Positions 1 to 64,000 of a stretch of DNA of 64,000 nt are shown here, piece after piece (position 1 is the first letter of the stretch; each line of letters opens with the position of its first letter). The stretch lies in IMG/VR virus record IMGVR_UViG_3300045996_002451, positions 147,172-211,171 of that record. The stretch is one strand, 5' to 3'. The translations under genes and the position numbers were made by a program. The notes under the pieces are model-generated. The model was not told the DNA's origin, searched no databases, and saw nothing but the letters and a program-made list of their open reading frames with translations. This DNA is from a virus (lineage: Duplodnaviria > Heunggongvirae > Uroviricota > Caudoviricetes).

Positions 1-14
1 ACTACTACGCGGCG

Positions 15-1502
15 ATGACCCTCAAAGACCACATCAAAGACATGTACCAGGGGCCTCTCATCATCCAGGGGTCCGGATGGATCAAACCGTACGACCTGTG
101 CCAGGTTCAAGATCTGGTGTCCGGGCTGAACGGACCGTGTGAGGTAAAAGAAGTCATCCACACCATGAGTGTGGAGAGCGGGTTCATCACCGAGGTGACG
201 CCGGACGCGTGTGTGACCTTTATGGACTTCGACGGGCAGGAGATCTACGGCTGGAGCCAGATGATGGCGCTGCAGCTCATGACCAACCTGACCGGTCTCA
301 CCTTGATGGGGCTGGTGGCCCGGCACACCTCGAACCGCATAGCGGTAAAGGGAGTGCGCTTGCTGCGTGACTGGCTGAAGCACGAACTGAAGCACACCAC
401 CGACAGCGCCCTCCTCAATACGATCGGGCGCAAAGAGGCCGAACGGTTACTCCAGTCGATCAACGACGACATCAACCGCACCAGTGGCCGCGGCATCAGC
501 ATCAACGTGCTGCAGCCCGGTAAGGCCACGCCGCTGCGCGAGATGCCGGGTCGCGTCGCCAACAACGTACGTTACTTGAATAACCTGATCCGTCGCGGAG
601 GCTCCGGCAACTACGACAAGATCAACACGCTGCTGACCGAGCTGGTAGATGAGCAAGGGCTGTACCACTCTGTCTTCGCCAAGGCGCCGATGCCGATTCG
701 GAGTGTGGTGTCCACAACGCATGGCCTGCGCCGGATGATCGGGTTCAGCCGGGAAAGCAGCGCCAAGGTCATGGAGAAGGGACGCGAGCTGACTGCCCTC
801 GGACTGGATAAGATCGCGGAGGGCTCTGCCGCCGCCATCGCCAAGTTCCGGGAGCAAGAAGACGCGGCGAGAAAGACCCTGCAAGCCCTGGATCGGCGCA
901 CGGTCAAAGGCCAACGCGTCTACCAACTGCTCCAGCTTAAGAAGAAAGATCTGGAAGCACTGGGAGATGAGGCGGTAAACCTGGTGAAGGAGCATAAGGC
1001 CGCACAGCGGCTGCTGACCCTTTCCCGCGCCGGAATCAAGGGTGCCGAGCAACTGGTCGTCACCTCCGGCAACGCGGTCCGGATGGGTCCCCACGCCCTC
1101 CAGTGGTTGGCGACTTCGGCAGGCTCCCTCGTAGGTAAAGCCGTGGTGATGTCCGTGATCACCGGTCTTACCGACGGCCTGGCCCAGATGATCTTGCGCT
1201 GGGCGATCTCCCGGCAATGTCTGGTGATGTGGCCGCTCAAGGTGCGCGAGACGATCCTGGAAGCCGGGATCAACGGACACCGGGGAGCTGTGGTCGGCGA
1301 CGCGCAGAGCCAGTTCGACGAACTGATTTCCAAGGCGCTGAACCTGGGGAACGAGCACTGGTGGGCAGGCTTCATCCCGATGGTCAGCAACCTCGCCGAA
1401 GGGCAAGTACGCTACGATCACAGCGATCTGAAGCACAAACTTTACGGCGATCTCCGCGAGCTGGAGAACCCTGATCTGGCGACGGATGGCCTGGAACACT
1501 AG
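15..1502 (+). CDS. Tail/baseplate-associated structural protein. The reading frame is open back to the window edge, so it may be the C-terminal part of a larger tail protein.
   Basis: 495-aa ORF with no in-frame stop between position 3 and the ATG at 15. It sits directly upstream of the lysin and baseplate genes. No recognisable catalytic motifs. Confidence 0.4.
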   Translation: MTLKDHIKDMYQGPLIIQGSGWIKPYDLCQVQDLVSGLNGPCEVKEVIHTMSVESGFITEVTPDACVTFMDFDGQEIYGWSQMMALQLMTNLTGLTLMGLVARHTSNRIAVKGVRLLRDWLKHELKHTTDSALLNTIGRKEAERLLQSINDDINRTSGRGISINVLQPGKATPLREMPGRVANNVRYLNNLIRRGGSGNYDKINTLLTELVDEQGLYHSVFAKAPMPIRSVVSTTHGLRRMIGFSRESSAKVMEKGRELTALGLDKIAEGSAAAIAKFREQEDAARKTLQALDRRTVKGQRVYQLLQLKKKDLEALGDEAVNLVKEHKAAQRLLTLSRAGIKGAEQLVVTSGNAVRMGPHALQWLATSAGSLVGKAVVMSVITGLTDGLAQMILRWAISRQCLVMWPLKVRETILEAGINGHRGAVVGDAQSQFDELISKALNLGNEHWWAGFIPMVSNLAEGQVRYDHSDLKHKLYGDLRELENPDLATDGLEH

Positions 1503-1519
1503 GTCCATCCGTGCCCGAC

Positions 1520-1528
1520 GGGTAACAT
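1520..1528 (+). promoter_or_regulatory. Motif C (GGGTAACAT).
   Basis: CGGGTAACATTCC, 30 nt upstream of the lysin ATG and 12 nt 5' of a motif A variant. Confidence 0.35.
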
Positions 1529-1540
1529 TCCTTACGTCCT

Positions 1541-1554
1541 GTTACACGGGTACC
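1541..1554. promoter_or_regulatory. Motif A variant (GTTACACGGGTACC).
   Basis: One-arm mismatch. 4 nt upstream of the lysin ATG. Confidence 0.4.
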
Positions 1555-1558
1555 CGAT

Positions 1559-2164
1559 ATGTTTGACTTCTTGCGGGCGCTCCGACGCGAACAGTTGCAG
1601 ACGAGTGTCGAACCTTTTTCGCGGGTGGTAGAACGCCTGGCGATGCTGAACCCGCAAGCCGCGGAGTTTCAGCCGACGTCGATCGACACCGGTACCAGCG
1701 AGACTGGTGCTACGTTTGACTCCACGGTAAATATCGGGGGTCCGGTTCCCACTCCGAGTGAGGGAACGGTCCAGATCGCCAGCGTACCGGGAGTCGAAGT
1801 AGTTTCGTGGATGAACGCGAAACAGCGGGTGGTGGACGCGGTGCTTTGGAGTGACGTCCAACGTATGGCCAAGGATCTAGGCTTTGGGATCCGGGTCATC
1901 AGCGGCTGGCGACCCCCGGGGAAAATGGGTCAGCGCGGACTGCACGTGCACAACAAAGCGCTGGACATTCAACCGGCAGGGCCTCGACAGGGATCGGCAC
2001 TGTTCAAGTCGCAAGGTGACCAGATGGCGACCTGGCTACAGCACCGCTCAGGCAGAGGCTACGTCCTGAACAAAACCAGCTACACCGGCAGCTCCTACTA
2101 CAGCATCTTGTGGTGGGTAGCAGATCATTACGATCACCTGCACATTGGGGCGCCTGGAAAGTAG
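1559..2164 (+). CDS. Peptidase M15-like (DD/LD-peptidase, Hedgehog-type) cell-wall hydrolase, probably a tail-associated lysin.
   Basis: The motifs 'ISGWRPPGKMGQRGLHVHNKALDIQP' and 'DHLHIG' match the SxxR...H...G.A.D...H zinc-binding signature of M15 peptidases. The gene lies in the tail module. Confidence 0.6.
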   Translation: MFDFLRALRREQLQTSVEPFSRVVERLAMLNPQAAEFQPTSIDTGTSETGATFDSTVNIGGPVPTPSEGTVQIASVPGVEVVSWMNAKQRVVDAVLWSDVQRMAKDLGFGIRVISGWRPPGKMGQRGLHVHNKALDIQPAGPRQGSALFKSQGDQMATWLQHRSGRGYVLNKTSYTGSSYYSILWWVADHYDHLHIGAPGK

Positions 2165-2175
2165 CAAGGACTAAG

Positions 2176-2742
2176 ATGTCACGGTACGAAGATTTGATGA
2201 CCGGGATCGCGCAGCGTGTCCTGAGTGAAGGCGCGCCGATCCCGAATGTCCAGGGCTACATCCCGAAAGACGGGATCAGCGAAAAAGATTGGACCTGCAC
2301 CGTACGGTATCCCAACCCGAAAGGTGGAATGGAAGCCGGACAGATTGCGGGGGGTGGCAGTTACCTGGAGTCGCAAGGGATCTCCCTCCCGCGCGCGCCA
2401 GGCGGCACCATTGAGGGTGTTCGGCAAAAGGTCAAGGAGCACGACTGCGCGGTACTCCTCGGCTTTCAAGGCAACGACATCGGCAAGCCGCACATCATCC
2501 AGTTGCTGGACATCACGCACGGCGTGGATGGTAAGCAGCAACAAAATACCGCGGAGCGGAGCAACCCCACGGCGGACCAGGCCAAGACTGCGGCCACTCC
2601 GGCAATGGCGGCACCCATTATGGGACCGCCGATCCCCCCGAATCTCGCCAGTAAGTACCCGCCTTCTCCGAGCGCTCAGGCCCACGTCCGCAGTGAGGCC
2701 AAACAGTTCAAAGAGTGGTTCAAGAAAGCGCAAGGTAAATGA
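2176..2742 (+). CDS. Hypothetical baseplate-module protein.
   Basis: ATG at 2176 preceded by AAGGAC. Position is between the lysin and the gp25-like gene. No confident family assignment. Confidence 0.4.
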   Translation: MSRYEDLMTGIAQRVLSEGAPIPNVQGYIPKDGISEKDWTCTVRYPNPKGGMEAGQIAGGGSYLESQGISLPRAPGGTIEGVRQKVKEHDCAVLLGFQGNDIGKPHIIQLLDITHGVDGKQQQNTAERSNPTADQAKTAATPAMAAPIMGPPIPPNLASKYPPSPSAQAHVRSEAKQFKEWFKKAQGK

Positions 2743-3365
2743 TGGGACTGGGAAAATCTTTCCGCGAGCTGATCCTGCGCGTCAAAGGCGAGACCCCGCA
2801 GAAGCGGGCAGAGGCGAAGAACTATCCCTCCGGGTACGAAGTAGGGCTGCGCCATCCGGATACCAGCGCCCACGTGCTGCTGGGCGATAACGGGATGGTG
2901 GACCTCAAAGCCAGCGCCGCACGCCTTCTACTCCAGAAGAGTAACGGCACGGCGTTCCTGGAAGGCTCGGCAGTCTCCTTGACCGGTAAGGACATCCACC
3001 TGCACGCCGATCGACTCTGGGTCCACGGCTGGCAGCAGTTCGATCCCCTCGGCATGTGGCACAGTCCAGTCGCGCCGCCTCCCGGAGACCTGACCTGGAC
3101 GTGGCGCTTTGCGCCCCTGGTCGGCAACAGCGCGGAGTTACTGGCTGCGCTGCTCTCGATGCCGTTTGTGGTGGGTGACCCGGCACAACCGCAGTACACG
3201 CGGCCCGGTCCGGGAGGCCCGGCGCACCCGCCCGGCTCCGGTCAGCACACCGCTTACCTGAGTTCGATGCTTCATCCTCAACCCCTTTTCGGACCCAACC
3301 GGCAGATGGAGATGCTCTTCAAGCATCTGGCGGCGTTGACCAAGGAACTGTCCCATGGCGAGTGA
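2739..3365 (+). CDS. Hypothetical baseplate-module protein, possibly a spike or hub component.
   Basis: ATGA stop/start overlap with the upstream gene. Sits in the position of gpV-like genes in Mu/P2-type baseplate operons. Sequence similarity is weak. Confidence 0.35.
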   Translation: MMGLGKSFRELILRVKGETPQKRAEAKNYPSGYEVGLRHPDTSAHVLLGDNGMVDLKASAARLLLQKSNGTAFLEGSAVSLTGKDIHLHADRLWVHGWQQFDPLGMWHSPVAPPPGDLTWTWRFAPLVGNSAELLAALLSMPFVVGDPAQPQYTRPGPGGPAHPPGSGQHTAYLSSMLHPQPLFGPNRQMEMLFKHLAALTKELSHGE

Positions 3366-3753
3366 ACTGGTGGACCTGTTTAGTGACGATCAGGGCGAGA
3401 TCTTTGTCGGCCACAACGGTGACCTGCAGATCGCCCGCGATGACGAAGTGCTGGTGCAGGAAGTCGTGATGCGTCTGAAGACCACGAAAGGGGACTGGCA
3501 GCTTGTCCCTGAGTGCGGGGCCGACCTGGAGCTGTTGATCGGTGAGCCGCAACTGCCCCAGACCGGGGCCATGATGGAGAACCAGATCTCCGAAGCCCTG
3601 ACCAACGACGGCTTCTTCAGCGGTCGGCTGGTCCGGGTCAAAGCGGTACCCATCAACTGGCAGCAACTAAAGGGTATCGTTGAACTGGAAGGCATCGACA
3701 GTGACTTTGGGGTAGCGATGGACCTCGACCTCAAAGAGGGTGTCTTGGGGTAG
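3355..3753 (+). CDS. Baseplate wedge protein, gp25 / GPW family.
   Basis: 'KGDWQLVPECGADLELLIGE' matches the conserved RxGxxxxxPEFGxxL core of T4 gp25 / Mu gp46. Size is 132 aa. It overlaps the upstream gene. Confidence 0.65.
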   Translation: MASELVDLFSDDQGEIFVGHNGDLQIARDDEVLVQEVVMRLKTTKGDWQLVPECGADLELLIGEPQLPQTGAMMENQISEALTNDGFFSGRLVRVKAVPINWQQLKGIVELEGIDSDFGVAMDLDLKEGVLG

Positions 3754-3754
3754 T

Positions 3755-3770
3755 GTAGGACGCGTCATAC
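3755..3770. promoter_or_regulatory. Motif B near-palindrome (GTAGGACGCGTCATAC).
   Basis: Between the gp25-like gene and the glycosyltransferase gene. Confidence 0.45.
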
Positions 3771-3783
3771 ATGGAGCGAGCGG

Positions 3784-4974
3784 GTGTTGTTAAAGTTTGA
3801 TCAGCCTTACCGGGACCTGCGCGTCCTGGGTCTCATTGCCGACATGGCTGCCTGCGGTTACTACCGCATGGAGTATCCGTTTGAGTTCTTACGCCGGGGT
3901 GGGGCCAAGGCCGACACCACCGGTGCCGTCAATCTCCCCCTGCTGCAGGAGTACGACATCATTGTGGTCCAGCGCAGCTACAGCCCGGAACTGTTCGGGA
4001 TGCTGCAAGAGGCCCGGCGCTTCGGTAAGACCGTCCTGTACGAGGTAGACGATTACCTGCACGGCGTGCACCCGCACAGTCCGGCCTACAAGACGTTCCG
4101 ACCCAACGGGATAAACGTGCACTGGGTCGATCAATGGCTGAAGGGATCAGCAGGTCTCCTGACCAGCACTCCGGAGCTGGCGGGCGCCTACGGGCCGCTG
4201 GTGCCGCGTACGTGGGTGCTGCCGAACAACCTCGACTTCGGGATCCGCAACTGGGATCGACCGGCCAGTCGAGATCCGCGGCTGGAAGGCAAGCTGGTGA
4301 TCGGGTGGGCCGGATCCTCGTTTCACCCGGACGACATGTTGCCGCTTCAAGGAAGCCTGAAGAAGGTTCTGGAAAAGTATGGATCGCGGGTGGTGTTTGC
4401 CATCGCCTCCGGTCCGGCGCAGGTACGGCAGTTCCTGCAGCCGCTGAACCTTCCGTCCGAGCAGGTTGTCATCCTGGACCCCGTCCACTTCTGGGACTAC
4501 CCCCAACTCCTTTCCCAGTTTGATATCGGACTTGCCCCGCTTTCCAATACACTCTTCAACCGGTGCAAGTCCGAGCTGAAGCTGCTGGAATACGGCGCTT
4601 GGGGTATCCCGTATGTAGCCTCCAAGGTTGCGCCGTATAACCGCTTCCATCTGGCTAGCGGCGGACACGGAGGTTACCTGGCGACCAACACCCAGGAATG
4701 GGAAGCCGCGCTGGGTGCCCTCGTAGAGGATCCCAACAACTGGGGTGACCGGCACCTGTTCATCAAGGACTACGTCCGGGATCAGCACGACCTGGCGAAA
4801 GCCGCCTACCTGTGGGCAGGTTCGCTGCGTCAAGCGCGCGATCTGGCGCAGTACCAACCCGAGTTACGGTTGACCCCTGCAACGGCGGGTGCGCGCACCC
4901 CCGGCAGGAATGATCGCTGTCCCTGCGAAAGTGGGAACAAGTACAAGAAATGTTGTAGTCCAGCTTACGGATAG
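3784..4974 (+). CDS. GT-B-fold glycosyltransferase (GT4-like) with a C-terminal SEC-C zinc-binding motif.
   Basis: 'ELKLLEYGAWGIPYVAS' is an E-x7-E-type GT4 motif. The C-terminus 'CPCESGNKYKKCC' matches the SecA C-terminal metal-binding (SEC-C) motif. GTG start. Confidence 0.65.
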   Translation: MLLKFDQPYRDLRVLGLIADMAACGYYRMEYPFEFLRRGGAKADTTGAVNLPLLQEYDIIVVQRSYSPELFGMLQEARRFGKTVLYEVDDYLHGVHPHSPAYKTFRPNGINVHWVDQWLKGSAGLLTSTPELAGAYGPLVPRTWVLPNNLDFGIRNWDRPASRDPRLEGKLVIGWAGSSFHPDDMLPLQGSLKKVLEKYGSRVVFAIASGPAQVRQFLQPLNLPSEQVVILDPVHFWDYPQLLSQFDIGLAPLSNTLFNRCKSELKLLEYGAWGIPYVASKVAPYNRFHLASGGHGGYLATNTQEWEAALGALVEDPNNWGDRHLFIKDYVRDQHDLAKAAYLWAGSLRQARDLAQYQPELRLTPATAGARTPGRNDRCPCESGNKYKKCCSPAYG

Positions 4975-4982
4975 GAGTTGTC

Positions 4983-5543
4983 ATGAACCGCAGAAAGTTT
5001 TTTACCGGCCTGGGGTTAGCAGGTACTGGCTCACTCTTACCACCCATCGAGGAGCATCCCTCGGAACTGGTCCGGATCGACCAACCATACTTCGACCAGG
5101 ACGGTCGGGAACAGCTCCCGCTGTACTCTACCTGGAGACTGAGCGCGTTGGCTGTTGCCACCTTGGTCAAAGAAAACGGTCAGGTGGTCGGAAAACTGCA
5201 GGAGATCCAGATCAACTGTTACCGGAAAGTCGAACGCCTTAAGTTCAAAGGTGAAGTTGTTTACCGGTACGGTCCCCGGATCTATCAAGGTGTGTTGACG
5301 CCCTCCACGTTTTCTCCGTGGAGTTGGAACAGCACGCTGCAGCACGAAGTTCTCCACCTAGAAGTCAAAGCGTTGGCAACTAAAAAGTTAGAACGCCCAG
5401 ACTTCCAGATGCGCAATCTACGCATCGAAAGCTCAGATCTCATTAAGTACATGGTCTTTGAAGCTGAGGGTGTCGGTCTTAACTCGCTCAGCGCCTACTG
5501 GCAATACAACCAGTACGTGGACATCGACGGACCTCGTTTTTAA
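4983..5543 (+). CDS. Hypothetical protein with a twin-arginine (Tat)-like signal peptide.
   Basis: The N-terminus 'MNRRKFFTGLGLAGTGSLL' has the RRxFF Tat consensus followed by a hydrophobic h-region. Confidence 0.5.
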   Translation: MNRRKFFTGLGLAGTGSLLPPIEEHPSELVRIDQPYFDQDGREQLPLYSTWRLSALAVATLVKENGQVVGKLQEIQINCYRKVERLKFKGEVVYRYGPRIYQGVLTPSTFSPWSWNSTLQHEVLHLEVKALATKKLERPDFQMRNLRIESSDLIKYMVFEAEGVGLNSLSAYWQYNQYVDIDGPRF

Positions 5544-5548
5544 CTCAT

Positions 5549-5572
5549 GGGGTGTTACACGTGTAACACCCC
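5549..5572. promoter_or_regulatory. 24-bp perfect palindrome GGGGTGTTACACGTGTAACACCCC, the symmetric form of motif A.
   Basis: Intergenic, between the Tat-signal gene and baseplate J. Confidence 0.5.
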
Positions 5573-5584
5573 AACCTTACCACC

Positions 5585-6685
5585 ATGCTTATCCCTCCTA
5601 CCCAAGAAGAACTCTTCGCGCGTTTCCGCAGCGCCATGGAAGCCGTCGGTCTGACGCACTGGAGCCAGGGTAGCCGCATCGGTGCCATGGGTCGAGTGCA
5701 GGCCGCATACGTAGAAGAACTGTGGCAAAGTTTAGCCCAGACCGAAAGTAATCTGAACCCCTCTACCGCCCGCGGTCTGTACCTGGATCGTATGGGTAAC
5801 CAGTTCGGGGTCAAGCGGCTCGGCGCCTTAACGGCGGGCACGCTCGGCCAAGGACCTTCGGTGCAGTTCACCAACAACGGGGGAACACAGCTCACCGTAC
5901 CAGGAGGCACGCGTGTCTGGAGCACCCAGTCTCCGGAACTCGCCTTCTTCACCGTGCAAGATCTGACCTTGAGCGGGGGCGCACAGGGGTTCGTGGACGT
6001 GATGGCGGGAGCGGCAGGCGACCTGCACAACGTCGGTGCCAACACCCTGAACGCCCACAACGCCGGGATGAATCAGCTTACGGTCGTGAACGTGCGCCCG
6101 ATTGGTGGGGGCACCTTGCCGGAGAGCGACGCCAGCTACCGGTTCCGCATCAGCCAGGCGATGATGTCTCGCAGCGGTCAGACTTCGATCGCTTTGCAGC
6201 AGGCACTGCTCAAGTTGCCGGGCGTGCGGGAAGTCCTGATTCGTTCGGGAGCGCGGGGCAGCGGTACGCTGGACGTGATCCTGGTGCCGATCGACCGGGT
6301 GCCCTCCCAGGCTTTGTTGAGCGCGGCAGAGCAAGAAGTTGACCTGAACGTTGCCGCGGGGATCTCCTGGCGACTACTCACCCCGATCGTACGCCGCGTG
6401 GACCTCGACATCCAGCTTCAGATGAAGAGCGGGACAACCGTAGCCAGCGTCAAGGCGGCTGTAGACGGAGCGGCCCGTGCCTACATGGATAACCTCCGCG
6501 TAGATGACGGACTGGGCGGCAGCACCTTGATCTACAACGAGTTGATCTCCCGGATCATGGATGCGCACATCGATATCCTGGACGTCTCGGTTTCCCTCAG
6601 CCTGGACGGAGAGCGGACCTTGCAGACCAACATCCCCACCCGCGCGGGTGAGCGGTTGGTGTCCGGGTCTATCGGGATCAACTAA
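5585..6685 (+). CDS. Baseplate J-like protein (Mu gp47 / P2 gpJ family).
   Basis: 366 aa. Gene order is gp25-like ... J-like ... fibre genes. Composition is typical of Baseplate_J proteins. The call rests mainly on position and size. Confidence 0.5.
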   Translation: MLIPPTQEELFARFRSAMEAVGLTHWSQGSRIGAMGRVQAAYVEELWQSLAQTESNLNPSTARGLYLDRMGNQFGVKRLGALTAGTLGQGPSVQFTNNGGTQLTVPGGTRVWSTQSPELAFFTVQDLTLSGGAQGFVDVMAGAAGDLHNVGANTLNAHNAGMNQLTVVNVRPIGGGTLPESDASYRFRISQAMMSRSGQTSIALQQALLKLPGVREVLIRSGARGSGTLDVILVPIDRVPSQALLSAAEQEVDLNVAAGISWRLLTPIVRRVDLDIQLQMKSGTTVASVKAAVDGAARAYMDNLRVDDGLGGSTLIYNELISRIMDAHIDILDVSVSLSLDGERTLQTNIPTRAGERLVSGSIGIN

Positions 6686-7275
6686 TGCGTACGTTGTCGG
6701 AAGTGCTGGCAGATCCCGCGACCGTCACACGACTGGAAGCGGTCTGCCGAAAGCACCTCACCCATTTTCCAGAAGACCCCCGCAGTAGCTGTCTGTTCAT
6801 GTCCGCAGCCCTCCGGGAAAGCGGCACGAACGTCTCCCTCTTGTACCGGACCGACTACCTGGTTGCGGCTTTACGGCAGCAGGGTTGGGTGCAGATTCAT
6901 CCGGGTGAACTCGGAGACGTGTATGTACGTGGAGAGCAGGTAGGCCTGGTAGACCTGCAGACGGATCTGGAGGATCCTACGCTGCAGTGCTTCCGACTGC
7001 TCTCAGCACCTCTGCCGGAAAAGCCTTCCGGGGGTCCGGGCACCGAGTTGAAAAAGCGGTTGAGCCAGCTAGGTATTCACGTCACCCCTAACTGCTCGTG
7101 TAATCGTCGTGCTGCCTTGATGGATCAGAAAGGTCCGGACTGGTGTACGGAAAACCTGGACCTGATCGTGACGTGGTTGGGTGAAGAGGCGGCTCGCCGC
7201 CATCTCCTATTTGTTCCTTCTATCGCCAAGCTGTTGGTAAAACAGGCGATCCGCGCGAGTCGTCAGGCGCGTTAA
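6685..7275 (+). CDS. Hypothetical baseplate/tail protein, in the gpI-like position.
   Basis: ATGA overlap with the J-like gene. 196 aa. Immediately precedes the fibre genes. Confidence 0.4.
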   Translation: MRTLSEVLADPATVTRLEAVCRKHLTHFPEDPRSSCLFMSAALRESGTNVSLLYRTDYLVAALRQQGWVQIHPGELGDVYVRGEQVGLVDLQTDLEDPTLQCFRLLSAPLPEKPSGGPGTELKKRLSQLGIHVTPNCSCNRRAALMDQKGPDWCTENLDLIVTWLGEEAARRHLLFVPSIAKLLVKQAIRASRQAR

Positions 7276-7287
7276 CCAGCCCTTATT

Positions 7288-9870
7288 ATGGCAGTAACCT
7301 TTCTCGTTAGCCACGCCAGCACTCCTGCCTCCGGCGTCAGTGTGCGGCTTAGGGGCTCCGCTCCCGGCGTACCGGAAGAAGAATGGTATGACACTACCAT
7401 CGTCACCGGTGGGGACGGGTTAGCCGCGTTTTCCGGTGAGGAAGACTGGTCGTCCTGGCAAATGGACACCAGCAAGGCGTGCTACGCGCCTGCCACCTAC
7501 AACTACAACGCCGAGCAGTTGCACAACGTCGATCTGGTCAACGAGATCGGCTACCACGAAGTAGGGATCACCTGGGTGGGCGGCGGGGAGTGTGGCGAGG
7601 AGCCATGTGATCCGGGCGAGCAGCCGGGGCCGTGTTATGTGCTTTCCGAGGACGGGTGTAGCTGGGAACCTCCCGATACCGACTGCGCGGAAGGCGAAGA
7701 GTGGGACGAAGACGAGTGCGAGTGCGTTGCGATCGATCCGGATGAGTGTGCGCTCTCCTTAACGGTGCGCTCCCTGTCCACAGGTAACCCGGTCAGCGGG
7801 GCCCTGGTCACTTTCAGTGATGGTACCAGCGGCACTACCGACGCCAGTGGAGAGGTCACCTTCCCGGAGATGACCGCGGGCACGCTGACCTGGAACGTCA
7901 GCGGCACCAATTATTTACCGGTCTGGGACTCCGGCGAGTGCGGCGAGCACGAGACTTGGCTGCCGGATGATGACGAAACTGTCTCCGAGGTCTCCTACTG
8001 TTTCAGTGATCCCGACTGCGCAGGCTCTGCTGGACCCACGCCTACCGAGTGCTATCCCGCCATTACCAGCGTCCAGATCGTCGAGGATGCGGACGGTATT
8101 CCGCCGATCGATCAGAGTCATACCTACGACTCCACGCCCACGTTCGCCTGGACGGCAGACGGGGGTGTTGAGCCGTACCTGTATGTTTGGGAAGTCCGCA
8201 GCAGTGATGGCACTACCCTACTGGCCAGCGGTACGACGGTAGCCAATTTGGTGGAGCTGCCGGAACTAGACTACGACGAGTATCAGTTCCGCGTGCACGT
8301 CACCGACTCCGAAGGACACTGCTCACTCTGGACCGGGTTTGGTTTTGAGAGCACGGTGTTCGTCCCGGACGTGGTGATCGAGGAACCACCCGTCCTGGAA
8401 CCGGTGATCCCCCGCGCGCCGGAGCTGCTGCGCTACCTGCCCCGGTGGTACTCCGTCTACGGGGATGAAGAAAACCCCGGCACCGCAACCACGCTTTACC
8501 AATACTTCGAGCCTCAGCTCGTGGAGTGGGCCCGGTTTAACCGCAGCGTGGAGGAAGTGGCACAGAGCCTCTCCTTGTTGGAAGCGCCCGTAGCTCAACC
8601 CAGACTGGCCTGGACCCTGCACACCCGGATGGATGTGAACGCATCCTTCACGGTGAACGTCCGGCTGGACGGGGCGAGCGGTACGTTGAGCGGGGAGGTA
8701 CGTCGGGCAGAAAGCCTGTACGACTTCACCACGGCGTACGAACCGATCTATGTCCTGGACGAACAGGGCCGGATGGTGTTTCGCAACCTCTGCAGCCGCA
8801 TGCGTAGCATCACGCCGGACGGGGAAGACGTCTACCACTTGACCGGAGAAACCTCCGGGTTGGTGCGAGATGCGGACCTGACGGTGCTGAAAGACGGACT
8901 CTGGTACATCCTACCGGTAGACGGGGGCAGTGTGAACGTCTACACTGGCTCCTTGATGCTGCCTGCTACCTATAGTGGCGCCGCCACGATCCGCTACCTC
9001 TCCCGACGGTACCAAGAGACGGTTGAGGTCTCGGTAGCCGGAGAGCCATGGCAGACGCCGTATACCCTGGACCTATGGAACCGCTTTGACGAGCTGGGAC
9101 TGTTGATCGGGATCACGCGCCGCGCAGGGGAGGACAACGGACATTACCGGGAACGGTTGTATGCCCGCTGTCTGTCCAAGATCGGCACGGCGCAGGACTC
9201 CCTGGAGCAGCATGTCGCCGAGGATCTCTCCTTGGTTACGGTGCTGGAATGGGACGGCATCAGCACCTTGAATCTCGCAGCCTCCGGTCACTGGGGGATC
9301 CAGGACATCTACATCCAGGACGTACCAGAACTGGGACACGCGGTGGAAGAGGAGTTGCTTCCTACCGGTACCGCGGGACTCTACAGCTCCCATAAGCGTA
9401 CGTGGCTGGAAGGTTATTACCTGCATGTGGATGGCCGCACCGCTACCACCCTCACGTATCCGGACCTGTCCGTCTCCGGAAACCTGGTGGACTTTGGGAC
9501 CGCGGTCCCTGGTCGGGTTTGGGCAAACTACCGTTACCGGAACTACACCTTGACCCGCAGCAGTCAGGACACCATCACCACGGTGACTCCGGTGTCCGGG
9601 AATCTACTTCCCGGAAGCTATCAGGTACTCCTGGTACGCGGGGTTGTCGCCCACACGCTGGACGAGCGTAACTTCATCAACACCGAGTTGTTGGACGGGG
9701 CAGGAAGACCTAATGGTTACTTCCGTCAACTCCGCGAAACCCTCCTGCAGGGCTCACCGGTGCACGTAGGACGTTCCGGTTGGAACGGCTCCTACTGGTT
9801 GGATCGGGAGGACGACCGACCCCAAGTCTCCTACTTACCGCTGGTCTTTGATCAGACGGGGGAGGAGTAA
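7288..9870 (+). CDS. Tail fibre protein 1, with a Cys/acidic-rich N-terminal region.
   Basis: 860 aa. The Cys-rich 'CGEEPCDPGEQPGPC...' segment is in the N-terminal part. The C-terminal ~450 aa are paralogous to the next gene (for example 'LDLWNRFDELGLLIGITRRAGEDNGHYRERLYA' and 'GRSGWNGSYWLDRE'). Confidence 0.55.
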   Translation: MAVTFLVSHASTPASGVSVRLRGSAPGVPEEEWYDTTIVTGGDGLAAFSGEEDWSSWQMDTSKACYAPATYNYNAEQLHNVDLVNEIGYHEVGITWVGGGECGEEPCDPGEQPGPCYVLSEDGCSWEPPDTDCAEGEEWDEDECECVAIDPDECALSLTVRSLSTGNPVSGALVTFSDGTSGTTDASGEVTFPEMTAGTLTWNVSGTNYLPVWDSGECGEHETWLPDDDETVSEVSYCFSDPDCAGSAGPTPTECYPAITSVQIVEDADGIPPIDQSHTYDSTPTFAWTADGGVEPYLYVWEVRSSDGTTLLASGTTVANLVELPELDYDEYQFRVHVTDSEGHCSLWTGFGFESTVFVPDVVIEEPPVLEPVIPRAPELLRYLPRWYSVYGDEENPGTATTLYQYFEPQLVEWARFNRSVEEVAQSLSLLEAPVAQPRLAWTLHTRMDVNASFTVNVRLDGASGTLSGEVRRAESLYDFTTAYEPIYVLDEQGRMVFRNLCSRMRSITPDGEDVYHLTGETSGLVRDADLTVLKDGLWYILPVDGGSVNVYTGSLMLPATYSGAATIRYLSRRYQETVEVSVAGEPWQTPYTLDLWNRFDELGLLIGITRRAGEDNGHYRERLYARCLSKIGTAQDSLEQHVAEDLSLVTVLEWDGISTLNLAASGHWGIQDIYIQDVPELGHAVEEELLPTGTAGLYSSHKRTWLEGYYLHVDGRTATTLTYPDLSVSGNLVDFGTAVPGRVWANYRYRNYTLTRSSQDTITTVTPVSGNLLPGSYQVLLVRGVVAHTLDERNFINTELLDGAGRPNGYFRQLRETLLQGSPVHVGRSGWNGSYWLDREDDRPQVSYLPLVFDQTGEE

Positions 9871-9875
9871 CGCTC

Positions 9876-11363
9876 ATGCCTACACCTAACTCAGAACGCG
9901 CTATCTATCGGCCTCAACCCTCCGGGGGCGAGCGTTACTTGCCCGGTTGGCACATTGCTCGCACGGATCCGGACAGCCTGGTTTACCGCCTGGTACACCA
10001 ACTGGTCGATGAGTGTGTCCCGCTCCGAGAAGAGCAGGCGCGCGCGTATCAGATGAACTGGTTGACCACCGCGCCCGTGGATGAGCCGCGAACGCAGTGG
10101 ACGTGCGTCTATCCGTTTGACCCGCAAGATGAACTGACCGTGACGGTGACGACCGCCGCCGATCTCGAGATCGAGGTGCGTGCCGCGCTGAGCGATCACG
10201 ACTTTGTGCGGGCGACCGATCCGGTCTGGAAGCTGGACACCCCGCAAGGGCGCCTGGTTTTTCGTAACCTGGCCACGGTGGAAAAGGAGCTGACCTCCGT
10301 CACCACCAGCTACACCGTAACCGGAGAAGCTTCGGGACTGGTCGCTGACGCTAATCTATACTGGCAGGGACAGACGGATGATCCCTGGCAAGTCCTATCG
10401 GCAGACAGTTCCTTGCGGGACGGGGTGACCTTTACCTTGCCGGTCACCGGCGTCATCTCGGTGCGTTACCAGTCCCAGGCACGCTACGCTGACCTGGTCT
10501 CGGGCACGGTGCTCTTAGAGCGTCGCAGCAGCCGCACGGTGCCGTTGCCGCTTACCGTGGAGCCGCTCCTGAACCTCTTCGATGGCTGGGGGTCGATCCT
10601 CGGGATCCCCCGCCTGCCGGATGAGGACAACGTCGCGTACAAAGCACGGCTGCTCGCGGAAGCGGAAGCGCCGCCTAACTCCACGGAGACAGGGGTGATT
10701 CGGGGCATCGCCTCGCGTCTGGGGTTGCTTTCGCGCACCTACTGGAACGGGATCGACGAACTCGAGTTCTCTGAAGAGGAGGTCACCGCGGTCCACCTGG
10801 TCGGTGTGGACATGTTCTTCGGGGTCACCGAGCAGCTTACGCCGGAGCCGCGGGAAAGCGTCACCGAACCGGTAGACACCTACTACGCGTCCTACACGGA
10901 CTGGCGGGAAGGGTGGTACGTCTATGTCGACGGCGTGCCCGCACAGGGCGTGACCGTTTCGGGTAACGTCGTTACACTAGGGGAAGAGACCAGTGGGGTG
11001 GTGACCGCGGCCTACACCGTCGCGCGGTACCAGTTGGAGCGCGACGCGGAAGATTACATCCTCAGCGTGCAGCCAGGTCAAGGCCTGCCGCCCGGTAACT
11101 ACGTGGTCCTTTACTCCCGCCAGGTCCTGGTCCATGGGCTGGGTGCGGAGACCGTGCAGGATGCGCTGCTCCTGACCGCAGCCGGGCTGCCGAATGAACT
11201 CTTCCTAGAGCTGCACCGTACCCTGGCGAGTGGGAGTACCACGTCGCTGGGAAGGGCGGGTTGGGAAACTGCGTATTGGTTTGCTTCCCCGGAAGAGACG
11301 CCGGGGACTACTCAGGTGGCGTTGCCGTTTGACGCGCACCTGACATTGGGTGATGATGAGTAA
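9876..11363 (+). CDS. Tail fibre protein 2, a paralogue of fibre 1.
   Basis: It shares blocks with fibre 1: 'LNLFDGWGSILGIPRLPDEDNVAYKARLLA', 'REGWYVYVDGVP...VSGNVVTLG' and 'GRAGWETAYWFASPEE'. Confidence 0.5.
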   Translation: MPTPNSERAIYRPQPSGGERYLPGWHIARTDPDSLVYRLVHQLVDECVPLREEQARAYQMNWLTTAPVDEPRTQWTCVYPFDPQDELTVTVTTAADLEIEVRAALSDHDFVRATDPVWKLDTPQGRLVFRNLATVEKELTSVTTSYTVTGEASGLVADANLYWQGQTDDPWQVLSADSSLRDGVTFTLPVTGVISVRYQSQARYADLVSGTVLLERRSSRTVPLPLTVEPLLNLFDGWGSILGIPRLPDEDNVAYKARLLAEAEAPPNSTETGVIRGIASRLGLLSRTYWNGIDELEFSEEEVTAVHLVGVDMFFGVTEQLTPEPRESVTEPVDTYYASYTDWREGWYVYVDGVPAQGVTVSGNVVTLGEETSGVVTAAYTVARYQLERDAEDYILSVQPGQGLPPGNYVVLYSRQVLVHGLGAETVQDALLLTAAGLPNELFLELHRTLASGSTTSLGRAGWETAYWFASPEETPGTTQVALPFDAHLTLGDDE

Positions 11364-14100
11364 CTACGCTTACAACTATAGCTACGGAACTCCCGTACTG
11401 GGTTCGCCTTCCCTAACCGGACCGGTCGCACCTGTGATGGAGCTGCAGGACGGAGAAGACCGCCTGCAGCTTTTTACGTTGCAGGGGGCGGAAAACTTTC
11501 TGCGCGCTTACGCCCAGCTTTCGGTACTGGAACAGGAAAGAAGGGTGACCTATTGGGTGCCACCCGAGCCCCGACCGACCACCCAAGCGTTAGGCGCCTA
11601 CCTCGGTGCGGACGTGCGTTACACGGGTAACGACTACACGCCGTGGATCCTGTCTCGCCCGCCCGATCCGGTATTGACCAAGGCAACTCGCTACGAAAGC
11701 TTCTACCTCCAGAACCACCTGGCGGTAGATGGGCACACCCAGCACTGGTATCCGGAGTATCCAGTACGCGACCTGCAGGAGCAGTTGCTTCGCGGGGTCA
11801 AGGGAACCCGCCCCAACGTACCCCTCCTGTATCTGGGCGGGGCCTTACCTGGAGGCACCGACGTGCCGCTGCATACCAACTGGTACCAGTATGCGGGGCA
11901 CTCCATGTATTGGAAGCTGCGTCCGGTGGTCGACCATCTTTCCGAAGCGACCGGTAGATTACTACGACAGATCGATCTCCAGCCCTGGAATGAGATGGAG
12001 CTGGAACCGCTCCTGTTTGACCCACTGGGTGAGTGGCAGATCCCGGAACTGATGGAGTGCTTGGCCTCGACCTCCACCGTTATCGGTCGACCGGGCCTGA
12101 CCACTCTCCTGGCTAGCATCCTCGGCAAACCGCTGCACCTTTACACGCCGGACAAGCTACGTATCGATTGGAACTTAGGTCCCCGGAAAGCGACGCAGTG
12201 GACGATTCCCTGGTCGAGTCTCGCTAAGTCGGACATTGACTTCTCATTCTACAACAACGTCTGGGGCGAGTTCCCGAAGCTGGTGGAGCCGAAGAACCGT
12301 CCCCTGCGCGTGGGCATCCTGACCCCGGCCATGCTGATTGGCGGCGTAGAGCAGTGGATCCTCTCCCTGGTCCAACACACAGATAGGCAGCGTCTCTCCT
12401 GGGAAGGCGTCGCCGTTCTTTATCCAGAAAACCTGGACACCCGGATGTCGGACCGCATCGAGCCGTACTGCCCGGTGGGTGTAGGCCTTGGTGAGGTTGC
12501 CCGGCTGTCCCGAAGTTGCGATGTCCTCCTGGCCTGGGGACTTCCGGAATGGTGGAACTTCCTACCTCCGGACCGTAAATGCCAGGTGGTCTACGTGAAC
12601 CACGGCGTGGGTGACTGGTCCACGGCTTCCTGTAAAGGCGCAAGCCATGCGAACGGCCTGGTAGCGGTCTCGACCGCATCCAAGGACTGCTTCCCGGTCA
12701 GCCACCGGTCCCGCGTCCAGGTGATCCCCAACGGAACCGACCGCAAGCGGCTGGAAACCAGCCAGACCAAGGAGTCGCAGAAGTGGGCCTGGGGGATCGC
12801 TCCGGATAAGAAGGTCCTGGGGTTCCTGGGACGCTTTGCGTATGAGAAGAACCCGGACCTCCTGGTCAGCGCTGTGGCCGCGCTGCCGGAAGACTGGGTC
12901 GGGGTGATGGTCGGCAGCGGCAGCCCGGAAGCCGAGTCCGGACTCAAGAGTCTGGCGGAGGCGTGCTGCCCGGGACGCATCTTCTTCCCCGGACCTACTG
13001 AGGACGTGGGCGGGGCGCTTACCGGGTTCGACGTCCTGCTCGTGCCTTCCCATGAAGAAGGCTTCTGTTACGTGGTGATCGAAGCCTGGTTGAACGGCAC
13101 GCCGGTGGTGGCGACTCCCACGGGGGTGGCTGCAGAAGAGGTCGGGCTGGTGGCGTACATTCAAGCCGACGCACTCGGTTATGAAGTAGCGGAAATCGTA
13201 GAGCAGACTTACTACGATAGCTGGCTGCCTGTCCTGCTGAAGGAAGGGGTGAGCACGGCTACTGAGAAATACAGTCAGACGGCGTTTGGTGCAAACTGGA
13301 CGAACTATCTTTGCAGCTTCCCAAAAATCGAGCGCCCGCAGGAGCAACTCTGGGATGTGCGTCAGTTGCCGTTGGAGTTGATTCCGGGTGTCCAGGTAGT
13401 CCTGGCCGCACACAACGCCGGTCCCTGGCTGCAGCGCTGCCTGGACTCCATCGAGGTCGCGATGGAAGGGCTGCACTGGGGACTCTTCCTGGCGGATGAC
13501 GCGAGCACCGACGACACCCTGGCGATCGCCAAGGCGCACCGCACCAGTGCGGACTACGTGCGCATCCAAAGCTTTGCTAAAGCCCGCACCACGGGGGAAG
13601 CCAAGAACCGCGCCCTCGCGCTGGGTGCCGACCTGCGGGAAACCCTTCCGGCAATCGTGCACATGGATGCCGATGACGTGATGATGCCAGGCCGCGTGCG
13701 CTTCTTGCTGGCGCAGGCAGTGCGCACCGGGAAGCCGTTGGTGCACGGCACGGTGCGTTTCCGTTCCGTACCGCCCCAAGGCGTGGCCCAGTTACTGGAA
13801 GTAGCCGGGGGTAACCGGGAACAGTACGAGGCAGCGAACTTAACGCCGTGTATTACCCTGCACCACGCGTGCCTGATCCCCGAAGACCACAAGCTCTTTT
13901 GTGAAGACCTGCGCGCCATCGAGGACGGCGAACTGTGGACCAGGCTCCGCCTCTCCGGCATCCAGAGTGTTCCTTGTCCGGGACCACTCTCCCATGATTA
14001 CTACCCGCACTGGAACAGCACGGCGTATAACCCGGAAACGGAAATAAACATCGAGCGCTACTATCGTCGACGCGCACTACTAAAGCAAGAGACCCTTTAG
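11350..14100 (+). CDS. Tri-domain glycosyltransferase: GT9-like, then GT4, then GT2.
   Basis: The N-terminal region 'VIGRPGLTTLLASILGKPLHLY' resembles the heptosyltransferase (GT9) C-half. The middle 'EGFCYVVIEAWLNGTPVVAT' is a GT4 E-x7-E motif. The C-terminal 'LADDASTDDT' and 'HMDADDVMMP' are GT2 DxD motifs. The start overlaps the fibre 2 stop within 'ATGATGATGAGTAA'. Confidence 0.7.
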   Translation: MMMSNYAYNYSYGTPVLGSPSLTGPVAPVMELQDGEDRLQLFTLQGAENFLRAYAQLSVLEQERRVTYWVPPEPRPTTQALGAYLGADVRYTGNDYTPWILSRPPDPVLTKATRYESFYLQNHLAVDGHTQHWYPEYPVRDLQEQLLRGVKGTRPNVPLLYLGGALPGGTDVPLHTNWYQYAGHSMYWKLRPVVDHLSEATGRLLRQIDLQPWNEMELEPLLFDPLGEWQIPELMECLASTSTVIGRPGLTTLLASILGKPLHLYTPDKLRIDWNLGPRKATQWTIPWSSLAKSDIDFSFYNNVWGEFPKLVEPKNRPLRVGILTPAMLIGGVEQWILSLVQHTDRQRLSWEGVAVLYPENLDTRMSDRIEPYCPVGVGLGEVARLSRSCDVLLAWGLPEWWNFLPPDRKCQVVYVNHGVGDWSTASCKGASHANGLVAVSTASKDCFPVSHRSRVQVIPNGTDRKRLETSQTKESQKWAWGIAPDKKVLGFLGRFAYEKNPDLLVSAVAALPEDWVGVMVGSGSPEAESGLKSLAEACCPGRIFFPGPTEDVGGALTGFDVLLVPSHEEGFCYVVIEAWLNGTPVVATPTGVAAEEVGLVAYIQADALGYEVAEIVEQTYYDSWLPVLLKEGVSTATEKYSQTAFGANWTNYLCSFPKIERPQEQLWDVRQLPLELIPGVQVVLAAHNAGPWLQRCLDSIEVAMEGLHWGLFLADDASTDDTLAIAKAHRTSADYVRIQSFAKARTTGEAKNRALALGADLRETLPAIVHMDADDVMMPGRVRFLLAQAVRTGKPLVHGTVRFRSVPPQGVAQLLEVAGGNREQYEAANLTPCITLHHACLIPEDHKLFCEDLRAIEDGELWTRLRLSGIQSVPCPGPLSHDYYPHWNSTAYNPETEINIERYYRRRALLKQETL

Positions 14101-14103
14101 GTG

Positions 14104-14112
14104 GGGTAACAT
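14104..14112 (+). promoter_or_regulatory. Motif C (GGGTAACAT), 2 nt before the GT2 ATG.
   Basis: GGGGTAACATTTATG. Confidence 0.4.
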
Positions 14113-14114
14113 TT

Positions 14115-14714
14115 ATGGAGTTCAGTATTCTAGTAGTTACGCACAACCACGCGCACTACCTGCAGCGCGCCTTGCGCTCGGTAGCCGCAGTGGCCAAGGA
14201 CAGTGCGTACGAGATCTTGGTGTGTGACGACGGCAGCACCGACCAGACGGCCAAGCTGGTCAAGCAACTGCGCGGTGCGCTGCCGCTGCGTTACTACGCA
14301 GACGATAAAGCTCCGACCATTGGGTTTGCTCGCAACCGCGCGCTCAAGCGGGCACGAGGTACGCACCTGATGTTCCTGGATGCGGACGACATGTTGCTAC
14401 CTGGTCACCTGACTGGGCTGCGCTCCGGAAAAAACCCGGTTACCTACGGAGAGGCAGAGGGACCCCCCTCGCACTTTCCGAAGTTGGGTACCTTGCTTTT
14501 TCGCCGGGAACTGTTTACCAAATCCGGACTGCGTTTTGATCCGCGGTTGAAATGTGGTGAGGACTGGGATCTCTGGCTGCGCCTGCAAGAGCGGCAGATC
14601 GCGACGCACCATGTGCCTCAACTGGTCTACCAGCATTTCGACGCCCCGGAAGCGTTGTCGCAGCAGTACGATCGTGCTGCGTGGGAAGCGTATGTTTCCG
14701 CCCGGCGTCCCTAG
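14115..14714 (+). CDS. GT2-family (GT-A fold) glycosyltransferase.
   Basis: 'ILVVTHNHAHYLQRALRSV', 'ILVCDDGSTDQT' and 'FLDADDMLLPGHL' are canonical GT2 motifs. Confidence 0.7.
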   Translation: MEFSILVVTHNHAHYLQRALRSVAAVAKDSAYEILVCDDGSTDQTAKLVKQLRGALPLRYYADDKAPTIGFARNRALKRARGTHLMFLDADDMLLPGHLTGLRSGKNPVTYGEAEGPPSHFPKLGTLLFRRELFTKSGLRFDPRLKCGEDWDLWLRLQERQIATHHVPQLVYQHFDAPEALSQQYDRAAWEAYVSARRP

Positions 14715-14715
14715 T

Positions 14716-14729
14716 GTTACCCGTGTAAC
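14716..14729. promoter_or_regulatory. Motif A (GTTACCCGTGTAAC).
   Basis: Intergenic, 22 nt upstream of the 14751 ATG. Confidence 0.5.
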
Positions 14730-14750
14730 GGCCTTTGTTTTGAGCACGCG

Positions 14751-16454
14751 ATGTTATTGTCACCCCTCGTTGGTATCGCCAGTTTTCAGTCGGGCGTAGG
14801 TGATCAGGACGACCTCAAAGTCCAGCTCCGTGAGGATCTGAACGGGGGTTGGTTTGTCCGGTTGCGGGAAGGCTTCTACTACATCGGGCACAATGAGAGC
14901 TATCTCTTTGCGCAGAAGGCGTATGCCGAGGACACGCCCGCCTCGACGACTGCGATTGAAACCATCACGGTTACCGGGTTCACCGAGGACCCGACCGAAC
15001 TGGGACCGATCCTCCTCCGCACCAGTACCGGCAAGTCGCTGACGCGCGTCAGCTCCCCTTTCCGCGCCTACCAAAACCTTACCTTCACTGTCTCCGGAGA
15101 CGTGGCGACTGCGCCGGTCTCCGGTTTTGTGGTTTCTGTGGTGTCCGACCCGGCCAGTGGGATCTACTTGCAGGTTCCCAGCCTGGCGGACATCCTCTCG
15201 GTCGAGGACTACGTCTTTGATCCGGTAGCCAACACCGTCAAGGTCAAGGACACCGATCCTCCCGAGCTGTTCGCAACCTGGCTGCGCCACGAAGTAACCG
15301 GCGACCAACTACTCCAGCATGAGATCGTACGCGTAGACCGGGATGGGTTTGTGCGGACCCAGTTGACCGCGGTCTCCATGGCAAGCGGCCTGGTGCCGAC
15401 GATTCGCAAACCCACGCCTACAGGCGCCATCGAGGTCGAGCCTACGGCAGCCTCGGGTAACGTCCTGACCTTACCGACGAACTCCGGCATCAGCTCCGGT
15501 GACCTGGTGGCTGTCGAGTACTACGCGCAAGGCACCTACAGTGCGGTCTACAGTGCCGGAACGTTGACGGTCAAGTACCTGGCGAAAGAGGCGGTCGAAC
15601 ATTATCTGGAGTGGGAAACCAAGAGCACCGGCTACTACGACACCAGCGAACTGCCGGAAAGTCACAACGACTACGTACAGTTGAACCCGCTGCTGGAGCG
15701 TCAAGAGCCGTGCTTCCTTTACCTGTGCGCCACCGATCTGGCCAAACCGGTCGGCACCCGCGTAACCGTTACCCTGGCGGAGCAGAACCCGGTCTGGAGC
15801 GCGGAGCGCCCGGAACCATGTCTGGTCCGCGTGCTGGTGGAGGACCCGGAGGGAACCCGGATCCCGAAGACCGCGGTGACCTTAACGGCTACCCTGGCAG
15901 GTAACCCGCTGGTCTCCCTGGTCGCGCACACGGACTGGCATGGGAAGGCCCTGTTCCAGGTCACGCCCAACGCCTCCGGCGCCCTGGTGCTGACCGCTAC
16001 CGCAGGCGCCGTTTCCGGTACGACCACCATTACCGTGCACGACCGGGCCGCGACCCAGGACAGCGACGAACTGCAGCTCGGCAAGCTGCTCCTGCATCTG
16101 GAGAAAACGCCGTACCGCGACAACCTGTACCGCGTCAGTGCCTACTACTGCCACCTGGACGGCCCCCCTTTCCAGCCCCACAGCACCGTCAGTTCTTCGG
16201 AACCCTGGCGAGGCTCAGTGCGTTTCACCACCCGTCAATCCACCCTCTACACCTTGCAAGGTAATAAGCTCGGCCCCTCAGGCGAAGCCCTGCTAGACGT
16301 GGATGCGGTAGCTACCCTCTTGATCCAGCCGAGTGCCGGAGATGTGTTGCGGGCCGAAATCTACAGCCCGGATGGCACGCGCCGTCGGGTAGCTCGTCCC
16401 CTCCGACTGGTGAGTGTGGACACGAACAGTGCTCCGACTTTGGAAGACGCGTAA
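14751..16454 (+). CDS. Tail fibre / structural protein with a probable bacterial Ig-like domain.
   Basis: 'VTLTATLAGNPLVSLVAHTDWHGKALFQVTPNASGALVLTATAGAVSGTTTITV' is Big-domain-like. Located within the fibre module. Confidence 0.45.
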   Translation: MLLSPLVGIASFQSGVGDQDDLKVQLREDLNGGWFVRLREGFYYIGHNESYLFAQKAYAEDTPASTTAIETITVTGFTEDPTELGPILLRTSTGKSLTRVSSPFRAYQNLTFTVSGDVATAPVSGFVVSVVSDPASGIYLQVPSLADILSVEDYVFDPVANTVKVKDTDPPELFATWLRHEVTGDQLLQHEIVRVDRDGFVRTQLTAVSMASGLVPTIRKPTPTGAIEVEPTAASGNVLTLPTNSGISSGDLVAVEYYAQGTYSAVYSAGTLTVKYLAKEAVEHYLEWETKSTGYYDTSELPESHNDYVQLNPLLERQEPCFLYLCATDLAKPVGTRVTVTLAEQNPVWSAERPEPCLVRVLVEDPEGTRIPKTAVTLTATLAGNPLVSLVAHTDWHGKALFQVTPNASGALVLTATAGAVSGTTTITVHDRAATQDSDELQLGKLLLHLEKTPYRDNLYRVSAYYCHLDGPPFQPHSTVSSSEPWRGSVRFTTRQSTLYTLQGNKLGPSGEALLDVDAVATLLIQPSAGDVLRAEIYSPDGTRRRVARPLRLVSVDTNSAPTLEDA

Positions 16455-16457
16455 CTC

Positions 16458-18425
16458 ATGGCCATCAGCACACCTGTAAATCTGGGCCAAGACTCAGTAA
16501 CCACCACCGCTACCACGACCCCGCTGGTCGTAACCGTGGCAGCCGCTGCCGGTTCCGCCGTGATCGTCACGCTGTACTGCCGGGACCTGTTCCAGGCAGC
16601 TAGCGGCATGACGGTGGCGGACAGCGCCGGGAATACGTACACGCTGGTCCAGTGGAACGGGAACCTGTCCACTTACGGACGGATGGTGGTGTTCGCGAAC
16701 TACGACCTGGACTTCGATCTGGATGTCAGCGACACCATCACGGTTACCCATACCTCCACCAGTTCGCGGCGGCTGATTGGCGCAGTCGGGGTGACTGGCA
16801 TCAACTCCGTTAACCTGTACCGCGGTGCGCATGGTTACTGGCAGTCGGCGGACTCCGGCTACACTGCCGAGGAGACGCAGGGCGAAGAGCTGATCCTCAG
16901 CTACGTCGGGTTCCATGACAACGGCAACGTGCCACCCTTGTTTGTAGAGGGGGATGGCTTGAGCCCGCTGGCGGGAGAGCGCACCACCCTGGAAGCGCTG
17001 AACACCAGCTACAAAATTGTGAACACGCCCACCCGGGCCCGCGCGTACGGCTGGTTCACCACGAACTGGGAGAACCGCGGTTTCTACGCGGCCTACAACG
17101 CGTTTGTCCTTTCCTTCAAACAGGACACCGAACCGTTCTATGTGACGGTGCAGGACGGGGGTAGCCTGGCGGAAAGCGTGGCGACCCTGGGAGGTAACCG
17201 CTCGTTCACTGTCACGGACAGTGGGAGCTTGACGGAAGCGATGGGCGGCGGTACCAGCACCGCTCCGCCCGACGGCGCGCCGTTTGCGTTTACCGCTACG
17301 GATCAGGGCAGCCTGGGTGAGCGGATCTCCATCGGTTACGGCAACGTCACCCATGAACTGCGACTGGGTTCCCGGGTGCCGGAAGGCGGCGTCAACCTTG
17401 CCTGGCTGCAGATCCCGATCCTCTTCCCGCATGAGAACCTGTCGATCATCGACACCGCCAGTTTTGTCGCGGAAAACGAGGACCTGGTCTGGAAAGAGAA
17501 CGTCCCTACGGAGAGCGGCTTCCTCGATTCCGAGAACGGCTGGCTGTACCGCACGATCTACAACGAGTCGCTTCCCGGGGTCAGCGGGACAATCGGTGAG
17601 GGGCTGGCCAACTACGAACTGACGCGTGCTCCGGACGTCGGCACCACCCCCGCACAGTGGCACTTGCAGCACTTCACCAGTGAGATCCGGGTGCACCATC
17701 CGCGCAGCGGCGAACAGGGTATCGGCTGGTATCCCCGCGTCCAGGATGGACTGGTGATCCGGCGTCACATCCTACAGGCGAACGATACCAGTTGGCTTTC
17801 GGAGGTCTTCACGCCAGGCGACGAGCTGGTGCTCTACTACACCGTCTACGAGGCGCAGGATCTGCCGTACGACTCGGACGATCGCACTCTCCAGGTAACC
17901 CATCTGGTGACGGACCTGGACGGGAAAAACCTGCAGCTCCCGGATGGACTGCTGACTGAAGTCTCGAGCATCCGGGTCAACGATCAGGAACTGCTCAGCG
18001 CGACCCTCGATGCCAGCAGCACCCTGCCGGACAGTGTGGTAACTGGTTGGGATCCCGAGCAGGGCACCGTGAAGCTGGCCCGGACGCTGGACCCCGCGGA
18101 CCGGGTGTATGTGACGTACAAGCACCAGGCCGAGTTGTATACTTTCCGGGGCTTCTACGACGACACGGACGCGGTGTACCGAGACCTCGACCTGAACCCC
18201 GAGCCGGGGCACACGTACGATGGGGGCAGCCCTACGAGCGAGCTGCTGGACCGACCGGTCTTTATCTACCTGTTGCCGACCGCGGCTTACCGCCGCAGCG
18301 TCAAGAACGCCGACGGTTCTCGCACCTACGAAACCGAGCGTGTGTTCTACAGCGGCACGCGGTTCACGAAAAGCTTCTTGCGCTGGCAGTTGGGCAGTCG
18401 CACCAACGAAGCGGGCGATGTCTAG
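16458..18425 (+). CDS. Structural protein, fibre or spike associated.
   Basis: 655 aa. ATGG overlap with the upstream gene. Thr/Ser/Gly-rich beta-type composition. Confidence 0.4.
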   Translation: MAISTPVNLGQDSVTTTATTTPLVVTVAAAAGSAVIVTLYCRDLFQAASGMTVADSAGNTYTLVQWNGNLSTYGRMVVFANYDLDFDLDVSDTITVTHTSTSSRRLIGAVGVTGINSVNLYRGAHGYWQSADSGYTAEETQGEELILSYVGFHDNGNVPPLFVEGDGLSPLAGERTTLEALNTSYKIVNTPTRARAYGWFTTNWENRGFYAAYNAFVLSFKQDTEPFYVTVQDGGSLAESVATLGGNRSFTVTDSGSLTEAMGGGTSTAPPDGAPFAFTATDQGSLGERISIGYGNVTHELRLGSRVPEGGVNLAWLQIPILFPHENLSIIDTASFVAENEDLVWKENVPTESGFLDSENGWLYRTIYNESLPGVSGTIGEGLANYELTRAPDVGTTPAQWHLQHFTSEIRVHHPRSGEQGIGWYPRVQDGLVIRRHILQANDTSWLSEVFTPGDELVLYYTVYEAQDLPYDSDDRTLQVTHLVTDLDGKNLQLPDGLLTEVSSIRVNDQELLSATLDASSTLPDSVVTGWDPEQGTVKLARTLDPADRVYVTYKHQAELYTFRGFYDDTDAVYRDLDLNPEPGHTYDGGSPTSELLDRPVFIYLLPTAAYRRSVKNADGSRTYETERVFYSGTRFTKSFLRWQLGSRTNEAGDV

Positions 18426-18434
18426 GGTTGCACC

Positions 18435-20126
18435 ATGTCTACCTACTATGTAAGCCCTCAGGGCAGTAACACCAACAACGGCTCCACCAACGCGCCGTTC
18501 AAGACCCTCGCGAAAGCGGAGACGGTGGTCGTGAGCGGCGACACGGTGGTCCTGCGTGCAGGTAACCACACGGGTGGCGTCCTGTTCTCCGGGATCGATA
18601 ACTTGACCCTGGAAGCAGAAGGGGTAGCGGTACTAAACGCGGCAGGTGCAGGGTATGCGCTCAAGGTAATCGAGTGTGAGAACCTGGCAATCTCGGGGAT
18701 CCACTGCAAGAACGCCACCAACCATGGGTTGTTCCTGGTGGATGTGTCGGGCGGCGTCATCGAAGAGTGCCACTTCTACGACAACGACAGCAACGGTCTT
18801 TTGACCGCGAACTCCTCCGACCTGATCATCCGTAATAACCAGGCGTACCGGAACGGCAGCCACGGCATCTACTGCTCCCAGTCCGGAGACAACCTGGAGA
18901 TCTACGAAAACGAGTTGTGGGAGAACGACAGCTCGCAGCTTCAGGTCAACGCCAACCAAAGCGGCAAAGACTCGGGCAATCCCTATGAAGATGGGATCAG
19001 TGAGAACTGCGAGATCTACCGCAACAAGATCTGGAATGGTGGGAAGAACGGCGGCGCTGCCATCAACTTGATGGGCGTACATACCAGCACAATCCACAAC
19101 AACCTGATCTACGGACAGGTGAGCGGCGGGGGCATCGCCCTCTCCGACGACGGTGCCGGTGCGGGTTTCGGTTGTGAAGACAATACGATCTACCACAACA
19201 CCATCGTCTTTAAGCGGGATGTGGGACGGTTCGGCATCCAGGTCGTGGAAGACTCCACCGGCAATACCCTGAAGGCCAACATCATCGTGCGGCCTGGTAC
19301 GGCTTACGACTGTTTGGACACGGACGCCAGCACCCTCGCCACGCTTACCAGCGACTACAACATTTTCTACGGGGACACCAACGGGGTAGTAGACGGCCTG
19401 ACCCTTGCGGCCTGGGTCACCGCCAGTGGGGAGGACACCAACTCCCAGTTCCTGGACCCGGGGCTGACCTCCGACTTCCAACTGCTCGCGGACTCTCCGT
19501 GCCGGGAAGCCGCCCCCTCAGGTCTGGTCACCGTAGACTACGCCGGGGTGACGCGCCCGCAGGGTACCTTGCCGGACATCGGCTGCTACGAAGCCGTGGC
19601 GCTGACCGAGGATGAAGAGGAAGAGATCGCGGACAACGGCACGGGCGAAGCGGAAAGCGGGGACTGCTCCAAGCGCAGCACCTTCGGCCACGTCACCTTC
19701 GCGCGGGCCTACTTCGTAAATAGTTTGCCGCAAGACGACAGCCTTCCTGAAGACGACACCGTTGGCGGCGGTCTGGCAACCCTCCCGTCGGCGCTCCTGC
19801 TGGCCAAGATCCATGTGACGCCGAACTCTCACCTCCAGAATCTGAAGCTGGTGGATACGCGCGTACGCGGAGGCGGGATCCCGGTGTCGGTCAATACTGC
19901 CGACGTCAACCTGCCGGGGAACACCCGGCGCCAGGCGGAGACCTACTGGGACATCGGTGGATGGGACGGCGTGCCGGTTCCACTGGCCGGTTCGGTCCTG
20001 GTCGATCTGCCGGAGGGCGTACGCAATGGCAGCAGCCAGTACGCGCAGTTCACCGAGGAAGAGATCCTCGAGATTGCTCAGCGACACGTAGCCGCAGGGG
20101 TACGGGTCCTCGTGAGGTACCGTTGA
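18435..20126 (+). CDS. Tailspike with a right-handed parallel beta-helix (pectate-lyase-like), a putative polysaccharide depolymerase.
   Basis: Repeated PbH1-like turns: 'GIHCKNATNHGLFLVDVSGGVIEECHFYDNDSNGLL', 'NQAYRNGSHGIYCSQSGDNLEIYENELWEND', 'IYRNKIWNGG' and 'IHNNLIYG'. Confidence 0.7.
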   Translation: MSTYYVSPQGSNTNNGSTNAPFKTLAKAETVVVSGDTVVLRAGNHTGGVLFSGIDNLTLEAEGVAVLNAAGAGYALKVIECENLAISGIHCKNATNHGLFLVDVSGGVIEECHFYDNDSNGLLTANSSDLIIRNNQAYRNGSHGIYCSQSGDNLEIYENELWENDSSQLQVNANQSGKDSGNPYEDGISENCEIYRNKIWNGGKNGGAAINLMGVHTSTIHNNLIYGQVSGGGIALSDDGAGAGFGCEDNTIYHNTIVFKRDVGRFGIQVVEDSTGNTLKANIIVRPGTAYDCLDTDASTLATLTSDYNIFYGDTNGVVDGLTLAAWVTASGEDTNSQFLDPGLTSDFQLLADSPCREAAPSGLVTVDYAGVTRPQGTLPDIGCYEAVALTEDEEEEIADNGTGEAESGDCSKRSTFGHVTFARAYFVNSLPQDDSLPEDDTVGGGLATLPSALLLAKIHVTPNSHLQNLKLVDTRVRGGGIPVSVNTADVNLPGNTRRQAETYWDIGGWDGVPVPLAGSVLVDLPEGVRNGSSQYAQFTEEEILEIAQRHVAAGVRVLVRYR

Positions 20127-20515
20127 TGGACACTAAGGTCATTCAGGTGGGGGACCGCTCCAATCTCCGCTCCACCATCAGTATGACGTTGAAGCGGGTG
20201 CAAGAAGAAAATCTTGGCATCGACTTCAACCTCTTTAGAAAAGTTGTAGGGATCCTCACACAACTAGAGGATCATCAACTTCCAGCAGTGCTCTCTGTGG
20301 CACGTACCGAAACAGAGACGTCCGGGTCGGCCCTTCTGCTAGGGTGGGCCTTGGGATCAGAGGTGTTGTTTTTTGTGCTCTTCTCTAAGGAAGGTATCGG
20401 AACCCGAACCGGAGTGCTCGAAGCCGACTCAGAGTACCAGCCTTATCTGGGCAACGATCTGATCGGGTTGATCCGCAAGGTGCTGGAAACAGAAGAGTTA
20501 CCGGTACTGCAGTAA
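20126..20515 (+). CDS. Hypothetical protein.
   Basis: An ATG at 20126 overlaps the upstream stop (TGATG). The longer M at 19961 would overlap the tailspike by 165 nt. Confidence 0.3.
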   Translation: MDTKVIQVGDRSNLRSTISMTLKRVQEENLGIDFNLFRKVVGILTQLEDHQLPAVLSVARTETETSGSALLLGWALGSEVLFFVLFSKEGIGTRTGVLEADSEYQPYLGNDLIGLIRKVLETEELPVLQ

Positions 20516-20518
20516 CGT

Positions 20519-20532
20519 GTTACACGGGTAAC
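20519..20532. promoter_or_regulatory. Motif A (GTTACACGGGTAAC).
   Basis: Intergenic, 32 nt upstream of the 20564 ATG. Confidence 0.5.
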
Positions 20533-20563
20533 AGGTGCGTGCACTGCTAAGAAACAAGAGAAC

Positions 20564-21067
20564 ATGGCGACTAACAGTTACGAACAAGTGGTCTATCCCC
20601 AGGGGATCGATACCTTCCGGGAAGTCTTTGAAGTAGACAACCCGGAGAACATCGTCCATGCGGAGTTGCTCAACAAGGCGCAGAACGCAGTCCGCGCGAT
20701 TCAAACACATGTGCTCTACACCGCGGTTGGTCCGGAGACCCATGCCCCGGTGCTTTGTGTGGTGGCCCAGACCAAGGTGATTACCGGAGACACCGGCAGC
20801 AAGCGGTACAAGCTCCGCTTTGAGGTAGAAAGCGGCGTAGCCGACACCCTCTTCGGCGGCGCCCCGTTTGACCGAGACTTCGGGGTGATTCCCGCGGTGA
20901 CGGGCTACCGGGTAAAGAACGGGGTGCGCCAGTACTTCCGCGTGCAGTGCGCGCTGGGACCGGTGGATGAGACCAGCCGCTCCGTAATCGTGGACTGCGT
21001 CAAGAGCGGCAACGAGTGGAAGCGCGGCGATCAGATCGAGTGCGAACTGCTTTTGGTGAAGTTGTAG
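20564..21067 (+). CDS. Hypothetical structural-module protein.
   Basis: 167-aa ORF downstream of a motif A site at 20519. Confidence 0.4.
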   Translation: MATNSYEQVVYPQGIDTFREVFEVDNPENIVHAELLNKAQNAVRAIQTHVLYTAVGPETHAPVLCVVAQTKVITGDTGSKRYKLRFEVESGVADTLFGGAPFDRDFGVIPAVTGYRVKNGVRQYFRVQCALGPVDETSRSVIVDCVKSGNEWKRGDQIECELLLVKL

Positions 21068-21076
21068 GAAAGCCCC

Positions 21077-21574
21077 ATGGCCAAGATCATTGATCAACTG
21101 GATAACCTGACCGACTTTCCCAGTGCGGTGGATACGTTCACCAACTACCGGGATGGTGAAGGTCAAAGCTCCTGCATCAGTGCGACCATCGTCAACAAGC
21201 TGGAAGGCGCGTTGTATCGCACGCAGGAGTACGGTCAGCGTGTGGTACGGGTGCAGGAGAGCGCCAGTGTTACGGGAGACCGTAAACGGCTGGCCGTCCA
21301 CGCCACGCTGACCCTGGCCGCGACCGTGAAGTTCTATGAGTACGATCTGGTACTCAGTGCCGAGCAGGTACGCTTCCTCGGTAACTCCCCCTTCCGTCCG
21401 GGGAACATGCTCTTGGTCTCGGTCGCTCGTACTGACGCAGGTGGGGTGTCCTACCGCGGGGTGGCCACGCCGGTGGGCAATGACACCTTACGGATCTACC
21501 TGGACAACCTGGACACCTCCGGCTCCTTGACGGCAGGAACCTATCACCTGAGCGTGACCATTCTCGGAGGTTAA
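21077..21574 (+). CDS. Hypothetical structural-module protein.
   Basis: 165-aa ORF, tightly packed. Confidence 0.4.
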   Translation: MAKIIDQLDNLTDFPSAVDTFTNYRDGEGQSSCISATIVNKLEGALYRTQEYGQRVVRVQESASVTGDRKRLAVHATLTLAATVKFYEYDLVLSAEQVRFLGNSPFRPGNMLLVSVARTDAGGVSYRGVATPVGNDTLRIYLDNLDTSGSLTAGTYHLSVTILGG

Positions 21575-21575
21575 G

Positions 21576-22112
21576 ATGGCGATCGATGGAGAGAGTTCGG
21601 ACTTCCCAGAACGGCTCGACGACTGGGGCGAAGCGTTCAAGAACAACCAGTGCCCTCCGGAACGCTTCCGTGCTTCCCGGATGAACGCCCTGCATGACGC
21701 GTTATACAATCTGGAACAGCACACCCGCCGCGTGCTGATCACTGGTGATACCAACCTGCGCACCGATACCGGGGCCGATCGGCCCAAGCTCATGGTCAAG
21801 ACCTTCGTGGTCACCGTAACGGGCGGCGACGCGGAGACCAAGACCGCTAACCTGGAGGCGTTCACCACGGCTGAACTGGCTTTCTGGGACGGTAACCCGC
21901 TGGCCGCTACGCACAACGTGCACCTCTACGTGCGCAAGATCCGGGTAGACAACACCGAGAAGCAGTCCTACGTGGCCGGGTTAGCCTCCCCCGTAGTGGC
22001 TAGCGGCTCCGGCCAAACGATCACGCTCGCCCCTCTTCGCGATACCACCGGGGAAACCAACCTCAAGATTGGCAATGGTGATTACATCGTGACTTTGCTG
22101 ATTACGCGTTAG
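21576..22112 (+). CDS. Hypothetical structural-module protein.
   Basis: 178-aa ORF, 2-nt spacing from the upstream gene. Confidence 0.4.
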   Translation: MAIDGESSDFPERLDDWGEAFKNNQCPPERFRASRMNALHDALYNLEQHTRRVLITGDTNLRTDTGADRPKLMVKTFVVTVTGGDAETKTANLEAFTTAELAFWDGNPLAATHNVHLYVRKIRVDNTEKQSYVAGLASPVVASGSGQTITLAPLRDTTGETNLKIGNGDYIVTLLITR

Positions 22113-22114
22113 CT

Positions 22115-25100
22115 ATGAACAGTCTTATTCACCTGGTCCAAACTCACCTGCCGCAAGGGCAGCGCCGCGCGCTCGCGCAGTTCCTGGAGGAAGTCCAGAC
22201 CGGACGGGTTCCGGGTAACACCGAGGAGCTGCAGCGCCTGCTTACCTACGTCGGCGAGCTGCTTCCGGCGCCGAACAGTGACGTGACGTTGTCCGAAGGG
22301 TACAACGGAACGCTGCGCTCACTTCTGGCAAACCTGGCCGGGATGTATGCTGAGTTGGATCGGGTCGAAGCGGCGCAGGACGGGATGCTCGTCATGAACC
22401 AGCAGGAGCTGGACCGCATGGAGCTGGCGCTGCGTGACCTGGCCTCGATCCTAGAACAGGCGCAGCGTCTCTATGCCCCCAGCCTGCAGTACCACGACGT
22501 CTTCTTCGAGACCTTCGGACCGGGTACCGAATGGGAGCGCGGGCGCGACTGGTACTTGCCGAACCCCTCGATTAGCAGCAGCACCCAGGTAGAAAGCTTT
22601 CTCCCGGCCTACATCGATCCTCAGGACCGCTCCTTGAAGCTGCGTCCGGGCGGAGACTTCTCTCGCTCGACGAACACGCGCGGAGAACCGCTGGTCCGGG
22701 CAGAGATCGAAGAGCTGCTGGGTCTTTCCCTGGACCGGGTCCACGATCTGGACAAAGCCCTGGATGGTCGAAACGATACCTACTGGCGCGAGCTGATCCT
22801 CTCCTCTGCTCCGATTGAAGGCGATCCGCTCACCACGCCGTGGTTGCCGGAAACCTACACCGGGGGAGCCGCCTGCCGGGTACACCTGCAGTTCCCGTTC
22901 GCAGTCCCTTTCACCGAGCTGCAACTGCGCCCCTTTTCCAGCTACCCCGTGCGTGCCCTCCAGGTTATCTGGGACAACCGCAAGGATCGTTCGGACAATT
23001 TGCTCGTCGACGCGGACTTCACCTCCGGGGCAGTAACCTGGCTGAGCTACGCCCCTTCAGGGACCGTGGAGTTTGAAAGCGACGGCGGCTACGACAACGC
23101 GCCGCACGCGGTTCTCACGCCTGGGGGCGCACGCGCTACCGTAACCAACGCGGCCCAGTTCGCTCTGGCCAATGAGACGTTTGGTTACCACTTCCATGCC
23201 AAGGTCAAGCGTCACTCCACGTCCACCGTCCGGACCTTGATGCAGTGGTACAGCAGCGGTTCCGTCTTGCTCCGTAGTGACTGGTTGGATGTCCTGGGGC
23301 CGGACCAGGAATGGTTCGAGTACAGCAAACTCTTGATCCCGCCGACGACTGCCGCCTACGGTCTGGTGACCATGATGGCCGACGGCTCCGGTTCGGTTTG
23401 CCTGACGGATGTCCAACTTTCACCCACTGCCGGGGTGAGTAACCTGAACGAGACCGCGGAGCTGGAGAGTGGGATCCTGACCCTGCCGGTAGAAGGCGCC
23501 ACCGCCACCGATGTCTGGCTGGTCCTGTGTCAGCCGCACTACGAGTTCCTGCAGGTCGCGATGCCGGAGTCGCATGTGGCGCGCGAAGAGGTGTGGGAAG
23601 AGATCCTGCTGGCCGCGGAAAGCCGGGCCGATCAGATCTTCAACACCACCTATTCCAACTGGCAACTGGAGTCCGGTAAAGGACTTCAGGTAGAGCGCGA
23701 ACTAGGCGACGAGTCGCTCCTATTGCAGCAGGCCAAACAGCTTGGCGGACGGGTCCGTCAACTGGTGGTCGACCTTCTGCGCTACGTAAAGCCGGGTCCG
23801 GAGACGGTGCAGCTAAACCGTTACCTGTATGTCCTGGGAGCCTGGGAGATCACGGTGCGCCACCGGGAGTACGCGCCGCAAGGACTCTGGGTCTCCACGC
23901 CGTACACCCCGCGCGGGGAAGTGCGCGAAGTGCGCCTGCTCACCAACCCGCCTCTGTCCCAGCTTACCGCAGGGGATCCTCCGGAGGTGCGCTTCTGGTT
24001 GACCGCCCGTGCCGAGGACGGCGTGGATAAGGCGCAGGAGTTCAATGGGCGAGCCACCTTTGCCGCGGCGCATGAAGAGGCTGCCGATCGCAGCGACACC
24101 CACTTCTCCTTGATCCCGATCACCAAGAGCGAAGCCTACAGCGGCACGGACTACCGCGGTATCCTGCCGCTCAACCACCACCCGTATGTAGACCGTGAGC
24201 GCGTCTGGGAGATCCAGCGCACCTTGACTGAAGGGGATGTGGCCTGGCCGCTGCAGTACGACCCCAATCAAGAAAGCTACCACCTGTACCAGGTCGGTAA
24301 CCCGGAGAAGCGGGCCGGGCTGCTGGATGGTGATTGGGAGCTGGTCCATGTAGACGGCTACCGACCACTGCGGATCTCCATCGAGTTCCCGAACGGTACG
24401 TATGCCTTGCCGGACATCCTGGGACCGGTGCACCGCGGGGACTTCGGTTACGCCGGACCCGAGCTGCTGCGTATCACGGAAGTAGAGGGTGAGCGCTACA
24501 GCGAGGACGACGTCGACGAGGACGGACTGCCCGATCCCGATTTCCAGATCTCTCCGGAAGACTTGCAGGCTTATCGTAAAGCGGTACGCCGTAATCGGCG
24601 CAAGCGCAACCAGCGCAACAGCCGCCGCGTCAAGCTGCTGGATGTCGCGCTCCAGACGCGCTTCCAGGGGATCGTAACCAGTCCGAAGGGATCGGCCTTT
24701 ACCCTCTACTGGCACAAGAGCAGTGACGTGGTTACCGGGGCCGTTCCAACTTCTGGTAACATCATTACGAGTGGGGACGTGCTGATCAGTCCGTCCCTCT
24801 ACACCGTCGATCCGGTGAACGGCATCATCACCGTACACGCCACGCCGCCGAGCAACAATGCGGAGTACGACGCGTTCGTCGCGTACTACCATTACTACCG
24901 CAGCGAGGTGAACGGGCGCGAAGAGTTCGACACCCAGCGGACCGGCAGCGTGCCGACCTCCGGCATCGACTACGAAGGGGTGGCGGTACAGACCTATCCG
25001 GTAACCCGGAACATGACCGACTACGTACAGGGCGATACCGCCCGCTTGCGTGCCCCGGTCCTGAGCGAACTGGCAGAAGACTACTACCCGGTCTACGAGT

Positions 25101-25309
25101 ACCTGATTGATGAACGCGGGCGCGTCATCTTTGCCCAGAACTTCCACCCCTTCTCCGACACCCCGGTGAAGAAGATCACGGTGGAGTATGAAACCCTGGC
25201 CATCGAACCACGCCTGATGATCGAGTTTCCGAAGCGCTCCTCTGGCGGGTTCGCCGTTAAGAGTCCGGTGCTGCACGACTTCACGTTGGCCATGAACAGC
25301 CGTCAGTAG
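22115..25309 (+). CDS. Large virion-associated protein with a discoidin (F5/8 type C)-like motif.
   Basis: 1064 aa. 'ALDGRNDTYWRELIL' resembles the carbohydrate-binding-module 'DG...T.W' signature. Highly expressed-looking long ORF in the structural arm. Confidence 0.45.
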   Translation: MNSLIHLVQTHLPQGQRRALAQFLEEVQTGRVPGNTEELQRLLTYVGELLPAPNSDVTLSEGYNGTLRSLLANLAGMYAELDRVEAAQDGMLVMNQQELDRMELALRDLASILEQAQRLYAPSLQYHDVFFETFGPGTEWERGRDWYLPNPSISSSTQVESFLPAYIDPQDRSLKLRPGGDFSRSTNTRGEPLVRAEIEELLGLSLDRVHDLDKALDGRNDTYWRELILSSAPIEGDPLTTPWLPETYTGGAACRVHLQFPFAVPFTELQLRPFSSYPVRALQVIWDNRKDRSDNLLVDADFTSGAVTWLSYAPSGTVEFESDGGYDNAPHAVLTPGGARATVTNAAQFALANETFGYHFHAKVKRHSTSTVRTLMQWYSSGSVLLRSDWLDVLGPDQEWFEYSKLLIPPTTAAYGLVTMMADGSGSVCLTDVQLSPTAGVSNLNETAELESGILTLPVEGATATDVWLVLCQPHYEFLQVAMPESHVAREEVWEEILLAAESRADQIFNTTYSNWQLESGKGLQVERELGDESLLLQQAKQLGGRVRQLVVDLLRYVKPGPETVQLNRYLYVLGAWEITVRHREYAPQGLWVSTPYTPRGEVREVRLLTNPPLSQLTAGDPPEVRFWLTARAEDGVDKAQEFNGRATFAAAHEEAADRSDTHFSLIPITKSEAYSGTDYRGILPLNHHPYVDRERVWEIQRTLTEGDVAWPLQYDPNQESYHLYQVGNPEKRAGLLDGDWELVHVDGYRPLRISIEFPNGTYALPDILGPVHRGDFGYAGPELLRITEVEGERYSEDDVDEDGLPDPDFQISPEDLQAYRKAVRRNRRKRNQRNSRRVKLLDVALQTRFQGIVTSPKGSAFTLYWHKSSDVVTGAVPTSGNIITSGDVLISPSLYTVDPVNGIITVHATPPSNNAEYDAFVAYYHYYRSEVNGREEFDTQRTGSVPTSGIDYEGVAVQTYPVTRNMTDYVQGDTARLRAPVLSELAEDYYPVYEYLIDERGRVIFAQNFHPFSDTPVKKITVEYETLAIEPRLMIEFPKRSSGGFAVKSPVLHDFTLAMNSRQ

Positions 25310-25311
25310 TT

Positions 25312-25325
25312 GTTACCCGTGTAAC
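25312..25325. promoter_or_regulatory. Motif A (GTTACCCGTGTAAC).
   Basis: Intergenic, 3 nt upstream of the 25328 ATG. Confidence 0.5.
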
Positions 25326-25327
25326 CC

Positions 25328-27256
25328 ATGCTTACTTCTCCCCCTCCTTACAAACCGATTGTCGCACGGGCTGCCCGCTTACTGGAAACGCTGAATCAGC
25401 AGCTTCAGTCCGGGCAGATCAAAACGCGGGCGGAACTCCTGTTCCGCCTGCTAGGCTCCGTGCAAAACTTCACCCGAAACTTGCGCACGCCGACCATGGT
25501 CCCGCAACCGATGGGACGCGACGACCTGCTGATGCGCCAGTTGGTGGAGACCCCGCTAGGGCAGGCGCGCGAAGACCTGACCCTGGGGTTCGAGCAGACC
25601 GAGGCGGCGCGCCAGCTAACGCGGCACGTCTTGAACCTCTCCCTCTCGGAGCAGGCAGGGATGCAGGAGCGGTTGGCGGAGGTTACCTCACTGGTGGACC
25701 AGTTCCGACTCTGGGTCTCGGACACTACCGGGGACTTTGTGTGGGCCGGGGACACCTTCAACGACCTGACTAAGGTCGAGCCGCTCTCCACGATCTGGGT
25801 GAACACGCGGGGCGGTTGGACCAGCCTCAAGCCCCTCAGTAGCCGTTCCCTAACGTCGTTCATCCGTTCGGCGACGATCGATCGCGAGTACTCCAAGTGC
25901 GGACTGCCAGGCAACAACCTGGAGATCCGGTTTCCCGGCCAGGAAGCGTTTACCCGAATCAACTCGGAGCCCAGCCCGGTCCTGTATCGCACGACCGGCA
26001 ACACGGACCGGCTTGCCAACCTCTGGGACGGGGATCCAGGCACGTGGTTTGAATGGGAGATGACCCTGGTCCCGATCCCGCAAAAGACCATCCAGGCCGG
26101 GCTCTCCTACGTCTACGACCCTTCCGGTAAAGAGAACAAGACGATCCCGAACCTGGGGGACTGGCGCTGCTACATCCAGTGGCCGGGAGAGCAGGGGATC
26201 GACACCGGGACCGCCCGGTCCGGCTACCCGCTGGTCCAGTTCCAGACTTCCTTGACCGGAGCTGGGGATGAGGCGGAACACCAGCATGTCGAGGCTACGG
26301 GTAAGCCGGTGCGCCGCAAAGGCACGCGCCGGATCCAACCGGTGAACACCGGCAACACACGACAGTACCCGGTCGTCGAAGACGATCACCGCCTCCGTCT
26401 CGGGCTGACGGTGGAGCTGGATCAGGCGCGACCGATCTCCTGGATCGAGCTAACCCCCTTTATCCAGGGCGGCACCTATCCCACCGTTGAGCAGATCCTG
26501 ATCTCCCAGGACGGCGAACGGTGGAAGACCCTGCTGACCGAACCGACGACGTTGCATCCACGAATGAACCGCGGCATCGACTTCCAGAGCTATGGGGTAA
26601 CGGGTAGTAACTTTGAAGGGGTCGGAGTCTGGCCACTGCCCAGCACCCCCATTCAGTACCTGAAGTTCCTCTTCAAGCAAGAGGATGCCTACGAGTGTCC
26701 CCTGGGTATTGGGCACAGCTACCTGGTCCGGAAGAAGGGCAAGAAGGGCAACCGCCTGAAGGGTCCGATCCTGGTGGTGGGCAACGCGGAAAGCACCCCG
26801 AACACCACCGAACGGATCGCCCCGGAAGAAAGCGCCCAACAGACCGGGCGGCGCCTCCAGACCGGCTACGACATTTTCCAGGCCAGTCGCATGGTGATCG
26901 CACTGCGGGACCTGATGTTGGAAGAGCGCACCTACCAGGAACTGGGGATGCTGCTTGCCAAGCCGTACCGGCTATCCCGTGCGGTGCGCGCCGTTAGCTT
27001 GCTGGCTACGGAAGCGCTGCCGGAAGACTGGGAGCCTACCGATCCCGACGGCAACCGCTGGATCGAGTACGAAGTCAGTCCGAACGGGACGAACTGGTCC
27101 CGTATCATTCCGCAAGAGACGGAGCTGGACGAGAGCGTGGTCACCTTTGCTCAGCCCACCGATACCCTCTACTTCCGGGCCTCTTTCCGCCGACCGGAAG
27201 CGGTCCTGTCCGGCTCGCCTGCGCTACTGGCCTACGCACTGAAGTGCCTGGTCTAA
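25328..27256 (+). CDS. Large virion-associated protein, discoidin-like.
   Basis: 642 aa. 'NLWDGDPGTWFEWEM' and 'WIELTPFIQGGTYPTVEQILISQDGERW' motifs. Preceded by motif A at 25312. Confidence 0.45.
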   Translation: MLTSPPPYKPIVARAARLLETLNQQLQSGQIKTRAELLFRLLGSVQNFTRNLRTPTMVPQPMGRDDLLMRQLVETPLGQAREDLTLGFEQTEAARQLTRHVLNLSLSEQAGMQERLAEVTSLVDQFRLWVSDTTGDFVWAGDTFNDLTKVEPLSTIWVNTRGGWTSLKPLSSRSLTSFIRSATIDREYSKCGLPGNNLEIRFPGQEAFTRINSEPSPVLYRTTGNTDRLANLWDGDPGTWFEWEMTLVPIPQKTIQAGLSYVYDPSGKENKTIPNLGDWRCYIQWPGEQGIDTGTARSGYPLVQFQTSLTGAGDEAEHQHVEATGKPVRRKGTRRIQPVNTGNTRQYPVVEDDHRLRLGLTVELDQARPISWIELTPFIQGGTYPTVEQILISQDGERWKTLLTEPTTLHPRMNRGIDFQSYGVTGSNFEGVGVWPLPSTPIQYLKFLFKQEDAYECPLGIGHSYLVRKKGKKGNRLKGPILVVGNAESTPNTTERIAPEESAQQTGRRLQTGYDIFQASRMVIALRDLMLEERTYQELGMLLAKPYRLSRAVRAVSLLATEALPEDWEPTDPDGNRWIEYEVSPNGTNWSRIIPQETELDESVVTFAQPTDTLYFRASFRRPEAVLSGSPALLAYALKCLV

Positions 27257-27268
27257 AGGGTTGTTCGT

Positions 27269-29530
27269 ATGATTGCACGCCTGCAGAAAACTAAGCTCGT
27301 GGAGGAGATCCTCCTTAAAACGTTACAGTCCGGCGTCTACCCGGAGACGTCCAGCGTCCTGGAAGAGGTGCAGGCCCAACTGGGGAACCGGGCGTTCGGA
27401 AAACCGTTGACCCGGCTGCGACCCGCAGTACCCGGCAGACCGATCGGAAACACCCTCGGCACGGATCTGTACCTCACCCAGCTTGAGCTACGCGAAGATC
27501 TCGAGACCCTGTACACTGGGTTGATTAACCTCTCGGCGCGCGCGGTGGATGCCTACTCGATCTTTTCCGTGCGCCGGGACCGGCTCAGCTTGAAGATGGC
27601 GCAGCTCAAGGTGCAGGCCGGGACCATGCTGGCCCAGGTCTCTGCGGGCAGCCGGGCCTCGGTCAGCGACTCGTTCAATACGCTGGAGCATGTCGATCTG
27701 GACCGGACCAACGCCTACCTCGAACTGAACGAGGGCGTGGCCACCTTGAAGCCGGACAACGCGCAAAGCGTCGCTTACGACGGACGCCGGATCCGGGTCA
27801 CCCAACTGAACCGCCCGCTGGGAGCCGTGGAACTGGGGATGCCGTTCAGCGCGGTCTTTACCGCCTACCGGACCGATGCCTGGTACGTACAGGTCCCCAG
27901 CCTGGAAAGTGAATACGACGTAGTCGTCTCGGTTACGGGCGCAGACTACGAGCAGGGAGATACCGAAGAGGTTGAGGTCAACGCGCTGCGCGTGCAGCCG
28001 ACCGGTCCGCTCAAGCTGCGCCTGCAGTGGAGTCCGGACGGGTTCAACTGGCATGAGTTGGAGCCGGGCGTAGACACCCTGGTCACAGACCAGCGGACCT
28101 TCCACTTCCAGACCATTCGGGCCGGTTACCTGCGCCTGCGTCTCAAGCCCAGCGGCGGCGTCAGCAACAACGCCTACGTCCTGGGTCTCAAGAAGATCGA
28201 GCTGTTCCAGCGCGGGTATAACACCCAGACCACCCTCTACTCCCAGGAGTGGACGTTCTCGCAACCGGTACATACGGTGGTGGCGGAACTGGAAAAGGAA
28301 ACGCCCAGCGGTACGCGGATCGACAGCTACTTGGCGCAGAACCCGGACGGTCCCTGGATCAAGATCGGCAACGGCCCGGTAGCGTTTGGCACGGTGCGGG
28401 CGCCGCAGATCACCTTGAAAGACTTCAACCCGGAAAGCGACCTGAAGCGGTTCTACTACAGCACGGTGCCGGATCAGTACGTACTGCCGGAATCTGGAGA
28501 GCTGTGGGGCGGACGCAATCAGGTGCACCTCTCCGCGTTCCCCTGGAACTGGAACGCCAGCATGGACCGCGACCACCTGCCGATGCGCGAAGACTGGCAA
28601 CAGCCGCGCGGTGTGGTGCGGCAAGGGATCTTCGGTAACCGCGGCGAGCTTTCTTCTGCCGACGCCGTCGAGGACGGTTGGGTGGAAGACCGCAACCCGC
28701 TCGCGTTCCAAGAGTACAACGGTGAAAGCTACAGCGTCCTGGCCGTCACCCAGAGCGACGGCGAGTTCTCCCTGCAGCCGGGGTACAACTACCGCGTGCG
28801 CTCCTACCTGTACTGCAGCACGCCGCTTACCCTGGAAGGGCAGAAGATCGGCGTAGTGAACCCCGCGGATACCGGGGGCATCAGCAGCGCCGTCGTAGCG
28901 CCGCACAGTCTTTACCTGAACGGGGTCAAGGTGTACGAGCGCAAGGACTGCGTCCTTTCCCTGGACAACCTGACCGAAAGTTACCAGGCCACGCTGCCGT
29001 TGCAGCAAGGGTGGAACGAGCTGGAACTGCTGGTGCAGATTCCGGCAGACTTGCCCACGCTGCGTGAGACAGAAGATAGCGGCGTCTCCTCAGGTGGGAT
29101 CTACCTCTACTTCCAGCCGGATGTCTTCAACCACATCGACTCCATCATCACGGAAAGCCGCGCTTACCGCGAGCCCTGGAAGAAAGTCAGCGAGTTTGAT
29201 CTCCGCTACAACGTAGCTCCAGGTCGACGGGAAGTCTGGAGTTGGTGGAGGGACGCGACGACCGATGCGGTCTCCGGCGTCCTGTTTAACCACAACCCTG
29301 CGAACCCTACGTCGGGGTCTGTGGACTTCGATGAGGATGCTCCGTTCTACACCGTAGACGGACTGAACGCCGGGCGCGTGGTCGAGCTGGAACTGCGCTA
29401 CACCGTCGAGCGGACCGACCTGGATACCGACATCTATCCACGTAGCCTTTGGTTCCGCGCTGACCTGTCCAAGGACCCGGACGCGACCAGTCCGCCGCTC
29501 CTACACGGCTACCGGCTCATCGTGAACTAG
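27269..29530 (+). CDS. Large virion-associated protein.
   Basis: 753 aa. Contains 'LRLRLKPSGGVSNNAYVLGLKKIELFQ'. Same operon as the discoidin-like proteins. Confidence 0.45.
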   Translation: MIARLQKTKLVEEILLKTLQSGVYPETSSVLEEVQAQLGNRAFGKPLTRLRPAVPGRPIGNTLGTDLYLTQLELREDLETLYTGLINLSARAVDAYSIFSVRRDRLSLKMAQLKVQAGTMLAQVSAGSRASVSDSFNTLEHVDLDRTNAYLELNEGVATLKPDNAQSVAYDGRRIRVTQLNRPLGAVELGMPFSAVFTAYRTDAWYVQVPSLESEYDVVVSVTGADYEQGDTEEVEVNALRVQPTGPLKLRLQWSPDGFNWHELEPGVDTLVTDQRTFHFQTIRAGYLRLRLKPSGGVSNNAYVLGLKKIELFQRGYNTQTTLYSQEWTFSQPVHTVVAELEKETPSGTRIDSYLAQNPDGPWIKIGNGPVAFGTVRAPQITLKDFNPESDLKRFYYSTVPDQYVLPESGELWGGRNQVHLSAFPWNWNASMDRDHLPMREDWQQPRGVVRQGIFGNRGELSSADAVEDGWVEDRNPLAFQEYNGESYSVLAVTQSDGEFSLQPGYNYRVRSYLYCSTPLTLEGQKIGVVNPADTGGISSAVVAPHSLYLNGVKVYERKDCVLSLDNLTESYQATLPLQQGWNELELLVQIPADLPTLRETEDSGVSSGGIYLYFQPDVFNHIDSIITESRAYREPWKKVSEFDLRYNVAPGRREVWSWWRDATTDAVSGVLFNHNPANPTSGSVDFDEDAPFYTVDGLNAGRVVELELRYTVERTDLDTDIYPRSLWFRADLSKDPDATSPPLLHGYRLIVN

Positions 29531-29566
29531 GGGAACATTACATGTCTCTCAAAGATTGGAGTTGAT

Positions 29567-30010
29567 ATGGAAACCTTTATCCCCGTTCCGCCCATGCGTC
29601 CCGCAGCCTGTCTAACCACCACAAAAGGTCTAGGTTTTAACTGTACGTACGAACAGTACCCCAGTGCCGAAGCTTGGTTCCAGGCCCGCATCGGGGTAGA
29701 CAAGTTCACCCAAAGCTTGACCGACCTCCTTAATAAGCACCAAGCCGTGCTCAAGGCCAACGACCTTTGCGCGCGCCTGATCTTCGAGGCCCTGCTCCTC
29801 ACCGCGATGATCACCAATATGGGAGATGTAGGGCATCCCTACCTCGAGTTCATGGTACGCGGTGGGGGCAAAGACACAATGGACTTTTCCAGTTTGGATA
29901 TCCTGGTCGCGGAGATCCATGACGCGTACACCGATCGGGTCTTTCTGAAGGTCCGTATCACACGTGATCCGGAAAGTGACCAACTCCTCATCACCTCGGT
30001 TACCACCTAA
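29567..30010 (+). CDS. Hypothetical protein.
   Basis: 147-aa ORF. An upstream 'GGGGAACATTACATG' motif C variant lies at 29530. Confidence 0.4.
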   Translation: METFIPVPPMRPAACLTTTKGLGFNCTYEQYPSAEAWFQARIGVDKFTQSLTDLLNKHQAVLKANDLCARLIFEALLLTAMITNMGDVGHPYLEFMVRGGGKDTMDFSSLDILVAEIHDAYTDRVFLKVRITRDPESDQLLITSVTT

Positions 30011-30019
30011 CCGCTCGCT

Positions 30020-30033
30020 GGTACACGGGTAAC
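30020..30033. promoter_or_regulatory. Motif A variant (GGTACACGGGTAAC).
   Basis: Abuts the ATG at 30035. Confidence 0.4.
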
Positions 30034-30034
30034 A

Positions 30035-30259
30035 ATGATGTTCCCTTTCTGTCTGGATGATGCTCAGACCCTGCTCGCACTTGAAGCCGTCACCCGTATC
30101 CACCAAGAAGAAATCCTGCAAGTCAGCGCGATGTTGCAGGCTCCGATGGATAGAGAGTGGGCTGAAAATCTTCGTTACCACCGGGATCGTCGCAACGTCT
30201 CCCACGAAGTGATGGAGATCCTGAAAGAAGGACTACCAGATGCAGAGCCAGAAGGCTAA
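30035..30259 (+). CDS. Hypothetical small protein.
   Basis: 74 aa. The ATG directly follows a motif A variant ('GGTACACGGGTAACAATGATG'). Confidence 0.3.
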   Translation: MMFPFCLDDAQTLLALEAVTRIHQEEILQVSAMLQAPMDREWAENLRYHRDRRNVSHEVMEILKEGLPDAEPEG

Positions 30260-30470
30260 TCATCGCAAGCGCGGTTACCGAGAGAGCCGGACGTTTGTCA
30301 GCCGAGGTAAGCTGGCGGCGTCCGATCTCGCTCGCTTGCGTCAGGCGCAGCAGGTGAATGAACAAACTGCGCTGGAACTGCGCGACCTCTTTGTAGCGCC
30401 GCGGGAAACCTCCGTCAGTGCAGTTCAACACCTGCGCGCTCAACTTGCGTTTTACCTCAGAAACAACTAA
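30240..30470 (+). CDS. Hypothetical small protein.
   Basis: 76-aa ORF overlapping the previous gene by 20 nt. Confidence 0.3.
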   Translation: MQSQKANHRKRGYRESRTFVSRGKLAASDLARLRQAQQVNEQTALELRDLFVAPRETSVSAVQHLRAQLAFYLRNN

Positions 30471-30473
30471 GCC

Positions 30474-31535
30474 ATGGCCAACGAACAGCTTCGCTCCGCC
30501 CGCTCCCTCATGGAGACGGCAGACCTGGATACGATGCAGGCCGGGGGCCCCAGCAGCAGCACGCTCCTCAATGAGCAGCAGGCGTCCTTACTGACCGACC
30601 TGGTGGAACTGGATCGTCGCACCAGCGAGACGGAAACGGAGCTGGACCTGGCGACGCTTCTTTTCACGCACCAAAACTCGGCGCTGGCAGCACTACTGAC
30701 CAGCTTGGAGAGTCAGCTCCCGGCCACCTCCGAAACCTGGCTGGCCGACTTCTACACAGACAGCTACGTAGATGCGTCCACCACGGCAGAACACTCGGTG
30801 GAGTACGGTCAGGTGACGCTGCCGATTCTGCGTACGCAGGAAAACCTGGTGGGGTTCGACAGCCGCGAGCAGATCTGGGTACCGAAGACCACCCGCATCG
30901 CCTATGCCACCAGCGACGAAACGCCGGAAGAACAGGAATGGCTTTTCGACGACCGCGCGGTCTACGCCCTGGACGGGCGCAAAGATACGACGTGGTGGCG
31001 CGCGCGTCCTACGACGGAGGTCGTCTGGGTACGGGTGCAGGTCCCGGCGAACCTGAACGCTAGTCGTCTTTCCAATTGCATCATCCTCCACGCGTTTCCC
31101 TCCTTTGGGGCGGCACTGCTCTCCCTAGAGTACCGCGATCCGGCAGGTAACTGGACCGCGGCAGACCTTTCCTACCTGCCCGGTTGGGACGAGACGCAGG
31201 TGCAGAACATCGCCAACCTGCGCCTCTGGCTACCGCCGACCCAGATCACGGAGTTCCGGCTCAAGCTCGACCTGTCCGGCACGCAAGCCGATCTCTGGGG
31301 GTTCTCGAACATCCAACTCCAGTGGGTGGAGTTCCAGCCGTCGGCTACCTTGGTGGTAGACTACAGTCAACATTCTCCGCCTACCCTCGAAACCATCACG
31401 GTACTGGGTAAGGATCAGGATGCGCTGGAGTACCTGACGCAGAACCTGGTCGGTCCGCAAGTCTCGATCGGGTTGACGCAGGTCAGCCAGGGTACTACCC
31501 CGGTAATCACCGGTGTCCAGGTCGAAGCTGCGTAA
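30474..31535 (+). CDS. Discoidin-like domain protein.
   Basis: 'VYALDGRKDTTWWRARPTTEVVWVRVQVP' is a classic F5/8-type-C-like motif. 353 aa. Last gene before the hairpin at 31573. Confidence 0.45.
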   Translation: MANEQLRSARSLMETADLDTMQAGGPSSSTLLNEQQASLLTDLVELDRRTSETETELDLATLLFTHQNSALAALLTSLESQLPATSETWLADFYTDSYVDASTTAEHSVEYGQVTLPILRTQENLVGFDSREQIWVPKTTRIAYATSDETPEEQEWLFDDRAVYALDGRKDTTWWRARPTTEVVWVRVQVPANLNASRLSNCIILHAFPSFGAALLSLEYRDPAGNWTAADLSYLPGWDETQVQNIANLRLWLPPTQITEFRLKLDLSGTQADLWGFSNIQLQWVEFQPSATLVVDYSQHSPPTLETITVLGKDQDALEYLTQNLVGPQVSIGLTQVSQGTTPVITGVQVEAA

Positions 31536-31562
31536 AATAACTGCGTCGCCTTTGTCCATTTT

Positions 31563-31571
31563 GGGTAACAT
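31563..31571 (+). promoter_or_regulatory. Motif C (GGGTAACAT) followed by a hairpin.
   Basis: TGGGTAACATATAGTG, then an 11-bp-stem hairpin at 31573-31603. Confidence 0.4.
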
Positions 31572-31625
31572 ATAGTGCCTACTGAATCGCTAAGTAGGCA
31601 CTACGGATACTTAAAGGAACACTCA

Positions 31626-32555
31626 ATGGAACAGACAAAAGGGCGCTGGGTTCAGATCGGTCGAGCTGATTCGCGCGACATCCTCCTGGACATCACCGAC
31701 CCGGATGCGGACGGCGCGTTTTGGGATCGCTCGGAGGAGCGGCGCAAAAAGCAGAACAACGAACCGTTCAAGCGCGAACCGCGTTATGCGTTGACCCTGG
31801 TCAAGTACGACAAGTCCAAACCTGCGGGCAGCCGCGGTGAGGAGACGACGCACTGGCTGGAGGAGAACGCGTTGCTGCTCCTCATGCATGACATCCTCTC
31901 CCTTCGAAAAGGCGCAGAGAAAGAAGGCACCAACGGACGCAAGTTCCGAGAGCCGATCTGCCGCGACTACAAGGGAAGTCCGGAAGTCATCGAAGAGGGT
32001 AAACCCAAGGTCATGGTTTCCCGCAGTCTGACCGTCAAGTACAACGACGGACTCACCATGGGACCGGTCTACGAGTTCAACTTCATGAAGTGTGAAGGCG
32101 TAGCCAATGATCAGGGTGCCGTGGAACCCAAGAAGGGACCCGACGGCAAACCCGCCAAGGTCTTCTACGAAGGCGTGATCCGCGTTGGTACGGTCGGCAA
32201 CAAGCAGGGTGACTTTGTCCGCGAGATGGCGATGGGTGTCATCGAGTACATCCGGGCCAAGAAGTCGGCACAGCTCGCCCAGTTCCGCAACCAGTCAACC
32301 AAGTCGACTCCGTCTTACAGAGAGCGGCGACAAAACAACTACGAGCGTCCGGCGCCTCAGGAAGCGCCAGAACGCAACGTAGCTCCGCCCATCGGTCGCC
32401 AGGCTCCGGTAACGAGCCACGGTAACGGACGCCCACCGGTGGCAGAAACCGCTCCGGTACTCGCCGGTCCGGCTACCATCGACGATGGACAGTTTGACGA
32501 TCCGTTTTCGGAAGCCAACCTCGTGCCGCCGCCTCCGCCTAGCCGCGGCGGCTAG
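31626..32555 (+). CDS. Hypothetical protein with a disordered Pro/Gln-rich linker and an acidic 'DDGQFDDPF' C-terminal region (SSB-like tail). Function uncertain.
   Basis: ATG at 31626 with 'AAAGGAAC' upstream. The alternative GTG at 31575 lies inside a hairpin. The C-terminal architecture resembles SSB acidic tips. Confidence 0.35.
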   Translation: MEQTKGRWVQIGRADSRDILLDITDPDADGAFWDRSEERRKKQNNEPFKREPRYALTLVKYDKSKPAGSRGEETTHWLEENALLLLMHDILSLRKGAEKEGTNGRKFREPICRDYKGSPEVIEEGKPKVMVSRSLTVKYNDGLTMGPVYEFNFMKCEGVANDQGAVEPKKGPDGKPAKVFYEGVIRVGTVGNKQGDFVREMAMGVIEYIRAKKSAQLAQFRNQSTKSTPSYRERRQNNYERPAPQEAPERNVAPPIGRQAPVTSHGNGRPPVAETAPVLAGPATIDDGQFDDPFSEANLVPPPPPSRGG

Positions 32556-32561
32556 TCACGG

Positions 32562-32577
32562 TATGACGCGTCATACA
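32562..32577. promoter_or_regulatory. Motif B perfect palindrome (GTATGACGCGTCATAC).
   Basis: Immediately 5' of the 32580 terminator. Confidence 0.5.
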
Positions 32578-32579
32578 GC

Positions 32580-32607
32580 CCGAGAGATCGATCTCTCGGG
32601 CTTTTTC
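32580..32607 (+). terminator. Rho-independent terminator.
   Basis: Palindrome CCGAGAGATCGATCTCTCGG followed by GCTTTTTCTTG. Confidence 0.6.
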
Positions 32608-32613
32608 TTGTTC

Positions 32614-32622
32614 GGGTAACAT
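32614..32622 (+). promoter_or_regulatory. Motif C (GGGTAACAT) just after a terminator.
   Basis: CGGGTAACATC, ~95 nt upstream of the 32718 ATG. Confidence 0.35.
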
Positions 32623-32717
32623 CTTTCAGTGCACGTGCACACCCCGCTTCCGCTCCTTTTTTGCAAGCTGTACCCGGCCTCTGGTAAGGCGCCCCGGTTG
32701 GCCCTTTGGAGTATGTT

Positions 32718-33299
32718 ATGGCGTCGAGTCAACCACTCAATACGCACCCTTCGTTGAAGTCCTTAGCCGCAGACGAAGTAGAGATTGTCGTCAACTGGAT
32801 CCAGGATCTGGCCAAAGCTTCCCTAGAGCCGGACGCGCAGGTCCTCCTGCAAAACCTGGACAGCCTGATCTTCGGAAACAGCACCTCCGCCAAGTCCATT
32901 CCAGAACGTCTCCTGAACGAGATCAAGGACTGGCTGGACGAAGATGCGAACGAGGCTGGGATCCTCAACCTGTTGCAGCACGCCCTGGAGCGTGCAGGCA
33001 AGACGCGCTCTATCCCGCGCGCCACCCCGGAACAGATCAACATCATTCTGGAAAGCCAGGAAGAGGTCGGGGTCTTCTGGACCGTCGTCCAGCTTGAGGA
33101 CCTGACCCGCTGGCAAGCCGACACGATCATCAAAGGGTTGATCGTGCGCTCGGAAGTACGCCGGGCCACGGACTATTACGATTACCCGATCCGGCGCTTA
33201 CGCCGTGCGGTACGCGAAGAGCTGAACCTGGCCAAGGGTGAAGCAGCATCCGTACCGATTCGCCGCCCCGTGCGGCCCCACCTGGCCACGAACAGTTAA
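32718..33299 (+). CDS. Hypothetical protein.
   Basis: ATG at 32718 with GGAG 6 nt upstream. 194 aa. Confidence 0.4.
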   Translation: MASSQPLNTHPSLKSLAADEVEIVVNWIQDLAKASLEPDAQVLLQNLDSLIFGNSTSAKSIPERLLNEIKDWLDEDANEAGILNLLQHALERAGKTRSIPRATPEQINIILESQEEVGVFWTVVQLEDLTRWQADTIIKGLIVRSEVRRATDYYDYPIRRLRRAVREELNLAKGEAASVPIRRPVRPHLATNS

Positions 33300-33313
33300 C
33301 CCGAGAAACGTAG

Positions 33314-33709
33314 ATGCTCGACTTCATTTTCCAGAATGTGCCGCAAGTCACACCTCCTGCCGGGATGACGGTAGAGCAACTTGTTTCCGGTGTCGTCGGG
33401 ACGATGGTCCCGTTCCTCGCACAGATCGTGCGCAACCAAGTAATTGAGTTGAAGGGCTTGCAAGCGCTAGCCTTATCCATTATAGTGTCTGCAGTGCTCA
33501 CACTTTGGGGCTACCTAAGCCTGGACACCACCCCTACGACTGGTGAGTTCCTAACCAACCTAAGTGTGTGTTTCGCGAGCGCTCAGTTGGTTTACAATAG
33601 CTTGCAGAAAGGTGCTGTAAGCCAAGTGGCCAACCTAGCTGTAGGACTTCCTACCCTGACCGGAACCCCCCAACCGGAGCTGGAAAAGGAAGAGGCGCAG
33701 ACCGATTAA
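33314..33709 (+). CDS. Small membrane protein with 2-3 TM helices, a holin-like candidate.
   Basis: The hydrophobic segments 'GVVGTMVPFLAQIV', 'ALALSIIVSAVLTLWGYL' and 'LSVCFASAQLVY' are followed by a charged C-terminus. Confidence 0.35.
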   Translation: MLDFIFQNVPQVTPPAGMTVEQLVSGVVGTMVPFLAQIVRNQVIELKGLQALALSIIVSAVLTLWGYLSLDTTPTTGEFLTNLSVCFASAQLVYNSLQKGAVSQVANLAVGLPTLTGTPQPELEKEEAQTD

Positions 33710-33717
33710 CTCCTGCC

Positions 33718-33731
33718 GTTACCCGTGTAAC
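33718..33731. promoter_or_regulatory. Motif A (GTTACCCGTGTAAC).
   Basis: Intergenic, 16 nt upstream of the 33747 ATG. Confidence 0.5.
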
Positions 33732-33746
33732 CTTGTCCCGAAGTGA

Positions 33747-34442
33747 GTGTTGAAGATGCCTGCCCCGCGTAAGACCTCCACGAGCACCAAAGCGTTAGGC
33801 CCGGATGAGAAAATCGTCCAGCTCTTTTTCAAGAGTGTGGGCGCGCAGCTCGGTTATTACAACGCGCAGACCAAGTCGTTTAGCGACGACATGAAGATGC
33901 AGCCTCAATACCACACCACCCTCAAGGTGGTGCAGGAAGTCCTGACCAGCGGACAACTGAGCAGCAAGGAACTGGAGGACCTGATCCTCGACCGGTATCG
34001 TGCCGGGGAGCGTACGGTCAGTCTGGCCTCCCTGTTGCCCAAGCAGAAGAAGGCACTCGACGGTTCGGAGAACCTCCTAGAAGACGGGTTTACCTACGCT
34101 CATACGTACCTGTACGAGCGTACGAACCCGTCTTTTGCGATTGTGGGAGAGGGAATGGTCGCCACGGTTCCGGGTCGGGTCGCGTTGAAGAAGACCTTTA
34201 CCCTGGATGACCTGCTCACCTACTACTACGCCAAGACCGGGTGTGCCAAGGTTCCCGGTCGCAAGAACCGCGACCTGGGTGCGTTCCGTTACCTGCTCGA
34301 AGCGTATCCGCTCGACCGCGTGCTGCACGCCATTGACCTGGCTGGAGACATCGGGGTTCGGTCGGTACTCAAGTTAGAAGATCACATGGACGCCGCGGAA
34401 AAGGAAGTCAAGTACCTTGCCGCCCGTCGCCACGCCCTCTAA
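33747..34442 (+). CDS. Hypothetical protein.
   Basis: 231-aa ORF downstream of motif A at 33718. Confidence 0.4.
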   Translation: MLKMPAPRKTSTSTKALGPDEKIVQLFFKSVGAQLGYYNAQTKSFSDDMKMQPQYHTTLKVVQEVLTSGQLSSKELEDLILDRYRAGERTVSLASLLPKQKKALDGSENLLEDGFTYAHTYLYERTNPSFAIVGEGMVATVPGRVALKKTFTLDDLLTYYYAKTGCAKVPGRKNRDLGAFRYLLEAYPLDRVLHAIDLAGDIGVRSVLKLEDHMDAAEKEVKYLAARRHAL

Positions 34443-34452
34443 GGAGTTGATT

Positions 34453-34911
34453 ATGTCGTCCAAGTCTATTTACGAGATCCCTGCCGAACTGCGCGAAGCC
34501 GTGGCACAGATGGACAGCAACTGCGCCCTGGAAACCACCGTCTTTGATGCGATCGATGCGGCTGCCGACCTCCTCCAGTCCGTAGGCCTTGCGATGCGCC
34601 AGCGCAACCACCTCCAGCGCCAGATGAGCCTGGACACCTGTGGTGAAGGAGAACCGCTGGTGACCTACCTGGTAGAGATCAACAAGATGTTCAACCGCGT
34701 CGGCGTGCGCGTGCAAGCTCACCTCGAAGAGGGCATGAGCGCTGCCGTCGGGTTCGACAACGCAGAGTTCGGCACCGACTATGTGTTTGAGTTCGATGCG
34801 GACGGGCAGAACCGCCTAACGACTGCATCGGCCCAGAAGATGGAGCGGGAGTCGGGCAGCGATAAGGTAGCCGACATGTACCTGGCCGACACGGTCGGGG
34901 TGGAAGAGTAA
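34453..34911 (+). CDS. Hypothetical protein.
   Basis: ATG at 34453 preceded by AAGGAG. Confidence 0.4.
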   Translation: MSSKSIYEIPAELREAVAQMDSNCALETTVFDAIDAAADLLQSVGLAMRQRNHLQRQMSLDTCGEGEPLVTYLVEINKMFNRVGVRVQAHLEEGMSAAVGFDNAEFGTDYVFEFDADGQNRLTTASAQKMERESGSDKVADMYLADTVGVEE

Positions 34912-35531
34912 TGATCCTTTCCGATCAATGCATCCTCCGCGCACTGGAAGAACGGGGACTAGCCGTAGAGCCGCTAGAACTCGGTCATGTTGGTCCCAGT
35001 TCTTTTGATGTGCGTCTCGGAGTCGACCTGCAGCGCTTTCCCCGGAATGGAGACTGGGACAGCGAAGAGCTAGAAACGGTCTGGTGTCCGCGCTCCAAGC
35101 GTTATATTGGAGTGCTCGATCCGCTCAACCCCAAGTCTTTCCCGACGATGGTGCAGAACCGGATCAGCCGCGAAGCTCCGTACATCTTGATGCCCAACGA
35201 GTTCATCCTCGGCACTACCCTGGAGCGGGTAGTGATCCCCGCGGACCTGTGCGCGTTGGTAGATGGTCGGAGCAGCTACGGTCGACTCGGTCTGCTGGTG
35301 CACGCCACGGCAGGGTTCATCGACGCGGGGTTCGAGGGTCAGATCACCCTGGAAATTAAGAACTTGAACGACCACGCGATCAAGCTCTATCCCGGGGAAC
35401 GTTTGGGACAACTGCTGTTCTTTCAGCAGACCAGCCCGTCGCAAGTGCCCTATGGTCAGCGACCGGGCAGCAAGTATCAGGGTCAGACTGGGACCACGGC
35501 CAGTCGAGTTTGTTTGGATACTGAAAAGTAG
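34911..35531 (+). CDS. dcd: dCTP deaminase (dUTPase superfamily).
   Basis: 'MILSDQCILRALEERGLAVEP' is the canonical Dcd N-terminus. 'GFIDAGFEGQITLEIKN' is the conserved Dcd/dUTPase motif. Confidence 0.75.
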   Translation: MILSDQCILRALEERGLAVEPLELGHVGPSSFDVRLGVDLQRFPRNGDWDSEELETVWCPRSKRYIGVLDPLNPKSFPTMVQNRISREAPYILMPNEFILGTTLERVVIPADLCALVDGRSSYGRLGLLVHATAGFIDAGFEGQITLEIKNLNDHAIKLYPGERLGQLLFFQQTSPSQVPYGQRPGSKYQGQTGTTASRVCLDTEK

Positions 35532-35546
35532 TTTACGGAGTTTACG

Positions 35547-36569
35547 TTGCCACCTGCTGTTGCCTCCTCCCCGTTGCGTATCGGTCAGCCCGGGGGAAAC
35601 ATTTTTGACGCGCTAGAGACGAGTTGGTATCTGCGTGACTTCCACGACCGCGGTCTGCAGGTCACGGAGCCCCACTGGAACTTCGGCCAGTTCGAGAAGC
35701 TCGGAGCGTCCCTTCCCCAGCTCCGTGCCGGGATCTGGTACCACATTGCCCCGGAGAACGTGGGTAAGTCCATGTGGATGATCAACCTGGCGTGGCAGAT
35801 CCTGCAGAACAACGAGAACTGTTACTGGCTCGATTTCTCGCTGGATGACAGCAAGGACATGCGCTACAGCTACATCCTGGCGCGCACCGGGGAGATGCCG
35901 ATCGGACTAACCCTCCGGGCCGGAGATGCGTCGCTGGAGGACCGCCAACTGCGCACTTCGGAGATCGGGAAGTTCGCCAAGAACTGGTCCACGCGCCACA
36001 AGGTCTTTGCTACCTATCGTCAGAAGGACGGTCAGCCGGTAGAACCGCCGCGCCACGCGGAGCGGATCATCGACTGCATCAAGGAAGCCCGCAAGCAGAT
36101 CGGTCCGGACGCCAAGCTATGGGTCACCATCGACGGGTTCCACGACATTCGCCTGGAAGCCCGCGCCCAGGACGAAAACGAGCGTCAGCGCATCAAGAGC
36201 CAGATGTTCAAGGATGCGGCTCCGATGTACGACGCCATGATCATGATGAGCGCGCACTGCCGCAAGGACAGTCGCCGCCGTGGTATGAACGCCGACTCTT
36301 TCAAGGGGGATGACTCGGTGCTCTACGACGCGGTCGTCGTTACCACGGTTTACTCCGACGTGAACCTGAACCGCGAAGCCGCCGAACTCTCCTGGCAGCA
36401 GGAAGGTTCCGAGCGCAAGCTGCCGGTCCACGAGATCGATATCCAGAAGAACAAAGCGGGCGGGAACAAGGACGTTCTCTTCTACAACTTCCTGCCAGAA
36501 CGCTGCTGGGACTTCGAAGTAGACGAGGCTACCCAGACCTTCTACCGCAGCCTACTCTTCGGAGGTTAA
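35547..36569 (+). CDS. RecA-superfamily P-loop ATPase (DnaB-C / AAA_25-like), a putative replication helicase or loader.
   Basis: Walker A-like 'APENVGKS' and Walker B-like 'LWVTIDGFHD'. TTG start with ACGGAG upstream. Confidence 0.4.
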   Translation: MPPAVASSPLRIGQPGGNIFDALETSWYLRDFHDRGLQVTEPHWNFGQFEKLGASLPQLRAGIWYHIAPENVGKSMWMINLAWQILQNNENCYWLDFSLDDSKDMRYSYILARTGEMPIGLTLRAGDASLEDRQLRTSEIGKFAKNWSTRHKVFATYRQKDGQPVEPPRHAERIIDCIKEARKQIGPDAKLWVTIDGFHDIRLEARAQDENERQRIKSQMFKDAAPMYDAMIMMSAHCRKDSRRRGMNADSFKGDDSVLYDAVVVTTVYSDVNLNREAAELSWQQEGSERKLPVHEIDIQKNKAGGNKDVLFYNFLPERCWDFEVDEATQTFYRSLLFGG

Positions 36570-36592
36570 CTCCGAGAAAGGAGGGACCCACC

Positions 36593-36922
36593 GTGAAGCG
36601 CCCCCCTAGTTTCACGACGTGGGTCCGCCGCCAGGCAGGTCGCGACGACCTGATCGGTGACGTCGGACGCGCCGCGCAGAAAGAGGACTGGCCTCTCTGG
36701 GCATGGAAGCGGGAACACTACGCCGCTCACCTGCGCACTCATTCCTTTCGCAGCGCACAAAAAGCCCTGCGTATGGCCTGGTCCGAGTTCCAAGCAGAAC
36801 TGGAACGGCTAACAAAGCGGGAACCCCATGGCCGACAAAGAGACCCCCGACCAGACCCTGGACTTGATGGTCAAGTTACCGTCAGTGTACCAGTCCACTT
36901 TCCACCCTCTGTACAACGCTGA
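36593..36922 (+). CDS. Hypothetical protein.
   Basis: GTG-start ORF overlapping the next gene by ~95 nt. Boundaries uncertain. Confidence 0.25.
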   Translation: MKRPPSFTTWVRRQAGRDDLIGDVGRAAQKEDWPLWAWKREHYAAHLRTHSFRSAQKALRMAWSEFQAELERLTKREPHGRQRDPRPDPGLDGQVTVSVPVHFPPSVQR

Positions 36923-37424
36923 GATCATCCACGGCGACGAGGTCGAAGCGATTCTGGACGCTGCCGCCGAGCGAGGTCACCTGAACCTGCCGATGTCGGA
37001 TCTGCCGGTCAAGCACGCCTTAGCCAGAGCGTGGAAGTGTTACTGCAAAGAGGTGGAGCTGCCGTATATCGTAGTGGAGATCGACGCCTTGTGGGGTGGC
37101 TCGATTGAGTATGACCTGCGCCCGATGGGAGCGAAGATCCCGAGCATCCCTTTCCAGCTTTTCTGCCATGAGTTAAACGACTACCACGCCTCGTGTGTCG
37201 GTAAGGTTTCGAACCTGCTCCTGTCGATGCTGTACCGAGTCGCACCCACGGATGGGACGATCCTCTTTACCGCAAGCCGCTACGACGCCGTCCAGTTGGT
37301 CTTGGGCTACATTCTGGAAGTGCGTAACCGTTGTTGGGTCGAACAGGCCCCTGTGAACCCGAAAGACGTTGATGAGCAAATCGAACAGTCTGGTCCTGAT
37401 GATGGGCCGACCGAAGCACGGTAA
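36828..37424 (+). CDS. Hypothetical protein.
   Basis: 198-aa ORF. Confidence 0.35.
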   Translation: MADKETPDQTLDLMVKLPSVYQSTFHPLYNAEIIHGDEVEAILDAAAERGHLNLPMSDLPVKHALARAWKCYCKEVELPYIVVEIDALWGGSIEYDLRPMGAKIPSIPFQLFCHELNDYHASCVGKVSNLLLSMLYRVAPTDGTILFTASRYDAVQLVLGYILEVRNRCWVEQAPVNPKDVDEQIEQSGPDDGPTEAR

Positions 37425-37881
37425 AACTACCTTTGCCCGCAAAGCCGCGGCTGAACTAAAGGTACCGCTGGTTTCTTACCGGGACTTGTTTCAAGCGTTG
37501 ACCGGAGGCATCGTGGTCGACGAGTTCAATGTCAGACTGAACCAGGTGGTGCTGGATACAATTGGTTGGTACTTGTTAAAGGGGAAAACCGTCATCTATG
37601 ATGCGGGGAACATGACACGTGCCTCCCGGCAACCCCTGATGGAGATGGCGCAGGTGTTGGAGATCCCGGTGCACGGGATCTGGTGCGTGTGTGATGCTGC
37701 CACCCAGAAGGAACGTTTGCTTAGCGCAGGGTTCCCCCTGGAGCAGGCAGAGTTGATTAACCGTGTCTGGGAAGCGCCGAACATGGACGAGGGGTACGAA
37801 GAGATCGTCGTCCAGTTCACCGATGCTTCCGCGTTGTCCGAAGTAAAGTTGGTACATGATGGAGACCTCGGAAAAGCCTAA
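37369..37881 (+). CDS. P-loop kinase (AAA_33 / polynucleotide-kinase-like), a possible (d)NMP kinase.
   Basis: Walker A 'LMMGRPKHGKTTFA'. Small size. Sits in the nucleotide-metabolism neighbourhood. Confidence 0.5.
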   Translation: MMSKSNSLVLMMGRPKHGKTTFARKAAAELKVPLVSYRDLFQALTGGIVVDEFNVRLNQVVLDTIGWYLLKGKTVIYDAGNMTRASRQPLMEMAQVLEIPVHGIWCVCDAATQKERLLSAGFPLEQAELINRVWEAPNMDEGYEEIVVQFTDASALSEVKLVHDGDLGKA

Positions 37882-38254
37882 GCCCTGCTACTGGCTATTG
37901 CGGATCCCGCCGCTTGCCGTCGTGAAGCTGCTCTTTCGCGAAGACGGCATCTACTTCTGGAAAGCCCGGCTTAAAGGGAAGGTGGTGGACCCCGAGACCC
38001 AGGTGATCCGGGTAGGCTACGACATGGAGACCGACGCGATCCTGATGGTACTTCAGGGAAACAACGGATACCTGGTACCTGAAGGATCAACCATCCCCAC
38101 CGTCGCTCCAGAAATCACCCTGGTCAATCTGGACTACGAAGAGTTGGAACAACTACCCGAGCTGTTCGCTGACCCGGACTGCGGCAAAGGGGTAGAAGCC
38201 TGGGTGCGCCAGGTTACCGAAGACATGAAAGCCCTCGTAGGTAAACCGCTATGA
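37856..38254 (+). CDS. Hypothetical protein.
   Basis: 132-aa ORF. Confidence 0.35.
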   Translation: MMETSEKPKPCYWLLRIPPLAVVKLLFREDGIYFWKARLKGKVVDPETQVIRVGYDMETDAILMVLQGNNGYLVPEGSTIPTVAPEITLVNLDYEELEQLPELFADPDCGKGVEAWVRQVTEDMKALVGKPL

Positions 38255-38451
38255 GTATCGATCTCTTGTTAAGACGTGTAAGCAAAGAGCTAGCACAGCT
38301 CGAAGACGACCGTCTTTTCGCTAAGAGCTACACACAACGTTACCAATATCAACCGGACTTCGGACCGGGATATTACACGCTGTTGGGAGAGCCGATGCTC
38401 TCTTTTGCCAAGCGCCGTGCCGAACGCGCGTTGACTCAACTGAACTCATGA
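38251..38451 (+). CDS. Hypothetical small protein.
   Basis: 66 aa. ATGA overlap. Confidence 0.3.
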   Translation: MSIDLLLRRVSKELAQLEDDRLFAKSYTQRYQYQPDFGPGYYTLLGEPMLSFAKRRAERALTQLNS

Positions 38452-38666
38452 AACGTAAAGACCTTTCGCCTAATCCTTTAGACGCCCTCTTGTGTGCGCT
38501 GGCAGTGCTCGCGTTCTGCTACGGACTTGCCCACTTGGTCAGTACGTCGGAACGTGCGGTAAGGGTAGTCCAACCGCCTGCGCGTCTAAACGACGGCTGG
38601 CCCCACTTCTCCGCCAAACGTAACCGACGGCAGCGTCGGACGGGTAATGATTGGGATGTCGGATAA
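38448..38666 (+). CDS. Small membrane protein.
   Basis: 'LLCALAVLAFCYGLAHLV' is a TM segment. Confidence 0.3.
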   Translation: MKRKDLSPNPLDALLCALAVLAFCYGLAHLVSTSERAVRVVQPPARLNDGWPHFSAKRNRRQRRTGNDWDVG

Positions 38667-38913
38667 GCAGCTTCCTGTACTCCACGTAGGAGATAAAGTC
38701 TGGATCGAGGGCGAAGTCGTCGGTCTGACCAATATGAAGGGAGAGGCTCGGGTGAAGATCCGGGCCCTCTCTGGTTTTAGAGACGGTCGTACCCTTGTCC
38801 CGGCCCGGTTCTTGCAGCCGGACCGCTGGAACTGGGGACGCCGTCTGCGCGCGCGCCTGGGTGTTTGGTGGCGCTGTAAAGTCTGTCGACAGCAAGGACC
38901 CCCATGTCTTTAG
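38647..38913 (+). CDS. Hypothetical small protein.
   Basis: 88 aa. Followed by a terminator. Confidence 0.3.
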   Translation: MIGMSDKQLPVLHVGDKVWIEGEVVGLTNMKGEARVKIRALSGFRDGRTLVPARFLQPDRWNWGRRLRARLGVWWRCKVCRQQGPPCL

Positions 38914-38919
38914 CTCGAT

Positions 38920-38956
38920 AAGCAAGCCCTCTCTTGAAAGGGGGCTTGCTTTTTAT
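38920..38956 (+). terminator. Rho-independent terminator.
   Basis: AAGCAAGCCC / GGGCTTGCTT stem followed by TTTTATTT. Confidence 0.6.
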
Positions 38957-38980
38957 TTGGACCTCTCGTACAATACTGGT

Positions 38981-38996
38981 GTATGACGCGTCATAC
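38981..38996. promoter_or_regulatory. Motif B perfect palindrome (GTATGACGCGTCATAC).
   Basis: Immediately 3' of the 38920 terminator. Confidence 0.5.
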
Positions 38997-39019
38997 AATA
39001 TTTTGAACCGGAGATCTCG

Positions 39020-39469
39020 TTGAACTACCGTTCCCTCACCACCAAATTACTCTTCGTGTTCCTGGCTGGCTGTGTGGGGTTGGCACTGTACGACTTCCTG
39101 CCTGCGACTAATCGCGCCAATGGGGACACGATCAGCGAGGTTATGGGAGGCTTACCGCCGATCCCGATCCTCCTCATTGTCCTACTGGTTGGACTGCTGG
39201 TAGGTCATTTCTGGTGGGAGAACCCGCTGTGGCGCAAGCTGGAGTTCCAGCGTATCCAGCAGTGGTTTGCGTTGGCGCCGCAACGCTGTGCGCTTTGCCG
39301 CCTGGAGTCTTACGGTTATACAGAGGGGTTCATCGATGCTGGAGCGCCCTGGCCGGAGCACGCCTGCGGTGACGCTCTGGCCAAATGTACCCGGCTTCCG
39401 CACGACGGGCCGTGTAACGGGTTACCGTGTGATTACGTGCTGGAAAAGCTAGCAGAGCAAACCAAGTAA
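39020..39469 (+). CDS. Membrane protein with a Cys-rich C-terminus and a possible lipoprotein signal.
   Basis: 'LLFVFLAGCVGLALYDF' lipobox-like segment, a second TM, and multiple Cys in the C-terminus. TTG start. Confidence 0.35.
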   Translation: MNYRSLTTKLLFVFLAGCVGLALYDFLPATNRANGDTISEVMGGLPPIPILLIVLLVGLLVGHFWWENPLWRKLEFQRIQQWFALAPQRCALCRLESYGYTEGFIDAGAPWPEHACGDALAKCTRLPHDGPCNGLPCDYVLEKLAEQTK

Positions 39470-39669
39470 TGAGCAACCTTTACTTTACGAAGGAAGAGTT
39501 TGCCGAGTGCTACCCATCCTTAGCTAAGCCGCTTTTCGAGTCGCCGGACGGCGTCTACCTAGGGGCACGGCTGCGTTACAAACTGGTCGGGAACGTGGTG
39601 ATCGCGGGACAGATGGGTTTCTGGGAAACCCTCGGTCACTTGTTCAAGACGTGGAGGAAACACGCCTGA
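39469..39669 (+). CDS. Hypothetical small protein.
   Basis: 66-aa ORF. Confidence 0.3.
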   Translation: MSNLYFTKEEFAECYPSLAKPLFESPDGVYLGARLRYKLVGNVVIAGQMGFWETLGHLFKTWRKHA

Positions 39670-39935
39670 TGGAATACGTCCATGTCAACGTCAACCGGAT
39701 CAAGAGCAACGGGGTGAAACTGCGCGAAGGCGCCGTCACCACCCTGGCAGAACTGGAACCGGTAGTGACCGCCAAGCCTAGTCGGAGCGAAACCGGTGTC
39801 TACGGCCAGCGGATCGCGATCCTGGATGCCCTCGGTAACGAGGTGGCGTACGTGACCTACGATCCGTTTCATCCACTGCCGTGCGGAGCCAAGGCGTGGA
39901 TCGAAGCACCGCATGGGACTAAGGTAATCGCATGA
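39651..39935 (+). CDS. Hypothetical small protein.
   Basis: 94-aa ORF. Confidence 0.3.
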   Translation: MEETRLMEYVHVNVNRIKSNGVKLREGAVTTLAELEPVVTAKPSRSETGVYGQRIAILDALGNEVAYVTYDPFHPLPCGAKAWIEAPHGTKVIA

Positions 39936-40495
39936 GCCAGATCAAGACCAAACGCGAAGCGATCGACCTGGCACAGCGCGGACGTTTCGGCAATACGATG
40001 CCGGTGTGGAAAAGCCTGGAAGAGGTAGAGGCTAGCGGTTACACGGGTAACGTGATGGTCCGCTACGCCGAGCCGGGCAGCGCCTGGAATATACCCAGTG
40101 CCGATCTCGCCACGGCAGGTTATTGGGTCCACGCTTTCTGTCGCCAAGGGGCGCTGCTCGAAAAGTTTCACTTCACCGTCGGCGGAAGCTGCGGTAGCCG
40201 CCTGATCAACGGCGAGGTGATGCAAAACTACTTAGGCTTCCAACTGCACTACAACGACACGCAGCCGACGATGGTCATGCGGGAGTCGTTGAAGCAGGAA
40301 AACGGTGTCAAGAACGCCTCCGGCCTCCAGGCTAAGCTGATCCTCCAGCACTACATGGACCCCTCCAGCTACGCCGACCTGGAGGCGATCTGGGACGAAT
40401 GGCCGGATGCCGTGGTGGAGTTTACGGTGTTCAGTCAGGATGTGGGGAACATCCCTCGTCGCAACACCATCTTCTGGGAAGTACGCAGCTATTGA
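39932..40495 (+). CDS. Hypothetical protein.
   Basis: 187-aa ORF. Contains an in-coding motif A copy at 40038. Confidence 0.4.
   Translation: MSQIKTKREAIDLAQRGRFGNTMPVWKSLEEVEASGYTGNVMVRYAEPGSAWNIPSADLATAGYWVHAFCRQGALLEKFHFTVGGSCGSRLINGEVMQNYLGFQLHYNDTQPTMVMRESLKQENGVKNASGLQAKLILQHYMDPSSYADLEAIWDEWPDAVVEFTVFSQDVGNIPRRNTIFWEVRSY
40038..40051. promoter_or_regulatory. Motif A (GTTACACGGGTAAC) inside coding sequence.
   Basis: Lies within the 39932-40495 ORF. A possible internal regulatory site. Confidence 0.3.
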
Positions 40496-40733
40496 AACCC
40501 CTAGCACAAGACGTCCGGATCGATTACACCAACTGGCGCAACGAACGCTCCAGTCGGATCATCTCTCCGATCGAGTTGTTCTTCGGCTCCAACCTCTACC
40601 ATCCAGAAGCTCAGTGGCTTCTCGTGGCCCTGGATGTAGAGAAGAACGCCACACGCACCTTTGCGTTGAAGAACATCCATCATTGGCAGCCCGCTCGCTC
40701 AACCCACATGCTCTCGGAGCAGAAAGAAACCCC

Positions 40734-41303
40734 ATGAGTTTTACTAAGCAGCAGATTACCGGTTTCCTGAAGCGCACCTACGAGTTGGCCAGTCAGAGCC
40801 GCGACACCAGCAACCAGAACGGCGCCATCATCGTGGACTCCTATTCAGGGAAGATCCTGAGCGAAGGGTTCAATGACTTCCCGACCGGCTGCCAGGATCT
40901 TCCGGAGCGTCACGAGCGCCCCCTCAAGTACTCCTACTTCCGCCATGCCGAGCGACACGCCTGCTACAACGCGGCCAAGCGCGGCAACAAGACCGACGGC
41001 ATGACGATGATCTGTCCCTGGTTCGCCTGCGACAGTTGCGCCATTGCCATCATCGAGTCCGGCGTACGCCGTGTCATCGGCCATCAGCAGCGTATGGCAG
41101 AGACGCCGGAGCGCTGGAAAGAGAATGTGGATCTCGCCCTGGAGATGCTGGCCGAAGCGGGGGTGGACTACACCTTTTTCGACGGCCCGGTGAAGGCTGA
41201 CCCCATCATCGTCAACAGCGTGCTCTGGTCTCCGAGCGGTAAGATCGTGGTACCCGTTGCTGCCCCGGTGGTACCGGTAGAGGTGCAGCATGTGGCGGAA
41301 TGA
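40734..41303 (+). CDS. dCMP / cytidine-deoxycytidylate deaminase.
   Basis: 'FRHAERHACYNA' (H-A-E) and 'CPWFACDSC' (PCxxC) zinc-binding motifs. ATG at 40734. Confidence 0.7.
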   Translation: MSFTKQQITGFLKRTYELASQSRDTSNQNGAIIVDSYSGKILSEGFNDFPTGCQDLPERHERPLKYSYFRHAERHACYNAAKRGNKTDGMTMICPWFACDSCAIAIIESGVRRVIGHQQRMAETPERWKENVDLALEMLAEAGVDYTFFDGPVKADPIIVNSVLWSPSGKIVVPVAAPVVPVEVQHVAE

Positions 41304-41754
41304 AACTCCGGAGAAGCGCGTAGACCGCTTGTGGTGGGGCGGTCTAACCTTGCTCATTCTCGTTGGTATTCTCCTCCTAGGGCTGGCGATCAAACACGTG
41401 ATCACCACCCCGGTAAAAGCTGAGATTACCTGGGAAGCGGGTAAGGGCTACACCAACGGGATCGATAACGACTACCTGGGAGAGGAGGGCGTGAAGCACA
41501 CCCCGGTGGTGATCGCGGAAGCACAACTCACACCCCTCTCGCGCGAGCGCTCGTTATACACCGTCGTCTTCTATGACCGTGAGACCGCCACCAAGTGGGT
41601 CCTCCAAGGCAGCGAGGAGAGCCTGGCTGAGCGTGTCTGGAGCCGGGTCGTTGAGAACGACGGCGTAGAGATGGACTGGACCGGTAGCCCGGAAAACGCG
41701 CTGATCGTTGGTTGTAGCTGGGGTACGGAAGACAACGTGACGGAAGTACGCTAA
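41290..41754 (+). CDS. Membrane protein.
   Basis: The N-terminal segment 'LWWGGLTLLILVGILLLGLAI' is a TM helix. Confidence 0.4.
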   Translation: MWRNETPEKRVDRLWWGGLTLLILVGILLLGLAIKHVITTPVKAEITWEAGKGYTNGIDNDYLGEEGVKHTPVVIAEAQLTPLSRERSLYTVVFYDRETATKWVLQGSEESLAERVWSRVVENDGVEMDWTGSPENALIVGCSWGTEDNVTEVR

Positions 41755-42095
41755 TGGCCAAGCGAAAGAGCCTGAAGCCAGAGCACTGTGAGATCCGACC
41801 GATCCATGCGCTGACGTGTGACGAAACCGGGGCGCTCGTTTGGCAAACAGGAAGCTGGGAGCTGGTGCTGCGCACCGAGGATGAAGACTCCTTTATGGAC
41901 GGGGACATCTTCCTTTCCATGACCCCGGAAGCGATGCGCATGATTCATCGGTTGCTCGGCGTCGCTCTTTCCCAGGAAGAGATCTTCGGAAAAGAAACGC
42001 CCTACCCGCCTCCGGTTGAGCAGACTGAAGAGTTGACCCCTACCCATGAAACCCCCAAAGCCGCAGTTGGAAAGTTCGACACCCGCCCGCGTTAG
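41754..42095 (+). CDS. Hypothetical protein.
   Basis: 113-aa ORF. ATGG overlap. Confidence 0.35.
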   Translation: MAKRKSLKPEHCEIRPIHALTCDETGALVWQTGSWELVLRTEDEDSFMDGDIFLSMTPEAMRMIHRLLGVALSQEEIFGKETPYPPPVEQTEELTPTHETPKAAVGKFDTRPR

Positions 42096-42393
42096 CTGGT
42101 TCTGGAACGACGTTAAGCTCGTAGGTAAGTACTCCCCTTACGTGTCGATGGTGCTGCTGGAGTCCGCCAACCTCCAGCAGCTCTGGCAAATGTGGACGCG
42201 GCAGACCGCAGCCGGGCAGTCCTTTACCGGTTGGTTCACGGTCTGGCTGGCCCTGGTGGTCTGGTGCAACTTCTACCGCACCATTGCGCCGGAGCAAAAC
42301 CGCTCCGCCTTCCGGGTAACGCTGGTGGGGGTAGCCATCAACTCCCTGGTCTGGGGGTCGGTGCTGTACTTCCGCATGATCGGGAGAGGTTGA
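42046..42393 (+). CDS. Membrane protein. Start uncertain.
   Basis: Trp-rich TM segments 'WFTVWLALVVWCNFY' and 'VGVAINSLVWGSVLYF'. The listed start overlaps the upstream gene by 50 nt. Confidence 0.3.
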   Translation: MKPPKPQLESSTPARVSWFWNDVKLVGKYSPYVSMVLLESANLQQLWQMWTRQTAAGQSFTGWFTVWLALVVWCNFYRTIAPEQNRSAFRVTLVGVAINSLVWGSVLYFRMIGRG

Positions 42394-42770
42394 TGATCTC
42401 GCTAAAAGATTGGTATGCCAAGCTCGTAGGTAATCGTGAAGAGTCGAAGGTAGAGAAACCGGAACCTACCGTGCTTGAGCCTCAACCCGTAAGACGCCTG
42501 GTCAGTACTCTGCTGTACGACACGGAACTCGCGGAGAAGGTAGCCTGGAAGATGGAAACCAGCTACAACGGTCGGTACATGTACTACAAATGGATCCTCT
42601 ACCGTACCGATAACGGACGCTGGTTTCGGGTGAACTACCTAGATGACCGAGAACAGTTAACGCCGCTGGATACCGGTATGGCAGAACAACACCTGAGAGA
42701 GACGCTGCCGATGCAGCAGCTCCTACCGCTATTGGAAAAGCACTTTAACGTGCGGGTGTCTCCCGCGTGA
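42393..42770 (+). CDS. Hypothetical protein.
   Basis: An ATG at 42393 overlaps the upstream stop (TGATGA). ~125 aa. Confidence 0.4.
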   Translation: MISLKDWYAKLVGNREESKVEKPEPTVLEPQPVRRLVSTLLYDTELAEKVAWKMETSYNGRYMYYKWILYRTDNGRWFRVNYLDDREQLTPLDTGMAEQHLRETLPMQQLLPLLEKHFNVRVSPA

Positions 42771-42786
42771 AATCAGGAAACGGATC

Positions 42787-42972
42787 ATGCCTAGTTGGGG
42801 AGAGGTCACGCAGGTCAAACAATGCGCGTGCTGTAAGCAGGTGGACGACCCACTCTACTTCCAGGAGTTCAAGGATCAACACACCATGAGTGATTACCTG
42901 AACAAGGAGAACTGGGTCTGCCGCGGCTGCCTGAACACCGGGAAGCCTCAAGCAGCCAAGGGTAACATCTGA
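42787..42972 (+). CDS. Small zinc-ribbon protein.
   Basis: 'CACCKQ ... CRGC' pairs. 61 aa. Confidence 0.35.
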   Translation: MPSWGEVTQVKQCACCKQVDDPLYFQEFKDQHTMSDYLNKENWVCRGCLNTGKPQAAKGNI

Positions 42973-43191
42973 GGGGATCACGTCCCCTTTTCCACCGCTG
43001 CTCTCCCCTCAGGACCACCGCCATGTCCGACCAGAACGAAGTGATCTTTAGTGCCGACTTCAAAGGTCTCCCGCTCAAAAACAGCCAGTACGGCGGGCCG
43101 AAGCCGCCGAAAGGACCCAGTACCTCCAAAGGCTCCAAGCCGCCGAAAGGCAAAGGCTCCGGCAAGTCCGGCAAGAAGTAGGAGTACGGGG

Positions 43192-43557
43192 ATGCCACGC
43201 CAGCCCAAGCCGCCTCGACGCCGGACCGTTATCTACGGTCTCGTGGATCCACGCGATGGCTTGATCTACTACGTTGGCAAGACCACGAACCCGAGCCGTC
43301 GGGTTGAGGGTCACCTGAAGGAGACCGTCAACAAGAACCGGGTCGCGTGGATCAAGGATCTGGTAGCACACAAGTTGCTGCCGATCCTGATCATCCTGGA
43401 AACGGTCCCCAAGGACAAGACCTGGGAAGATACGGAAATCTATTGGATCGCCAAGGGAAGGGCGCTGGGATGGCCGCTGCTTAACGTCAGCGACGGCGGC
43501 AACGAACCGCCTCGCTACACCAACGTGCCTACCCGAGGAACACGCAGAGGATACTGA
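43192..43557 (+). CDS. GIY-YIG endonuclease, a free-standing homing-endonuclease-like gene.
   Basis: 'VIYGLVDPRDGLIYYVGKTTNPSRRVEGH' is the GIY-x10-YIG motif with a conserved R and H. ATG at 43192 with GGAG upstream. Preceded by a 52-aa Lys/Pro/Gly-rich ORF (43022-43180). Confidence 0.6.
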   Translation: MPRQPKPPRRRTVIYGLVDPRDGLIYYVGKTTNPSRRVEGHLKETVNKNRVAWIKDLVAHKLLPILIILETVPKDKTWEDTEIYWIAKGRALGWPLLNVSDGGNEPPRYTNVPTRGTRRGY

Positions 43558-43568
43558 TGAGCCCTCCT

Positions 43569-43582
43569 GTTACCCGTGTAAC
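43569..43582. promoter_or_regulatory. Motif A (GTTACCCGTGTAAC).
   Basis: Just after the GIY-YIG gene stop. Confidence 0.45.
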
Positions 43583-43767
43583 ACGTTCCCTGCACTGTAA
43601 GTTGTTGGGAGCACTGGGTAACCCGATGACCGCTTACGGAGGCGGCGTGCTCACCACGATCAGTTTGTTAGTGAACGAGAAGCTGCCGGAACTGGCAGTG
43701 CTTACCCATCTAGCCATGGTGGTTCTGGTGGTTGGAGTACTGTCGGGCTGGCGAGATTACGGAGAAG

Positions 43768-44004
43768 ATGATGGCAGGTAATAACGCGGTGCGCCGACCT
43801 TCAGTGATGCTGTGCAAGGCATGCAAGGCTGAAGCCGTTGTGGGCCAGGGGAACTTCCGCAAGGAAACCCGCATGGCATACCGAGAGATCGGAGACCCCA
43901 CGCAAAAGGAAAGCTATTCCCGCTCCCTGGCCGTTAGCCAGGAGGTGCTGGTGTGCATCCACTGCAACCACGTGCAGGAAGAACTCGGCTTCATTCGGAG
44001 CTAA
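43768..44004 (+). CDS. Small zinc-ribbon protein.
   Basis: 'CKAC ... CIHC' pairs. Confidence 0.35.
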   Translation: MMAGNNAVRRPSVMLCKACKAEAVVGQGNFRKETRMAYREIGDPTQKESYSRSLAVSQEVLVCIHCNHVQEELGFIRS

Positions 44005-44121
44005 GTAATGAACCTGGAAGAGCGCATCCTACTCGTGATCAGTCTGGTGCTGGTAGGAGCGCTCGCCCTTTTTTCCGCGTTGATTCAGTTGAGTCTGGTT
44101 AGTCGTTAACGGGGTAGAATA

Positions 44122-44409
44122 ATGAACAACCGAGCGTTGAACCGAAATGAGTGGGGCGTGCGAGTAGAGACCCAGATCGTCCGGGCCGGGGCACAGCACC
44201 GGGTGGAAGCGACCAAAGCACAGATCCAGAAATGGGATCCCGCGCTAGTCGGCAAGAGTGTCTTTAATGAGCAGCGACTGGTGGAAGCCCGAGAGCGCCT
44301 GCAGCGCGACCAACTGTACCTCTCGGTGCTACAAAGCCACGGGGCGCCGCACATCATCCTCTCGGTTGAAGACTGCGTCTACTTTGGTCTGCATGTGTTA
44401 GAGAGCTAG
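44122..44409 (+). CDS. Hypothetical protein.
   Basis: 95-aa ORF. Confidence 0.35.
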   Translation: MNNRALNRNEWGVRVETQIVRAGAQHRVEATKAQIQKWDPALVGKSVFNEQRLVEARERLQRDQLYLSVLQSHGAPHIILSVEDCVYFGLHVLES

Positions 44410-44415
44410 AACCTC

Positions 44416-45018
44416 GTGGCTAACAGCTTTGAGAACGAGATGAGCGAGAGCGCGCAGCATCTGGGCATCTGTTACCAGAAGCTGGCAATCCCCATGCGGC
44501 TCTGCCACATGACCAAGCGCTTGATCAAGCTAAAAACCAACCCTTACGACGCCTTTGCCATCCATGAAGGTCGGCACTACGCGCTGGAGTTGAAAAGCTT
44601 GGACGAGCACGGCAGCTTTCCACTGGTCAACATCGAACCTCATCAGATCGAAGGTCTCCAGTCCGCGGCGATCTCCGGGGCCAAAGCCTTCTTACTGGTT
44701 AACATGAGAAGGCAGAAGGGCAAGACAGCGAACCGCGCGTGGTCGCTTCCTATTGAGTACTGGGATGAACTCCTGGCTTTACTGGAAACGGCCAAGCGGA
44801 AGAGTATTCCCTACCGCTACTTTACGGAAGAGCTGCTCTTTACTGAGTTGCCTCGCCGCCGAGTAGAGAACGCGTTTGGTGCAGAGGAGCTGGTCTGGGA
44901 CCTCCGGGTTCCGCTGGGTATCGTAACTGAGCCGGTCAAGCTGCCTGCGTTAGATGATGAGCCTCCTTATGATCCGGAGAACCCTTGGGCGTTGCCTCCG
45001 GTTGAAGTACGCGTGTAG
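44416..45018 (+). CDS. Putative PD-(D/E)xK nuclease (VRR-NUC / RecU-like).
   Basis: 'YDAFAIHEGRHYALELKS' fits a D ... E-x-K catalytic core. Tentative. Confidence 0.3.
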   Translation: MANSFENEMSESAQHLGICYQKLAIPMRLCHMTKRLIKLKTNPYDAFAIHEGRHYALELKSLDEHGSFPLVNIEPHQIEGLQSAAISGAKAFLLVNMRRQKGKTANRAWSLPIEYWDELLALLETAKRKSIPYRYFTEELLFTELPRRRVENAFGAEELVWDLRVPLGIVTEPVKLPALDDEPPYDPENPWALPPVEVRV

Positions 45019-45024
45019 CACGCG

Positions 45025-45040
45025 TCATACATAGAGTCCG
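45025..45040. promoter_or_regulatory. Motif B variant (GTAGCACGCGTCATAC).
   Basis: Upstream of the GroES-like gene. Confidence 0.4.
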
Positions 45041-45061
45041 TATCCCGAGTTAAGAGAGTTT

Positions 45062-45604
45062 ATGAACACCCTGCTTTCCCAGATCCTTGAAAACAAGAAC
45101 CTCGCCCTGAAGACGATCGGCGCCAACCCGCAGCTTGTCCAGCCGCTCGGCAGCTACATCGTCGTGAAGCTGATCAAGGCGGACGAGTACACCCTGGGTG
45201 GGATCGCCCTGACCGCGCAGTCCATCGAGAAGAACCAGCCGCAGCTTGCGGAGGTGATCAGCGTGGGCCCGGGACAGCGCGGCATGACCGACGGCGTCGC
45301 GATCCCGGTCTGCACCAAGCCGGGCGATCTGGTGCTGGTCGTAAAGCACACCCCGTACGAGATCAAGCTGAACGGCGAAGTCTTCTGGGTGGCGTTTGAA
45401 GGCGACCTGCTGGGCGTCATCAACCAGGAAGAGCTGGCGGTGACCCTGGCCGTAGAGCAGGCCCGCCTGGAAGCGGAGCGGCTGGACCGAGAAGCCAAGC
45501 TCGCTGCCGAAGAGGCGACGAAGGGCAAACTGGTCGAGAAGCTGGATGATGGAGAGCTGCGCGAGAGCAAGGGCGGCATCCTGATCGCCACTGCGGGGGC
45601 CTAA
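45062..45604 (+). CDS. GroES / Cpn10-like co-chaperonin (T4 gp31-like) with a charged coiled-coil C-terminal extension.
   Basis: The pattern 'YIVVKLIKADEYTLGGIALTAQSIEKNQPQLAEVISVGPG ... KPGDLVLVVKHTPYEIKLNGEVFWVAFEGDLLGVI' parallels the GroES mobile-loop and roof-hairpin layout. Confidence 0.5.
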   Translation: MNTLLSQILENKNLALKTIGANPQLVQPLGSYIVVKLIKADEYTLGGIALTAQSIEKNQPQLAEVISVGPGQRGMTDGVAIPVCTKPGDLVLVVKHTPYEIKLNGEVFWVAFEGDLLGVINQEELAVTLAVEQARLEAERLDREAKLAAEEATKGKLVEKLDDGELRESKGGILIATAGA

Positions 45605-45609
45605 GCCCT

Positions 45610-45960
45610 ATGTCCCAGAAGCTTTCACCCCCTGCCTTGCGCGGGGGGTTGTACCCTTCGGCGCACATGCGGCGCTGCCCGGCCTTCCACTACTGCGCGC
45701 GCTGTCACATGTGCGCGAACTTCAACATCCATAATGAGATGTGTAATCGGTGTGAAGAACGGAAAGCGCCCAAGCGTTACTGCAAGTGTACGCCTGCAGA
45801 ACGCCACGCTCTGATCCAGGTGGAGAAGATCACGAACAAACCGCTCTGGGATCCAAACAACGCCGAGCGCGGCGAAGTGTTAATCCAGACGGACCACACC
45901 CCGATCAACCAGGACATGGTCCAGGCGATCAAAGAGATGAAGTCCGCGGGTCAGGAGTAG
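45610..45960 (+). CDS. Cys/His-rich small protein.
   Basis: 'RRCPAFHYCARCHMCANFNIHNEMCNRCEERKAPKRYCKC' is a multi-Cys metal-binding-like segment. Confidence 0.35.
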   Translation: MSQKLSPPALRGGLYPSAHMRRCPAFHYCARCHMCANFNIHNEMCNRCEERKAPKRYCKCTPAERHALIQVEKITNKPLWDPNNAERGEVLIQTDHTPINQDMVQAIKEMKSAGQE

Positions 45961-45962
45961 CG

Positions 45963-46136
45963 ATGTCGTACCTAGAGATTGTTCGTAAAGACGGCACCGT
46001 CCTCGGTACGATCGATGAGGTGAACCACCACGTTGAGGTGGGCGTGGACTGGGCTAACCAGCCGCATAAGACCGTTAAGCAGGCTAAAGCCAAGAAGGCT
46101 AAGGCCAAGAAAGAAGAGCAGATCGATGAGCGTTGA
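45963..46136 (+). CDS. Hypothetical small basic protein.
   Basis: 57 aa with a 'KAKKAKAKKEE' tail. ATG at 45963. Confidence 0.3.
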   Translation: MSYLEIVRKDGTVLGTIDEVNHHVEVGVDWANQPHKTVKQAKAKKAKAKKEEQIDER

Positions 46137-46614
46137 GAACACTGGCGTAGAAGGTACCGAGATCAACTTTGAGGTGATCGTGCTGCGCTTCCTGCAGGCG
46201 TGTCAGCAGATCCGGGAGATGGGCACGTACATTCATCACGTCCGCATCCATCCCGACCTGAAGCAAGGGTTTCAAGCAGAGTTGGGACGCGTGCCGGAGG
46301 AGGTCCTACCCTCCGCGATGATTGCCAAGATTCAGATCGAAGAAGATCCCTCTGAAAAAGAGATCCGGATCATCACGGGTAAGGACATCGAACGCATGTA
46401 CCTGGAGCGGCACTTCGGTCCGCGCGAGGAAGGCGGCACGGGAGTCCTGCCCAATCTGATGAACTACCTACAGAAGAACAAGATCCCCGTTACGGTAGAT
46501 CTCCCCTTCCTACGTACCCTCTTTCTTTTGGAGGCCGTGGAACGGATCGACAGTCGGGTAATCACCGCTTCTGCAGGAGCGCTTCCCAACCTCGCCGATT
46601 TGCGTCGGCGATAA
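46126..46614 (+). CDS. Hypothetical protein.
   Basis: ATG at 46126. 162 aa. Followed by a terminator. Confidence 0.35.
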   Translation: MSVENTGVEGTEINFEVIVLRFLQACQQIREMGTYIHHVRIHPDLKQGFQAELGRVPEEVLPSAMIAKIQIEEDPSEKEIRIITGKDIERMYLERHFGPREEGGTGVLPNLMNYLQKNKIPVTVDLPFLRTLFLLEAVERIDSRVITASAGALPNLADLRRR

Positions 46615-46626
46615 CCGACGGTCTTT

Positions 46627-46657
46627 AAGGTCACCTGGAAACGGGTGACCTTTTTTA
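46627..46657 (+). terminator. Rho-independent terminator upstream of the sigma factor gene.
   Basis: AAGGTCACC-tggaaacg-GGTGACCTT followed by TTTTTT. Confidence 0.6.
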
Positions 46658-46662
46658 ACGCT

Positions 46663-47289
46663 ATGGAACCTAAAAGCTGTGCCGATCAGTCCAGCGCTTT
46701 AACCGAGAGTATCGCGCGTTACCAAGCTGGAGACTCGCAGGCGGCTGCCGAGCTGCTCACGTCCTGCGAAGCTTATCTGAACCGCTGGTTCCGACTCCTG
46801 ATCCAGGGAACGTTCACCAAGAACGACACGGAGATCCGCCAGTTTCTAGGGCTGCTTAGCAGTGATCTGGAGCCCGCCCTGGCTGCCAAGAACCTGGCCC
46901 GCCAGTTGCGCTCCTATTCCTCAGCCGATCTACGGCAGGAGGTACGCGCGCTCTTTCTCCAGCTTGCTCTGGAACATGGTGAGATCTACGCGCACTTTCC
47001 GCACCAGCTCAAGGGACGCATCCACGTCCTCCTCGGCGATCCCCTCAACTATCAGGACGAGCTAGGGAACAGCACACCCTTCGGCGCACTGGACGAAGCT
47101 TGGGTACAGGGACAGTGTGGAAACGGGTTCTCGCAGCTTACAGAGCAGCAGAGACGTATTGTGCGCTGCTGCTTCTGGCACGCCTACCCGATTCCCCACA
47201 CGGCGCACATCTTAAAGCTCTCGGTGGAAGAGATCCAGCAAGAACTGGCCACTATCCGGAACGCGTTAAAAGACCTAAACCGACGTTAA
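46663..47289 (+). CDS. Sigma-70-family (ECF-like) sigma factor.
   Basis: Region-2-like 'SIARYQAGDSQAAAELL ... YLNRWFRLL' and region-4 HTH 'LTEQQRRIVRCCFWHAYPIPHTAHILKLSVEEIQQELATIRNALKDL'. The ATG at 46663 follows a terminator. Confidence 0.55.
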   Translation: MEPKSCADQSSALTESIARYQAGDSQAAAELLTSCEAYLNRWFRLLIQGTFTKNDTEIRQFLGLLSSDLEPALAAKNLARQLRSYSSADLRQEVRALFLQLALEHGEIYAHFPHQLKGRIHVLLGDPLNYQDELGNSTPFGALDEAWVQGQCGNGFSQLTEQQRRIVRCCFWHAYPIPHTAHILKLSVEEIQQELATIRNALKDLNRR

Positions 47290-47306
47290 ACAGCTTAAAG
47301 AAACTC

Positions 47307-47343
47307 AGCTAGTGGTGGCCCTAGGGCCACCACTAGCTTTTTG
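47307..47343 (+). terminator. Rho-independent terminator.
   Basis: A 32-bp perfect palindrome AGCTAGTGGTGGCCCTAGGGCCACCACTAGCT followed by TTTTT. Confidence 0.65.
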
Positions 47344-47356
47344 TTACACGGGTAAT
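47343..47356. promoter_or_regulatory. Motif A variant (GTTACACGGGTAAT).
   Basis: Immediately after the 47307 terminator, upstream of the nuclease gene. Confidence 0.4.
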
Positions 47357-47423
47357 TGCGTGAGTCAAGCGAGGGCATCTTCGCTACATTAAAGTAGATG
47401 TAGAGCGCTTGCACTCCCCCAAG

Positions 47424-47432
47424 GGGTAACAT
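47424..47432 (+). promoter_or_regulatory. Motif C (GGGTAACAT) overlapping the TTG at 47432.
   Basis: GGGGTAACATTGAG. Confidence 0.4.
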
Positions 47433-48604
47433 TGAGTAGTAAGCAGCACCACCGGAAACGAGGAATCAGTATGGGTGTACGACTCGCCAAACCAGTCCTG
47501 GACTGGGCAGCCACCGAAGACGTGGCCACCGCGCTTCATCTGGAGCGTGATGTCTCTCCGCGAGACAACAGCTACATCCGCCTTTCCGGGCTCTACCAGT
47601 GTAAGCGTCAGCTCGCGTACCGCGTTAACTGGTTCAAGGAAGGGCGTGAAGAGCTGCCGATGGGTGCGCAGACCCTGGGGATCTTTGACGTCGGTCACGC
47701 GATGCACTACCACCTACAGATGCGGCTGTCCAAGCACGGAACGCTGGGTTGGGTGGACGCAGATCCGGTGATCGCTGAAAACGCGGACGGGAAGAAGCGC
47801 CTGGACTGGGAAGGAAACTTCGAAGTCTCCCTGATCGACCATGAGTACCGGGTGCGAGGTACGTTGGACTGTCTGACGTATCCGCTGCTCCTGAAGACCG
47901 TGGAGCGCGATGGTCAGACGTTCGAGACGTACGAGGTTGTGCCAGAAGGTACGGAAGGTGCCAAACGGTACATCATCGACATCAAGACGTGTTCAGCACG
48001 CGACACGTGGAAGGTCAACAAGAAAACGGGGAACCTGGAACGTAAGCCTTCCGGTTTCGAAAAGCTGGAGGCGCCTAAGCCGGAGCACGTGACTCAGGCC
48101 ATGATGTATAGCTGGATGGTGACCCGTCCGAACTTCTCGACGGAGCGCGAACCCAAGCCCCTGGCCGTGATGCCAGACGTCATGATCCTGTACGTGGCGA
48201 AGGACGTACCACCTGATTACTACTCTCGCTATCCCGAGATGTACCCCGAGGACAAGCGCCTGCTCCACTCGCCGTACAAGATCTTCCGGGTAGCGGCAGA
48301 CATGGTGCGGGTGAACACCGCCCTGACCAAGGTGAACTCGGTCTGGTCAGACCTGGATAACAACCGTCTTCCGAGTCGTGATTATCAACACCGGGTGGAC
48401 TGGCCTGCGTATCCTTGCCTTGATTGTGGCTTCCGCAAGGAGTGCTACTCCGAAGAAGGTTTCTTCAAAGCGGATCCTGAAGACTACCCGCTGCGCGTCC
48501 TTTACCGACGTGAACAGCTTCTGGAGCAAATCGATGCCCGCAAAACCGCAGACGCTCAAGATGGTACGAACGGTGGCGGAGGTAGCAGTCTACCAATTGG
48601 GTAA
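47432..48604 (+). CDS. RecB-family / Cas4-like PD-(D/E)xK exonuclease with a C-terminal Cys cluster.
   Basis: 'GIFDVGHAMHYHLQ', 'IDHEYRVRGTLDCL', 'YIIDIKT' (D-x-K), the 'QAMMY' (QxxxY) motif, and C-terminal 'CLDCGFRKEC'. TTG at 47432 or ATG at 47472. Confidence 0.5.
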   Translation: MSSKQHHRKRGISMGVRLAKPVLDWAATEDVATALHLERDVSPRDNSYIRLSGLYQCKRQLAYRVNWFKEGREELPMGAQTLGIFDVGHAMHYHLQMRLSKHGTLGWVDADPVIAENADGKKRLDWEGNFEVSLIDHEYRVRGTLDCLTYPLLLKTVERDGQTFETYEVVPEGTEGAKRYIIDIKTCSARDTWKVNKKTGNLERKPSGFEKLEAPKPEHVTQAMMYSWMVTRPNFSTEREPKPLAVMPDVMILYVAKDVPPDYYSRYPEMYPEDKRLLHSPYKIFRVAADMVRVNTALTKVNSVWSDLDNNRLPSRDYQHRVDWPAYPCLDCGFRKECYSEEGFFKADPEDYPLRVLYRREQLLEQIDARKTADAQDGTNGGGGSSLPIG

Positions 48605-48926
48605 CTGCGCGGACCCGAGCTGCAATGCGCCGCTGATCCCTGCAATGAAGCAGATGCTCTTCGTGATCTCGGAGAGCACCTGCATGGGCTTCTGTGATCG
48701 CGAATGCTACCTGTCGGGGCATCAGGCCTTACTGGAACGCTATGAAGCGAGTAAGGCCGTAGAGAAGACAGACATGCTCAGCGGACTGGGTTACGATGAG
48801 CACAAGCCGGAACCGGTCGGTGAAAACGAAGGGTTAGCGGTCAGTCCGAAAGCGGAAGCCGTCGCAGCCAAACCGGTGAAGACCCGTACTCGGAAGGTGA
48901 AGAAGCCTACCACAGAAGGCACCTAA
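48561..48926 (+). CDS. Cys-rich hypothetical protein. Start uncertain.
   Basis: 'CADPSCNAP ... CMGFCDRECY'. The last + strand gene before the convergent terminator. It overlaps the upstream gene for any candidate start before 48646. Confidence 0.3.
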   Translation: MVRTVAEVAVYQLGNCADPSCNAPLIPAMKQMLFVISESTCMGFCDRECYLSGHQALLERYEASKAVEKTDMLSGLGYDEHKPEPVGENEGLAVSPKAEAVAAKPVKTRTRKVKKPTTEGT

Positions 48927-48951
48927 ACCCGGCGAGCAAACGAAAATAAGC

Positions 48952-48984
48952 GGCACCCCTCCGAATCAGGAGGGGTGCCTTTTT
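48952..48984. terminator. Bidirectional rho-independent terminator at the convergence of the + and - arms.
   Basis: GGCACCCCTCC-gaatca-GGAGGGGTGCC with TTTTT downstream and AAAATAAG upstream, which reads as a T-run on the - strand. Confidence 0.65.
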
Positions 48985-49193
48985 ATTGGTCAGACACTCA
49001 AGGCTTTTGCGGATGCAGTAGACCGGTCCACCGACACGACTGACAGTTCCAGCGACCGTGTTTAGGTGGTAGGGACGTCCGCAGCGTCTTTTTCAAGGTA
49101 GCCGCAGACGTGGCTACTTGCATCTTTACACTCTGGCAGCGCGGGCACTCCGGCCAACCATCCCCATTCCAGGTGGTGGTGAGCCGTTCTTCT

Positions 49194-49574
49194 TTAGGTT
49201 TGGCCATGGGGCTCAACCGGCTCAGGCAGCATGCTGGCGTCCAGTACCGCGTCTACGTAGGCGCCGATACTCTCTGCCAAGCTACGACTCCGGGGGTCTG
49301 CCGAGGCGCTGGCCAATACGTGTAGGCCTTTTTCGCGGACTTGCTTCAAAGTCGTGTGCAGCGTGTTCATGTTACGCCGGACCAACTGCAGCTCGTCCGT
49401 CACACGAACTAGCTCTAACGCCGCGCGCGGTGCGGTCTTCTGCAACAGAAAGTATTTTTGCGTACGCTCGACGGCTTCCCCGTGTGCGATCCGCAACTCT
49501 CCGGCCAACGTGTCCCGTTCAGCGCGCAGCGCGTCCAGCTCGGCTTGCAAAGACTCCAGGGTAGGTTCCGACAT
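49194..49574 (-). CDS. Hypothetical coiled-coil protein.
   Basis: An ATG at 49574 is preceded by AAGGAG. 'LESLQAELDALRAERDTLAGELR' is coiled-coil-like. Confidence 0.4.
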   Translation of the reverse strand: MSEPTLESLQAELDALRAERDTLAGELRIAHGEAVERTQKYFLLQKTAPRAALELVRVTDELQLVRRNMNTLHTTLKQVREKGLHVLASASADPRSRSLAESIGAYVDAVLDASMLPEPVEPHGQT

Positions 49575-49578
49575 AGGG

Positions 49579-49956
49579 CTACTCCTTCTTCTTACTCCGC
49601 CGCGCCTGTTCTTCCAGAATGATCTTACGGATGGACTTGGCGGCATCCTTCACGTTGCCGTAATGGCTGACCAGCCCGTCGAAGTCCGCCATAAGTTGGA
49701 CCCGTTCCAGGTTCTCGTTCAACGGCTTCTGCGGAAAGTGAATGCCGTTCTCGGCATACTTCCAGTCTTCCAGATGACCCACCAGGCAGCGCGCGCCTGC
49801 GGCGTTGACGAACTTTCCCTCGACCCAGTGTTCGGGTCGGGTAATCACGATGCGCGCGAGCACCTCATCGGACAGCTTCTTCACCGCGGCGGTAATCCGG
49901 CTCAATCGTTCAGAAGCAGTGGGCTCAGTGTAGCCCTTAGTTGCACCCCAGGCCAT
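49579..49956 (-). CDS. Hypothetical protein.
   Basis: An ATG at 49956 is preceded by AAGGAAG. Confidence 0.4.
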   Translation of the reverse strand: MAWGATKGYTEPTASERLSRITAAVKKLSDEVLARIVITRPEHWVEGKFVNAAGARCLVGHLEDWKYAENGIHFPQKPLNENLERVQLMADFDGLVSHYGNVKDAAKSIRKIILEEQARRSKKKE

Positions 49957-49960
49957 GGTA

Positions 49961-50374
49961 TTATCTCTTCCTTTTTTGTTGCCCTTTGATGTACGGGGCA
50001 CGGTCGTCCAGCTCAGTGAAGACAAAGCTGCAGTGATGACAACTGGTGTTCGCTTTCAAGATCTGATGCTTGCAGACAGGGCACTGTTTCTCGGCACTTG
50101 CGGTCATCCGAGAGCCTTCTTGGCTAAGCCAGGTCGAGGTTTCCCTGTCCCTGGCTAGTTGGATCCGCTGACTAACATCTCCGCTGTAGTGCCGTTTCAT
50201 CCGTTCTTGATAGGTCTGCTTCGGCTCGATTGCTTTGATAACGTGCTGCTGCAAGTACGTGAACTTTTCCCCGCACTCCGGACTGTGGTGGGTGATCTCG
50301 ACGTCCAACAGGTAGATCCAAATCTCCTGGAGACAGAAGGGGCAACGTACCAACCAACGAAGTTTGTCTGCCAT
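49961..50374 (-). CDS. Zinc-ribbon protein.
   Basis: 'CPFC ... HHSPEC' and 'CPVCKH ... CHHC' knuckles. Confidence 0.4.
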   Translation of the reverse strand: MADKLRWLVRCPFCLQEIWIYLLDVEITHHSPECGEKFTYLQQHVIKAIEPKQTYQERMKRHYSGDVSQRIQLARDRETSTWLSQEGSRMTASAEKQCPVCKHQILKANTSCHHCSFVFTELDDRAPYIKGQQKRKR

Positions 50375-50379
50375 AGGAT

Positions 50380-50772
50380 CTAGACTTCAGGTCGAGGCGG
50401 GGACTTACTGGGACCTTCGGCCCCGACCATCGCGATCCTCGATATCAAGCTGGAAAAGAAGGGATGTTCGTCCATGCCATTCTGCTCGGTCCAATCGATC
50501 AGCTCCCCGAAAAGTGCGTAGTAGTCCCGCTCGCGCAGTTCGTACGCCAGGTTCGCCTTTTCGAGGTAGTCCAGTGAGCGCTGCTGGCGAGCTACTAGCT
50601 CCAACAAGAAGACGACGTCTCGATCGTAGAAGTCGACGTAGTCATATTTTTTCCACCGGCTCCGCGTGGGTAGGTTCTTTTCGATCCACGCCAGGCGCGT
50701 CGCGATCTCTTCTTCGACGAACCAGTGCCACTTTCTTTTGGACTTGGCCTGCTTCTTCTTTTTCTTAGCCAT
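50380..50772 (-). CDS. Hypothetical protein with a Lys-rich N-terminus.
   Basis: 'MAKKKKKQAKSKRK ...'. GGAGGA RBS. Follows a - strand terminator and a motif A site. Confidence 0.4.
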   Translation of the reverse strand: MAKKKKKQAKSKRKWHWFVEEEIATRLAWIEKNLPTRSRWKKYDYVDFYDRDVVFLLELVARQQRSLDYLEKANLAYELRERDYYALFGELIDWTEQNGMDEHPFFSSLISRIAMVGAEGPSKSPPRPEV

Positions 50773-50803
50773 TAGCTCGTCCTCCAGGTAAGTATAGTAG
50801 GTT

Positions 50804-50835
50804 CAAAAAGAGGGAGGCTCAATTGAGCCTCCCTC
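50804..50835 (-). terminator. Rho-independent terminator on the - strand.
   Basis: GAGGGAGGCTC-aatt-GAGCCTCCCTC. The plus-strand AAAAA at 50805-50809 reads as a T-run on the - strand. Confidence 0.6.
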
Positions 50836-50842
50836 GGTGGGT

Positions 50843-50856
50843 GTTACCCGTGTAAC
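50843..50856. promoter_or_regulatory. Motif A (GTTACCCGTGTAAC).
   Basis: Between the SPFH gene stop and the - strand terminator. Confidence 0.5.
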
Positions 50857-50859
50857 CGG

Positions 50860-51717
50860 TTAGCGCAGTTGAATGTTGGTGAACGGGATCCCGGGAGTAC
50901 CGACCCGCGGCACTTCGCCGCCCGCCTTCTTCCACTTCTCGATCGCCAGTTTGCGCAGCTCCAGCTTTTTGATCTTGATCGCAGTGCTGCCGCTCTGGGA
51001 ACCCAGCAACCGGTTTTGTTCGGCTTGCTGCTGGGCCTTGATCAGGATGGTCTGGGCTTCCTGCTCGGCACGCTTCTGCTCGGCCTGCGCGTTACCCAGT
51101 TCTTGCCGGGCTTCGAGGCGTTCCTTGATACGAGCTTCGATCTCATTGGGGCGCCGCATGTCCTGGATGTACAGGTTGTCCAGGGTAAAGCCGGACTCAC
51201 TCATCGATGCACGCAAGGCGGACTGAGCCTGGTCGCCGAAGAGGGCCTTCTTGTTGGCCACGATCTCGGCGAAACTCATCTTGGTGGCGGCGTTGACCAT
51301 CGCTTCCTGGGTAAAAACCAGAAGGATCTCGTGGAACTTGCTCATGTCCGCGGTGCCGAAGGTCTCAAAGACGCGCACGGCGTTGGACTTATCCACGTGA
51401 AACGCGACAGTGGTGTCCACCTCGATCGGGACACCCTCCTGGGTGACCACCACGATGGCGTCCCCTTCGGCGTCCGACTCGTCCACCTTCTTCTGGGCGA
51501 AGCTAACGTTGATCGTCTTGGTGGGGAAGTCCTCTACCCGCTCCTGGTCCAGCGGGTTGACGCTGACCACGCTCGGCTCGAGCGGTTGGGAGTTAATCCC
51601 GGTGCGCCCGTTGTACTTGATCCCCACATGGGAGGGCGGGATCTGGTGACAGCCGGAGGTGAACCCCAGGACGATCAGGGCGCCGAGCCCGCAGAGCACG
51701 TTTTTCCAGTTCTTCAT
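50860..51717 (-). CDS. SPFH / Band-7 (prohibitin / HflC-like) protein with a signal peptide and possible lipobox.
   Basis: N-terminal 'LCGLGALIVLGFTSGC'. The SPFH core is followed by a long Ala/Gln/Glu-rich coiled coil 'EARIKERLEARQELGNAQAEQKRAEQEAQ'. Confidence 0.6.
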   Translation of the reverse strand: MKNWKNVLCGLGALIVLGFTSGCHQIPPSHVGIKYNGRTGINSQPLEPSVVSVNPLDQERVEDFPTKTINVSFAQKKVDESDAEGDAIVVVTQEGVPIEVDTTVAFHVDKSNAVRVFETFGTADMSKFHEILLVFTQEAMVNAATKMSFAEIVANKKALFGDQAQSALRASMSESGFTLDNLYIQDMRRPNEIEARIKERLEARQELGNAQAEQKRAEQEAQTILIKAQQQAEQNRLLGSQSGSTAIKIKKLELRKLAIEKWKKAGGEVPRVGTPGIPFTNIQLR

Positions 51718-52640
51718 TAGTTTCCTCCCACGGCCACTGCGGCCTCGCCGACGACTACCGAGACGCCCTTACCACTGGGCACATCCGGGAAGCGCCCGTT
51801 CCAGGCGTCGATCGCCGCTTCGTCAATTTCCAAGCTCATCATTTCCAGCGAAGCGCTGTGGGTCTTCGTGGCGGTCATCTCCCGGGCCTTGGCCTGGGCG
51901 TTGGCGGTAATGAGCGCCGTCTTGCGCTCGATCTCCGCCTGCTCCTTGTGCGTCTTGGCGATCTCCGTACCGGTCATGATGTTGACCCGCTGGTTGATCT
52001 TGGTCTGCACGTTAGCATCCGGGTAGGGACGCAGGAAGAAGGCACGGTAGATGGTGATCCCCTTGCTCTCGAGTTTCTTCTTGAGGTTCAGGGTAAGCTT
52101 CTTGCCCGCGTCTTCCAGGGCCGGGGCGATTAACGTCTGCGCATCATACTCCGGACCGATGTCGTTCGCGGCATCCTGCAGCGCCCGGCGAATGTGCTGG
52201 CTCTGGATCGTCCGGATATCCGCTTTGCCGAAGTTGGCAAAGACGGTACCGAGCTTATCCGGATCGATGTGGTAAAGCACGCCGACATCAAAGAGAGTGG
52301 ACGCGGTGTCCGAGGTGGTGATGCGCACCGCGTCGGCCTGCTTCAGATCGCCGACCCGAGCATCCTGGGTGTAGAGGGCGAGCTGCGGCTTCGTGGGGAA
52401 CGTGTACAACTCATACATCGGCGCCACGTAGTGACGTCCGGGCTTGAAGATCTTCACGGTACCGTCCGGGTTGATCACCAGACCGTTCTTGGTGTTTGCG
52501 CCTGCACGGGCGCTGTACATCACCCCGACTTCACCGGCGTCTACCCGGGTCCCGGTGAAGAACCACACGCCCCAGACCACCACAATGACCGCCAAGGCGG
52601 CGATCAGGGCACATCCTACGTTGCTTGATTTACTGGACAT
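51717..52640 (-). CDS. SPFH / Band-7 (HflK-like) membrane protein.
   Basis: N-terminal TM 'CALIAALAVIVVVWGVWFF'. SPFH-type core with a C-terminal coiled coil 'EQAEIERKTALITANAQAKARE'. Confidence 0.6.
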   Translation of the reverse strand: MSSKSSNVGCALIAALAVIVVVWGVWFFTGTRVDAGEVGVMYSARAGANTKNGLVINPDGTVKIFKPGRHYVAPMYELYTFPTKPQLALYTQDARVGDLKQADAVRITTSDTASTLFDVGVLYHIDPDKLGTVFANFGKADIRTIQSQHIRRALQDAANDIGPEYDAQTLIAPALEDAGKKLTLNLKKKLESKGITIYRAFFLRPYPDANVQTKINQRVNIMTGTEIAKTHKEQAEIERKTALITANAQAKAREMTATKTHSASLEMMSLEIDEAAIDAWNGRFPDVPSGKGVSVVVGEAAVAVGGN

Positions 52641-52861
52641 TAGTTTCCTTTTCCGAACCGAGCTTGAAGGTCCTGCTCGATTTCTTGGTGTGCGCGCTGT
52701 TTCAACTCGGCGTCCAGCGCCGCGCGCTGACGTTTTTCCTCATCCTCTTGGGAGAGGCGCTGCCAGTCCTGCTTGATCCGTCTCCACACGCGCGCCGCGG
52801 TGAAGCCGAGCACTAAGCCCAGGATCAGCAGTAAAAACATGTTCAGCCAGATTGCTGTCAT
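52640..52861 (-). CDS. Small single-TM protein co-encoded with the SPFH pair, an NfeD-like accessory candidate.
   Basis: 'IWLNMFLLLILGLVLGF' TM segment then a charged coiled coil. ATGT/ATGA overlaps on both sides. Confidence 0.4.
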   Translation of the reverse strand: MTAIWLNMFLLLILGLVLGFTAARVWRRIKQDWQRLSQEDEEKRQRAALDAELKQRAHQEIEQDLQARFGKGN

Positions 52862-54510
52862 TCTTGGTCCTTGTGATTTCTCACCGCGTCCAGGAACGCG
52901 TTGAACAGGGGGTGCGCTGCCTCGAACTGACTCTTGTACTCGGGGTGGTACTGGACACCGACAAAGAAAGGATGCACGGATGGATCCAGCTCAACCGCAT
53001 CGTACGTATCTCGACCATTGTCCTTGGCCATCGCAGAGATGGTCAAGCCTCCCTCGATCAGTTTTGGCGCATACTCCGGGTTCAGTTGGTACCGGTGCCG
53101 GTAGCGCTCTTGCACGACTTCCCCTTCGATGTAGATCTCCTGAAGGCGCGTCCCGGACCCAAAGGCCACCGAGACGTTTCCCTTACGTAAGGCACCCCGA
53201 ATATCGGTGGAGGAGAAGCGTTGGATAACCACCGGATGCGGCGTCTTCGGATCGATCTCCGTACTGTTTGCCCCGGCCAGGGCCAGCACGTTTTGCGCGT
53301 ACTCGACCACCGCCATCTGGAACCCATAGCAGAGTCCCAGGTAAGGCAGCTTCTTTTCTCGCGCGTAACGGATCGCACGGATCTTACCGTCGGCGCCGCG
53401 GCTGCCCCACCCCTGCGGGATGATCACCCCGTCGCAGTACTTCATGGTGGTCTCGAAGCTTTCAGGATCTTGTTCGATCCCTTCCGCATCGATCCATTCT
53501 ACCAGGACCCGCACGCCGGTATGCGTCTCAGAGTGCTTCAGCGCCTCAATGACGGACACGTAGCTATCGGGAAGCTGGTAGTCGCCGGAACCGAGGTACT
53601 TGGCCACGATGCCGATGCGAACGGCGGCGCCCTCTCCGTTCAAGAGGAGATTGACCCGCTTCTTCCAGTTCGCTAACTTGGGCCGGGCAATGACCGTAAC
53701 CCCCAGGCGCTTCAGTAGTTTCTGCGCGAACTTCTGCTCTTCGAACAAGAGCGGCACCTGGTAGATGGTCTTCACGTCCGGGGCCAGGATGATCTCATCC
53801 TCACGCAGGTGCGTGTTGGCTGCGATCTTCTCCTTGCGCACCCCGTCTACCACGTACTTAGCGGCGGAACGAAGCACCAGGAAATCCGGCTGGATCCCCG
53901 CATCATAAAGCTGGCGAATGGAGAGCTGTACCGGTTTGCTCTTCATCTCGCCCAGGCTCTCGATGTACGGCAGGTACGCCACGTGAACGTGCGCCACCCG
54001 TCCGGGATGCTTCTTGGTCATCATCCGCGCAGCTTCCAGGAAGACCTGGATCTGGTACTCACCCACCGTGCCGCCAAACTCGCAGATGACGAAGTCGGCT
54101 TCATGGTGTTTCCCGCAGGCTTCCACGCGGCGGATGACCGCCTCGGGCACGTGGGGTACCATCTCCAAGGTCTTCCCGCCGAAGGCGTGGGAGCGCTCCT
54201 CATCCATGATCTCGCGAAGCACGCTGCCCATCGTGAGGTAGTTGTGGGCCGTCGTGTCTTCACCGATGAAGCGCTCGTAGTGTCCCAGGTCTTGGTCGGT
54301 CTCGAGCCCGTCCGAAGTGACAAACACTTCGCCGTGCTCCACCGGGTTCATCGTGCCTGCATCGCCATTCAAGTACGCGTCGGCTTTCATGCAAGCCACG
54401 GAATAACCGCGCGTCCGAAGTAGCGTGCCAAGGGAAGCAGCCACGATCCCCTTACCCAGACCGGAGATCACGCCTCCGGAAATGAAAATGTAACGTGTGT
54501 GGTTAGCCAT
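52858..54510 (-). CDS. pyrG: CTP synthase.
   Basis: N-terminal 'TRYIFISGGVISGLGKGI' is the canonical PyrG start. The GATase domain has 'LGLCYGFQMAVVEYA' and 'YHPEY'. 550 aa. Confidence 0.85.
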   Translation of the reverse strand: MANHTRYIFISGGVISGLGKGIVAASLGTLLRTRGYSVACMKADAYLNGDAGTMNPVEHGEVFVTSDGLETDQDLGHYERFIGEDTTAHNYLTMGSVLREIMDEERSHAFGGKTLEMVPHVPEAVIRRVEACGKHHEADFVICEFGGTVGEYQIQVFLEAARMMTKKHPGRVAHVHVAYLPYIESLGEMKSKPVQLSIRQLYDAGIQPDFLVLRSAAKYVVDGVRKEKIAANTHLREDEIILAPDVKTIYQVPLLFEEQKFAQKLLKRLGVTVIARPKLANWKKRVNLLLNGEGAAVRIGIVAKYLGSGDYQLPDSYVSVIEALKHSETHTGVRVLVEWIDAEGIEQDPESFETTMKYCDGVIIPQGWGSRGADGKIRAIRYAREKKLPYLGLCYGFQMAVVEYAQNVLALAGANSTEIDPKTPHPVVIQRFSSTDIRGALRKGNVSVAFGSGTRLQEIYIEGEVVQERYRHRYQLNPEYAPKLIEGGLTISAMAKDNGRDTYDAVELDPSVHPFFVGVQYHPEYKSQFEAAHPLFNAFLDAVRNHKDQE

Positions 54511-55298
54511 CAGTCCTCAAAGTCGTAAAGACGCACCAGTACTTCCGGTTCCGGTTCCGCTGCAGGGGGTTCTGGGTTGGGTGAGAACGCTCGAAGTTGG
54601 GCCGCTTCGGTGTAGTAGTTTCCGTTTCGGTTCTTAAGGCGTGCTTTTCTTAACGTTTCCAAACCGCTAAAGAAAATACGCAGCATGATTTGTTCCGGAG
54701 GAACGTTAGCCCAACGGCTGATCGAGGTCACCCGTTCCTGTACGGTGCGCCACGGCATATTGGGGTTTACGGCGTCCTGGAGTTCGTCGAGTACGCTATC
54801 GATCCGGTCTTCCCGCGTCTCCTCTCGGCGACTAAAGAGGGGAATAGAGGGGTCGACAGGGTTAAGGCCTTGGATGTAGTTCTCATAAAACCGCACCTGA
54901 TTAGCGCGCTCAACCTCCTGCATGCTGATACGTTTCTGCCTAACATCCGAGAAGTCGATGGCGGGTGGTGTGGGCTTGGCAGCGTTCTTCCAGTACTGAC
55001 CTAAATTTGGGAAACTGATTGCTTCTATCTTTTCCAACGAAGCTAATAAGCGATTCGCTTCGCCTCCGCCCGCGATACTCTCCGCGCGTGCAGCACCCGT
55101 CTCTCCAGACACTCCAGTTGGATCTGGAAGGGGTGTTGAAACTGGGTCTTGCGACACAACGCCTTGAGCTTCAGCTTCGCTTCCGTCAGGCTGGAAAGTG
55201 GACTTTCGACGAGCTTTTTCACGTAAACGGGGAAGCTTCCCTTTTCCACCTGACTTAGTTGGTTTGCCGCTACCAGTTCCATCTTTTGGATCGTCCAT
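54510..55298 (-). CDS. Hypothetical protein ending in 'VRLYDFED'. Start uncertain.
   Basis: C-terminal motif shared with the family. The listed start overlaps the 55043-55540 ORF. An alternative in-frame ATG lies at 54923. Confidence 0.35.
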   Translation of the reverse strand: MDDPKDGTGSGKPTKSGGKGKLPRLREKARRKSTFQPDGSEAEAQGVVSQDPVSTPLPDPTGVSGETGAARAESIAGGGEANRLLASLEKIEAISFPNLGQYWKNAAKPTPPAIDFSDVRQKRISMQEVERANQVRFYENYIQGLNPVDPSIPLFSRREETREDRIDSVLDELQDAVNPNMPWRTVQERVTSISRWANVPPEQIMLRIFFSGLETLRKARLKNRNGNYYTEAAQLRAFSPNPEPPAAEPEPEVLVRLYDFED

Positions 55299-55540
55299 AC
55301 CGTCACTACCCCTCCCAAAAACCCGGGTTCTTCTCTCTGCTGCACCACCAGGGCAGTTCGGTATTCATCCTGTTCCGCCCGCTGGAATAGTAGCTCTTCC
55401 GCCTCTGCTTGCGTGGCGCACTGTTCTACAGGTACCAGGTGATACCACAACGTGCTCCAGAGAGAGTCGTAGTCTTCTTCGCTAGGCCGCACGAAGGTAA
55501 ACAGACTGTAGACGATTTGGAAATCGGTGGTGGCAGCCAT
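55043..55540 (-). CDS. Hypothetical protein.
   Basis: An ATG at 55540 immediately follows a motif B half-site. Confidence 0.35.
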   Translation of the reverse strand: MAATTDFQIVYSLFTFVRPSEEDYDSLWSTLWYHLVPVEQCATQAEAEELLFQRAEQDEYRTALVVQQREEPGFLGGVVTVWTIQKMELVAANQLSQVEKGSFPVYVKKLVESPLSSLTEAKLKLKALCRKTQFQHPFQIQLECLERRVLHARRVSRAEAKRIAY

Positions 55541-55544
55541 AGTG

Positions 55545-55560
55545 TAACACGCGTCATACA
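55545..55560. promoter_or_regulatory. Motif B variant (GTAACACGCGTCATAC).
   Basis: Abuts the 55540 start codon on the - strand. Confidence 0.4.
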
Positions 55561-55615
55561 AGAGAGCAAGCAACGGCTGATTTAGTGTAACGCTAAATGG
55601 GACTTATGTCACTTC

Positions 55616-56014
55616 CTACGATGGGATCGCGTCTTCCGGATCGTCAAAATCATACAGGCGTACTGGTGCTTGTTCTGGCTCCGGGGGCGTTACTGCTCGC
55701 TTCTGATTCTTAGGCATCCAACCTTTGTACGGCTTAGGCTCCGGAGGACTGATTTTGATAGGAATGGCTGCCATCTGAGCGATCAACTGGTCTTGCAGTT
55801 TTGTGTAATCTTTTTTCGAAGCACGCGCGGATCCCTGCTGAACTGTGCGTTCAGCTCTAAGCTTTTCCGCGACGCTTTGATCGTAGACCAGTTCAGTGCC
55901 TTCCCAATTAAGGGGTACTAAACAGATGCGGCAGTAAGAAGGTTGCTCAGCTATTTTCAAGCGGGTGTAACAAACCGGGCAACCCGTCGTCTTAGAGATG
56001 TCTAGGCTTGGCAT
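55616..56014 (-). CDS. N-terminal zinc-ribbon protein with C-terminal 'VRLYDFDDPEDAIPS'.
   Basis: 'CPVC ... CRIC' plus the shared terminal motif. Confidence 0.45.
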   Translation of the reverse strand: MPSLDISKTTGCPVCYTRLKIAEQPSYCRICLVPLNWEGTELVYDQSVAEKLRAERTVQQGSARASKKDYTKLQDQLIAQMAAIPIKISPPEPKPYKGWMPKNQKRAVTPPEPEQAPVRLYDFDDPEDAIPS

Positions 56015-56838
56015 GGTACGCTAAAGAACTCCCGCTGAGGCAGCATCACCGCGGTCAGTAGACCGCCGTAGCAACTTCCGGTATCGATCCCAATCTTTTC
56101 CGGACGGTTCAAAGGCTTCCAGCTATCTTTCATCCCAGGTTGCCAGATACCACTCTGCACCTCCGTGGACTGCGGCGTGTGTCCGAAGATCACCGGCTTG
56201 TCCAGACGATGCTTGGTGTCGTAGATCCATTCGTCCCGGATCCAGAGCTTCTGAAAACGGCTGCACTGGCCGGGACGCTTCCCCGGCTGGAAACCGGCGT
56301 GCACGTAGTAACCGTGCTCGTCCTCATAGTCCAGCTTCAGGGAAGCAAACCAGTTCATCAAATCTTGGCCCAGCAGGGAGGTGATCCCTTCCGCGGCCAC
56401 GCCGAGAAATACCTTTTCCAGCAGTTTCAAGGTGACTGCGCGGCGTCCACCTGCGACATCGATCAGGCGCGCAAACTCCACCGGACCCAGGAAGCTTTTC
56501 ATCGCTTCGACGCCGCCGTTGCTTTCCCAGAGACCCGCATCGTAGAGTCTATGTCCACCCTGTTCCACCCGCAGGTGATCCAGCAGCATGTCCTCATGGT
56601 TGCCGATTAAGGTCACCACGGGTCCGGGCCAATAAGCCTGGCACTCTTTGGCCACTCCCCATTCCTGCAGCTCCTGCACGATGCGGATCACACCCCGACT
56701 GTCGGGGCCCCGGTCGATGTAGTCGCCTACAAAGACCAGGGTATCCCCTTCTTCAGCCAGGGGCTCGATCTGCGCCAGCAACTGCTGCAAAGGTTCGGCA
56801 AAGCCGTGTACATCACCGATCGCAAAGGTTTTACTCAT
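56002..56838 (-). CDS. Ser/Thr protein phosphatase (PPP-family metallophosphoesterase, lambda-PPase / ApaH-like).
   Basis: 'GDVHG', 'GDYIDRG' and 'GNHE' metallophosphatase motifs. Confidence 0.75.
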   Translation of the reverse strand: MSKTFAIGDVHGFAEPLQQLLAQIEPLAEEGDTLVFVGDYIDRGPDSRGVIRIVQELQEWGVAKECQAYWPGPVVTLIGNHEDMLLDHLRVEQGGHRLYDAGLWESNGGVEAMKSFLGPVEFARLIDVAGGRRAVTLKLLEKVFLGVAAEGITSLLGQDLMNWFASLKLDYEDEHGYYVHAGFQPGKRPGQCSRFQKLWIRDEWIYDTKHRLDKPVIFGHTPQSTEVQSGIWQPGMKDSWKPLNRPEKIGIDTGSCYGGLLTAVMLPQREFFSVPCQA

Positions 56839-56871
56839 GGGTTTCTCCGGCTTCGCCTTACCTACCTCTGG

Positions 56872-57804
56872 CTACGTCACGATCTCCAGGACTTCCATCG
56901 CCTGACGCAGCAAGTTTAACCGAGCGTCTCGGGTCATACTGCGCCACTGCTGCTTACTCATCCCGGTACTGCCGCCACTCACCAGCTCCAGTACGGCATC
57001 CAGGTTGCCGACAGGCACCACCGCGGTGGTGCGCGTAGCATCGGGCTGGATGTGGTGACCCCGCTTCACCGCCTCGGAAGGGCGCACGCGGACCGAGGTG
57101 ATTTTCGTGCCACTGCGGCGAGGAGGCGCAGCGGTGAGCGGCGTGCGCGTATTGGTACGCATCACCCCGTTCTTGATGTTGCGCGCCAACATCTGTACGT
57201 AGCTGTACACCGCGTTAGCGACTTTGCCGATCTCCACCTGTTCGGTGTAGGTGGGCATGCGCTTGCGGGGATCGATCCCCCGGGCCAGCAACTCCTTGAC
57301 GATCGTATGGGCCTTGGTGCCCTCTTGAAAGTTCTGGAGCAGGTCCTGGGACGGATCAGCGGGAGGAGCCGTTTCGATCACCTCAGTCGGAGAGGTCGTC
57401 ATGATTTGTCGAGGTCCTACTTGGTAGACCGGAGGCGCTTTGGCGTCCTGCGCGCTGACGTACTCGAAGAACGCCTCCAGCACGCGCAGCTCGTTCAAAG
57501 CCCTTCGGACCAGAATACATGGGATATCCAGCTTATCAGCCGCCTTACGGGTATTGACGGAGTTGGTGTGGCTGATGCAGTCGAGCATGATCATGGCAAG
57601 ATCTGCCCCGGACAGCTCCTGCTCCAGCTTTCGCAGGGGCAAGCGCCTTTTCGTGTCCACCCACACCAACTCCGCCGCTAACAGTTCGGAGAGTGCTTCA
57701 AGCCGTTTTTCCTCTCGCCTGCCACCAATCAGGAAGATCCGTTTGCCCTGGGTAAGCGACAGGACACGTTCCATAAATGGTTCGGTGGAAGAGGGGGTTT
57801 GCAT
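56872..57804 (-). CDS. Hypothetical protein with a possible N-terminal Rossmann / SLOG-like domain and a low-complexity C-terminus.
   Basis: The spacing in 'RIFLIGGRREEK ... LAMIMLDCISHTNS ... DIPCILV' resembles DUF2325/SLOG. An ATG at 57804 has GGAG upstream. Confidence 0.35.
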   Translation of the reverse strand: MQTPSSTEPFMERVLSLTQGKRIFLIGGRREEKRLEALSELLAAELVWVDTKRRLPLRKLEQELSGADLAMIMLDCISHTNSVNTRKAADKLDIPCILVRRALNELRVLEAFFEYVSAQDAKAPPVYQVGPRQIMTTSPTEVIETAPPADPSQDLLQNFQEGTKAHTIVKELLARGIDPRKRMPTYTEQVEIGKVANAVYSYVQMLARNIKNGVMRTNTRTPLTAAPPRRSGTKITSVRVRPSEAVKRGHHIQPDATRTTAVVPVGNLDAVLELVSGGSTGMSKQQWRSMTRDARLNLLRQAMEVLEIVT

Positions 57805-57808
57805 GCGG

Positions 57809-59383
57809 TTACTCCGGCTCGGCACTGCCTTCGAGGATGCGCGCCTGGGTCTTAGGATACAGGGCGTACCACTTCTTAAGCAAGCGTCGATAGTCGTTGG
57901 CGTATTTGTACAGCGCCCCTACGCCCGTGCGCAGCTCGCACTCGTAGAGGAACTTGTCTGCTGTGGTGCCGTGCTCGTAGCTACTCTCCGCGCCCAACAC
58001 CAACCAGTAGACATAGGTAGAGTACCCTTGCGTCAGCAGGTTCAACGCCGTACGCGTCATCGTCCGCCCGATCTCCGCAAGCGCTTCTAGCTGTTTGCGT
58101 TCCTCCTGGGCCCAGCTCGGCAACTCATCCTCGGCCCAGTAGAAACCGACCGGGATCAGCGGCGCGAACTTGTACCCCGTACGGTGCCGGTTCATGTCCC
58201 GCAGACAAGCGAAGTCTACGGCTCCGATCGAAAAGCGTACAAAGGTACGCCGCAGCCAGGCCCCTACCCAGGCATACCGGTTCTCGTGGAACTCCAGGTC
58301 CTGGTAGAACTCCCCGTCGAAGAAGTTGCGTTCTTCTTGGTGCCCGTAGAACGTGTGCTCTGTTTCAGGACACCAGACGGCCAGGTGAACCGGCGAAGTC
58401 GCACTGGAACGGGTGATCGGAAGCGTCTCATTCAGGAAGGTCTGCCCGATCCCGGTATAGGAAGTCTGCCGCGCGGCCTTGAACTCCTGCTCGAAGCCTT
58501 GGGTCCAGTACGCCTTGGCCACGGCGTGCTTGACCAGTCGCGGGGTAACCAGCTCCAGTTCTTCCCGCAGCAGCTTGCCTAGCGCCTGGCCTTCGGACAG
58601 CGGTTGAGACAGCAGCTTCTGGATCAACTCGGTCCAGCCGCGGGCGTTCATGACCAGCATCACGTTGGTCTGTACGGCAGCCGGGATGAAGCAGCGTGCC
58701 CGGTCGAAGGCGTAGTTGCGCTTCAGCCGTTCCAGCTTGAGCCGGGCTTTTTCGTCGGTCTTGGCTTCTTCGATGAGTGAACTGGGGATCTTGGCGACGG
58801 TGGGATCCTTTTCGAAGATTCCGGACCAGAGCGCGTACGCCTGATTGTAGGCGTCAAACGCGAGCGCGGTCTGCTGCGTCCATTCAGGGGCGTCCACTAC
58901 GCCTAGCGCCTCTGCCGAAGGTAAGCCTTCCGCGGAGAACTTGCAGTAGCGCGTGCTCGTCTCCTGTCCGGAGGCCGTCGGCACCTGACTCCAGATCCAG
59001 TAGACCAGGTAGACCGAGACGTTGTCGAGGAACATCGCGACTGGCGCCATGTCCGCAATCGAGGCATGGCCGTAGTCCACCATCTTGAAGATGGAGTCGA
59101 CCCCTTTGTCCGGGTTGCCGGGGCGATAATTGTTCGCTACGGTGTGGAAGCGTTCGTAATCGTCATCCCATTCCGCACGGTGGCTTTCTGCCACGAGCGT
59201 AAGGAACTTCTCGAGGGTTTCCTGCTTGTTACCAAGATCAATCTTTTCGAGGATCGCCTCCAAGCCCTCTCCATTGCGACTGTAGCGCGCGCCGGTGGCA
59301 GCTAGTTCTTCGGCGGTCAGGGCAACCTTCCCCGCGGCCAGCGCGGCTTCAGTGGGCTTTAGGGCGACGTATGTAACTTTCAT
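57809..59383 (-). CDS. Tandem-domain flavin-dependent thymidylate synthase (ThyX)-like protein.
   Basis: 'ARCFIPAAVQTNVMLVMNARGWTELI' matches the ThyX AR..LP...T...N.R motif. The first half has 'ETSTRY' without RHR. The second half has 'NRHRTGYKF'. 524 aa is about twice ThyX length. Confidence 0.45.
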   Translation of the reverse strand: MKVTYVALKPTEAALAAGKVALTAEELAATGARYSRNGEGLEAILEKIDLGNKQETLEKFLTLVAESHRAEWDDDYERFHTVANNYRPGNPDKGVDSIFKMVDYGHASIADMAPVAMFLDNVSVYLVYWIWSQVPTASGQETSTRYCKFSAEGLPSAEALGVVDAPEWTQQTALAFDAYNQAYALWSGIFEKDPTVAKIPSSLIEEAKTDEKARLKLERLKRNYAFDRARCFIPAAVQTNVMLVMNARGWTELIQKLLSQPLSEGQALGKLLREELELVTPRLVKHAVAKAYWTQGFEQEFKAARQTSYTGIGQTFLNETLPITRSSATSPVHLAVWCPETEHTFYGHQEERNFFDGEFYQDLEFHENRYAWVGAWLRRTFVRFSIGAVDFACLRDMNRHRTGYKFAPLIPVGFYWAEDELPSWAQEERKQLEALAEIGRTMTRTALNLLTQGYSTYVYWLVLGAESSYEHGTTADKFLYECELRTGVGALYKYANDYRRLLKKWYALYPKTQARILEGSAEPE

Positions 59384-59393
59384 CGCGTTCTTT

Positions 59394-59804
59394 CTAGTTG
59401 AGGACCGCAGCTTTTCGGGGGAGGGGGCGAGACGGTACGTCGTCCATGTCTTGCATGTCCGGACAGTCGGGTCCGTGTACCGGACAGATCCCTTCCTTCA
59501 AACCCTGCATCGCCAGCAGGACCTGGGTGACCTTACCTAACGTATCCATCGCGACATCGATACCGACGGCAAGCACGGCATCTATCTGCTTGGGCATATC
59601 GGTATGCCCTTCCACCAGTTCGACCATGGCAGATACGAGCTTCCAGCGTACGGCGTCGTCGCCTTCCAGCACCAGGTTGTCCAGACTGAGGCTCACGGGA
59701 GGTTCGGGGATCCCCTGTGCTTTACGACTCAGCGCTTCCTGGGAGATCCGCTTGGTCGTTTCAACCAATGCTTGCATGTTTTCCAGGGTTAAATCTCTGC
59801 GCAT
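59394..59804 (-). CDS. Hypothetical protein.
   Basis: 136-aa ORF downstream of a hairpin and motif A at 59825. Confidence 0.4.
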   Translation of the reverse strand: MRRDLTLENMQALVETTKRISQEALSRKAQGIPEPPVSLSLDNLVLEGDDAVRWKLVSAMVELVEGHTDMPKQIDAVLAVGIDVAMDTLGKVTQVLLAMQGLKEGICPVHGPDCPDMQDMDDVPSRPLPRKAAVLN

Positions 59805-59824
59805 CCCAGTGTTCCTAACTACGG

Positions 59825-59838
59825 GTTACCCGTGTAAC
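59825..59838. promoter_or_regulatory. Motif A (GTTACCCGTGTAAC).
   Basis: 20 nt upstream (on the - strand) of the 59804 start codon. Confidence 0.5.
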
Positions 59839-59846
59839 AAAGATGA

Positions 59847-59881
59847 GTGCCTGGAGCCGATCGGACTGTGCTCCAGGCACA
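59847..59881 (-). terminator. Hairpin (11-bp stem) immediately 3' of the 59888 gene. A weak terminator or an RNA processing site.
   Basis: GTGCCTGGAGC-12 nt loop-GCTCCAGGCAC with a weak T-tract. Confidence 0.35.
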
Positions 59882-59887
59882 GTGGCA

Positions 59888-60235
59888 TCAACTCCCGGTA
59901 ATGGCGTGAAGGAATCCGAACCTCTTGAGGTGTTCCGGCTCTTCAAATTGAATGGCCGCTTCTGCGAACCCTTCCACGATTGTCGGTGTGAAGCCTTGTT
60001 CAGACGTTAAGGTGACTACCTTTACTTTGAACGAGACGGTGACGTGATGTAGCTCAAGTTCTTCGTGAGGTCGTACCTCCTCAACCTGAAGAGAACCAAC
60101 CTCATAGGTGTATTGACACAGATGATCGAACCCTTCCGGGGTACCCCCGTTGACCTGCGCTGGAACCATTGCGTCCAACTGGCGGCGGAGATCTTCGAGC
60201 ATGGTGTCAGTGACACTATAAAACTGAGCGGGCAC
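59888..60235 (-). CDS. Hypothetical protein.
   Basis: 115-aa ORF. Confidence 0.4.
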   Translation of the reverse strand: MPAQFYSVTDTMLEDLRRQLDAMVPAQVNGGTPEGFDHLCQYTYEVGSLQVEEVRPHEELELHHVTVSFKVKVVTLTSEQGFTPTIVEGFAEAAIQFEEPEHLKRFGFLHAITGS

Positions 60236-60301
60236 ACTGCCTCCATTATGCAGTTTTTAGCGGCTAGATTGCCGCGGCAGCAGGATAACTGAACAGTTAC
60301 C

Positions 60302-60535
60302 CTACTTCGGTTCCTCGCAAGGCACCTCGACTACCAGGGTCTCGTTCCAGTCAACTGCTGGTTGGACTACCCGGAAGGACCGCCGATAGCCACGGTTCGT
60401 GTCCCAGCCTGAGACAACCTCACCGATACGTGGTTTGGACGCACCTTGAAATTGCAGGCGGACCTCACGAGGACATTCTTGGACCCGTAACACGTGGGTC
60501 CGAGCTTTTCTACGCATCCTAACTCTTCTGGGCAA
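60302..60535 (-). CDS. Hypothetical small basic protein.
   Basis: 77 aa, starting 'MPRRVRMRRKAR'. Confidence 0.3.
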   Translation of the reverse strand: MPRRVRMRRKARTHVLRVQECPREVRLQFQGASKPRIGEVVSGWDTNRGYRRSFRVVQPAVDWNETLVVEVPCEEPK

Positions 60536-60540
60536 GCAGG

Positions 60541-60643
60541 TAGTGAGACAGGGTGCCCTTAAAAGTGCAGCACGCTGAAGTCGCCCTCCATTGTAACTGT
60601 TCGCCCTGTCTCACTACCTGCTCTTTAAGCGGACCCTGACCCG
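60541..60643. other. Structured non-coding region: a ~20-bp inverted repeat enclosing a ~45-nt loop, plus smaller hairpins.
   Basis: GCAGGTAGTGAGACAGGG(T)G at 60546-60565 pairs with CGCCCTGTCTCACTACCTGC at ~60612-60631. The 175-nt gap between - strand genes has no convincing ORF. Confidence 0.4.
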
Positions 60644-60709
60644 CCCACGGCCAGGTCCTACCGGTCAGTCTTCCCAAACCCACCGGTAGCTGTTTCACCC
60701 GGCACCTGG

Positions 60710-61369
60710 TTAGCCGCCCATACCCGGTGCGAGCTGGTCCGAAGTCTTGACTACGGGACACTTAAGGAGTTTTCCGTTGTAGTTAGGGAAGACTTGCGTG
60801 AAGACGCGCGTCTGCGTCTCGAAGTCCTCGATGGCCTCCAAGAAGTTCACAGCTTCAGCGCCCATTGATTGCCGGACGTGGTTGCGCATCGCAATCCGCA
60901 TCTGCTCCTGAGCCAGCTCGTAGGTTGCACAAACCTGTAAGCTGGCAGTTTCTCCAACAGGTTGCAGAATGACCAAGAACACCTCGTCTCGCGGTTCTTG
61001 GGCGTCCGTCAGTACTGCTTCCTCAGGCTCGGGTGCCGGGTTAGGATCGGGAAGCAACGAAACCAGTACGTCATCCGGAAGGGTGTTGCGATGATTGATC
61101 TGGGATGCGAGCAGGTCCACACGGGCGTAGTCCGGGAGGCTGGCGATCGGAATGACGCCACCGGGGTCTTCGACGGAGAAACCATCCTTGACCCAGTAGA
61201 AGATGGCTTCAGTCGCCTGGAGCCTGATCGCGTTCTGTTCTTCCGGCTCCGCGTTGCTCTGCAGGTAGTGGCGTTTGAACGCACCGGTGGGTCGTTCTTC
61301 GAGCACACAGGTTGGTGCCGAGCGCCGGTCAAACTCCACCAACACGATCGTTTCGGGGTTTACACTCAT
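60710..61369 (-). CDS. Hypothetical protein.
   Basis: 219-aa ORF. Confidence 0.4.
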   Translation of the reverse strand: MSVNPETIVLVEFDRRSAPTCVLEERPTGAFKRHYLQSNAEPEEQNAIRLQATEAIFYWVKDGFSVEDPGGVIPIASLPDYARVDLLASQINHRNTLPDDVLVSLLPDPNPAPEPEEAVLTDAQEPRDEVFLVILQPVGETASLQVCATYELAQEQMRIAMRNHVRQSMGAEAVNFLEAIEDFETQTRVFTQVFPNYNGKLLKCPVVKTSDQLAPGMGG

Positions 61370-61380
61370 GGGATATCCTC

Positions 61381-61785
61381 TCAGGTTTTCTTACGCGGAA
61401 CGATGGTGACACGTCCCTCTTTATCGGAAGCATCAAACGCTTCCAAGGCCTCTAACTGCAACCGCTCGTAAACGGAGATCTTCTCTAGGCCTAGATTCGA
61501 CGTCTTCCTATTGCCTACATAACGGCGCATCGCGTTTACCAGCTTATCCAGTACAGCGGTAGGAAGCTGCGTCATCTGGTTCTTTTTACGGTTCGCCAAC
61601 TCAACTTCCGCCTGTTGGATCAACGTGGTGATCTCCCCGTCTTCCAGATCCTCCAGATTAAACGCCAGGGAGTTTTCGTCTGCAAACGGATCATAACCGT
61701 AGATACGGGTGTTCGAGTTGGGAGGGGGAGTGTCTTGCGACGCAGGATCATCTTCTCCCAAAAAATCGTACATACGCTCAGACAA
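61381..61785 (-). CDS. Hypothetical protein with an N-terminal 'RMYDFLGEDDP' motif.
   Basis: Terminal motif family. Also an internal 'RIYGYDPFADE'. Confidence 0.4.
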   Translation of the reverse strand: MSERMYDFLGEDDPASQDTPPPNSNTRIYGYDPFADENSLAFNLEDLEDGEITTLIQQAEVELANRKKNQMTQLPTAVLDKLVNAMRRYVGNRKTSNLGLEKISVYERLQLEALEAFDASDKEGRVTIVPRKKT

Positions 61786-61803
61786 CCGTTTCCTCCTTTC
61801 TAC

Positions 61804-62220
61804 TTACGTCGATTCCTCGAAGTCGTAGAGACGAGGACGCTTTTCCGTCATGGTGTAGTACCGGGTCTCGGCGGTGTGCGTGGTTGCAGGCGCCGCGGTC
61901 ATTTCTGGTAACGGTTGCCCAGCCTTTAAGTAGACGACCTCTCGGTCAATCAGGTCTCCGAACTCCGACTCCCAACCCAGCACTTCGGGAGCTACCGTAA
62001 CAAAGTCGCGCTTCATGCGGTCCATGACAAAGGTGTTGTGCATCCGCAGGGCCTCGTCCACGGTGCCGAAGCAGCTCTGCATCGAGGTAGAGAGGTGTTT
62101 AAGCGTACCCCAATGCGTGCGAAAGTAGTAACGCTTTCCTTGCTTGAGGACCCTGGAGACAAAGGCTTCCTTTTTAGACCCCTTGGTGCGGAGCAGGTAG
62201 ACAGAGGCAATGACACTCAT
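61804..62220 (-). CDS. Hypothetical protein ending in 'RLYDFEEST'.
   Basis: C-terminal motif family. Confidence 0.4.
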   Translation of the reverse strand: MSVIASVYLLRTKGSKKEAFVSRVLKQGKRYYFRTHWGTLKHLSTSMQSCFGTVDEALRMHNTFVMDRMKRDFVTVAPEVLGWESEFGDLIDREVVYLKAGQPLPEMTAAPATTHTAETRYYTMTEKRPRLYDFEEST

Positions 62221-62221
62221 T

Positions 62222-62521
62222 TTAACCTACCTGTTCCAGATCGGCGAGTAGCTGCGCGGCAGTCTTGATCCCGTAGATAGAGATCGGTGACCAGATACCT
62301 TGGACCTCGTACGGAAAGAACCCTTGCCGGAGTACGTACTGTTCGGGATCGGCGTAGCGCGTCAGTGCTGCGTGCAGTCGATTGAAGAGCGGACGCTCGA
62401 TTACAATCGGTGTCTTGCGGCGCTGTGCCACGAACTCCAGCAGTTCTTCATCCGTGTACTGGTTCAGGGGATGCTGGTGCGAATTGGGAAGCGCATCAAA
62501 ATCATAAGCTCGTGCAGACAT
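62222..62521 (-). CDS. Hypothetical protein with N-terminal 'MSARAYDFD'.
   Basis: Its ATG overlaps the stop of the upstream gene (TGATG). No Cys. Confidence 0.4.
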   Translation of the reverse strand: MSARAYDFDALPNSHQHPLNQYTDEELLEFVAQRRKTPIVIERPLFNRLHAALTRYADPEQYVLRQGFFPYEVQGIWSPISIYGIKTAAQLLADLEQVG

Positions 62522-62796
62522 CACTCTTCTCCGAAACTATAGACCCGGTTGATGTTGCTGGAAACGGTGGGTCCGCTCACGAGCAACGCGTCCGATCTAG
62601 CGAGGATGGCATGCCGGGGGCAGTAATCCTTTTTGTTGGGCTTGTCGTAGACCCAGCCCTGCTTTTCCAGCGCCTGTCGGGCCACACCCGGCGTGAACTG
62701 CTCATGGTTAAAGAGCGGAGTCGGCATCTGGCAGGCGTCGCAGCAGACGTTGAAGTGTTTAGCTGCTGGACCTTTTCCTCCGCGCCTAGTAATCAT
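62521..62796 (-). CDS. Small zinc-ribbon protein, paralogue E, ending in 'NRVYSFGEE'.
   Basis: 'CCDAC ... GWVYD ... DYCPRH'. Alignable with paralogues A-D. Confidence 0.45.
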   Translation of the reverse strand: MITRRGGKGPAAKHFNVCCDACQMPTPLFNHEQFTPGVARQALEKQGWVYDKPNKKDYCPRHAILARSDALLVSGPTVSSNINRVYSFGEE

Positions 62797-62798
62797 CT

Positions 62799-63134
62799 TC
62801 ACTCCTCAAAATCGTAAACCCGGTTGGGTGACTCAGTCTCTCCGAGCTGATCCGTTTTGTAGCGCAAGTCCACCACGATACCTGCGTCTTCGAGCGCTGA
62901 CTTGGCAATGGCCAGATCGATACGCAGTTGCGTGACCAGACAGCGTGGACAGCTAGGTCCACGGCGACTAGACCCAGGAAGCGGGACATCCCAGCCGCGG
63001 ATCGTCAACTCTTCGCGTAACTCGGCATCGTCCAGCTCGAACGCGGTCTTCCAATTGATCTTTACGTTACAAAACTCACAGCCCACGTCATAAAGCCAAC
63101 TGGAGGACATCTGGGTCTTTCTGAGGTACCGCAT
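62799..63134 (-). CDS. Small zinc-ribbon protein, paralogue D, ending in 'NRVYDFEE'.
   Basis: 'WLYDVGCEFCN ... LTIRGW ... SCPRC'. Confidence 0.45.
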   Translation of the reverse strand: MRYLRKTQMSSSWLYDVGCEFCNVKINWKTAFELDDAELREELTIRGWDVPLPGSSRRGPSCPRCLVTQLRIDLAIAKSALEDAGIVVDLRYKTDQLGETESPNRVYDFEE

Positions 63135-63139
63135 GTGCG

Positions 63140-63421
63140 TTAGTCCTCGAAGTCGTAGATGCGCGTGGGCGAGGTCTTAGCGATGAAGCCCTGGGTGATC
63201 CGATCCTGGCAAACGGGACAGACGTCCATGATCGTATTGGTCTTCTCGTGGATCTCGGTCGTCCAGCCTTCGCTTTTGGCGAGCGCTCGAACCTTGGACT
63301 CCAGACCTGCGCCGCGGGAAAAAGCGGCTCGAAACGCGGTATGGCATCCCGGCACGTTACAGCCAAGGTAATACACCACGAGTTTACTTTCCGCTTCTTT
63401 ACCCCAAGCTGTATCGATCAT
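63140..63421 (-). CDS. Small zinc-ribbon protein, paralogue C, ending in 'TRIYDFED'.
   Basis: 'YYLGCNVPGCH ... LAKSEGW ... DVCPVCQ'. Confidence 0.45.
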   Translation of the reverse strand: MIDTAWGKEAESKLVVYYLGCNVPGCHTAFRAAFSRGAGLESKVRALAKSEGWTTEIHEKTNTIMDVCPVCQDRITQGFIAKTSPTRIYDFED

Positions 63422-63696
63422 TAGGGATCCTCGAAGCTGTAGACGCGGTTGCTCTCTTTTTCAGCTTTTGGTTGGGCTACATCTGTAAGCGCGCACTGTT
63501 CGCAATAGTCCATGCTGGTGACCAAATCAGGTCTAGCGTAGCAGACCCAACCGTGCTTAGCAGAAAGCTCCCGTAAACCTACTGGGTTGTTGTAACCGTC
63601 AAAGCAACCCAGACGCAGTGCCCGCACACACCGATATCCAGAGCAGTAAAGGTAGTACCACGACCAACTGCCCCTGTCCTTAAAGATGTGGAACAT
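63421..63696 (-). CDS. Small zinc-ribbon protein, paralogue B, ending in 'NRVYSFEDP'.
   Basis: 'YYLYCSGYRC ... LSAKHGW ... DYCEQC'. TAATG overlap with paralogue C. Confidence 0.45.
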   Translation of the reverse strand: MFHIFKDRGSWSWYYLYCSGYRCVRALRLGCFDGYNNPVGLRELSAKHGWVCYARPDLVTSMDYCEQCALTDVAQPKAEKESNRVYSFEDP

Positions 63697-63698
63697 GA

Positions 63699-64000
63699 CT
63701 ACTCCTCAAAGCTGTAGATCCGGTTTTGAAGGGTTGGTTCTGGGGATGGCGGTGCTTGTTCGACCTGACATGCCGGACAGACGTCTTTTACATTCATATT
63801 TACAGGCGTAGCAACACTACTACGCCACGACACGCTAAAGTTATCCCAATTGTAGCGTCTCTTTACTTCTGCTCTTAGTTTCGCTCGATCGCTAATAGAG
63901 AGCACGAGATCTCTTTGTACGAGAGCTACCGCATGGTGACACCCGTGAATGTCACAATGAACGAAGTACAGGTACGTGTTACGGTTACTGTCACCTAAGT
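63699..64000 (-). CDS. Small zinc-ribbon protein, paralogue A, ending in 'NRIYSFEE'. Its 5' end is cut by the window edge.
   Basis: The in-frame upstream translation to the window edge gives 'YLYFVHCDIHGCHH ... VKRRYNW ... DVCPACQ', which is the same architecture. The listed GTG start is therefore probably internal. Confidence 0.4.
   Translation of the reverse strand, partial: LGDSNRNTYLYFVHCDIHGCHHAVALVQRDLVLSISDRAKLRAEVKRRYNWDNFSVSWRSSVATPVNMNVKDVCPACQVEQAPPSPEPTLQNRIYSFEE

Follow-up and report, generated by a model that had tools for sequence, protein, structure and literature searches.

A three-module glycosyltransferase fusion within the baseplate/fibre-type gene block of an uncultivated large phage

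Genes and Features at the Locus

The window, i.e., the entire stretch of 64,000 nucleotides analyzed here, is part of a 211 kb contig from an uncultivated large myovirus-type phage. Positions 11350-14100 (+) hold a single uninterrupted reading frame, as the earlier note had stated, while 35 and 29 stop codons interrupt the two remaining forward frames across the same interval. The encoded protein of 916 aa comprises three modules in one chain, a GT9-like, a GT4, and a GT2 glycosyltransferase (GT) module (Table 1), and all of the previously quoted motifs were located in it: VIGRPGLTTLLASILGKPLHLY (residues 244-265), EGFCYVVIEAWLNGTPVVAT (570-589), LADDASTDDT (714-723), and HMDADDVMMP (771-780). 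A membrane-type hydrophobic segment is absent from the protein, with the Kyte-Doolittle mean over 19 residues peaking at 1.53. The gene is tightly packed with structural genes on the same strand, and no promoter or terminator signals above chance were found around it.

The earlier note also described an overlap between the start of this gene and the stop codon of its upstream neighbor. Three candidate start codons indeed sit within the 3′ end of the upstream ORF, which reads GGT GAT GAT GAG TAA, but the true start is uncertain, as the JGI gene call (P0001) begins at Met30 (nt 11437). Neither the 11350-11363 junction nor most other genes are preceded by a Shine-Dalgarno-like sequence. Third-position GC content (GC3) amounts to 0.59 over the first 29 codons vs. 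0.75 in the body of the gene, and at the homologous junction of a related locus, L002, an ATG directly follows the TAA.

The upstream gene, previously called a tail fibre, is 38% identical to its counterpart in L002 (8567-10000) and weakly matches a Moorella phage MTATph1 protein annotated as “virion structural protein”; as the evidence goes no further than this broad category, it can be termed a fibre by position only. Downstream, the cassette ends with a small standalone GT2, which shares 26% identity with the final cassette gene of L002 (13870-14592) and matches GtrB-like O-antigen conversion families (PHROG). A further GT-B glycosyltransferase with a SEC-C motif lies upstream in the same structural operon and is 51% identical to L002 1862-3031. 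Sugar-nucleotide synthesis genes are absent from the 64,000-nt window, and no heptose pathway genes were found near the 916-aa gene.

Table 1. Features of the fusion gene and its neighborhood (window coordinates).
Feature	Position	Strand	Basis
Conserved GT-B glycosyltransferase with SEC-C motif	3784..4974	+	phrog_7162 (E 4e-42); PF13692 and PF02810; same structural operon
Upstream virion structural (fibre-like) gene	9876..11363	+	phrog_21059; paralog of C-terminal part of 7288-9870
Candidate starts GTG 11350, ATG 11353, ATG 11356	11350..11363	+	In ORF frame; overlap last codons and TAA of upstream gene
N-terminal module (residues ~35-295), GT-B fold of a divergent GT9-like type, probably degenerate	11452..12234	+	Fold searches, profile comparison
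LQGAENFL (residues 44-51), position of family-invariant P-x-G-x-G-D	11479..11502	+	Family alignment
VIGRPGLTTLLASILGKPLHLY, nucleotide-sugar-binding-lobe motif	12079..12144	+	Aligned by hhalign with WaaC VSVDTGLSHLTAALDRPNITVY
GT4 module (residues about 318-656), putative GT-B	12301..13317	+	PF00534, PF13692, phrog_2170, alignments of relatives
EX7E motif, E570 to E578 (E570-GFCYVVI-E578)	13057..13083	+	Same E-x7-E spacing in P0002
GT2 (GT-A) module (residues about 679-916)	13384..14097	+	Pfam PF00535
LADDASTDDT, nucleotide-binding DD-x-S-x-D motif (DDASTDD 716-722)	13489..13518	+	Aligned with neighboring GT2
DADD (residues 773-776), DxD metal- and donor-binding motif	13666..13677	+	Aligned with neighboring GT2
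Standalone GT2, 199 aa, last gene of cassette	14115..14714	+	PF00535 (E 2e-20)

Precursors for base modification could be supplied by other products of the window, namely a dCTP deaminase-like protein, a dCMP deaminase, a CTP synthase, and a long ThyX-like protein, and DNA-hypermodifying GTs have been described in phages (Pyle 2024, as cited in PMC12619734). Glycosylation of phage DNA, with hypermodified bases evading restriction, is nevertheless very unlikely to be the task of the transferases: their genes belong to the late structural block, at a distance of ~20 kb or more from those of nucleotide metabolism, none of the searches revealed similarity to known DNA glucosyltransferases, and SAM methyltransferases of the small-molecule type accompany several GT2s in related cassettes, as is typical of glycan building.

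Two Transferase Modules With Intact Motifs

The assignment of the middle module to GT4 is well documented: residues 474-598 match PF00534 (Glycos_transf_1) with 71.4 bits (E 8.9e-20; gathering cut-off 26.4), PF13692 is matched with E 1.6e-18, and phrog_2170 is matched as well, whereas the N-lobe gives only a sub-threshold match to PF13439 (E 0.019). Its relatives align over the full length of the module, i.e., P0002 over residues 309-656 (32% identity) and the GT4 of L036 over residues 318-657, with standalone phage GT4s in L036-L038 being 28-31% identical to it. The E-x7-E core that had been noted in this module is intact within a domain that scores far above the Pfam cut-off. The same is true of the C-terminal GT-A domain, which matches PF00535 (Glycos_transf_2) over residues 683-809 (E 2e-13; 51.1 bits vs. 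a gathering cut-off of 23.3), retains both of its motifs, and is 27% identical to the neighboring small GT2, with which it has an ED-x-x-LW-x-RL motif in common.

Since the signature motifs of the GT4 (retaining, EX7E) and GT2 (inverting, DxD) modules are intact, each of them probably transfers a single sugar from a nucleotide-sugar donor. The two modules would work in turn; the “processive” assembly of a multi-sugar glycan proposed in the earlier note is unsupported.

A Divergent GT9-Like Module at the N-Terminus

The N-terminal module has no sequence match in Pfam, NCBIfam, PHROG, or the PDB, and residues 1-329 give no Pfam match at all, the GT9 model PF01075 (Glyco_transf_9) included, even up to E 10. 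Relatives did emerge (best E 1.2e-5) when 1.84 billion proteins were searched exhaustively with phmmer; they are few and constitute a small phage-borne family of ~300-aa proteins; only one member, P0006, matches PF01075 faintly (E 0.073; 12.8 bits vs. a cut-off of 22). Where their genomic context was readable, the family members came from phage-like contigs only, and the family, which lacks a curated model, seems to be phage-restricted. GT9 structures of the WaaC/WaaF and TibC/AAH types are the best structural matches of the module, for which structure prediction yielded a low-confidence model (pLDDT 52). In hhalign comparisons with WaaC/F/U/Q, which relied on shallow profiles of 4-7 sequences, the family reached 53% probability (E 1.4e-4) with the window copy and 87% (E 3.6e-6) without it, compared to 0.1% for a GT4 negative control, and the match covers the nucleotide-sugar-binding lobe. 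As three fold searches and the profile-profile comparison place the GT9 heptosyltransferases nearest to this family, the earlier term “heptosyltransferase-like” therefore holds as a fold resemblance, but not as membership in a curated family, and the catalytic aspartate is missing.

This loss is apparent from the family alignment. The motif P-x-G-x-G-D-x-x-W-x-x-x-K, invariant in all seven other members, including the distant paralog L34b (24-29% identical to the others), reads L-Q-G-A-E-N-F-L-R-...-Q in the window copy, so that G46-A-E-N49 stands in place of G-[IV]-G-D and the invariant GD is replaced by EN. The family GD aligns with G12-D13 of WaaC, albeit within a low-confidence part of the hhalign alignment. 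Asp13 of WaaC is the strictly conserved catalytic base, the equivalent residue in TibC being D110 (PMC4358343); the window copy has an asparagine at this position, as well as R and T at the positions of WaaC D261 and H266. Only 25 of the 66 family-conserved columns are kept and 41 are lost. Its identity is 17-24% to members that share 37-56% with each other; the window copy is by far the most divergent of the family, and no clade of close relatives was found in which conservation of EN could be seen.

It is conceivable that all three modules are active, with the GT9-like module starting a glycan by means of Glu48 or another base and GT4 and GT2 extending it to a trisaccharide. Next to the lost aspartate, E48 offers a carboxylate that might in principle take over its role, the module retains the 25 conserved residues, a GT-B pattern, and the G-x-x-G...G-K-P motif of the nucleotide lobe, and both reading frame and GC3 (0.72) are kept throughout; moreover, the viral proteins A111/114R and A064R provide precedents with three active domains (PMC7826918). 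Given the loss of a motif that even the distant paralog preserves, the missing counterparts of D261 and H266, and the exceptional divergence of the module, this possibility appears improbable. Judged from these sequence features, two active transferases and one probably degenerate module are the safer reading. The overall picture given in the earlier note stands as far as it concerns three transferase-type modules, two of them with intact motifs.

Related Loci and Origin of the Fusion

Three related loci, L002-L004, share the order GT-B/SEC-C protein, Baseplate_J, fibre 1, fibre 2, cassette, and Big_1 protein, and the genes flanking the cassette are 37-57% identical to those of the window. The cassette of these loci consists of a standalone GT9-like gene (P0007), a GT2, a GT2-methyltransferase, a methyltransferase, and a GT2-like gene; L002 thus has the gene order of the window with the GT9-like gene unfused and then different GT and methyltransferase genes. 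At L034, at least two GT9-like paralogs, a GT2, and a methyltransferase follow a 1276-aa protein. The relatives of the GT4 module occur in comparable surroundings: in L001, P0002 has a different N-terminal fusion partner of 500 aa and follows proteins of 672 and 1038 aa, and in L038 the relative lies between two collagen-repeat proteins, beside a GT25. The comparison shows that the N-terminal module derives from a seemingly phage-specific GT9-like gene, which is separate in related phages and directly follows the second fibre-like gene.

The search of other phage and host sequences for the same fusion, which the earlier note had suggested, returned no second copy: the protein is carried by one contig only, and its modules are separate genes in every relative examined. 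Both observations would also be expected if a metagenomic assembly or sequencing artefact had joined two or three adjacent genes. However, joining three genes in frame would take two independent frame-preserving errors, each removing a stop codon, the linkers (residues 296-317 and 657-678) have coding-like GC3 values of 0.86 and 0.73, the independent gene call P0001 yielded the same long protein, and P0002 represents another fusion of this GT4 subfamily, which makes an artefact highly improbable.

The composition of the cassette could also point to the host envelope. The transferases might remodel LPS core, O-antigen, capsule, or exopolysaccharide by acting on lipid-linked or surface glycans, which could serve to block superinfection or to keep released virions from sticking to cell debris. 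Synthesis of LPS core and polysaccharides classically involves the GT9, GT4, and GT2 families, the best, sub-threshold NCBIfam matches are polysaccharide and teichuronic-acid GTs, PHROGs assigns the matched families to the class “moron, auxiliary metabolic gene and host takeover,” the neighboring GT2 has its GtrB-like resemblance, and GT clusters of cyanophages are usually read as host-surface modification in the literature. Yet, unlike typical moron insertions, the genes lie within a structural operon and keep their positions in phages whose flanking genes are of limited identity (see above), no flippase, polymerase, membrane component, or transmembrane segment was seen, the GT9-like family comes from phage-like contigs wherever context is readable, and the GT4 relatives sit among fibre-type genes. 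Envelope remodeling is therefore considered unlikely, though not negligible.

Comparison With Known Systems

Several GT modules that act in turn on one growing glycan are found in bacterial polysaccharide transferases such as WbdA and WbbB, which are encoded by chromosomal genes and act on undecaprenyl-linked O-antigen at the membrane. Among viral proteins, the GT-methyltransferase fusion in the L002 cassette recalls the layout of A064R, i.e., GT-GT-methyltransferase. Virus-encoded multi-domain GTs such as A064R and A111/114R of chlorovirus PBCV-1 build capsid-protein glycans, with each module proposed to add one residue of the virion glycan in the cytoplasm, independently of the host machinery (PMC7826918). 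The 916-aa protein resembles them in having three modules of ~300 aa in one viral chain of ~900 aa; this likeness rests on architecture rather than sequence relationship and denotes a functional class, not a homologous family. In contrast to these proteins of eukaryotic algal viruses, it has domains of other types in another order, i.e., a GT9-like GT-B, a GT4 GT-B, and a GT2 GT-A, with the first module apparently degenerate. Hence, the arrangement is new, while the kind of enzyme is already known among viruses.

The predicted fold of the N-terminal module resembles that of WaaC/WaaF and TibC/AAH, with a tentative profile match over the nucleotide-sugar-binding lobe, but the module differs from them in lacking a Pfam GT9 match, the catalytic aspartate, the D261/H266 equivalents, and nearby heptose genes. 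TibC illustrates that a GT9-fold enzyme can glycosylate proteins, its target being a fibrous beta-helical protein (PMC4358343). Mycobacteriophage virions, according to the citation of Freeman 2023 in PMC12619734, are glycosylated by phage-encoded GTs as well, so that structural virion proteins are the targets there and the predicted targets here. The mycobacteriophage system involves separate small GT genes, C-termini of capsid and tail-tube proteins, and siphoviruses of Actinobacteria, whereas the window holds a fused enzyme in the baseplate/fibre-type block of a large myovirus-type phage with a putative target.

A Possible Role in Virion Glycosylation

The reading we favor, tentatively and with a probability of roughly 0.45, is that a variable, late-expressed cassette glycosylates virion (fibre-type) proteins by means of a soluble cytoplasmic multi-module enzyme. 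The 916-aa protein would be part of a small glycan-building cassette within the baseplate/fibre-type block. In the window, the GT9-like gene has been fused to two other transferases and has lost the invariant GD of its family; the resulting module, presumably catalytically dead or altered, might mainly serve in acceptor recognition or scaffolding, keeping the active modules on their substrate. This substrate would belong to the virion proteins, with the neighboring fibre-like proteins as the most likely candidates; glycosylation would take place in the cytoplasm at a late stage of infection, and the structure of the glycan would be set by the variable middle of the cassette. The choice of acceptor draws on gene position and inferred timing, both of which are circumstantial.

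A more specific version, which we regard as rather doubtful, is that an initiating protein-GT of the phage-specific GT9-like family has turned into a pseudo-glycosyltransferase that docks onto the neighboring fibre-like protein and delivers two active GTs for a strain-specific glycan on fibre-type proteins. The region from the second fibre-like gene to the Big_1 gene would then be a hypervariable “fibre glycan” island in a lineage of large environmental phages.

To our knowledge, glycosylation of phage virions has been demonstrated in few cultured phages only. The conserved slot in the baseplate/fibre-type block holds differing mixes of GTs and methyltransferases in related uncultivated large phages, which would suggest that sugar coats on fibre-type proteins occur more widely, and vary more, than has been recognized. 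Host recognition, protease resistance, or adsorption to non-host material could be affected by them, and the fusion protein itself is a case from nature in which a transferase module has possibly turned non-catalytic.

The 916-Codon Reading Frame and Its Start

The 916-codon open reading frame described in the earlier note is borne out as an unbroken frame on the + strand, with 35 and 29 stops in the other two forward frames across the same interval, and all four motifs quoted for its product are found (residues 244–265, 570–589, 714–723, and 771–780). The sole database copy of the protein is P0001, a JGI gene call from a 211,171-bp contig; that the long chain is an assembly artefact is hardly credible. 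The upstream fibre-like gene ends in GGT GAT GAT GAG TAA, and GTG 11350, ATG 11353, and ATG 11356 lie inside these terminal codons in the frame of the 916-aa ORF. With reading frame, motifs, and overlapping start codons all confirmed, the earlier description is therefore accurate, except that only the overlap with the upstream stop is certain, while the start codon itself is uncertain: P0001 is called from Met30 (nt 11437). The gaps of 3–36 nt between neighboring genes favor the overlapping start, as does the homologous gene of L002, a related metagenomic locus, where the ATG comes directly after the TAA that ends the preceding gene. Shine-Dalgarno-like sequences are absent from most genes of the region, and third-position GC is 0.59 in the first 29 codons (a very small sample) vs. 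0.75 in the gene body. A 405-aa antisense ORF opposite the GT4 and GT2 modules was rejected as a gene, as it faces strong domain matches in 62% GC sequence; several other long antisense ORFs exist, and such ORFs of the window are most likely by-products of its 60–62% GC rather than genes.

Features of the window and of related phage loci (coordinates refer to the respective locus)
Locus	Feature	Coordinates	Strand	Remarks
Window	N-terminal match to 'endolysin' profile	15–1502	+	~70 residues align within the interior of the very long phrog_20474, E 1.7e-20
Window	GT-B glycosyltransferase with C-terminal SEC-C zinc-binding motif	3784–4974	+	phrog_7162, E 4e-42; just upstream of Baseplate_J
Window	Baseplate_J	5585–6685	+	
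Window	'Virion structural' paralog, longer	7288–9870	+	phrog_21059 'virion structural protein'
Window	'Virion structural' paralog, shorter	9876–11363	+	phrog_21059 'virion structural protein'
Window	916-aa protein	11350–14100	+	
Window	Antisense ORF, 405 aa	12562–13779	−	Rejected as a gene
Window	199-aa GT2	14115–14714	+	
Window	Big_1 protein	14751–16454	+	
Window	655-aa protein	16458–18425	+	
Window	Right-handed beta-helix	18435–20126	+	Tailspike- or depolymerase-like
Window	Nucleotide-metabolism set	34911–35531, 40407–41303	+	
Window	Nucleotide-metabolism set	52858–54510, 57809–59383	−	
Window	SPFH/Band 7 family gene	50860–51717	−	Adjacent pair
Window	SPFH/Band 7 family gene	51717–52640	−	Adjacent pair
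L002	Slot gene 1			GT9-like (P0007)
L002	Slot gene 2			230 aa; GT2 motifs DNGSTDG and LDND, read from sequence
L002	Slot gene 3			GT2-methyltransferase fusion
L002	Slot gene 4			Methyltransferase
L002	Slot gene 5			240-aa GT2-like; 26% identity to the window's 199-aa GT2
L002	Gene shared with two window genes	16330–17877		
L001	P0002, GT4 relative	5619–8468		
L033	P0006, kinase fusion	5036–6442		
L034	GT9-like paralogs with GT2 and methyltransferase	5091–9770		10-kb phage contig
L038	GT4 relative and neighbors	5152–11040		192-kb viral contig

The GT4 and GT2 Modules

The earlier GT4 and GT2 calls hold: Pfam places Glycos_transf_1 at residues 474–598 (E 8.9e-20, 71.4 bits; cut-off 26.4) and Glycos_transf_2 at residues 683–809 (E 2e-13, 51.1 bits; cut-off 23.3), and NCBIfam and PHROGs concur, with no specific equivalog above threshold for either module in these two collections. 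The GT4 module, which retains E570-x7-E578, is delimited to ~318–656 because P0002, its closest relative (32% identity to residues 309–656), and standalone phage GT4 proteins align with it over its full length. The GT2 module (~679–916) carries DDASTDD, DADD, and ED-x-x-LW-x-RL, all of which it has in common with the adjacent 199-aa GT2 (27% identity). The 916-aa protein has no 19-residue stretch with the hydrophobicity expected of a membrane helix.

The N-Terminal Module

Residues 1–320 have no match in Pfam, NCBIfam, PHROGs, or PDB sequences. Because a word-indexed search of the N-terminal 320 aa against 5.8 billion proteins returned zero matches, with the self-match missing too, an exhaustive HMMER search was needed: phmmer against 1.84 billion representative proteins found, apart from self, three weak relatives (E 1.2e-5 to 9.5e-4), and a profile search added three further relatives. 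The relatives are ~280–370 aa long, with 37–56% mutual identity, and share the opening motif L-H-x-L-x-P-A-G-[IV]-G-D-x-x-W-x-x-S-K and the late motif G-x-A-x-G-x-x-I-L-x-x-Y-L-G-x-P-T, with which the previously quoted VIGRPGLTTLLASILGKP of the 916-aa protein aligns. Searches of PDB sequences with the module or its family (phmmer and profile search) gave nothing meaningful. In one family member, P0006, the GT9-like module is joined to a P-loop kinase domain of the zeta-toxin/AAA_33 type; as zeta toxins phosphorylate UDP-sugars, this fusion may be a sugar-modifying pair.

A single-sequence AlphaFold model of residues 1–329 is unusable (pLDDT 30); a model from a five-sequence alignment shows a beta-alpha-beta pattern and is partly usable (pLDDT 52, pTM 0.59). 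Three independent fold searches with this low-confidence model agree. Foldseek ranks 3tov on top in the PDB (E 1.6e-3), ahead of other GT-B enzymes, and a phage 'glycosyl transferase, family 9' on top among viral models (E 1.7e-4), with RfaF-like and Aah/TibC-like phage proteins lower in the ranking. Aligned by hhalign to E. coli WaaC/WaaF/WaaU/WaaQ, the family scores 53% probability (E 1.4e-4) including the window copy and 87% (E 3.6e-6) without it, vs. 0.1% against a GT4 alignment as control. Our conclusion is that this is a GT-B domain, divergent and GT9-like: the former label 'heptosyltransferase-like' holds for a resemblance in fold, not for membership by the curated HMM.

Within its family, the window copy is the outlier, with 17–24% identity to the other members. 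Of the 66 columns in which six or more of the seven others agree, it keeps only 25. It has lost the opening motif (P44 to L, G48 to E, D49 to N, W52 to R, K56 to Q), which even a distant L034 paralog (24–29% identity to the others) still has as P-A-G-I-G-D-F-S-W-x-x-S-K. By extended and global hhalign, the family GD falls on WaaC G12-D13, in a low-confidence part of the alignment. Asp13 is described as a strictly conserved residue that serves heptosyltransferase I as catalytic base. In TibC, a protein heptosyltransferase with a GT9 fold, the equivalent Asp110 is required for activity (PMC4358343). Equivalents of WaaC D261 and H266 are absent from the window copy and from the whole phage family. 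Judged by these features, the N-terminal module is probably inactive or chemically altered, with the neighboring Glu48 leaving some doubt; that all three modules are active on the target proposed below is unlikely. The single chain does contain three glycosyltransferase-type modules, as claimed before, yet only two of their signatures are intact and the first is disrupted.

Genomic Setting and Related Loci

Over its first 30 kb, the window is a tightly packed + strand block, which continues beyond the beta-helix gene with more large structural proteins. The two upstream paralogs are related over their final ~490 residues, the longer one having extra N-terminal CarboxypepD_reg and PKD-like domains, and both are taken as fibres by position only. 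The L002 homolog of the SEC-C glycosyltransferase (51% identity) occupies the same place and adjoins a sheath-initiator-like gene. Promoter- and terminator-like sites in the window are no commoner than in shuffled sequence, and a scan of other window ORFs of at least 150 aa turned up no genes for sugar-nucleotide pathways.

Several further features were observed. The first ORF of the table may encode a tail-associated lysin or a piece of a larger virion protein. The 655-aa and the beta-helix protein each match, by their C-terminal parts, one and the same L002 gene (44 and 45% identity), which suggests that a C-terminal module has been duplicated or shuffled. A dCTP deaminase-like protein, a dCMP deaminase, a CTP synthase, and a ThyX-domain protein of unusual length (524 aa) make up the nucleotide-metabolism set, which may point to modified DNA bases or to a change in the pyrimidine pools.

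Neither the region (distant DNA search) nor the 916-aa protein matched anything in the INPHARED phage collection; the sole reference-phage exception is the upstream gene, a short stretch of which matches a Moorella phage MTATph1 protein labeled 'virion structural protein'. The GT9-like P0007 occurs in L002–L004, from other metagenomes, in the same gene order as in the window, and the flanking structural genes are 37–57% identical to those of the window. In L002, the slot bounded by the second fibre-like and Big_1 genes comprises five separate genes; relative to the window, it thus preserves its first and last genes and has an exchanged middle. The gene occupies a conserved slot, variable in content, within the structural gene block. 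Remodeling of the host envelope glycan is a rather doubtful role, and DNA glycosylation a very improbable one. In L034, the family member P0004 follows a 1276-aa protein and is accompanied by a GT2, a methyltransferase, and one or more additional family paralogs; the contig has two clear GT9-like paralogs and possibly a third.

Relatives of the GT4 module are phage-borne as well. P0002 lies downstream of 672-aa and 1038-aa proteins and is itself a fusion, with an unrelated 500-aa N-terminus that resembles structural proteins in character and a Cys-rich tail (CxxC...CxxCxC) at the C-terminus; homology of this N-terminus to the fibre-like proteins of the window was rejected, as BLASTP gave no match. 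P0002 closes a block of large genes, after which HTH, Prim-Pol, and helicase genes come. In L036–L038, the GT4 relatives are standalone genes (374–453 aa). The one in L038 lies between two collagen-triple-helix-repeat proteins and adjoins a GT25 glycosyltransferase, and this group could be a fibre-glycosylation unit.

Elsewhere, the modules of the 916-aa protein are independent genes. The hunt for the same fusion in other genomes, proposed in the earlier note, covered 5.8 billion proteins, IMG/VR (with P0007 as a query too), metagenome contigs, and the genome collection, and yielded no second instance. In the JGI and ENA contigs, the DxD-region pattern picked up generic GT2 matches only, the family alignment being too divergent to supply a pattern, and the genome collection offered nothing beyond partial GT4 matches, in MAGs of Methylacidiphilales and Chloroflexi.

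A Putative Virion Glycosylation Cassette

The explanation we favor, at a probability of roughly 0.45, is that the cassette would be expressed late alongside the structural genes and would glycosylate virion proteins, most likely the neighboring fibre-like proteins. The GT4 and then the GT2 module would add one sugar each in turn, and the N-terminal module might now mainly recognize the substrate or act as a scaffold. The term 'processive', used previously, finds no support; multi-module transferases of this type are sequential. A precedent for multi-module viral enzymes is provided by chlorovirus three-domain proteins, which build capsid glycans (PMC7826918), and mycobacteriophage virions are glycosylated by phage-encoded enzymes (Freeman 2023, as cited in PMC12619734). 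TibC, whose GT9 fold acts on a protein, is a further precedent.

There are earlier examples of multi-domain glycosyltransferases in viruses, and of GT clusters and GT9-like proteins in phages. What is new is the domain combination of a GT9-like GT-B, a GT4 GT-B, and a GT2 GT-A module, the small uncurated phage family that contains the first of these, and a conserved-but-variable glycosylation slot in the baseplate/fibre-type block of uncultivated large phages.

Follow-up and report, generated by a model that had tools for sequence, protein, structure and literature searches.

The locus described here is best read beside three membrane systems built on SPFH (Band-7) proteins. The bulk of prohibitin lies on the non-cytoplasmic side of its membrane, in the intermembrane space (the equivalent of the periplasm), the SPFH domains of HflK/HflC face the periplasm, and those of the QmcA type face the cytoplasm. 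Prohibitin (PDB 8RRH, 9UNL, 9O9Z) is a heteromeric ring of two paralogues, PHB1 and PHB2, each with an N-terminal anchor and an SPFH domain followed by a long helix. In the HflK/HflC-FtsH assembly of E. coli (PDB 7WI3, 7VHQ, 9CZ2) the SPFH subunits are also paralogues, encoded by adjacent, co-transcribed genes. The SPFH-NfeD operons (QmcA-YbbJ, PDB 8Z5G; YqiK-YqiJ; FloA/FloT) combine an SPFH gene with a co-transcribed gene for a small membrane protein. By chain counts, the solved cage-forming SPFH entries contain between 11 and 26 copies in each complex.

SPFH genes have been noticed in phages since 2006 and are present in hundreds of phage genomes, as well as in giant viruses. Their function has been called unclear in publications as late as 2026 (PMC7760394, PMC13239085, PMC10269572), and our reading of the literature on it (superinfection exclusion, defense, MbpS) returned annotations and speculation only, with no tested function found. 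The phage family PHROG 200, a family of SPFH ‘lipoproteins’, includes N4 gp20, Kayvirus MbpS, AR9 gp180, phi1026b gp48 and others, which share an N-terminal anchor and a C-terminal KW.G.LP motif. In all eight of the eight PHROG 200 phage lineages inspected, a gene for a small membrane protein abuts the SPFH gene; the pairing is found in N4, phage K, AR9 and phages of Burkholderia, Ruegeria, Myxococcus, Pseudomonas and Enterococcus. Phage SPFH genes are thus already widely known, and the present locus adds a new variant.

The window (the whole 64,000-nucleotide stretch analyzed) carries two SPFH genes side by side, unlike the cultured phages, which have a single one (466 records, 466 matching places), and no further SPFH gene occurs elsewhere in its 64 kb. 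The module consists of three ORFs on the minus strand, present exactly where the initial annotation put them, that overlap stop-to-start behind pyrG (52858..54510), a CTP synthase gene scoring 593.5 bits against the 308-bit cutoff of NCBIfam PRK05380. In the order of transcription, pyrG is translationally coupled through ATGA to a gene for a bitopic membrane protein of 73 aa (52640..52861), which is the first gene of the conserved module, pyrG itself lying outside it. This small gene is joined through TAATG to that of SPFH-B (51717..52640; 307 aa, TM-anchored), which is joined through a second TAATG to that of SPFH-A (50860..51717; 285 aa, a lipoprotein). The initial annotation had the small gene following the SPFH pair; it does exist, it does overlap and its product has one TM segment, but it precedes the pair in transcription. 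An intrinsic terminator (50810..50835, minus strand; GAGGGAGGCTCAATTGAGCCTCCCTC then TTTTT) closes the operon. Its hairpin, the strongest in an 11-kb scan, begins 25 nt past the stop codon of the A gene and is built of 11 pairs (8 G-C) ahead of the T5 run. The stop/start overlaps and the terminator together argue that the module is one transcription unit.

The setting is that of a phage. Genes for a baseplate wedge and several virion structural PHROGs lie in the window, the source contig is 211 kb long, and the GC and GC3 of the module are similar to those of the remaining phage sequence. The neighbors of the module in the window are nucleotide-metabolism genes (pyrG and a ThyX-like gene). No tRNA genes were found in the window, and INPHARED contained no megablast match to the region.

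Both SPFH proteins score well above the 23.6-bit cutoff of Pfam Band_7 (PF01145), A with 87.6 and B with 54.1 bits, which bears out the first reading of the locus as two adjacent Band-7/SPFH genes. Both also match PHROG 200 (E 4.4e-44 for A, 9.8e-40 for B) over approximately 270-280 of its 379 profile positions, and they share its anchor and C-terminal motif, although their identity to its members is only about 21-27%. A and B are paralogues of one another (22% identity, E 5e-15). The N-terminal hydrophobic segment of A ends in FTSG-C23 and satisfies a PROSITE-like lipobox rule, and Cys23 is invariant in 15/15 A-type sequences; at its other end, A carries the motif AIEKW..G..P..G.PGIPFTN. In B the N-terminus is a TM helix without a lipobox. 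The signal peptide with possible lipobox on one protein and the N-terminal TM segment on the other, both proposed at the outset, are therefore upheld. The AF2 model of B (mean pLDDT 87.5) comprises a helix at 4-29, the SPFH domain at 30-206, a 70-residue helix at 209-279 and a flexible tail. That of A (mean pLDDT 82.3), for which the underlying alignment consists mostly of B-type sequences and the final homologue search listed B-type proteins only, comprises the SPFH domain and helices at 191-240 and 245-264. An anchor, an alpha/beta SPFH domain and one or more long C-terminal helices are thus predicted in both proteins, as in solved cage-forming members. The initial annotation described these C-terminal regions as long coiled coils; long helices are present in both models, but their pairing as coiled coils is only presumed.

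As judged from sequence profiles and predicted models, the closest solved relatives of A and B are prohibitin PHB1 and PHB2. Foldseek matched both models with probability 1.0, over approximately 260-300 columns, to members of the prohibitin, erlin, HflK/C, stomatin, flotillin and QmcA groups, those for the B model being erlin, PHB1, HflK/C, stomatin and flotillin. The highest TM-score to the B model is that of PHB1 (0.61/0.68), and the best folds for A are PHB1 (E 8e-15) and PHB2 (E 1e-14) of the human prohibitin complex. Profile comparison gives the same ranking, with PHB1 at E 1.3e-11 for the B family and 3e-7 for the A family, stomatin at about 1e-3 and HflK at 0.008. Like the module, prohibitin combines two paralogues of comparable length (272 and 299 aa, against 285 and 307 aa here), an SPFH domain with a long helix, and N-terminal anchors that leave the bulk of the protein on the non-cytoplasmic side. 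There are also differences. Identity between prohibitin and A or B is only about 12-20%, A is lipid-anchored with no TM helix, and the operon, in its bacterial and phage setting, includes a conserved gene for a small bitopic partner. The heteromeric ring, moreover, is that of prohibitin, whereas the phage module is known from sequence and single-chain models.

One alternative, suggested by the HflK-HflC likeness in the initial annotation, is that the pair would cage the FtsH of the host and adjust the degradation of substrates from phage or host, in the manner of lambda CII. The genes are indeed adjacent, co-transcribed and paralogous, the SPFH domains are predicted to be extracytoplasmic like those of HflK/C, the full-length fold matches with probability 1.0 include HflK/C-FtsH structures, and the JGI name for both proteins is ‘regulator of protease activity HflC’. 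Membership, however, fails: the hflC equivalog (TIGR01932) gives A 16.2 bits against a cutoff of 134.4 and does not match B, the hflK equivalog (TIGR01933) matches neither protein, and the HflK profile match noted above is marginal where prohibitin is far better. The module proteins are also shorter than HflK and HflC, A is a lipoprotein and not TM-anchored, and neither hflX nor ftsH is nearby. No FtsH-like gene (Walker A plus HEXGH) was found in the window or within approximately 5 kb at about 90 related loci, a scan that is not decisive because in E. coli, too, hflKC lies apart from ftsH. The analogy with a heteromeric SPFH cage is a reasonable one, while an HflK/HflC-type modulator is unlikely. 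The second comparison made at the outset, with SPFH-NfeD, did not survive. The 73-aa protein and its neighbors gave no match to NfeD (PF01957) at E<=0.1, and the partner is a bitopic protein in which a charged helix follows the TM segment, with no NfeD/OB-fold domain. QmcA is a full-length fold match, but its SPFH domain is cytoplasmic and those of A and B are predicted to face outward.

Related loci place the module in cells. The same three genes, in identical order and with identical overlaps, stand among housekeeping genes in approximately 25 Armatimonadota genomes; almost all of the genome matches belong to this phylum, with one complete chromosome included. Wherever a related locus is long enough to tell, an A-type lipoprotein gene comes after the B-type gene, usually through an ATGA overlap; the pair is kept at approximately 45 loci, and the gene ahead of the B-type one encodes a small protein that has a single TM segment and a charged tail. 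The gene upstream of the module varies across the cellular loci. We considered whether the Armatimonadota copies are prophage genes and rejected this, as their flanks are fmt, def and prmC, and ruvA and an aminoacyl-tRNA synthetase gene. Recovery of relatives depended on the search used. A word-indexed homologue search returned the query proteins plus one fragment of 67% identity only, and single-protein scans of IMG/VR recovered nothing related to B and, for A, a match to a C-terminal fragment only. Looking up the exact sequence of the window's B among contigs gave no record. In the metagenome and genome scans a 5-sequence alignment worked, and a 13-sequence alignment was too diverse. It took an exhaustive representative search to bring out the orthologue clade of B, at 35-41% identity.

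The subtrees of A and B are congruent, which points to a co-evolving heteropair, and the copies in the window form long basal branches. The phage copies share only 33-37% identity with their cellular counterparts and fall outside them in the tree, so that direction and age of transfer are drawn from parsimony. On these sequence comparisons, the best reading is that the triad is of cellular origin and that the phage copy is a diverged, host-derived one. The triad operon, the single pointer to a host, also suggests the hypothesis that this phage infects Armatimonadota. Among viral contigs the triad is rare. Besides the window, one IMG/VR locus was found (viral contig L008/L098, with a NUDIX gene upstream of the module), together with two short relatives, L009 and P0002, that have no assigned origin. 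Such rarity would fit an operon picked up from a host and carried along with no adaptive role for the phage, but this explanation is highly unlikely. None of the three ORFs is disrupted, their coupled translation, Shine-Dalgarno sites and terminator are kept, and base composition matches that of the phage. The phage copy is, from its substitution pattern, under purifying selection, with a dN/dS of about 0.2 (0.20 for B against its nearest relative, L009). In addition, the second viral contig, which across 21 kb around its triad has nothing else in common with the window and is apparently unrelated, carries the module independently.

The predicted orientation of the proteins bears on what they could do for the phage. 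The net charge flanking the TM segment of B (+2.83 on the N side, +0.51 on the C side) predicts a type II (N-in) signal anchor. With A as an exported lipoprotein, sequence rules thus predict that the SPFH domain of each protein lies outside the cytoplasm. This orientation disfavors the suggestion, made at first, of a membrane microdomain for replication or assembly. Another early suggestion was superinfection exclusion, in which a periplasm-facing lattice and the small protein would hinder DNA injection by later phages. The compartment that the SPFH domains are predicted to face is the one that incoming DNA crosses, related single SPFH genes are found in temperate and lytic phages alike, and the gp19/gp20 pair of N4 adjoins a gene annotated as superinfection exclusion, an annotation by similarity only. 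However, the orthologues of the module form a chromosomal operon surrounded by housekeeping genes, a setting that suggests a role in cell physiology, and none of the three proteins matched any defense family of PADLOC-DB at E<=0.01; we consider an entry block quite unlikely. The absence of PADLOC matches also counts against a counter-defense function, for which no literature link was found. By analogy, the cage would shield the inner membrane, or sequester host factors, against abortive-infection effectors that depolarize or perforate it. General roles of SPFH proteins in membrane stress and the phage context would agree with this, and the retention of an SPFH gene with a small membrane protein in several unrelated phage lineages suggests a general benefit during infection, but such a shield is very improbable.

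The single TM segment of the 73-aa protein (approximately residues 4-22) is followed by a basic stretch, RVWRRIK, and by a helical tail rich in E, R, K and Q, 59% of which is D/E/K/R/Q. Net flank charges over the 37 members of the protein's family (-0.27 on the N side, +2.51 on the C side) predict an N-out/C-in topology with the charged tail in the cytoplasm. The protein matches no Pfam family at cutoff. With the close relative L009 held out, an HMM of 36 small proteins taken from related loci, of which nearly all are cellular and one is encoded on viral contig L008, gives it 33.2 bits, a score reached by 0/1000 segment-preserving shuffles (mean 3.1, maximum 24.0). By this sequence test, it is homologous to the small proteins of the related loci, significantly so against shuffles. 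The small partners in PHROG 200 phages, which mostly have two TM segments, score at most 10 bits on the same HMM.

A weak PHROG match of the 73-aa protein to an Rz-like spanin (E 0.0014) raises the question of lysis timing. The small protein might resemble a holin or antiholin, or B and A might span the gap between the two membranes as a two-component spanin does; in either case the SPFH pair would regulate membrane disruption. An i-spanin is N-in with a periplasmic coiled coil, an o-spanin is a short outer-membrane lipoprotein, and their genes lie in the lysis cassette. B, as a type II protein with a long helix, and A, as a lipoprotein, are superficially similar to such a pair. A-type proteins never have Asp directly after the lipidated Cys, which under the +2 rule would place A in the outer membrane, although this rule is that of E. 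coli and may not be that of Armatimonadota. An outer-membrane location of A would break a model in which the cage sits on a single membrane. In Kayvirus, the MbpV/MbpS pair comes directly after holin and endolysin, and MbpV has been said to resemble holins (PMC7150955). Against these points, no endolysin-like gene was found within approximately 5 kb of the module, which stands among nucleotide-metabolism genes, and the cellular orthologues are among housekeeping genes and not in prophages. The tail of the small protein is predicted to be cytoplasmic, the opposite of an i-spanin, and the full SPFH folds of A and B are unlike any spanin. A role in lysis timing is therefore distinctly improbable.

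The reading that we favor, at roughly even odds (about 0.5), is that the module encodes a host-derived, self-sufficient prohibitin-like cage complex, the diverged phage copy of an Armatimonadota operon. A and B would form a hetero-oligomeric SPFH ring or cage of the prohibitin type on the outer (periplasmic) face of the cytoplasmic membrane, B held by its N-terminal TM helix and A by its lipid anchor, with the subunits alternating as in PHB1/PHB2 or HflK/HflC. Congruent trees of A and B and their invariable gene pairing give indirect support to a heteromeric ring. The small bitopic protein would be located within or at the patch of membrane thus enclosed and would extend its charged helical tail into the cytoplasm. 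That one phage carries a complete heteromeric pair and its partner argues for a self-sufficient complex and against a lone interfering subunit; with all three parts, the phage would make the complete complex itself and that of the host would not be needed. Transcription with nucleotide-metabolism genes (pyrG, ThyX-like) would make the module part of a metabolic or takeover program. Its likely purpose would be to control or preserve the quality control of inner-membrane proteins and membrane integrity during the long infection by a jumbo phage, and an FtsH-type membrane protease is the obvious, if unproven, candidate client.

A broader proposal joins a new bacterial prohibitin-type triad complex to a widespread phage system in which a small protein and an SPFH protein control membranes, and as a whole it is doubtful. 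Within it, the triad may be a previously undescribed prohibitin-type complex with an obligate membrane-spanning third subunit, which could link the periplasmic cage to a cytoplasmic partner, and which phages may have captured at least twice. Small membrane proteins paired with SPFH proteins may be a means of phage control over the cytoplasmic membrane of the host, through proteostasis, exclusion or lysis timing.

The cellular source of the module is a phylum-wide Armatimonadota operon that is apparently undescribed, and it also suggests which bacteria this uncultured jumbo phage may infect. The comparison further exposes a recurring arrangement, a small membrane protein beside an SPFH gene, that is also present in phages amenable to experiment, N4 and phage K among them. 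Should the encoded complex turn out to be a prohibitin-type bacterial cage that includes a transmembrane adaptor, it would also inform the question of how SPFH cages choose their clients.

The three genes lie on the minus strand of the window and, in order of transcription, pyrG is followed by a small gene encoding a 73-aa single-TM protein (52861-52640), the gene for B, a 307-aa TM-anchored SPFH protein (52640-51717), and the gene for A, a 285-aa SPFH lipoprotein (51717-50860). All three open reading frames of the initial annotation are thus present at exactly the positions it gave, and its statement that the small gene follows the SPFH pair holds in plus-strand coordinates only, as the small gene precedes the pair in the transcript. 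The pyrG stop and small-gene start share an ATGA overlap, and the small gene/B and B/A junctions are both TAATG overlaps. Shine-Dalgarno-like purine-rich stretches (AGGA, AAGGA and GGGAGGA) stand before all three starts. About 25 nt past the stop of A, on the same strand, a hairpin scan placed the terminator-like hairpin GAGGGAGGCTCAATTGAGCCTCCCTC followed by T5, which is the strongest terminator-like site in the 11 kb scanned. The product of the pyrG gene (52858-54510, minus strand) is a full-length CTP synthase, at 593 bits with the PyrG equivalog model. The gene is translationally coupled to the small gene through the ATGA overlap, and an unannotated 262-aa ORF (54510-55298) overlaps its start in turn, likewise with ATGA. 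The 64-kb window holds no third SPFH gene.

The window comes from a 211-kb JGI contig for which a DNA-level search found no close cultured phage. Its content is phage-like, with a baseplate wedge gene, several virion structural PHROGs and glycosyltransferases, together with DnaB-like, dCMP deaminase, Cas4-like and ThyX-like genes; no tRNA genes were found in it. Two glycosyltransferase-like genes, one of 916 aa, sit inside the baseplate/virion-structural block (3784-4974 and 11350-14100, plus strand). A run of DNA-transaction genes (43051-48604, plus strand) encodes a GIY-YIG nuclease, a RecU-like resolvase and a Cas4-like exonuclease, and includes a protein that matches sigma-70 region 4 weakly (22.1 bits, under the 24.1-bit cutoff). 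The 180-aa protein at 45062-45604 (plus strand) has a Cpn10/GroES domain (51.8 bits) and exceeds the usual length of GroES; it could be a phage co-chaperonin. On the minus strand, an unusually long 524-aa ThyX/Thy1-domain protein overlaps a 317-aa DUF2325 protein (56872-59383), and these genes are followed by one for a NinI-like Ser/Thr phosphatase (56002-56838).

Both larger proteins belong to the Band-7/SPFH superfamily, as had been proposed: Pfam Band_7 scores 87.6 bits for A and 54.1 bits for B (cutoff 23.6), and both match PHROG 200 (‘lipoprotein’) at E 4e-44 and 1e-39 respectively. They are paralogues, with 22% identity (E 5e-15). The signal peptide and lipobox suggested for one protein are found in A, whose signal peptide ends FTSG-C23 and fits the PROSITE-type lipobox rule, and the N-terminal TM helix suggested for the other is found in B, which has this helix only. 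PADLOC gave no match. AlphaFold2 models were confident, with mean pLDDT of 87.5 for B (TM helix 4-29, SPFH domain 30-206, a single 70-residue helix 209-279 and a flexible tail) and 82.3 for A (signal helix, SPFH domain 23-188, helices 191-240 and 245-264, and a tail). Foldseek against the PDB matched all solved cage-forming SPFH proteins with probability 1.0 over near full length, including prohibitin, erlin1/2, HflK/C, stomatin, flotillin, QmcA and major vault protein. The best matches of A were PHB1 and PHB2, and the highest TM-score for B was to PHB1. Family profiles behaved similarly, matching PHB1 at 1.3e-11 (B family) and 3e-7 (A family), compared with approximately 1e-3 for stomatin and 0.008 for HflK. 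The initial annotation had read the genes as an HflK/HflC-like pair with a small membrane partner, by analogy to HflK-HflC and SPFH-NfeD membrane assemblies. Orthology to HflK/HflC was rejected, as the HflC equivalog model scored 16 bits against a 134-bit cutoff, HflK gave no match, and both profiles and folds favour prohibitin; no NfeD domain was found. Taken together, these results identify A and B as prohibitin-type SPFH proteins, so that the SPFH pair with a partner stands, while membership in HflK/HflC and in an SPFH-NfeD operon does not.

An exhaustive HMMER search with B recovered a tight clade of approximately 15 representative clusters (33-41% identity, E 6e-30 to 2e-58), beyond which lies a long tail of matches at about 25% identity. 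With a B-family alignment we retrieved one IMG/VR contig (101.5 kb), approximately 28 contigs from metagenomes and 24 from genomes. After a taxonomy check, 22 of those 24 carry an Armatimonadota label (Chthonomonadales, Fimbriimonadales or unclassified); one of them is a complete chromosome of 4.86 Mb, and others measure 0.3-2.3 Mb. The other two (SYKE01000135.1 and CAWHLK010000037.1), from MAGs labelled Actinomycetota and ‘uncultured archaeon’, both carry the triad and are probably mis-binned, since it is otherwise confined to Armatimonadota. In all loci with enough sequence an A-type lipoprotein SPFH gene directly follows the B-type gene, most commonly with an ATGA overlap. The cellular loci could be read as prophages, and this was rejected on their flanks: Fmt, Def, PrmC, an AI-2E transporter and DUF520 in one genome, and RuvA, a class-II aminoacyl-tRNA synthetase and alpha-amylase on the complete chromosome. 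Another triad locus has thiamine-biosynthesis and Ada genes. Flanking genes vary from lineage to lineage, so the triad acts as a unit of its own. The small proteins preceding B-type genes (69-112 aa) have an N-terminal TM, a basic ‘RPxxxR’-like stretch and an E/R/K/Q-rich tail. An HMM built from 36 of them, with the closest relative held out, scored the 73-aa protein at 33.2 bits, and none of 1000 segment-preserving shuffles scored as high (mean 3.1, max 24.0). At the sequence level, the small protein is therefore homologous to its counterparts beyond compositional likeness.

In a neighbour-joining tree, A-types and B-types separate cleanly and their subtrees are congruent, the pattern expected of a heteropair that has long co-evolved. 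For A and B alike, the window copy sits on a long branch as sister to the whole set of cellular copies; mean identity to cellular proteins is 37% for B (51% among cellular B) and 33% for A (57% among cellular A). The B of the other viral contig is nested within the cellular clade, with identities as high as 54%. The triad there was confirmed by independent gene calls at 83, 300 and 278 aa, the gene upstream of it is NUDIX in place of pyrG, and tblastx of 21 kb around this triad against the window found nothing shared apart from the triad. The parsimonious reading of these sequences is host-to-phage capture, probably more than once. With this operon as the one clue, that reading also suggests an Armatimonadota host. 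The only close relatives of the window genes are a B fragment with 70-71% identity and a 69-aa small protein upstream (Ga0196964_10050405, 882-1756) and an A fragment with 63-67% identity (P0002), both on contigs shorter than 2 kb, indicating a phage lineage present in other samples and barely sampled. The dN/dS against the nearest relative (1.7-kb contig, 70% amino-acid identity) is 0.20, and GC and GC3 of the triad match the remaining phage sequence, so the phage copy looks maintained.

Charge bias around TM segments allowed topology to be predicted. Flanks in the B family carry net charges of +2.8 before and +0.5 after (85 of 102 sequences), indicating N-in with the SPFH domain outside, and A appears to be exported through its signal peptide. 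Both SPFH domains are therefore predicted on the periplasmic face, the same side as in HflK/C and, topologically, prohibitin. This disfavours the earlier suggestion of a membrane microdomain for replication or assembly, as the SPFH domains would lie outside the cytoplasm. Small proteins show the reverse (-0.3 before, +2.5 after; 35 of 37 sequences), indicating N-out with a cytoplasmic charged tail, and could thus touch A/B only through the TM segment. No A-type has Asp directly after the lipidated Cys. Under the E. coli sorting rule, which may not be that of Armatimonadota, this would place A in the outer membrane.

SPFH genes are common in phages and already known, having been noted since 2006 (PMC1524935), with their function called unclear or only speculated on (PMC7760394, PMC10269572, PMC13239085, PMC7150955). 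BFVD holds many SPFH models from phages and giant viruses. By tblastn, B matched 466 INPHARED records, among them Kayvirus and jumbo phages as well as N4-like, Enterococcus and Burkholderia phages, and A matched 43, each record at a single place, so the tandem heteropair is unusual among sequenced phages. All 8 cultured lineages examined have a single PHROG-200 SPFH gene that adjoins, and usually overlaps, a gene for a small membrane protein, 49-102 aa long and carrying one or two TM segments (locus coordinates: L002 2733-3768; L003 2651-3768; L004 2760-3873; L005/L101 2112-3214; L006 2314-3256; L007 2286-3373; L103 1690-2777; L102 1905-2911). The partner is upstream in seven (N4 gp19, phi1026b gp49, RpAliso_137, Kayvirus MbpV, AR9 gp179, an Mx1 ORF and a Pseudomonas phage 5400 ORF) and downstream in Enterococcus phage EF1TV. 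These partners score at most 10 bits with the small-protein HMM; they have no detectable homology to the window's small protein and resemble it only in architecture. In vB_EfaH_EF1TV (L102 1-4388) the SPFH gene lies between nrdE/F (ribonucleotide reductase) and a thymidylate synthase gene, a nucleotide-metabolism neighbourhood of the same kind as the window's (pyrG, ThyX-like).

The best-supported reading is that, at the outer face of the cytoplasmic membrane, A and B would form a self-sufficient prohibitin-like hetero-oligomer with the small bitopic protein as a putative third subunit, and that the phage would express the triad along with its nucleotide-metabolism genes. A cage is suggested by homology, since by chain count every solved full-length relative is a ring, built from 11-26 copies or from heterodimers, and indirectly by the invariable, co-evolving A/B pairing. 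Carriage of all three genes argues that a complete complex is built, rather than a single subunit poisoning a host complex. For the role of such a complex, control of an FtsH-type protease is the natural hypothesis by analogy; no FtsH-like gene was found in the window or within about 5 kb of the operon in roughly 90 related loci. As further candidate roles, the complex may keep the membrane intact, exclude other phages, set lysis timing or act in counter-defence. The main value of the finding lies in the cellular-operon origin of the module and the clue it offers to the host of this phage, and additionally in a recurring arrangement of small-membrane-protein and SPFH genes that can be tested.

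What the first reader, a model, noticed from the sequence alone, without database searches (positions are those of the whole stretch)
54510..62524. Terminal R-h-Y-D-F-[DE]-[DE] motif shared by unrelated early proteins and doubling as the next gene's Shine-Dalgarno
Beyond the zinc-ribbon array, several otherwise dissimilar proteins carry the motif at a terminus. C-terminal examples are 54510-55298 (VRLYDFED), 55616-56014 (VRLYDFDDPED) and 61804-62220 (RLYDFEEST). N-terminal examples are 61381-61785 (MSERMYDFLGEDDP) and 62222-62521 (MSARAYDFD). The FE[ED] codons (TTC GAG GAn) form the GAGGA Shine-Dalgarno 5-9 nt before the next ATG, so the motif is under dual protein and translation-coupling constraint. 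The extra conserved R-h-Y-D residues imply a short linear docking or degron motif that recruits these proteins to a common host or phage partner.
Basis: partly seen in the sequence, partly recalled or inferred. Interest (0 to 1): 0.8.

Follow-up and report, generated by a model that had tools for sequence, protein, structure and literature searches.

The report
Shared peptide tag on phage proteins
A dozen unrelated proteins of an uncultured large phage, and of its few known relatives, end in the same short floppy peptide (…Pro-x-Pro-Val-Arg-h-Tyr-Asp-Phe-Glu-Glu), which looks like a portable tag that lets them all bind one still unknown partner.

Summary
The motif is real. R-h-Y-[DS]-F plus acidic residues occurs 10 times in the window, all on the minus strand between 54.5 and 63.7 kb. 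All copies are in frame, eight at C-termini and two at N-termini. Shuffles give 0.19 (nucleotide) or 0.013 (protein) copies. Wobble positions vary freely, so selection acts on the peptide, not the DNA.

A profile search found the same tail in related metagenomic phage contigs. In total there are 27 copies in at least 3 genomes, on about 12 unrelated protein families, including a Cdc48-like AAA ATPase and a DUF3150 protein. R and Y are invariant, and F is present in 24 of 27. More distant zinc-ribbon homologues lack the tail. The tail follows a Pro/Glu-rich linker and has low confidence in an AlphaFold model.

The Shine-Dalgarno overlap holds for 6 of 8 C-terminal copies here but only about a quarter of copies in relatives, so it is opportunistic.

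One listed gene is mis-started: the real CDS is 54510-55037, not 54510-55298.

The most likely function is a portable docking peptide for a common partner. The partner is unidentified. No match to any known motif class or to the literature was found.

The parts
63702..63722 (-). Motif RIYSFEE at the C-terminus of zinc-ribbon paralogue 63699-63905 (68 aa)
   Evidence: The GAGGAG in the motif lies 5 nt before ATG 63696.
63427..63447 (-). Motif RVYSFED(P) at the C-terminus of zinc-ribbon paralogue 63421-63696 (91 aa)
   Evidence: GAGGA lies 6 nt before ATG 63421. The protein is identical to public protein P0003.
63143..63163 (-). Motif RIYDFED at the C-terminus of zinc-ribbon paralogue 63140-63421 (93 aa)
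   Evidence: In the AlphaFold model the domain (residues 1-80) has pLDDT about 70-83 and the tail (81-93) about 47-51 with no secondary structure.
62802..62822 (-). Motif RVYDFEE at the C-terminus of zinc-ribbon paralogue 62799-63134 (111 aa)
   Evidence: GAGGAG lies 5 nt before ATG 62796.
62527..62547 (-). Motif RVYSFGE(E) at the C-terminus of zinc-ribbon paralogue 62521-62796 (91 aa, ATG 62796)
   Evidence: GGAG lies 7 nt before ATG 62521.
62492..62512 (-). N-terminal copy (MSA)RAYDFDA of gene 62222-62521 (99 aa). It lies 35 nt downstream of the preceding C-terminal copy.
   Evidence: The public gene call of 99 aa is P0031. The profile score is weak, 7.3 bits against 16-23 bits for C-terminal copies.
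61813..61833 (-). Motif RLYDFEE(ST) at the C-terminus of gene 61804-62220 (138 aa, no recognisable domain)
   Evidence: The next gene has its own AGGAGG. The public call is P0030.
61756..61776 (-). N-terminal copy (MSE)RMYDFLG(EDD) of gene 61381-61785 (134 aa, TTG start after AGGAGG). A second, degenerate copy NTRIYGYDPFADE follows at aa 26-38.
55640..55660 (-). Motif RLYDFDD(PEDAIPS) at the C-terminus of gene 55616-56014 (132 aa, N-terminal CxxC…CxxC)
   Evidence: The codons GAC GAT give no Shine-Dalgarno role. Only the tail aligns to L137 18807-19232.
54513..54533 (-).
   Evidence: GAGGA lies 3 nt before the CTP synthase ATG at 54510.
55043..55573 (-). Separate gene without the motif.
   Evidence: Codon log-odds profile
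56002..59383 (-). Genes of the same leftward block that lack the motif and are conserved in the relative: ThyX-like 57809-59383, DUF2325 protein 56872-57825, PPP-family phosphatase 56002-56838.
   Evidence: Pfam; synteny with L137

Best explanation
The element is a clade-specific short linear motif. Its extended consensus is [P/E-rich linker]-P-x-P-[V/N]-R-h-Y-[D>S,N]-F-[E/D]-[E/D]. It sits on a flexible tail at the extreme C-terminus, rarely the N-terminus, of many unrelated proteins. These proteins are encoded in one co-directional block of DNA-metabolism and small-protein genes in a group of uncultured large phages.

It most likely works as a portable docking peptide. Each carrier uses the same exposed peptide to bind one common receptor site on a hub protein, which could be phage-encoded or host. 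Arg, Tyr and Phe would make the specific contacts and the acidic residues would add electrostatic steering. Unrelated activities would thus be brought to the same place, or would compete for it.

Shown: the motif exists; it is selected as a peptide; it is conserved across genomes; it is independent of protein family; it lies on a proline-rich linker.

Inferred: that it binds a partner, that there is a single partner, and the timing of expression.

The overlap with the next gene's ribosome-binding site is a secondary, opportunistic use of the Glu/Asp codons.
For: - Enrichment: 10 copies observed against 0.185 or 0.013 expected. All lie on one strand, in frame and at termini.
- Peptide-level selection: all synonymous codons are used at R, Y, D and F. 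DNA repeat families covering the motif are only 68-90% identical over 20-25 nt.
- Conservation in other genomes: a profile built from the zinc-ribbon paralogues found P0006, P0007, P0008 and P0011 with the same tail.
- Copies in relatives: the 45-kb contig Ga0642623_05414, seen through the overlapping fetches L137 and L141, carries 10 tails. L139 carries 4 and L140 carries 3. Carriers include a Cdc48/VCP-like AAA ATPase and a DUF3150 protein.
- Invariance over 27 copies: R 27/27, Y 27/27, F 24/27, D 19/27.
- Family independence: 16 BLAST families with tails removed, about 12 after merging the zinc-ribbon groups.
- Orthologue bodies are 32-46% identical while the invariant motif residues R and Y, and F or L, are kept in all six pairs. 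For 55616-56014 against L137 18807-19232, only the tail aligns.
- The tail is an add-on: more distant zinc-ribbon homologues P0010 and P0012-P0016 end right after the second Cys pair.
- Linker composition: Pro is 16.9% in the 15 residues before the motif against 6.0% in the protein bodies. Hydrophobic residues are 23% against 34%.
- The tail has low pLDDT and no secondary structure in the zinc-ribbon model.
- The motif is retained where it cannot act as a Shine-Dalgarno sequence.
Against: - No partner was identified, and nothing here tests binding.
- The phage and its host are uncultured. The clade is known from only a few contigs, and the two short Logan contigs may come from one genome.
- Only one structural model is usable. 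The second had mean pLDDT 44.7.
- Replication, nucleotide-metabolism and structural proteins encoded on the plus strand of the window do not carry the tag. This makes a general replisome hub less obvious.
- No clamp-like or other peptide-binding hub protein was detected in the window.
- The two N-terminal copies match the profile weakly, have no counterpart in the relatives, and could be relics.
Confidence: 0.68

Rival explanations
1. Shared degron. The tail marks these proteins for timed removal by a host or phage AAA+ protease, so that a whole class of proteins is cleared together.
For: - Bacterial degrons are typically terminal and can work at either end (established knowledge). This fits 25 C-terminal and 2 N-terminal copies.
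- The carriers are co-transcribed small proteins.
- A classical AAA ATPase is encoded in the same block of the relative.
Against: - Known C-terminal degrons for ClpXP and FtsH need non-polar last residues, and acidic substitutions abolish recognition (established knowledge, for example ssrA-DD).
- Here the ends are acidic, and 2-12 variable residues follow F.
- The AAA ATPase itself carries the tail, which is odd for the enzyme that would read it.
Confidence: 0.12
2. Address tag for a structure. The peptide routes the carriers into or onto a phage-built assembly such as a capsid interior, a compartment or a membrane cage. This would resemble encapsulin cargo-loading peptides or microcompartment encapsulation peptides.
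For: - The architecture matches such tags: a short terminal peptide, a Pro-rich flexible linker, unrelated cargo, and occasional N-terminal placement.
- The window's leftward operon ends with two SPFH/Band-7 paralogues. Their E. coli relatives HflK/HflC form a cage (established knowledge).
Against: - No shell, encapsulin or chimallin-type gene was recognised in the window.
- The SPFH pair is absent from the corresponding position in the relative.
- Virion structural proteins in the window lack the tag.
Confidence: 0.1
3. Nucleotide-level element. The repeat is conserved as DNA or RNA, either as a Shine-Dalgarno and translational-coupling signal or as a recombination boundary. The peptide would then be a by-product.
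For: - Six of 8 C-terminal copies in the window place GAGGA or GGAG 3-9 nt before the next start.
- Both N-terminal copies also lie at gene junctions.
Against: - Wobble positions are scrambled while the amino acids are invariant.
- The R-h-Y-D part has no Shine-Dalgarno content.
- In relatives only about a quarter of copies are positioned as a Shine-Dalgarno sequence. Many use GAA/GAT/GAC, and downstream genes often have their own Shine-Dalgarno sequence.
- All 27 copies are in the coding frame.
Confidence: 0.03
4. Cis-acting tail. The aromatic and acidic peptide mimics nucleic acid and folds back on the carrier's own nucleic-acid-binding surface as an autoinhibitor, like the acidic tails of T7 gp2.5 or SSB. 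Alternatively the tails bind each other and drive co-assembly.
For: - Many carriers have Cys-pair zinc ribbons that could bind nucleic acid.
- The composition, aromatic plus acidic, resembles single-stranded-DNA-mimicking tails (established knowledge).
Against: - One invariant sequence on about 12 unrelated folds, including an AAA ATPase, is hard to explain by contacts within each protein.
- The model shows no docking of the tail onto its own domain.
Confidence: 0.07

Closest known systems
Sliding-clamp interaction tails of phage T4/RB69 (C-termini of gp43 polymerase, gp33 and gp55 binding gp45). From my own knowledge, not tested here.
   Same: Unrelated phage proteins share a short hydrophobic and acidic peptide at the extreme C-terminus and use it to bind one ring-shaped hub. 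The relative of this phage also has T4-type rIIA and rIIB genes.
   Different: The sequence differs: R-h-Y-D-F-E-E against an LDFL/LFDMF-type core. There are many more carriers, at least 10 per genome, and they are mostly small zinc-ribbon proteins. No clamp or polymerase gene was seen in the window, so the partner cannot be claimed.
Bacterial beta-clamp-binding motif (QL[SD]LF) on Pol II/III/IV/V, MutS and Hda
   Same: A five- to six-residue motif at the N- or C-terminus of unrelated proteins, on flexible segments, with competition for one pocket.
   Different: There is no Gln. Position 4 is Asp, not hydrophobic. Arg and Tyr are invariant.
SSB C-terminal tip (…DFDDDIPF-COOH)
   Same: An acidic and aromatic disordered tail that mediates many protein contacts. 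One copy here, YDFDDPEDAIPS, looks superficially similar.
   Different: The logic is reversed. In SSB one protein carries the tail and many partners read it. Here many proteins carry it. The essential terminal Pro-Phe carboxylate is absent and the residues after F vary.
Encapsulin cargo-loading peptides and microcompartment encapsulation peptides
   Same: A terminal tag plus a Pro-rich linker on unrelated cargo, usually C-terminal and sometimes N-terminal.
   Different: The consensus differs: there is no GSL-type motif and no amphipathic helix. No shell gene was recognised nearby.
Docking motifs of eukaryotic PPP phosphatases (PP1 RVxF)
   Same: An [R]-[V/I/L]-x-F-like peptide in disordered regions of many unrelated proteins. 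A PPP-family phosphatase gene (56002-56838) is conserved inside the same block in both phages.
   Different: The spacing is R-h-x-x-F, not R-V-x-F. Tyr is invariant. There is no evidence that bacterial or phage PPP enzymes have such a groove.
Short-linear-motif mimicry by eukaryotic viruses (LxCxE, PxDLS and others)
   Same: Viral proteins carry short portable peptides that plug into a hub.
   Different: Here no host protein with the motif was found. A DNA-pattern scan of 185,579 species genomes gave only chance-level, internal hits.

Membership tests
Short linear motif (generic definition) | 3-10 residues with a few invariant positions | tested here: met
   R, Y and F(/L) are fixed and D is preferred, over 27 copies.
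Short linear motif (generic definition) | Lies in a disordered or flexible region outside the folded domain | tested here: met
   The linker has Pro 16.9% against 6.0% in the bodies, and fewer hydrophobic residues. Tail pLDDT is about 47-51 with no secondary structure. Only one usable model exists.
Short linear motif (generic definition) | Present on unrelated proteins and conserved in orthologues more than the flanks | tested here: met
   There are 16 BLAST families without tails. Bodies are 32-46% identical while R, Y and F (or L) are kept. One pair aligns only in the tail.
Short linear motif (generic definition) | Binds a defined partner domain | not testable with these tools
   No complex prediction or experiment is available. 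No candidate was recognised.
Shine-Dalgarno or translational-coupling element as the sole cause | Conservation at nucleotide level, including wobble positions | tested here: not met
   Codon tables show free synonymous variation.
Shine-Dalgarno or translational-coupling element as the sole cause | Purine-rich core 4-12 nt upstream of the next start | tested here: inconclusive
   Met for 6 of 8 C-terminal copies in the window but only about a quarter of the 17 copies in relatives.
Bacterial beta-clamp-binding motif | Consensus Q-L-[S/D]-L-F, with a hydrophobic residue at position 4 | tested here: not met
   R is at position 1 and D/S/N at position 4.
T4-type gp45 clamp-binding tail | Extreme C-terminal peptide shared by unrelated phage proteins | tested here: met
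   Twenty-five of 27 copies are C-terminal, with 2-12 residues after F.
T4-type gp45 clamp-binding tail | LDFL/LFDMF-type core, and presence on the DNA polymerase together with a gp45-type clamp gene | tested here: inconclusive
   The core differs. No clamp or polymerase was recognised in the 64-kb window or in about 39 kb of the relative. The rest of both genomes was not seen.
SSB C-terminal tip | Terminal …D-D-D-[I/L]-P-F with a free carboxylate, on an OB-fold SSB | tested here: not met
   The ends are …EE, …ED, …EEST, …AIPS and others. The carriers are not SSBs.
ssrA/ClpX- or FtsH-type C-terminal degron | Non-polar last residues (…LAA-COOH type) | tested here: not met
   The ends are acidic or variable. 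Degradation itself was not testable.
Encapsulin or microcompartment targeting peptide | Known consensus (GSL-type or amphipathic helix) and an adjacent shell gene | tested here: not met
   The consensus differs. No shell family appears in the Pfam or PHROG scans of the window.
PP1 RVxF docking motif | [RK]-x(0,1)-[VI]-{P}-[FW] | tested here: not met
   Two residues (Y-D) lie between h and F in all 27 copies. A PPP phosphatase gene is nearby, but binding is untestable here.

The most novel reading that the evidence does not exclude
The tail is the address label of a phage-encoded hub system that has not been described. At least a dozen proteins would be routed by one peptide either to a phage-built assembly or to the conserved PPP-family phosphatase encoded in the same block. 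In the second case the phosphatase would gain a set of interchangeable targeting subunits, the way RVxF proteins serve eukaryotic PP1. That would be the first SLiM-organised holoenzyme or targeting system in a bacteriophage.
Probability: 0.15. Interest if true: 0.85.

Novelty: new variant of a known kind. Interest (0 to 1): 0.62.

Why it matters
Short linear motifs are a main way for eukaryotic viruses to rewire cells. In phages only a few cases are known, such as clamp-binding tails.

Here one peptide is shared by about a dozen unrelated families. It is conserved across diverged genomes and clearly selected as a peptide. That points to a single hub through which this phage clade coordinates a large part of one gene block.

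Because the tag is only 7-12 residues long, it gives a direct experimental handle (a synthetic peptide) on proteins that otherwise have no annotation. It could also serve as a portable recruitment tag once the receptor is known.

The case also shows that terminal-motif enrichment is a usable way to group phage proteins of unknown function.

Tried and rejected
- Nucleotide-level explanation: rejected on codon variation and on junction anatomy in relatives.
- Chance: rejected by shuffles.
- A single paralogous family: rejected by all-against-all BLAST with tails removed.
- Known phages: no megablast or tblastn match for the region, a virion protein or a carrier. The nearest cultured rIIA relatives are about 30% identical, and Phaeobacter phage MD18 has no such tails.
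- ThyX-anchored relatives in IMG/VR and in metagenomes are at most 45% identical. Many are bacterial, and none has the motif nearby.
- DNA-pattern scans for the motif: IMG/VR gave only single, internal hits. Species genomes gave 30 hits, about the chance number. All were internal except one ORF in a thaumarchaeal contig that does not look coding. So there is no evidence for a host protein being mimicked.
- The window's own contig could not be fetched, so nothing beyond 64000 was seen.
- A motif-only profile cannot reach significance in the large protein database: members score only 7-23 bits, and the allowed E-value limit is 10.
- A concatenated 2571-aa query returned nothing, probably because of the candidate cap. 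That search was wasted.
- Fold search of the zinc-ribbon model found nothing significant. A PDB profile search gave only a weak eS26 zinc-ribbon resemblance, E = 0.036.
- My first impression that 61804-62220 is WGR-like was not borne out by Pfam even at E <= 10. Its single-sequence model is unusable.
- Literature searches for the peptide strings and for phage terminal motifs found nothing relevant.

Full report
**What is in the window.**
The window looks like part of a large tailed phage.
- Plus-strand genes from 1 to about 49 kb include a baseplate wedge protein, several virion structural proteins, glycosyltransferases, a DnaB-like helicase, dCTP and dCMP deaminases, RecU, a Cas4-like exonuclease, a GroES-like protein and a sigma-factor-like protein.
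- A tightly packed minus-strand block runs from beyond 64000 down to a strong terminator at 50835-50810.
- There is no nucleotide or protein-level match in 50,697 phage records.
- The source is a 211,171-bp JGI contig whose proteins are singletons in a 5.8-billion-protein database.

**The observation.**
- A six-frame scan for Y[DS]F gives 14 hits in 64 kb. Ten lie on the minus strand between 54.5 and 63.7 kb. Each has R-h in front and acidic residues behind, and each is in frame with an ORF.
- Eight are C-terminal, with 2-9 residues after Phe. Two are N-terminal, with Arg at residue 4.
- R-[ILVMA]-Y-[DS]-F is expected 0.185 times in nucleotide shuffles (maximum 2 of 200) and 0.013 times when the 21 proteins of the block are shuffled.
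- Five carriers are paralogous zinc-ribbon proteins (Cx2C … GW … CPxC). The other five share only the motif region.
ORF 54510-55298 overlaps ORF 55043-55573 by 256 nt. A codon log-odds profile shows that 55043-55573 is the coding frame down to about 55060. The real motif-bearing CDS is 54510-55037 (TTG start, 175 aa), which is also the public gene call (P0002).
- The public calls also agree with 61804-62220 (138 aa) and with an ATG start at 62521 for the N-terminal example.

**Peptide or DNA?**
The codons answer this directly.
- Within the window, Arg is CGG/CGC/CGA/CGT, Tyr is TAC/TAT, Asp is GAC/GAT, Ser is AGC/AGT and Phe is TTC/TTT.
- The DNA repeat families that cover the motif are only 68-90% identical over 20-25 nt.
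- Selection therefore acts on the amino acids.

**The Shine-Dalgarno overlap.**
- It is real for six of the eight C-terminal copies. GAGGA(G) or GGAG inside the Phe-Glu-Glu/Asp codons lies 3-9 nt before the next ATG.
- The copy at 61813-61833 is followed by a gene with its own AGGAGG.
- The copy at 55640-55660 is encoded GAC GAT and has no nearby start.
- Both of these keep the acidic residues.

**Relatives.**
- Anchoring on the ThyX-like gene found only distant relatives, at most 45% identical. Many are on bacterial contigs, and none has the motif.
- A profile of the five zinc-ribbon paralogues, searched against 1.84 billion representative proteins, found four non-self proteins with the same tail: …KRLYNFDEDEPQRLDERD, …VRLYDFDD, …NRLYDFEGE and …LRHYDFEAEAFVPS. 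It also found more distant zinc-ribbon proteins that stop right after the second Cys pair and have no tail.
- The contigs encoding the tailed proteins could be fetched. A 45-kb JGI contig is syntenic with the window: zinc ribbons, then homologues of 60710-61369 and 59888-60235, then ThyX-like (50% identity), then PPP phosphatase (50%), plus a DUF2325 protein. It is covered by the overlapping fetches L142, L141 and L137, and the same phage appears in three sibling samples.
- That contig carries ten C-terminal tails: RWYDFEA, RGYDFTEE, RVYDFEDEDV, RIYDFEDVL, RLYDFSDLVETDG, RLYDFDD, RHYDFEAEAFVPS, RLYDFEEDAV, RAYSLEEEAEK and RAYDLES.
- The carriers include a 501-aa classical AAA ATPase resembling Cdc48/VCP and a 369-aa DUF3150 protein.
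- rIIA, rIIB, DNA ligase, UvrD-like helicase and a RecA-like protein in the same block lack the tail. So do the genes in the next 10 kb, which include Macro, NUDIX and a methyltransferase.
- Two short Logan contigs add seven more tails.

**The motif over all copies.**
- Over 27 copies: R 27/27, Y 27/27, F 24/27 (L in 3), D 19/27 (S 4, N 3, E 1). Residues at +5 and +6 are acidic in 23/27 and 21/27.
- Upstream, Pro is at -2 in 12/27, and V or N is at -1 in 15/27.
- Codon usage stays mixed: CGG 16, CGC 7, CGT 3, CGA 1; TAC 21, TAT 6; GAC 13, GAT 6; TTC 14, TTT 10.
- With tails removed the carriers fall into 16 BLAST families, about 12 after merging the zinc-ribbon groups.
- Orthologue bodies are 32-46% identical while R, Y and F/L are kept in all six pairs. 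For 55616-56014 against its counterpart in the relative, only the tail aligns.
- In the relatives only about a quarter of the 17 copies are placed to serve as a ribosome-binding site. Many use GAA/GAT/GAC, and downstream genes often have their own Shine-Dalgarno sequence. The dual use is therefore opportunistic, not the reason the motif is conserved.

**Physical context.**
- The 15 residues before the motif are rich in Pro (16.9% against 6.0% in the bodies) and Glu, and poor in hydrophobic residues (23% against 34%).
- In an AlphaFold model of 63140-63421, built on the paralogue alignment, the domain (residues 1-80) has pLDDT about 70-83. The tail (81-93) drops to about 47-51 with no secondary structure and does not pack on the domain.
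- A single-sequence model of 61804-62220 was too poor to use.

**The N-terminal copies.**
- Both lie directly after a C-terminal copy, 35 and 57 nt downstream at the same junction.
- They match the tail profile weakly, at 7.3-7.4 bits against 16-23 bits.
- They have no counterpart among the 17 copies in relatives.
- They are translated: 61381-61785 has a strong AGGAGG before its TTG start, and the public call for 62222-62521 is 99 aa.
- They may be functional. Alternatively they may be remnants of a lost upstream gene's tail fused to the next gene. This is inference.

**Mechanism.**
The best-supported reading is a portable docking peptide on a flexible tail, read by one common receptor. The evidence fits the standard signature of a short linear motif:
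- it is short;
- a few positions are invariant;
- it lies in a disordered context;
- it recurs on unrelated proteins;
- it is conserved against diverging flanks;
- it is absent from more distant homologues of one carrier family.

What cannot be decided here is the receptor. No clamp, TPR, SH3, PDZ or shell-type protein was recognised in the window. Proteins conserved with the tagged set in both phages are the ThyX-like enzyme, a PPP-family phosphatase, a DUF2325 protein and two families of unknown function. These are the first phage-encoded candidates. A host hub is equally possible.

Rival readings:
- A degron is less likely because the ends are acidic and variable, and because an AAA ATPase itself carries the tag.
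- An address tag for an assembly is possible but has no shell candidate. The SPFH pair at 50860-52640 is not syntenic in the relative.

That the block is 'early' is only inferred from its co-directional neighbours in the relative. Those neighbours (rIIA, rIIB, ligase, helicase, RecA-like) are early or middle genes in T4 (established knowledge).

**Comparison with known systems.**
- The closest analogue in function is the T4/RB69 clamp-binding C-terminal tail shared by gp43, gp33 and gp55, together with the bacterial beta-clamp motif. Neither consensus fits.
- The SSB tip, ssrA-type degrons, encapsulin and microcompartment tags and the PP1 RVxF motif each fail at least one defining feature (see the membership table).
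- No paper in the searchable library contains the peptide strings in a relevant context or describes such a tag in phages.
- A DNA-pattern scan of one genome per bacterial and archaeal species for P-V-R-L-Y-D-F-[DE] gave only about the chance number of hits, and none was a credible terminal copy. There is thus no sign that a host motif is being mimicked.

**Verdict.**
It extends to other genomes and to large proteins with recognisable domains.
- The interpretation as a recognition peptide is well supported. The 'dual constraint' is a side effect.
- The partner and the consequence of binding remain open.
- I rate the finding a new variant of a known kind, a hub-docking terminal motif. It is of clear interest, limited by the uncultured source.

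Noticed in passing
window 50860-51717 and 51717-52640 (-): Two adjacent SPFH/Band-7 (HflK/HflC-like) paralogues close the leftward operon, just before a strong terminator at 50835-50810. They are absent from the corresponding position in the relative L137.
   Followed up: partly
window 55043-55573 (-) vs 54510-55298 (-): Two long ORFs overlap by 256 nt. Codon statistics show that the upstream one is the real gene.
   Followed up: yes
window 57809-59383 (-): The ThyX-like protein is 524 aa, about twice the usual length; Pfam Thy1 covers only residues 92-281. It has many homologues of 34-45% identity, some on large bacterial-looking contigs of up to 1.1 Mb. Among cultured phages it matches mainly Microcystis phages, at 21-27% identity.
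   Followed up: partly
window 34911-35531, 40407-41303, 52858-54510, 37369-37881 (+/-): dCTP deaminase, dCMP deaminase, CTP synthase and an AAA_33-type kinase occur together with the ThyX-like gene. This is a heavy pyrimidine-metabolism load that might indicate modified DNA.
   Followed up: no
window 61381-61785 (-), aa 26-38; window 59888-60235 (-): Possible degenerate extra copies of the motif. NTRIYGYDPFADE lies behind the N-terminal copy of 61381-61785. In 59888-60235 there is MPAQFYSVTD at the N-terminus and KRFGFLHAITGS at the C-terminus.
   Followed up: no
window 56002-56838 (-); L137 14928-15704: A PPP-family (GDxHG / GDxxDRG / GNHE) phosphatase is conserved at 50% identity inside the tagged-gene block of both phages.
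   Followed up: partly
window 46645-47289 (+), 45062-45604 (+): A protein with a sigma-70 region 4 domain and an unusually long (180 aa) Cpn10/GroES-like protein.
   Followed up: no
L142 / L141 (contig Ga0642623_05414): The relative carries Macro, NUDIX, an N6/N4 methyltransferase, rIIA, rIIB, DNA ligase, DUF1257 plus DUF2997, a UvrD-like helicase and a RecA-like gene in one co-directional block. The same phage appears in three sibling JGI samples (3300072490, 3300072491 and 3300072492).
   Followed up: partly
proteins P0010, P0012-P0016: Tail-less, 63-85-aa relatives of the zinc-ribbon family (CDxPxC … GW … DxCPxH/C) exist elsewhere. Their genomic context was not examined.
   Followed up: no
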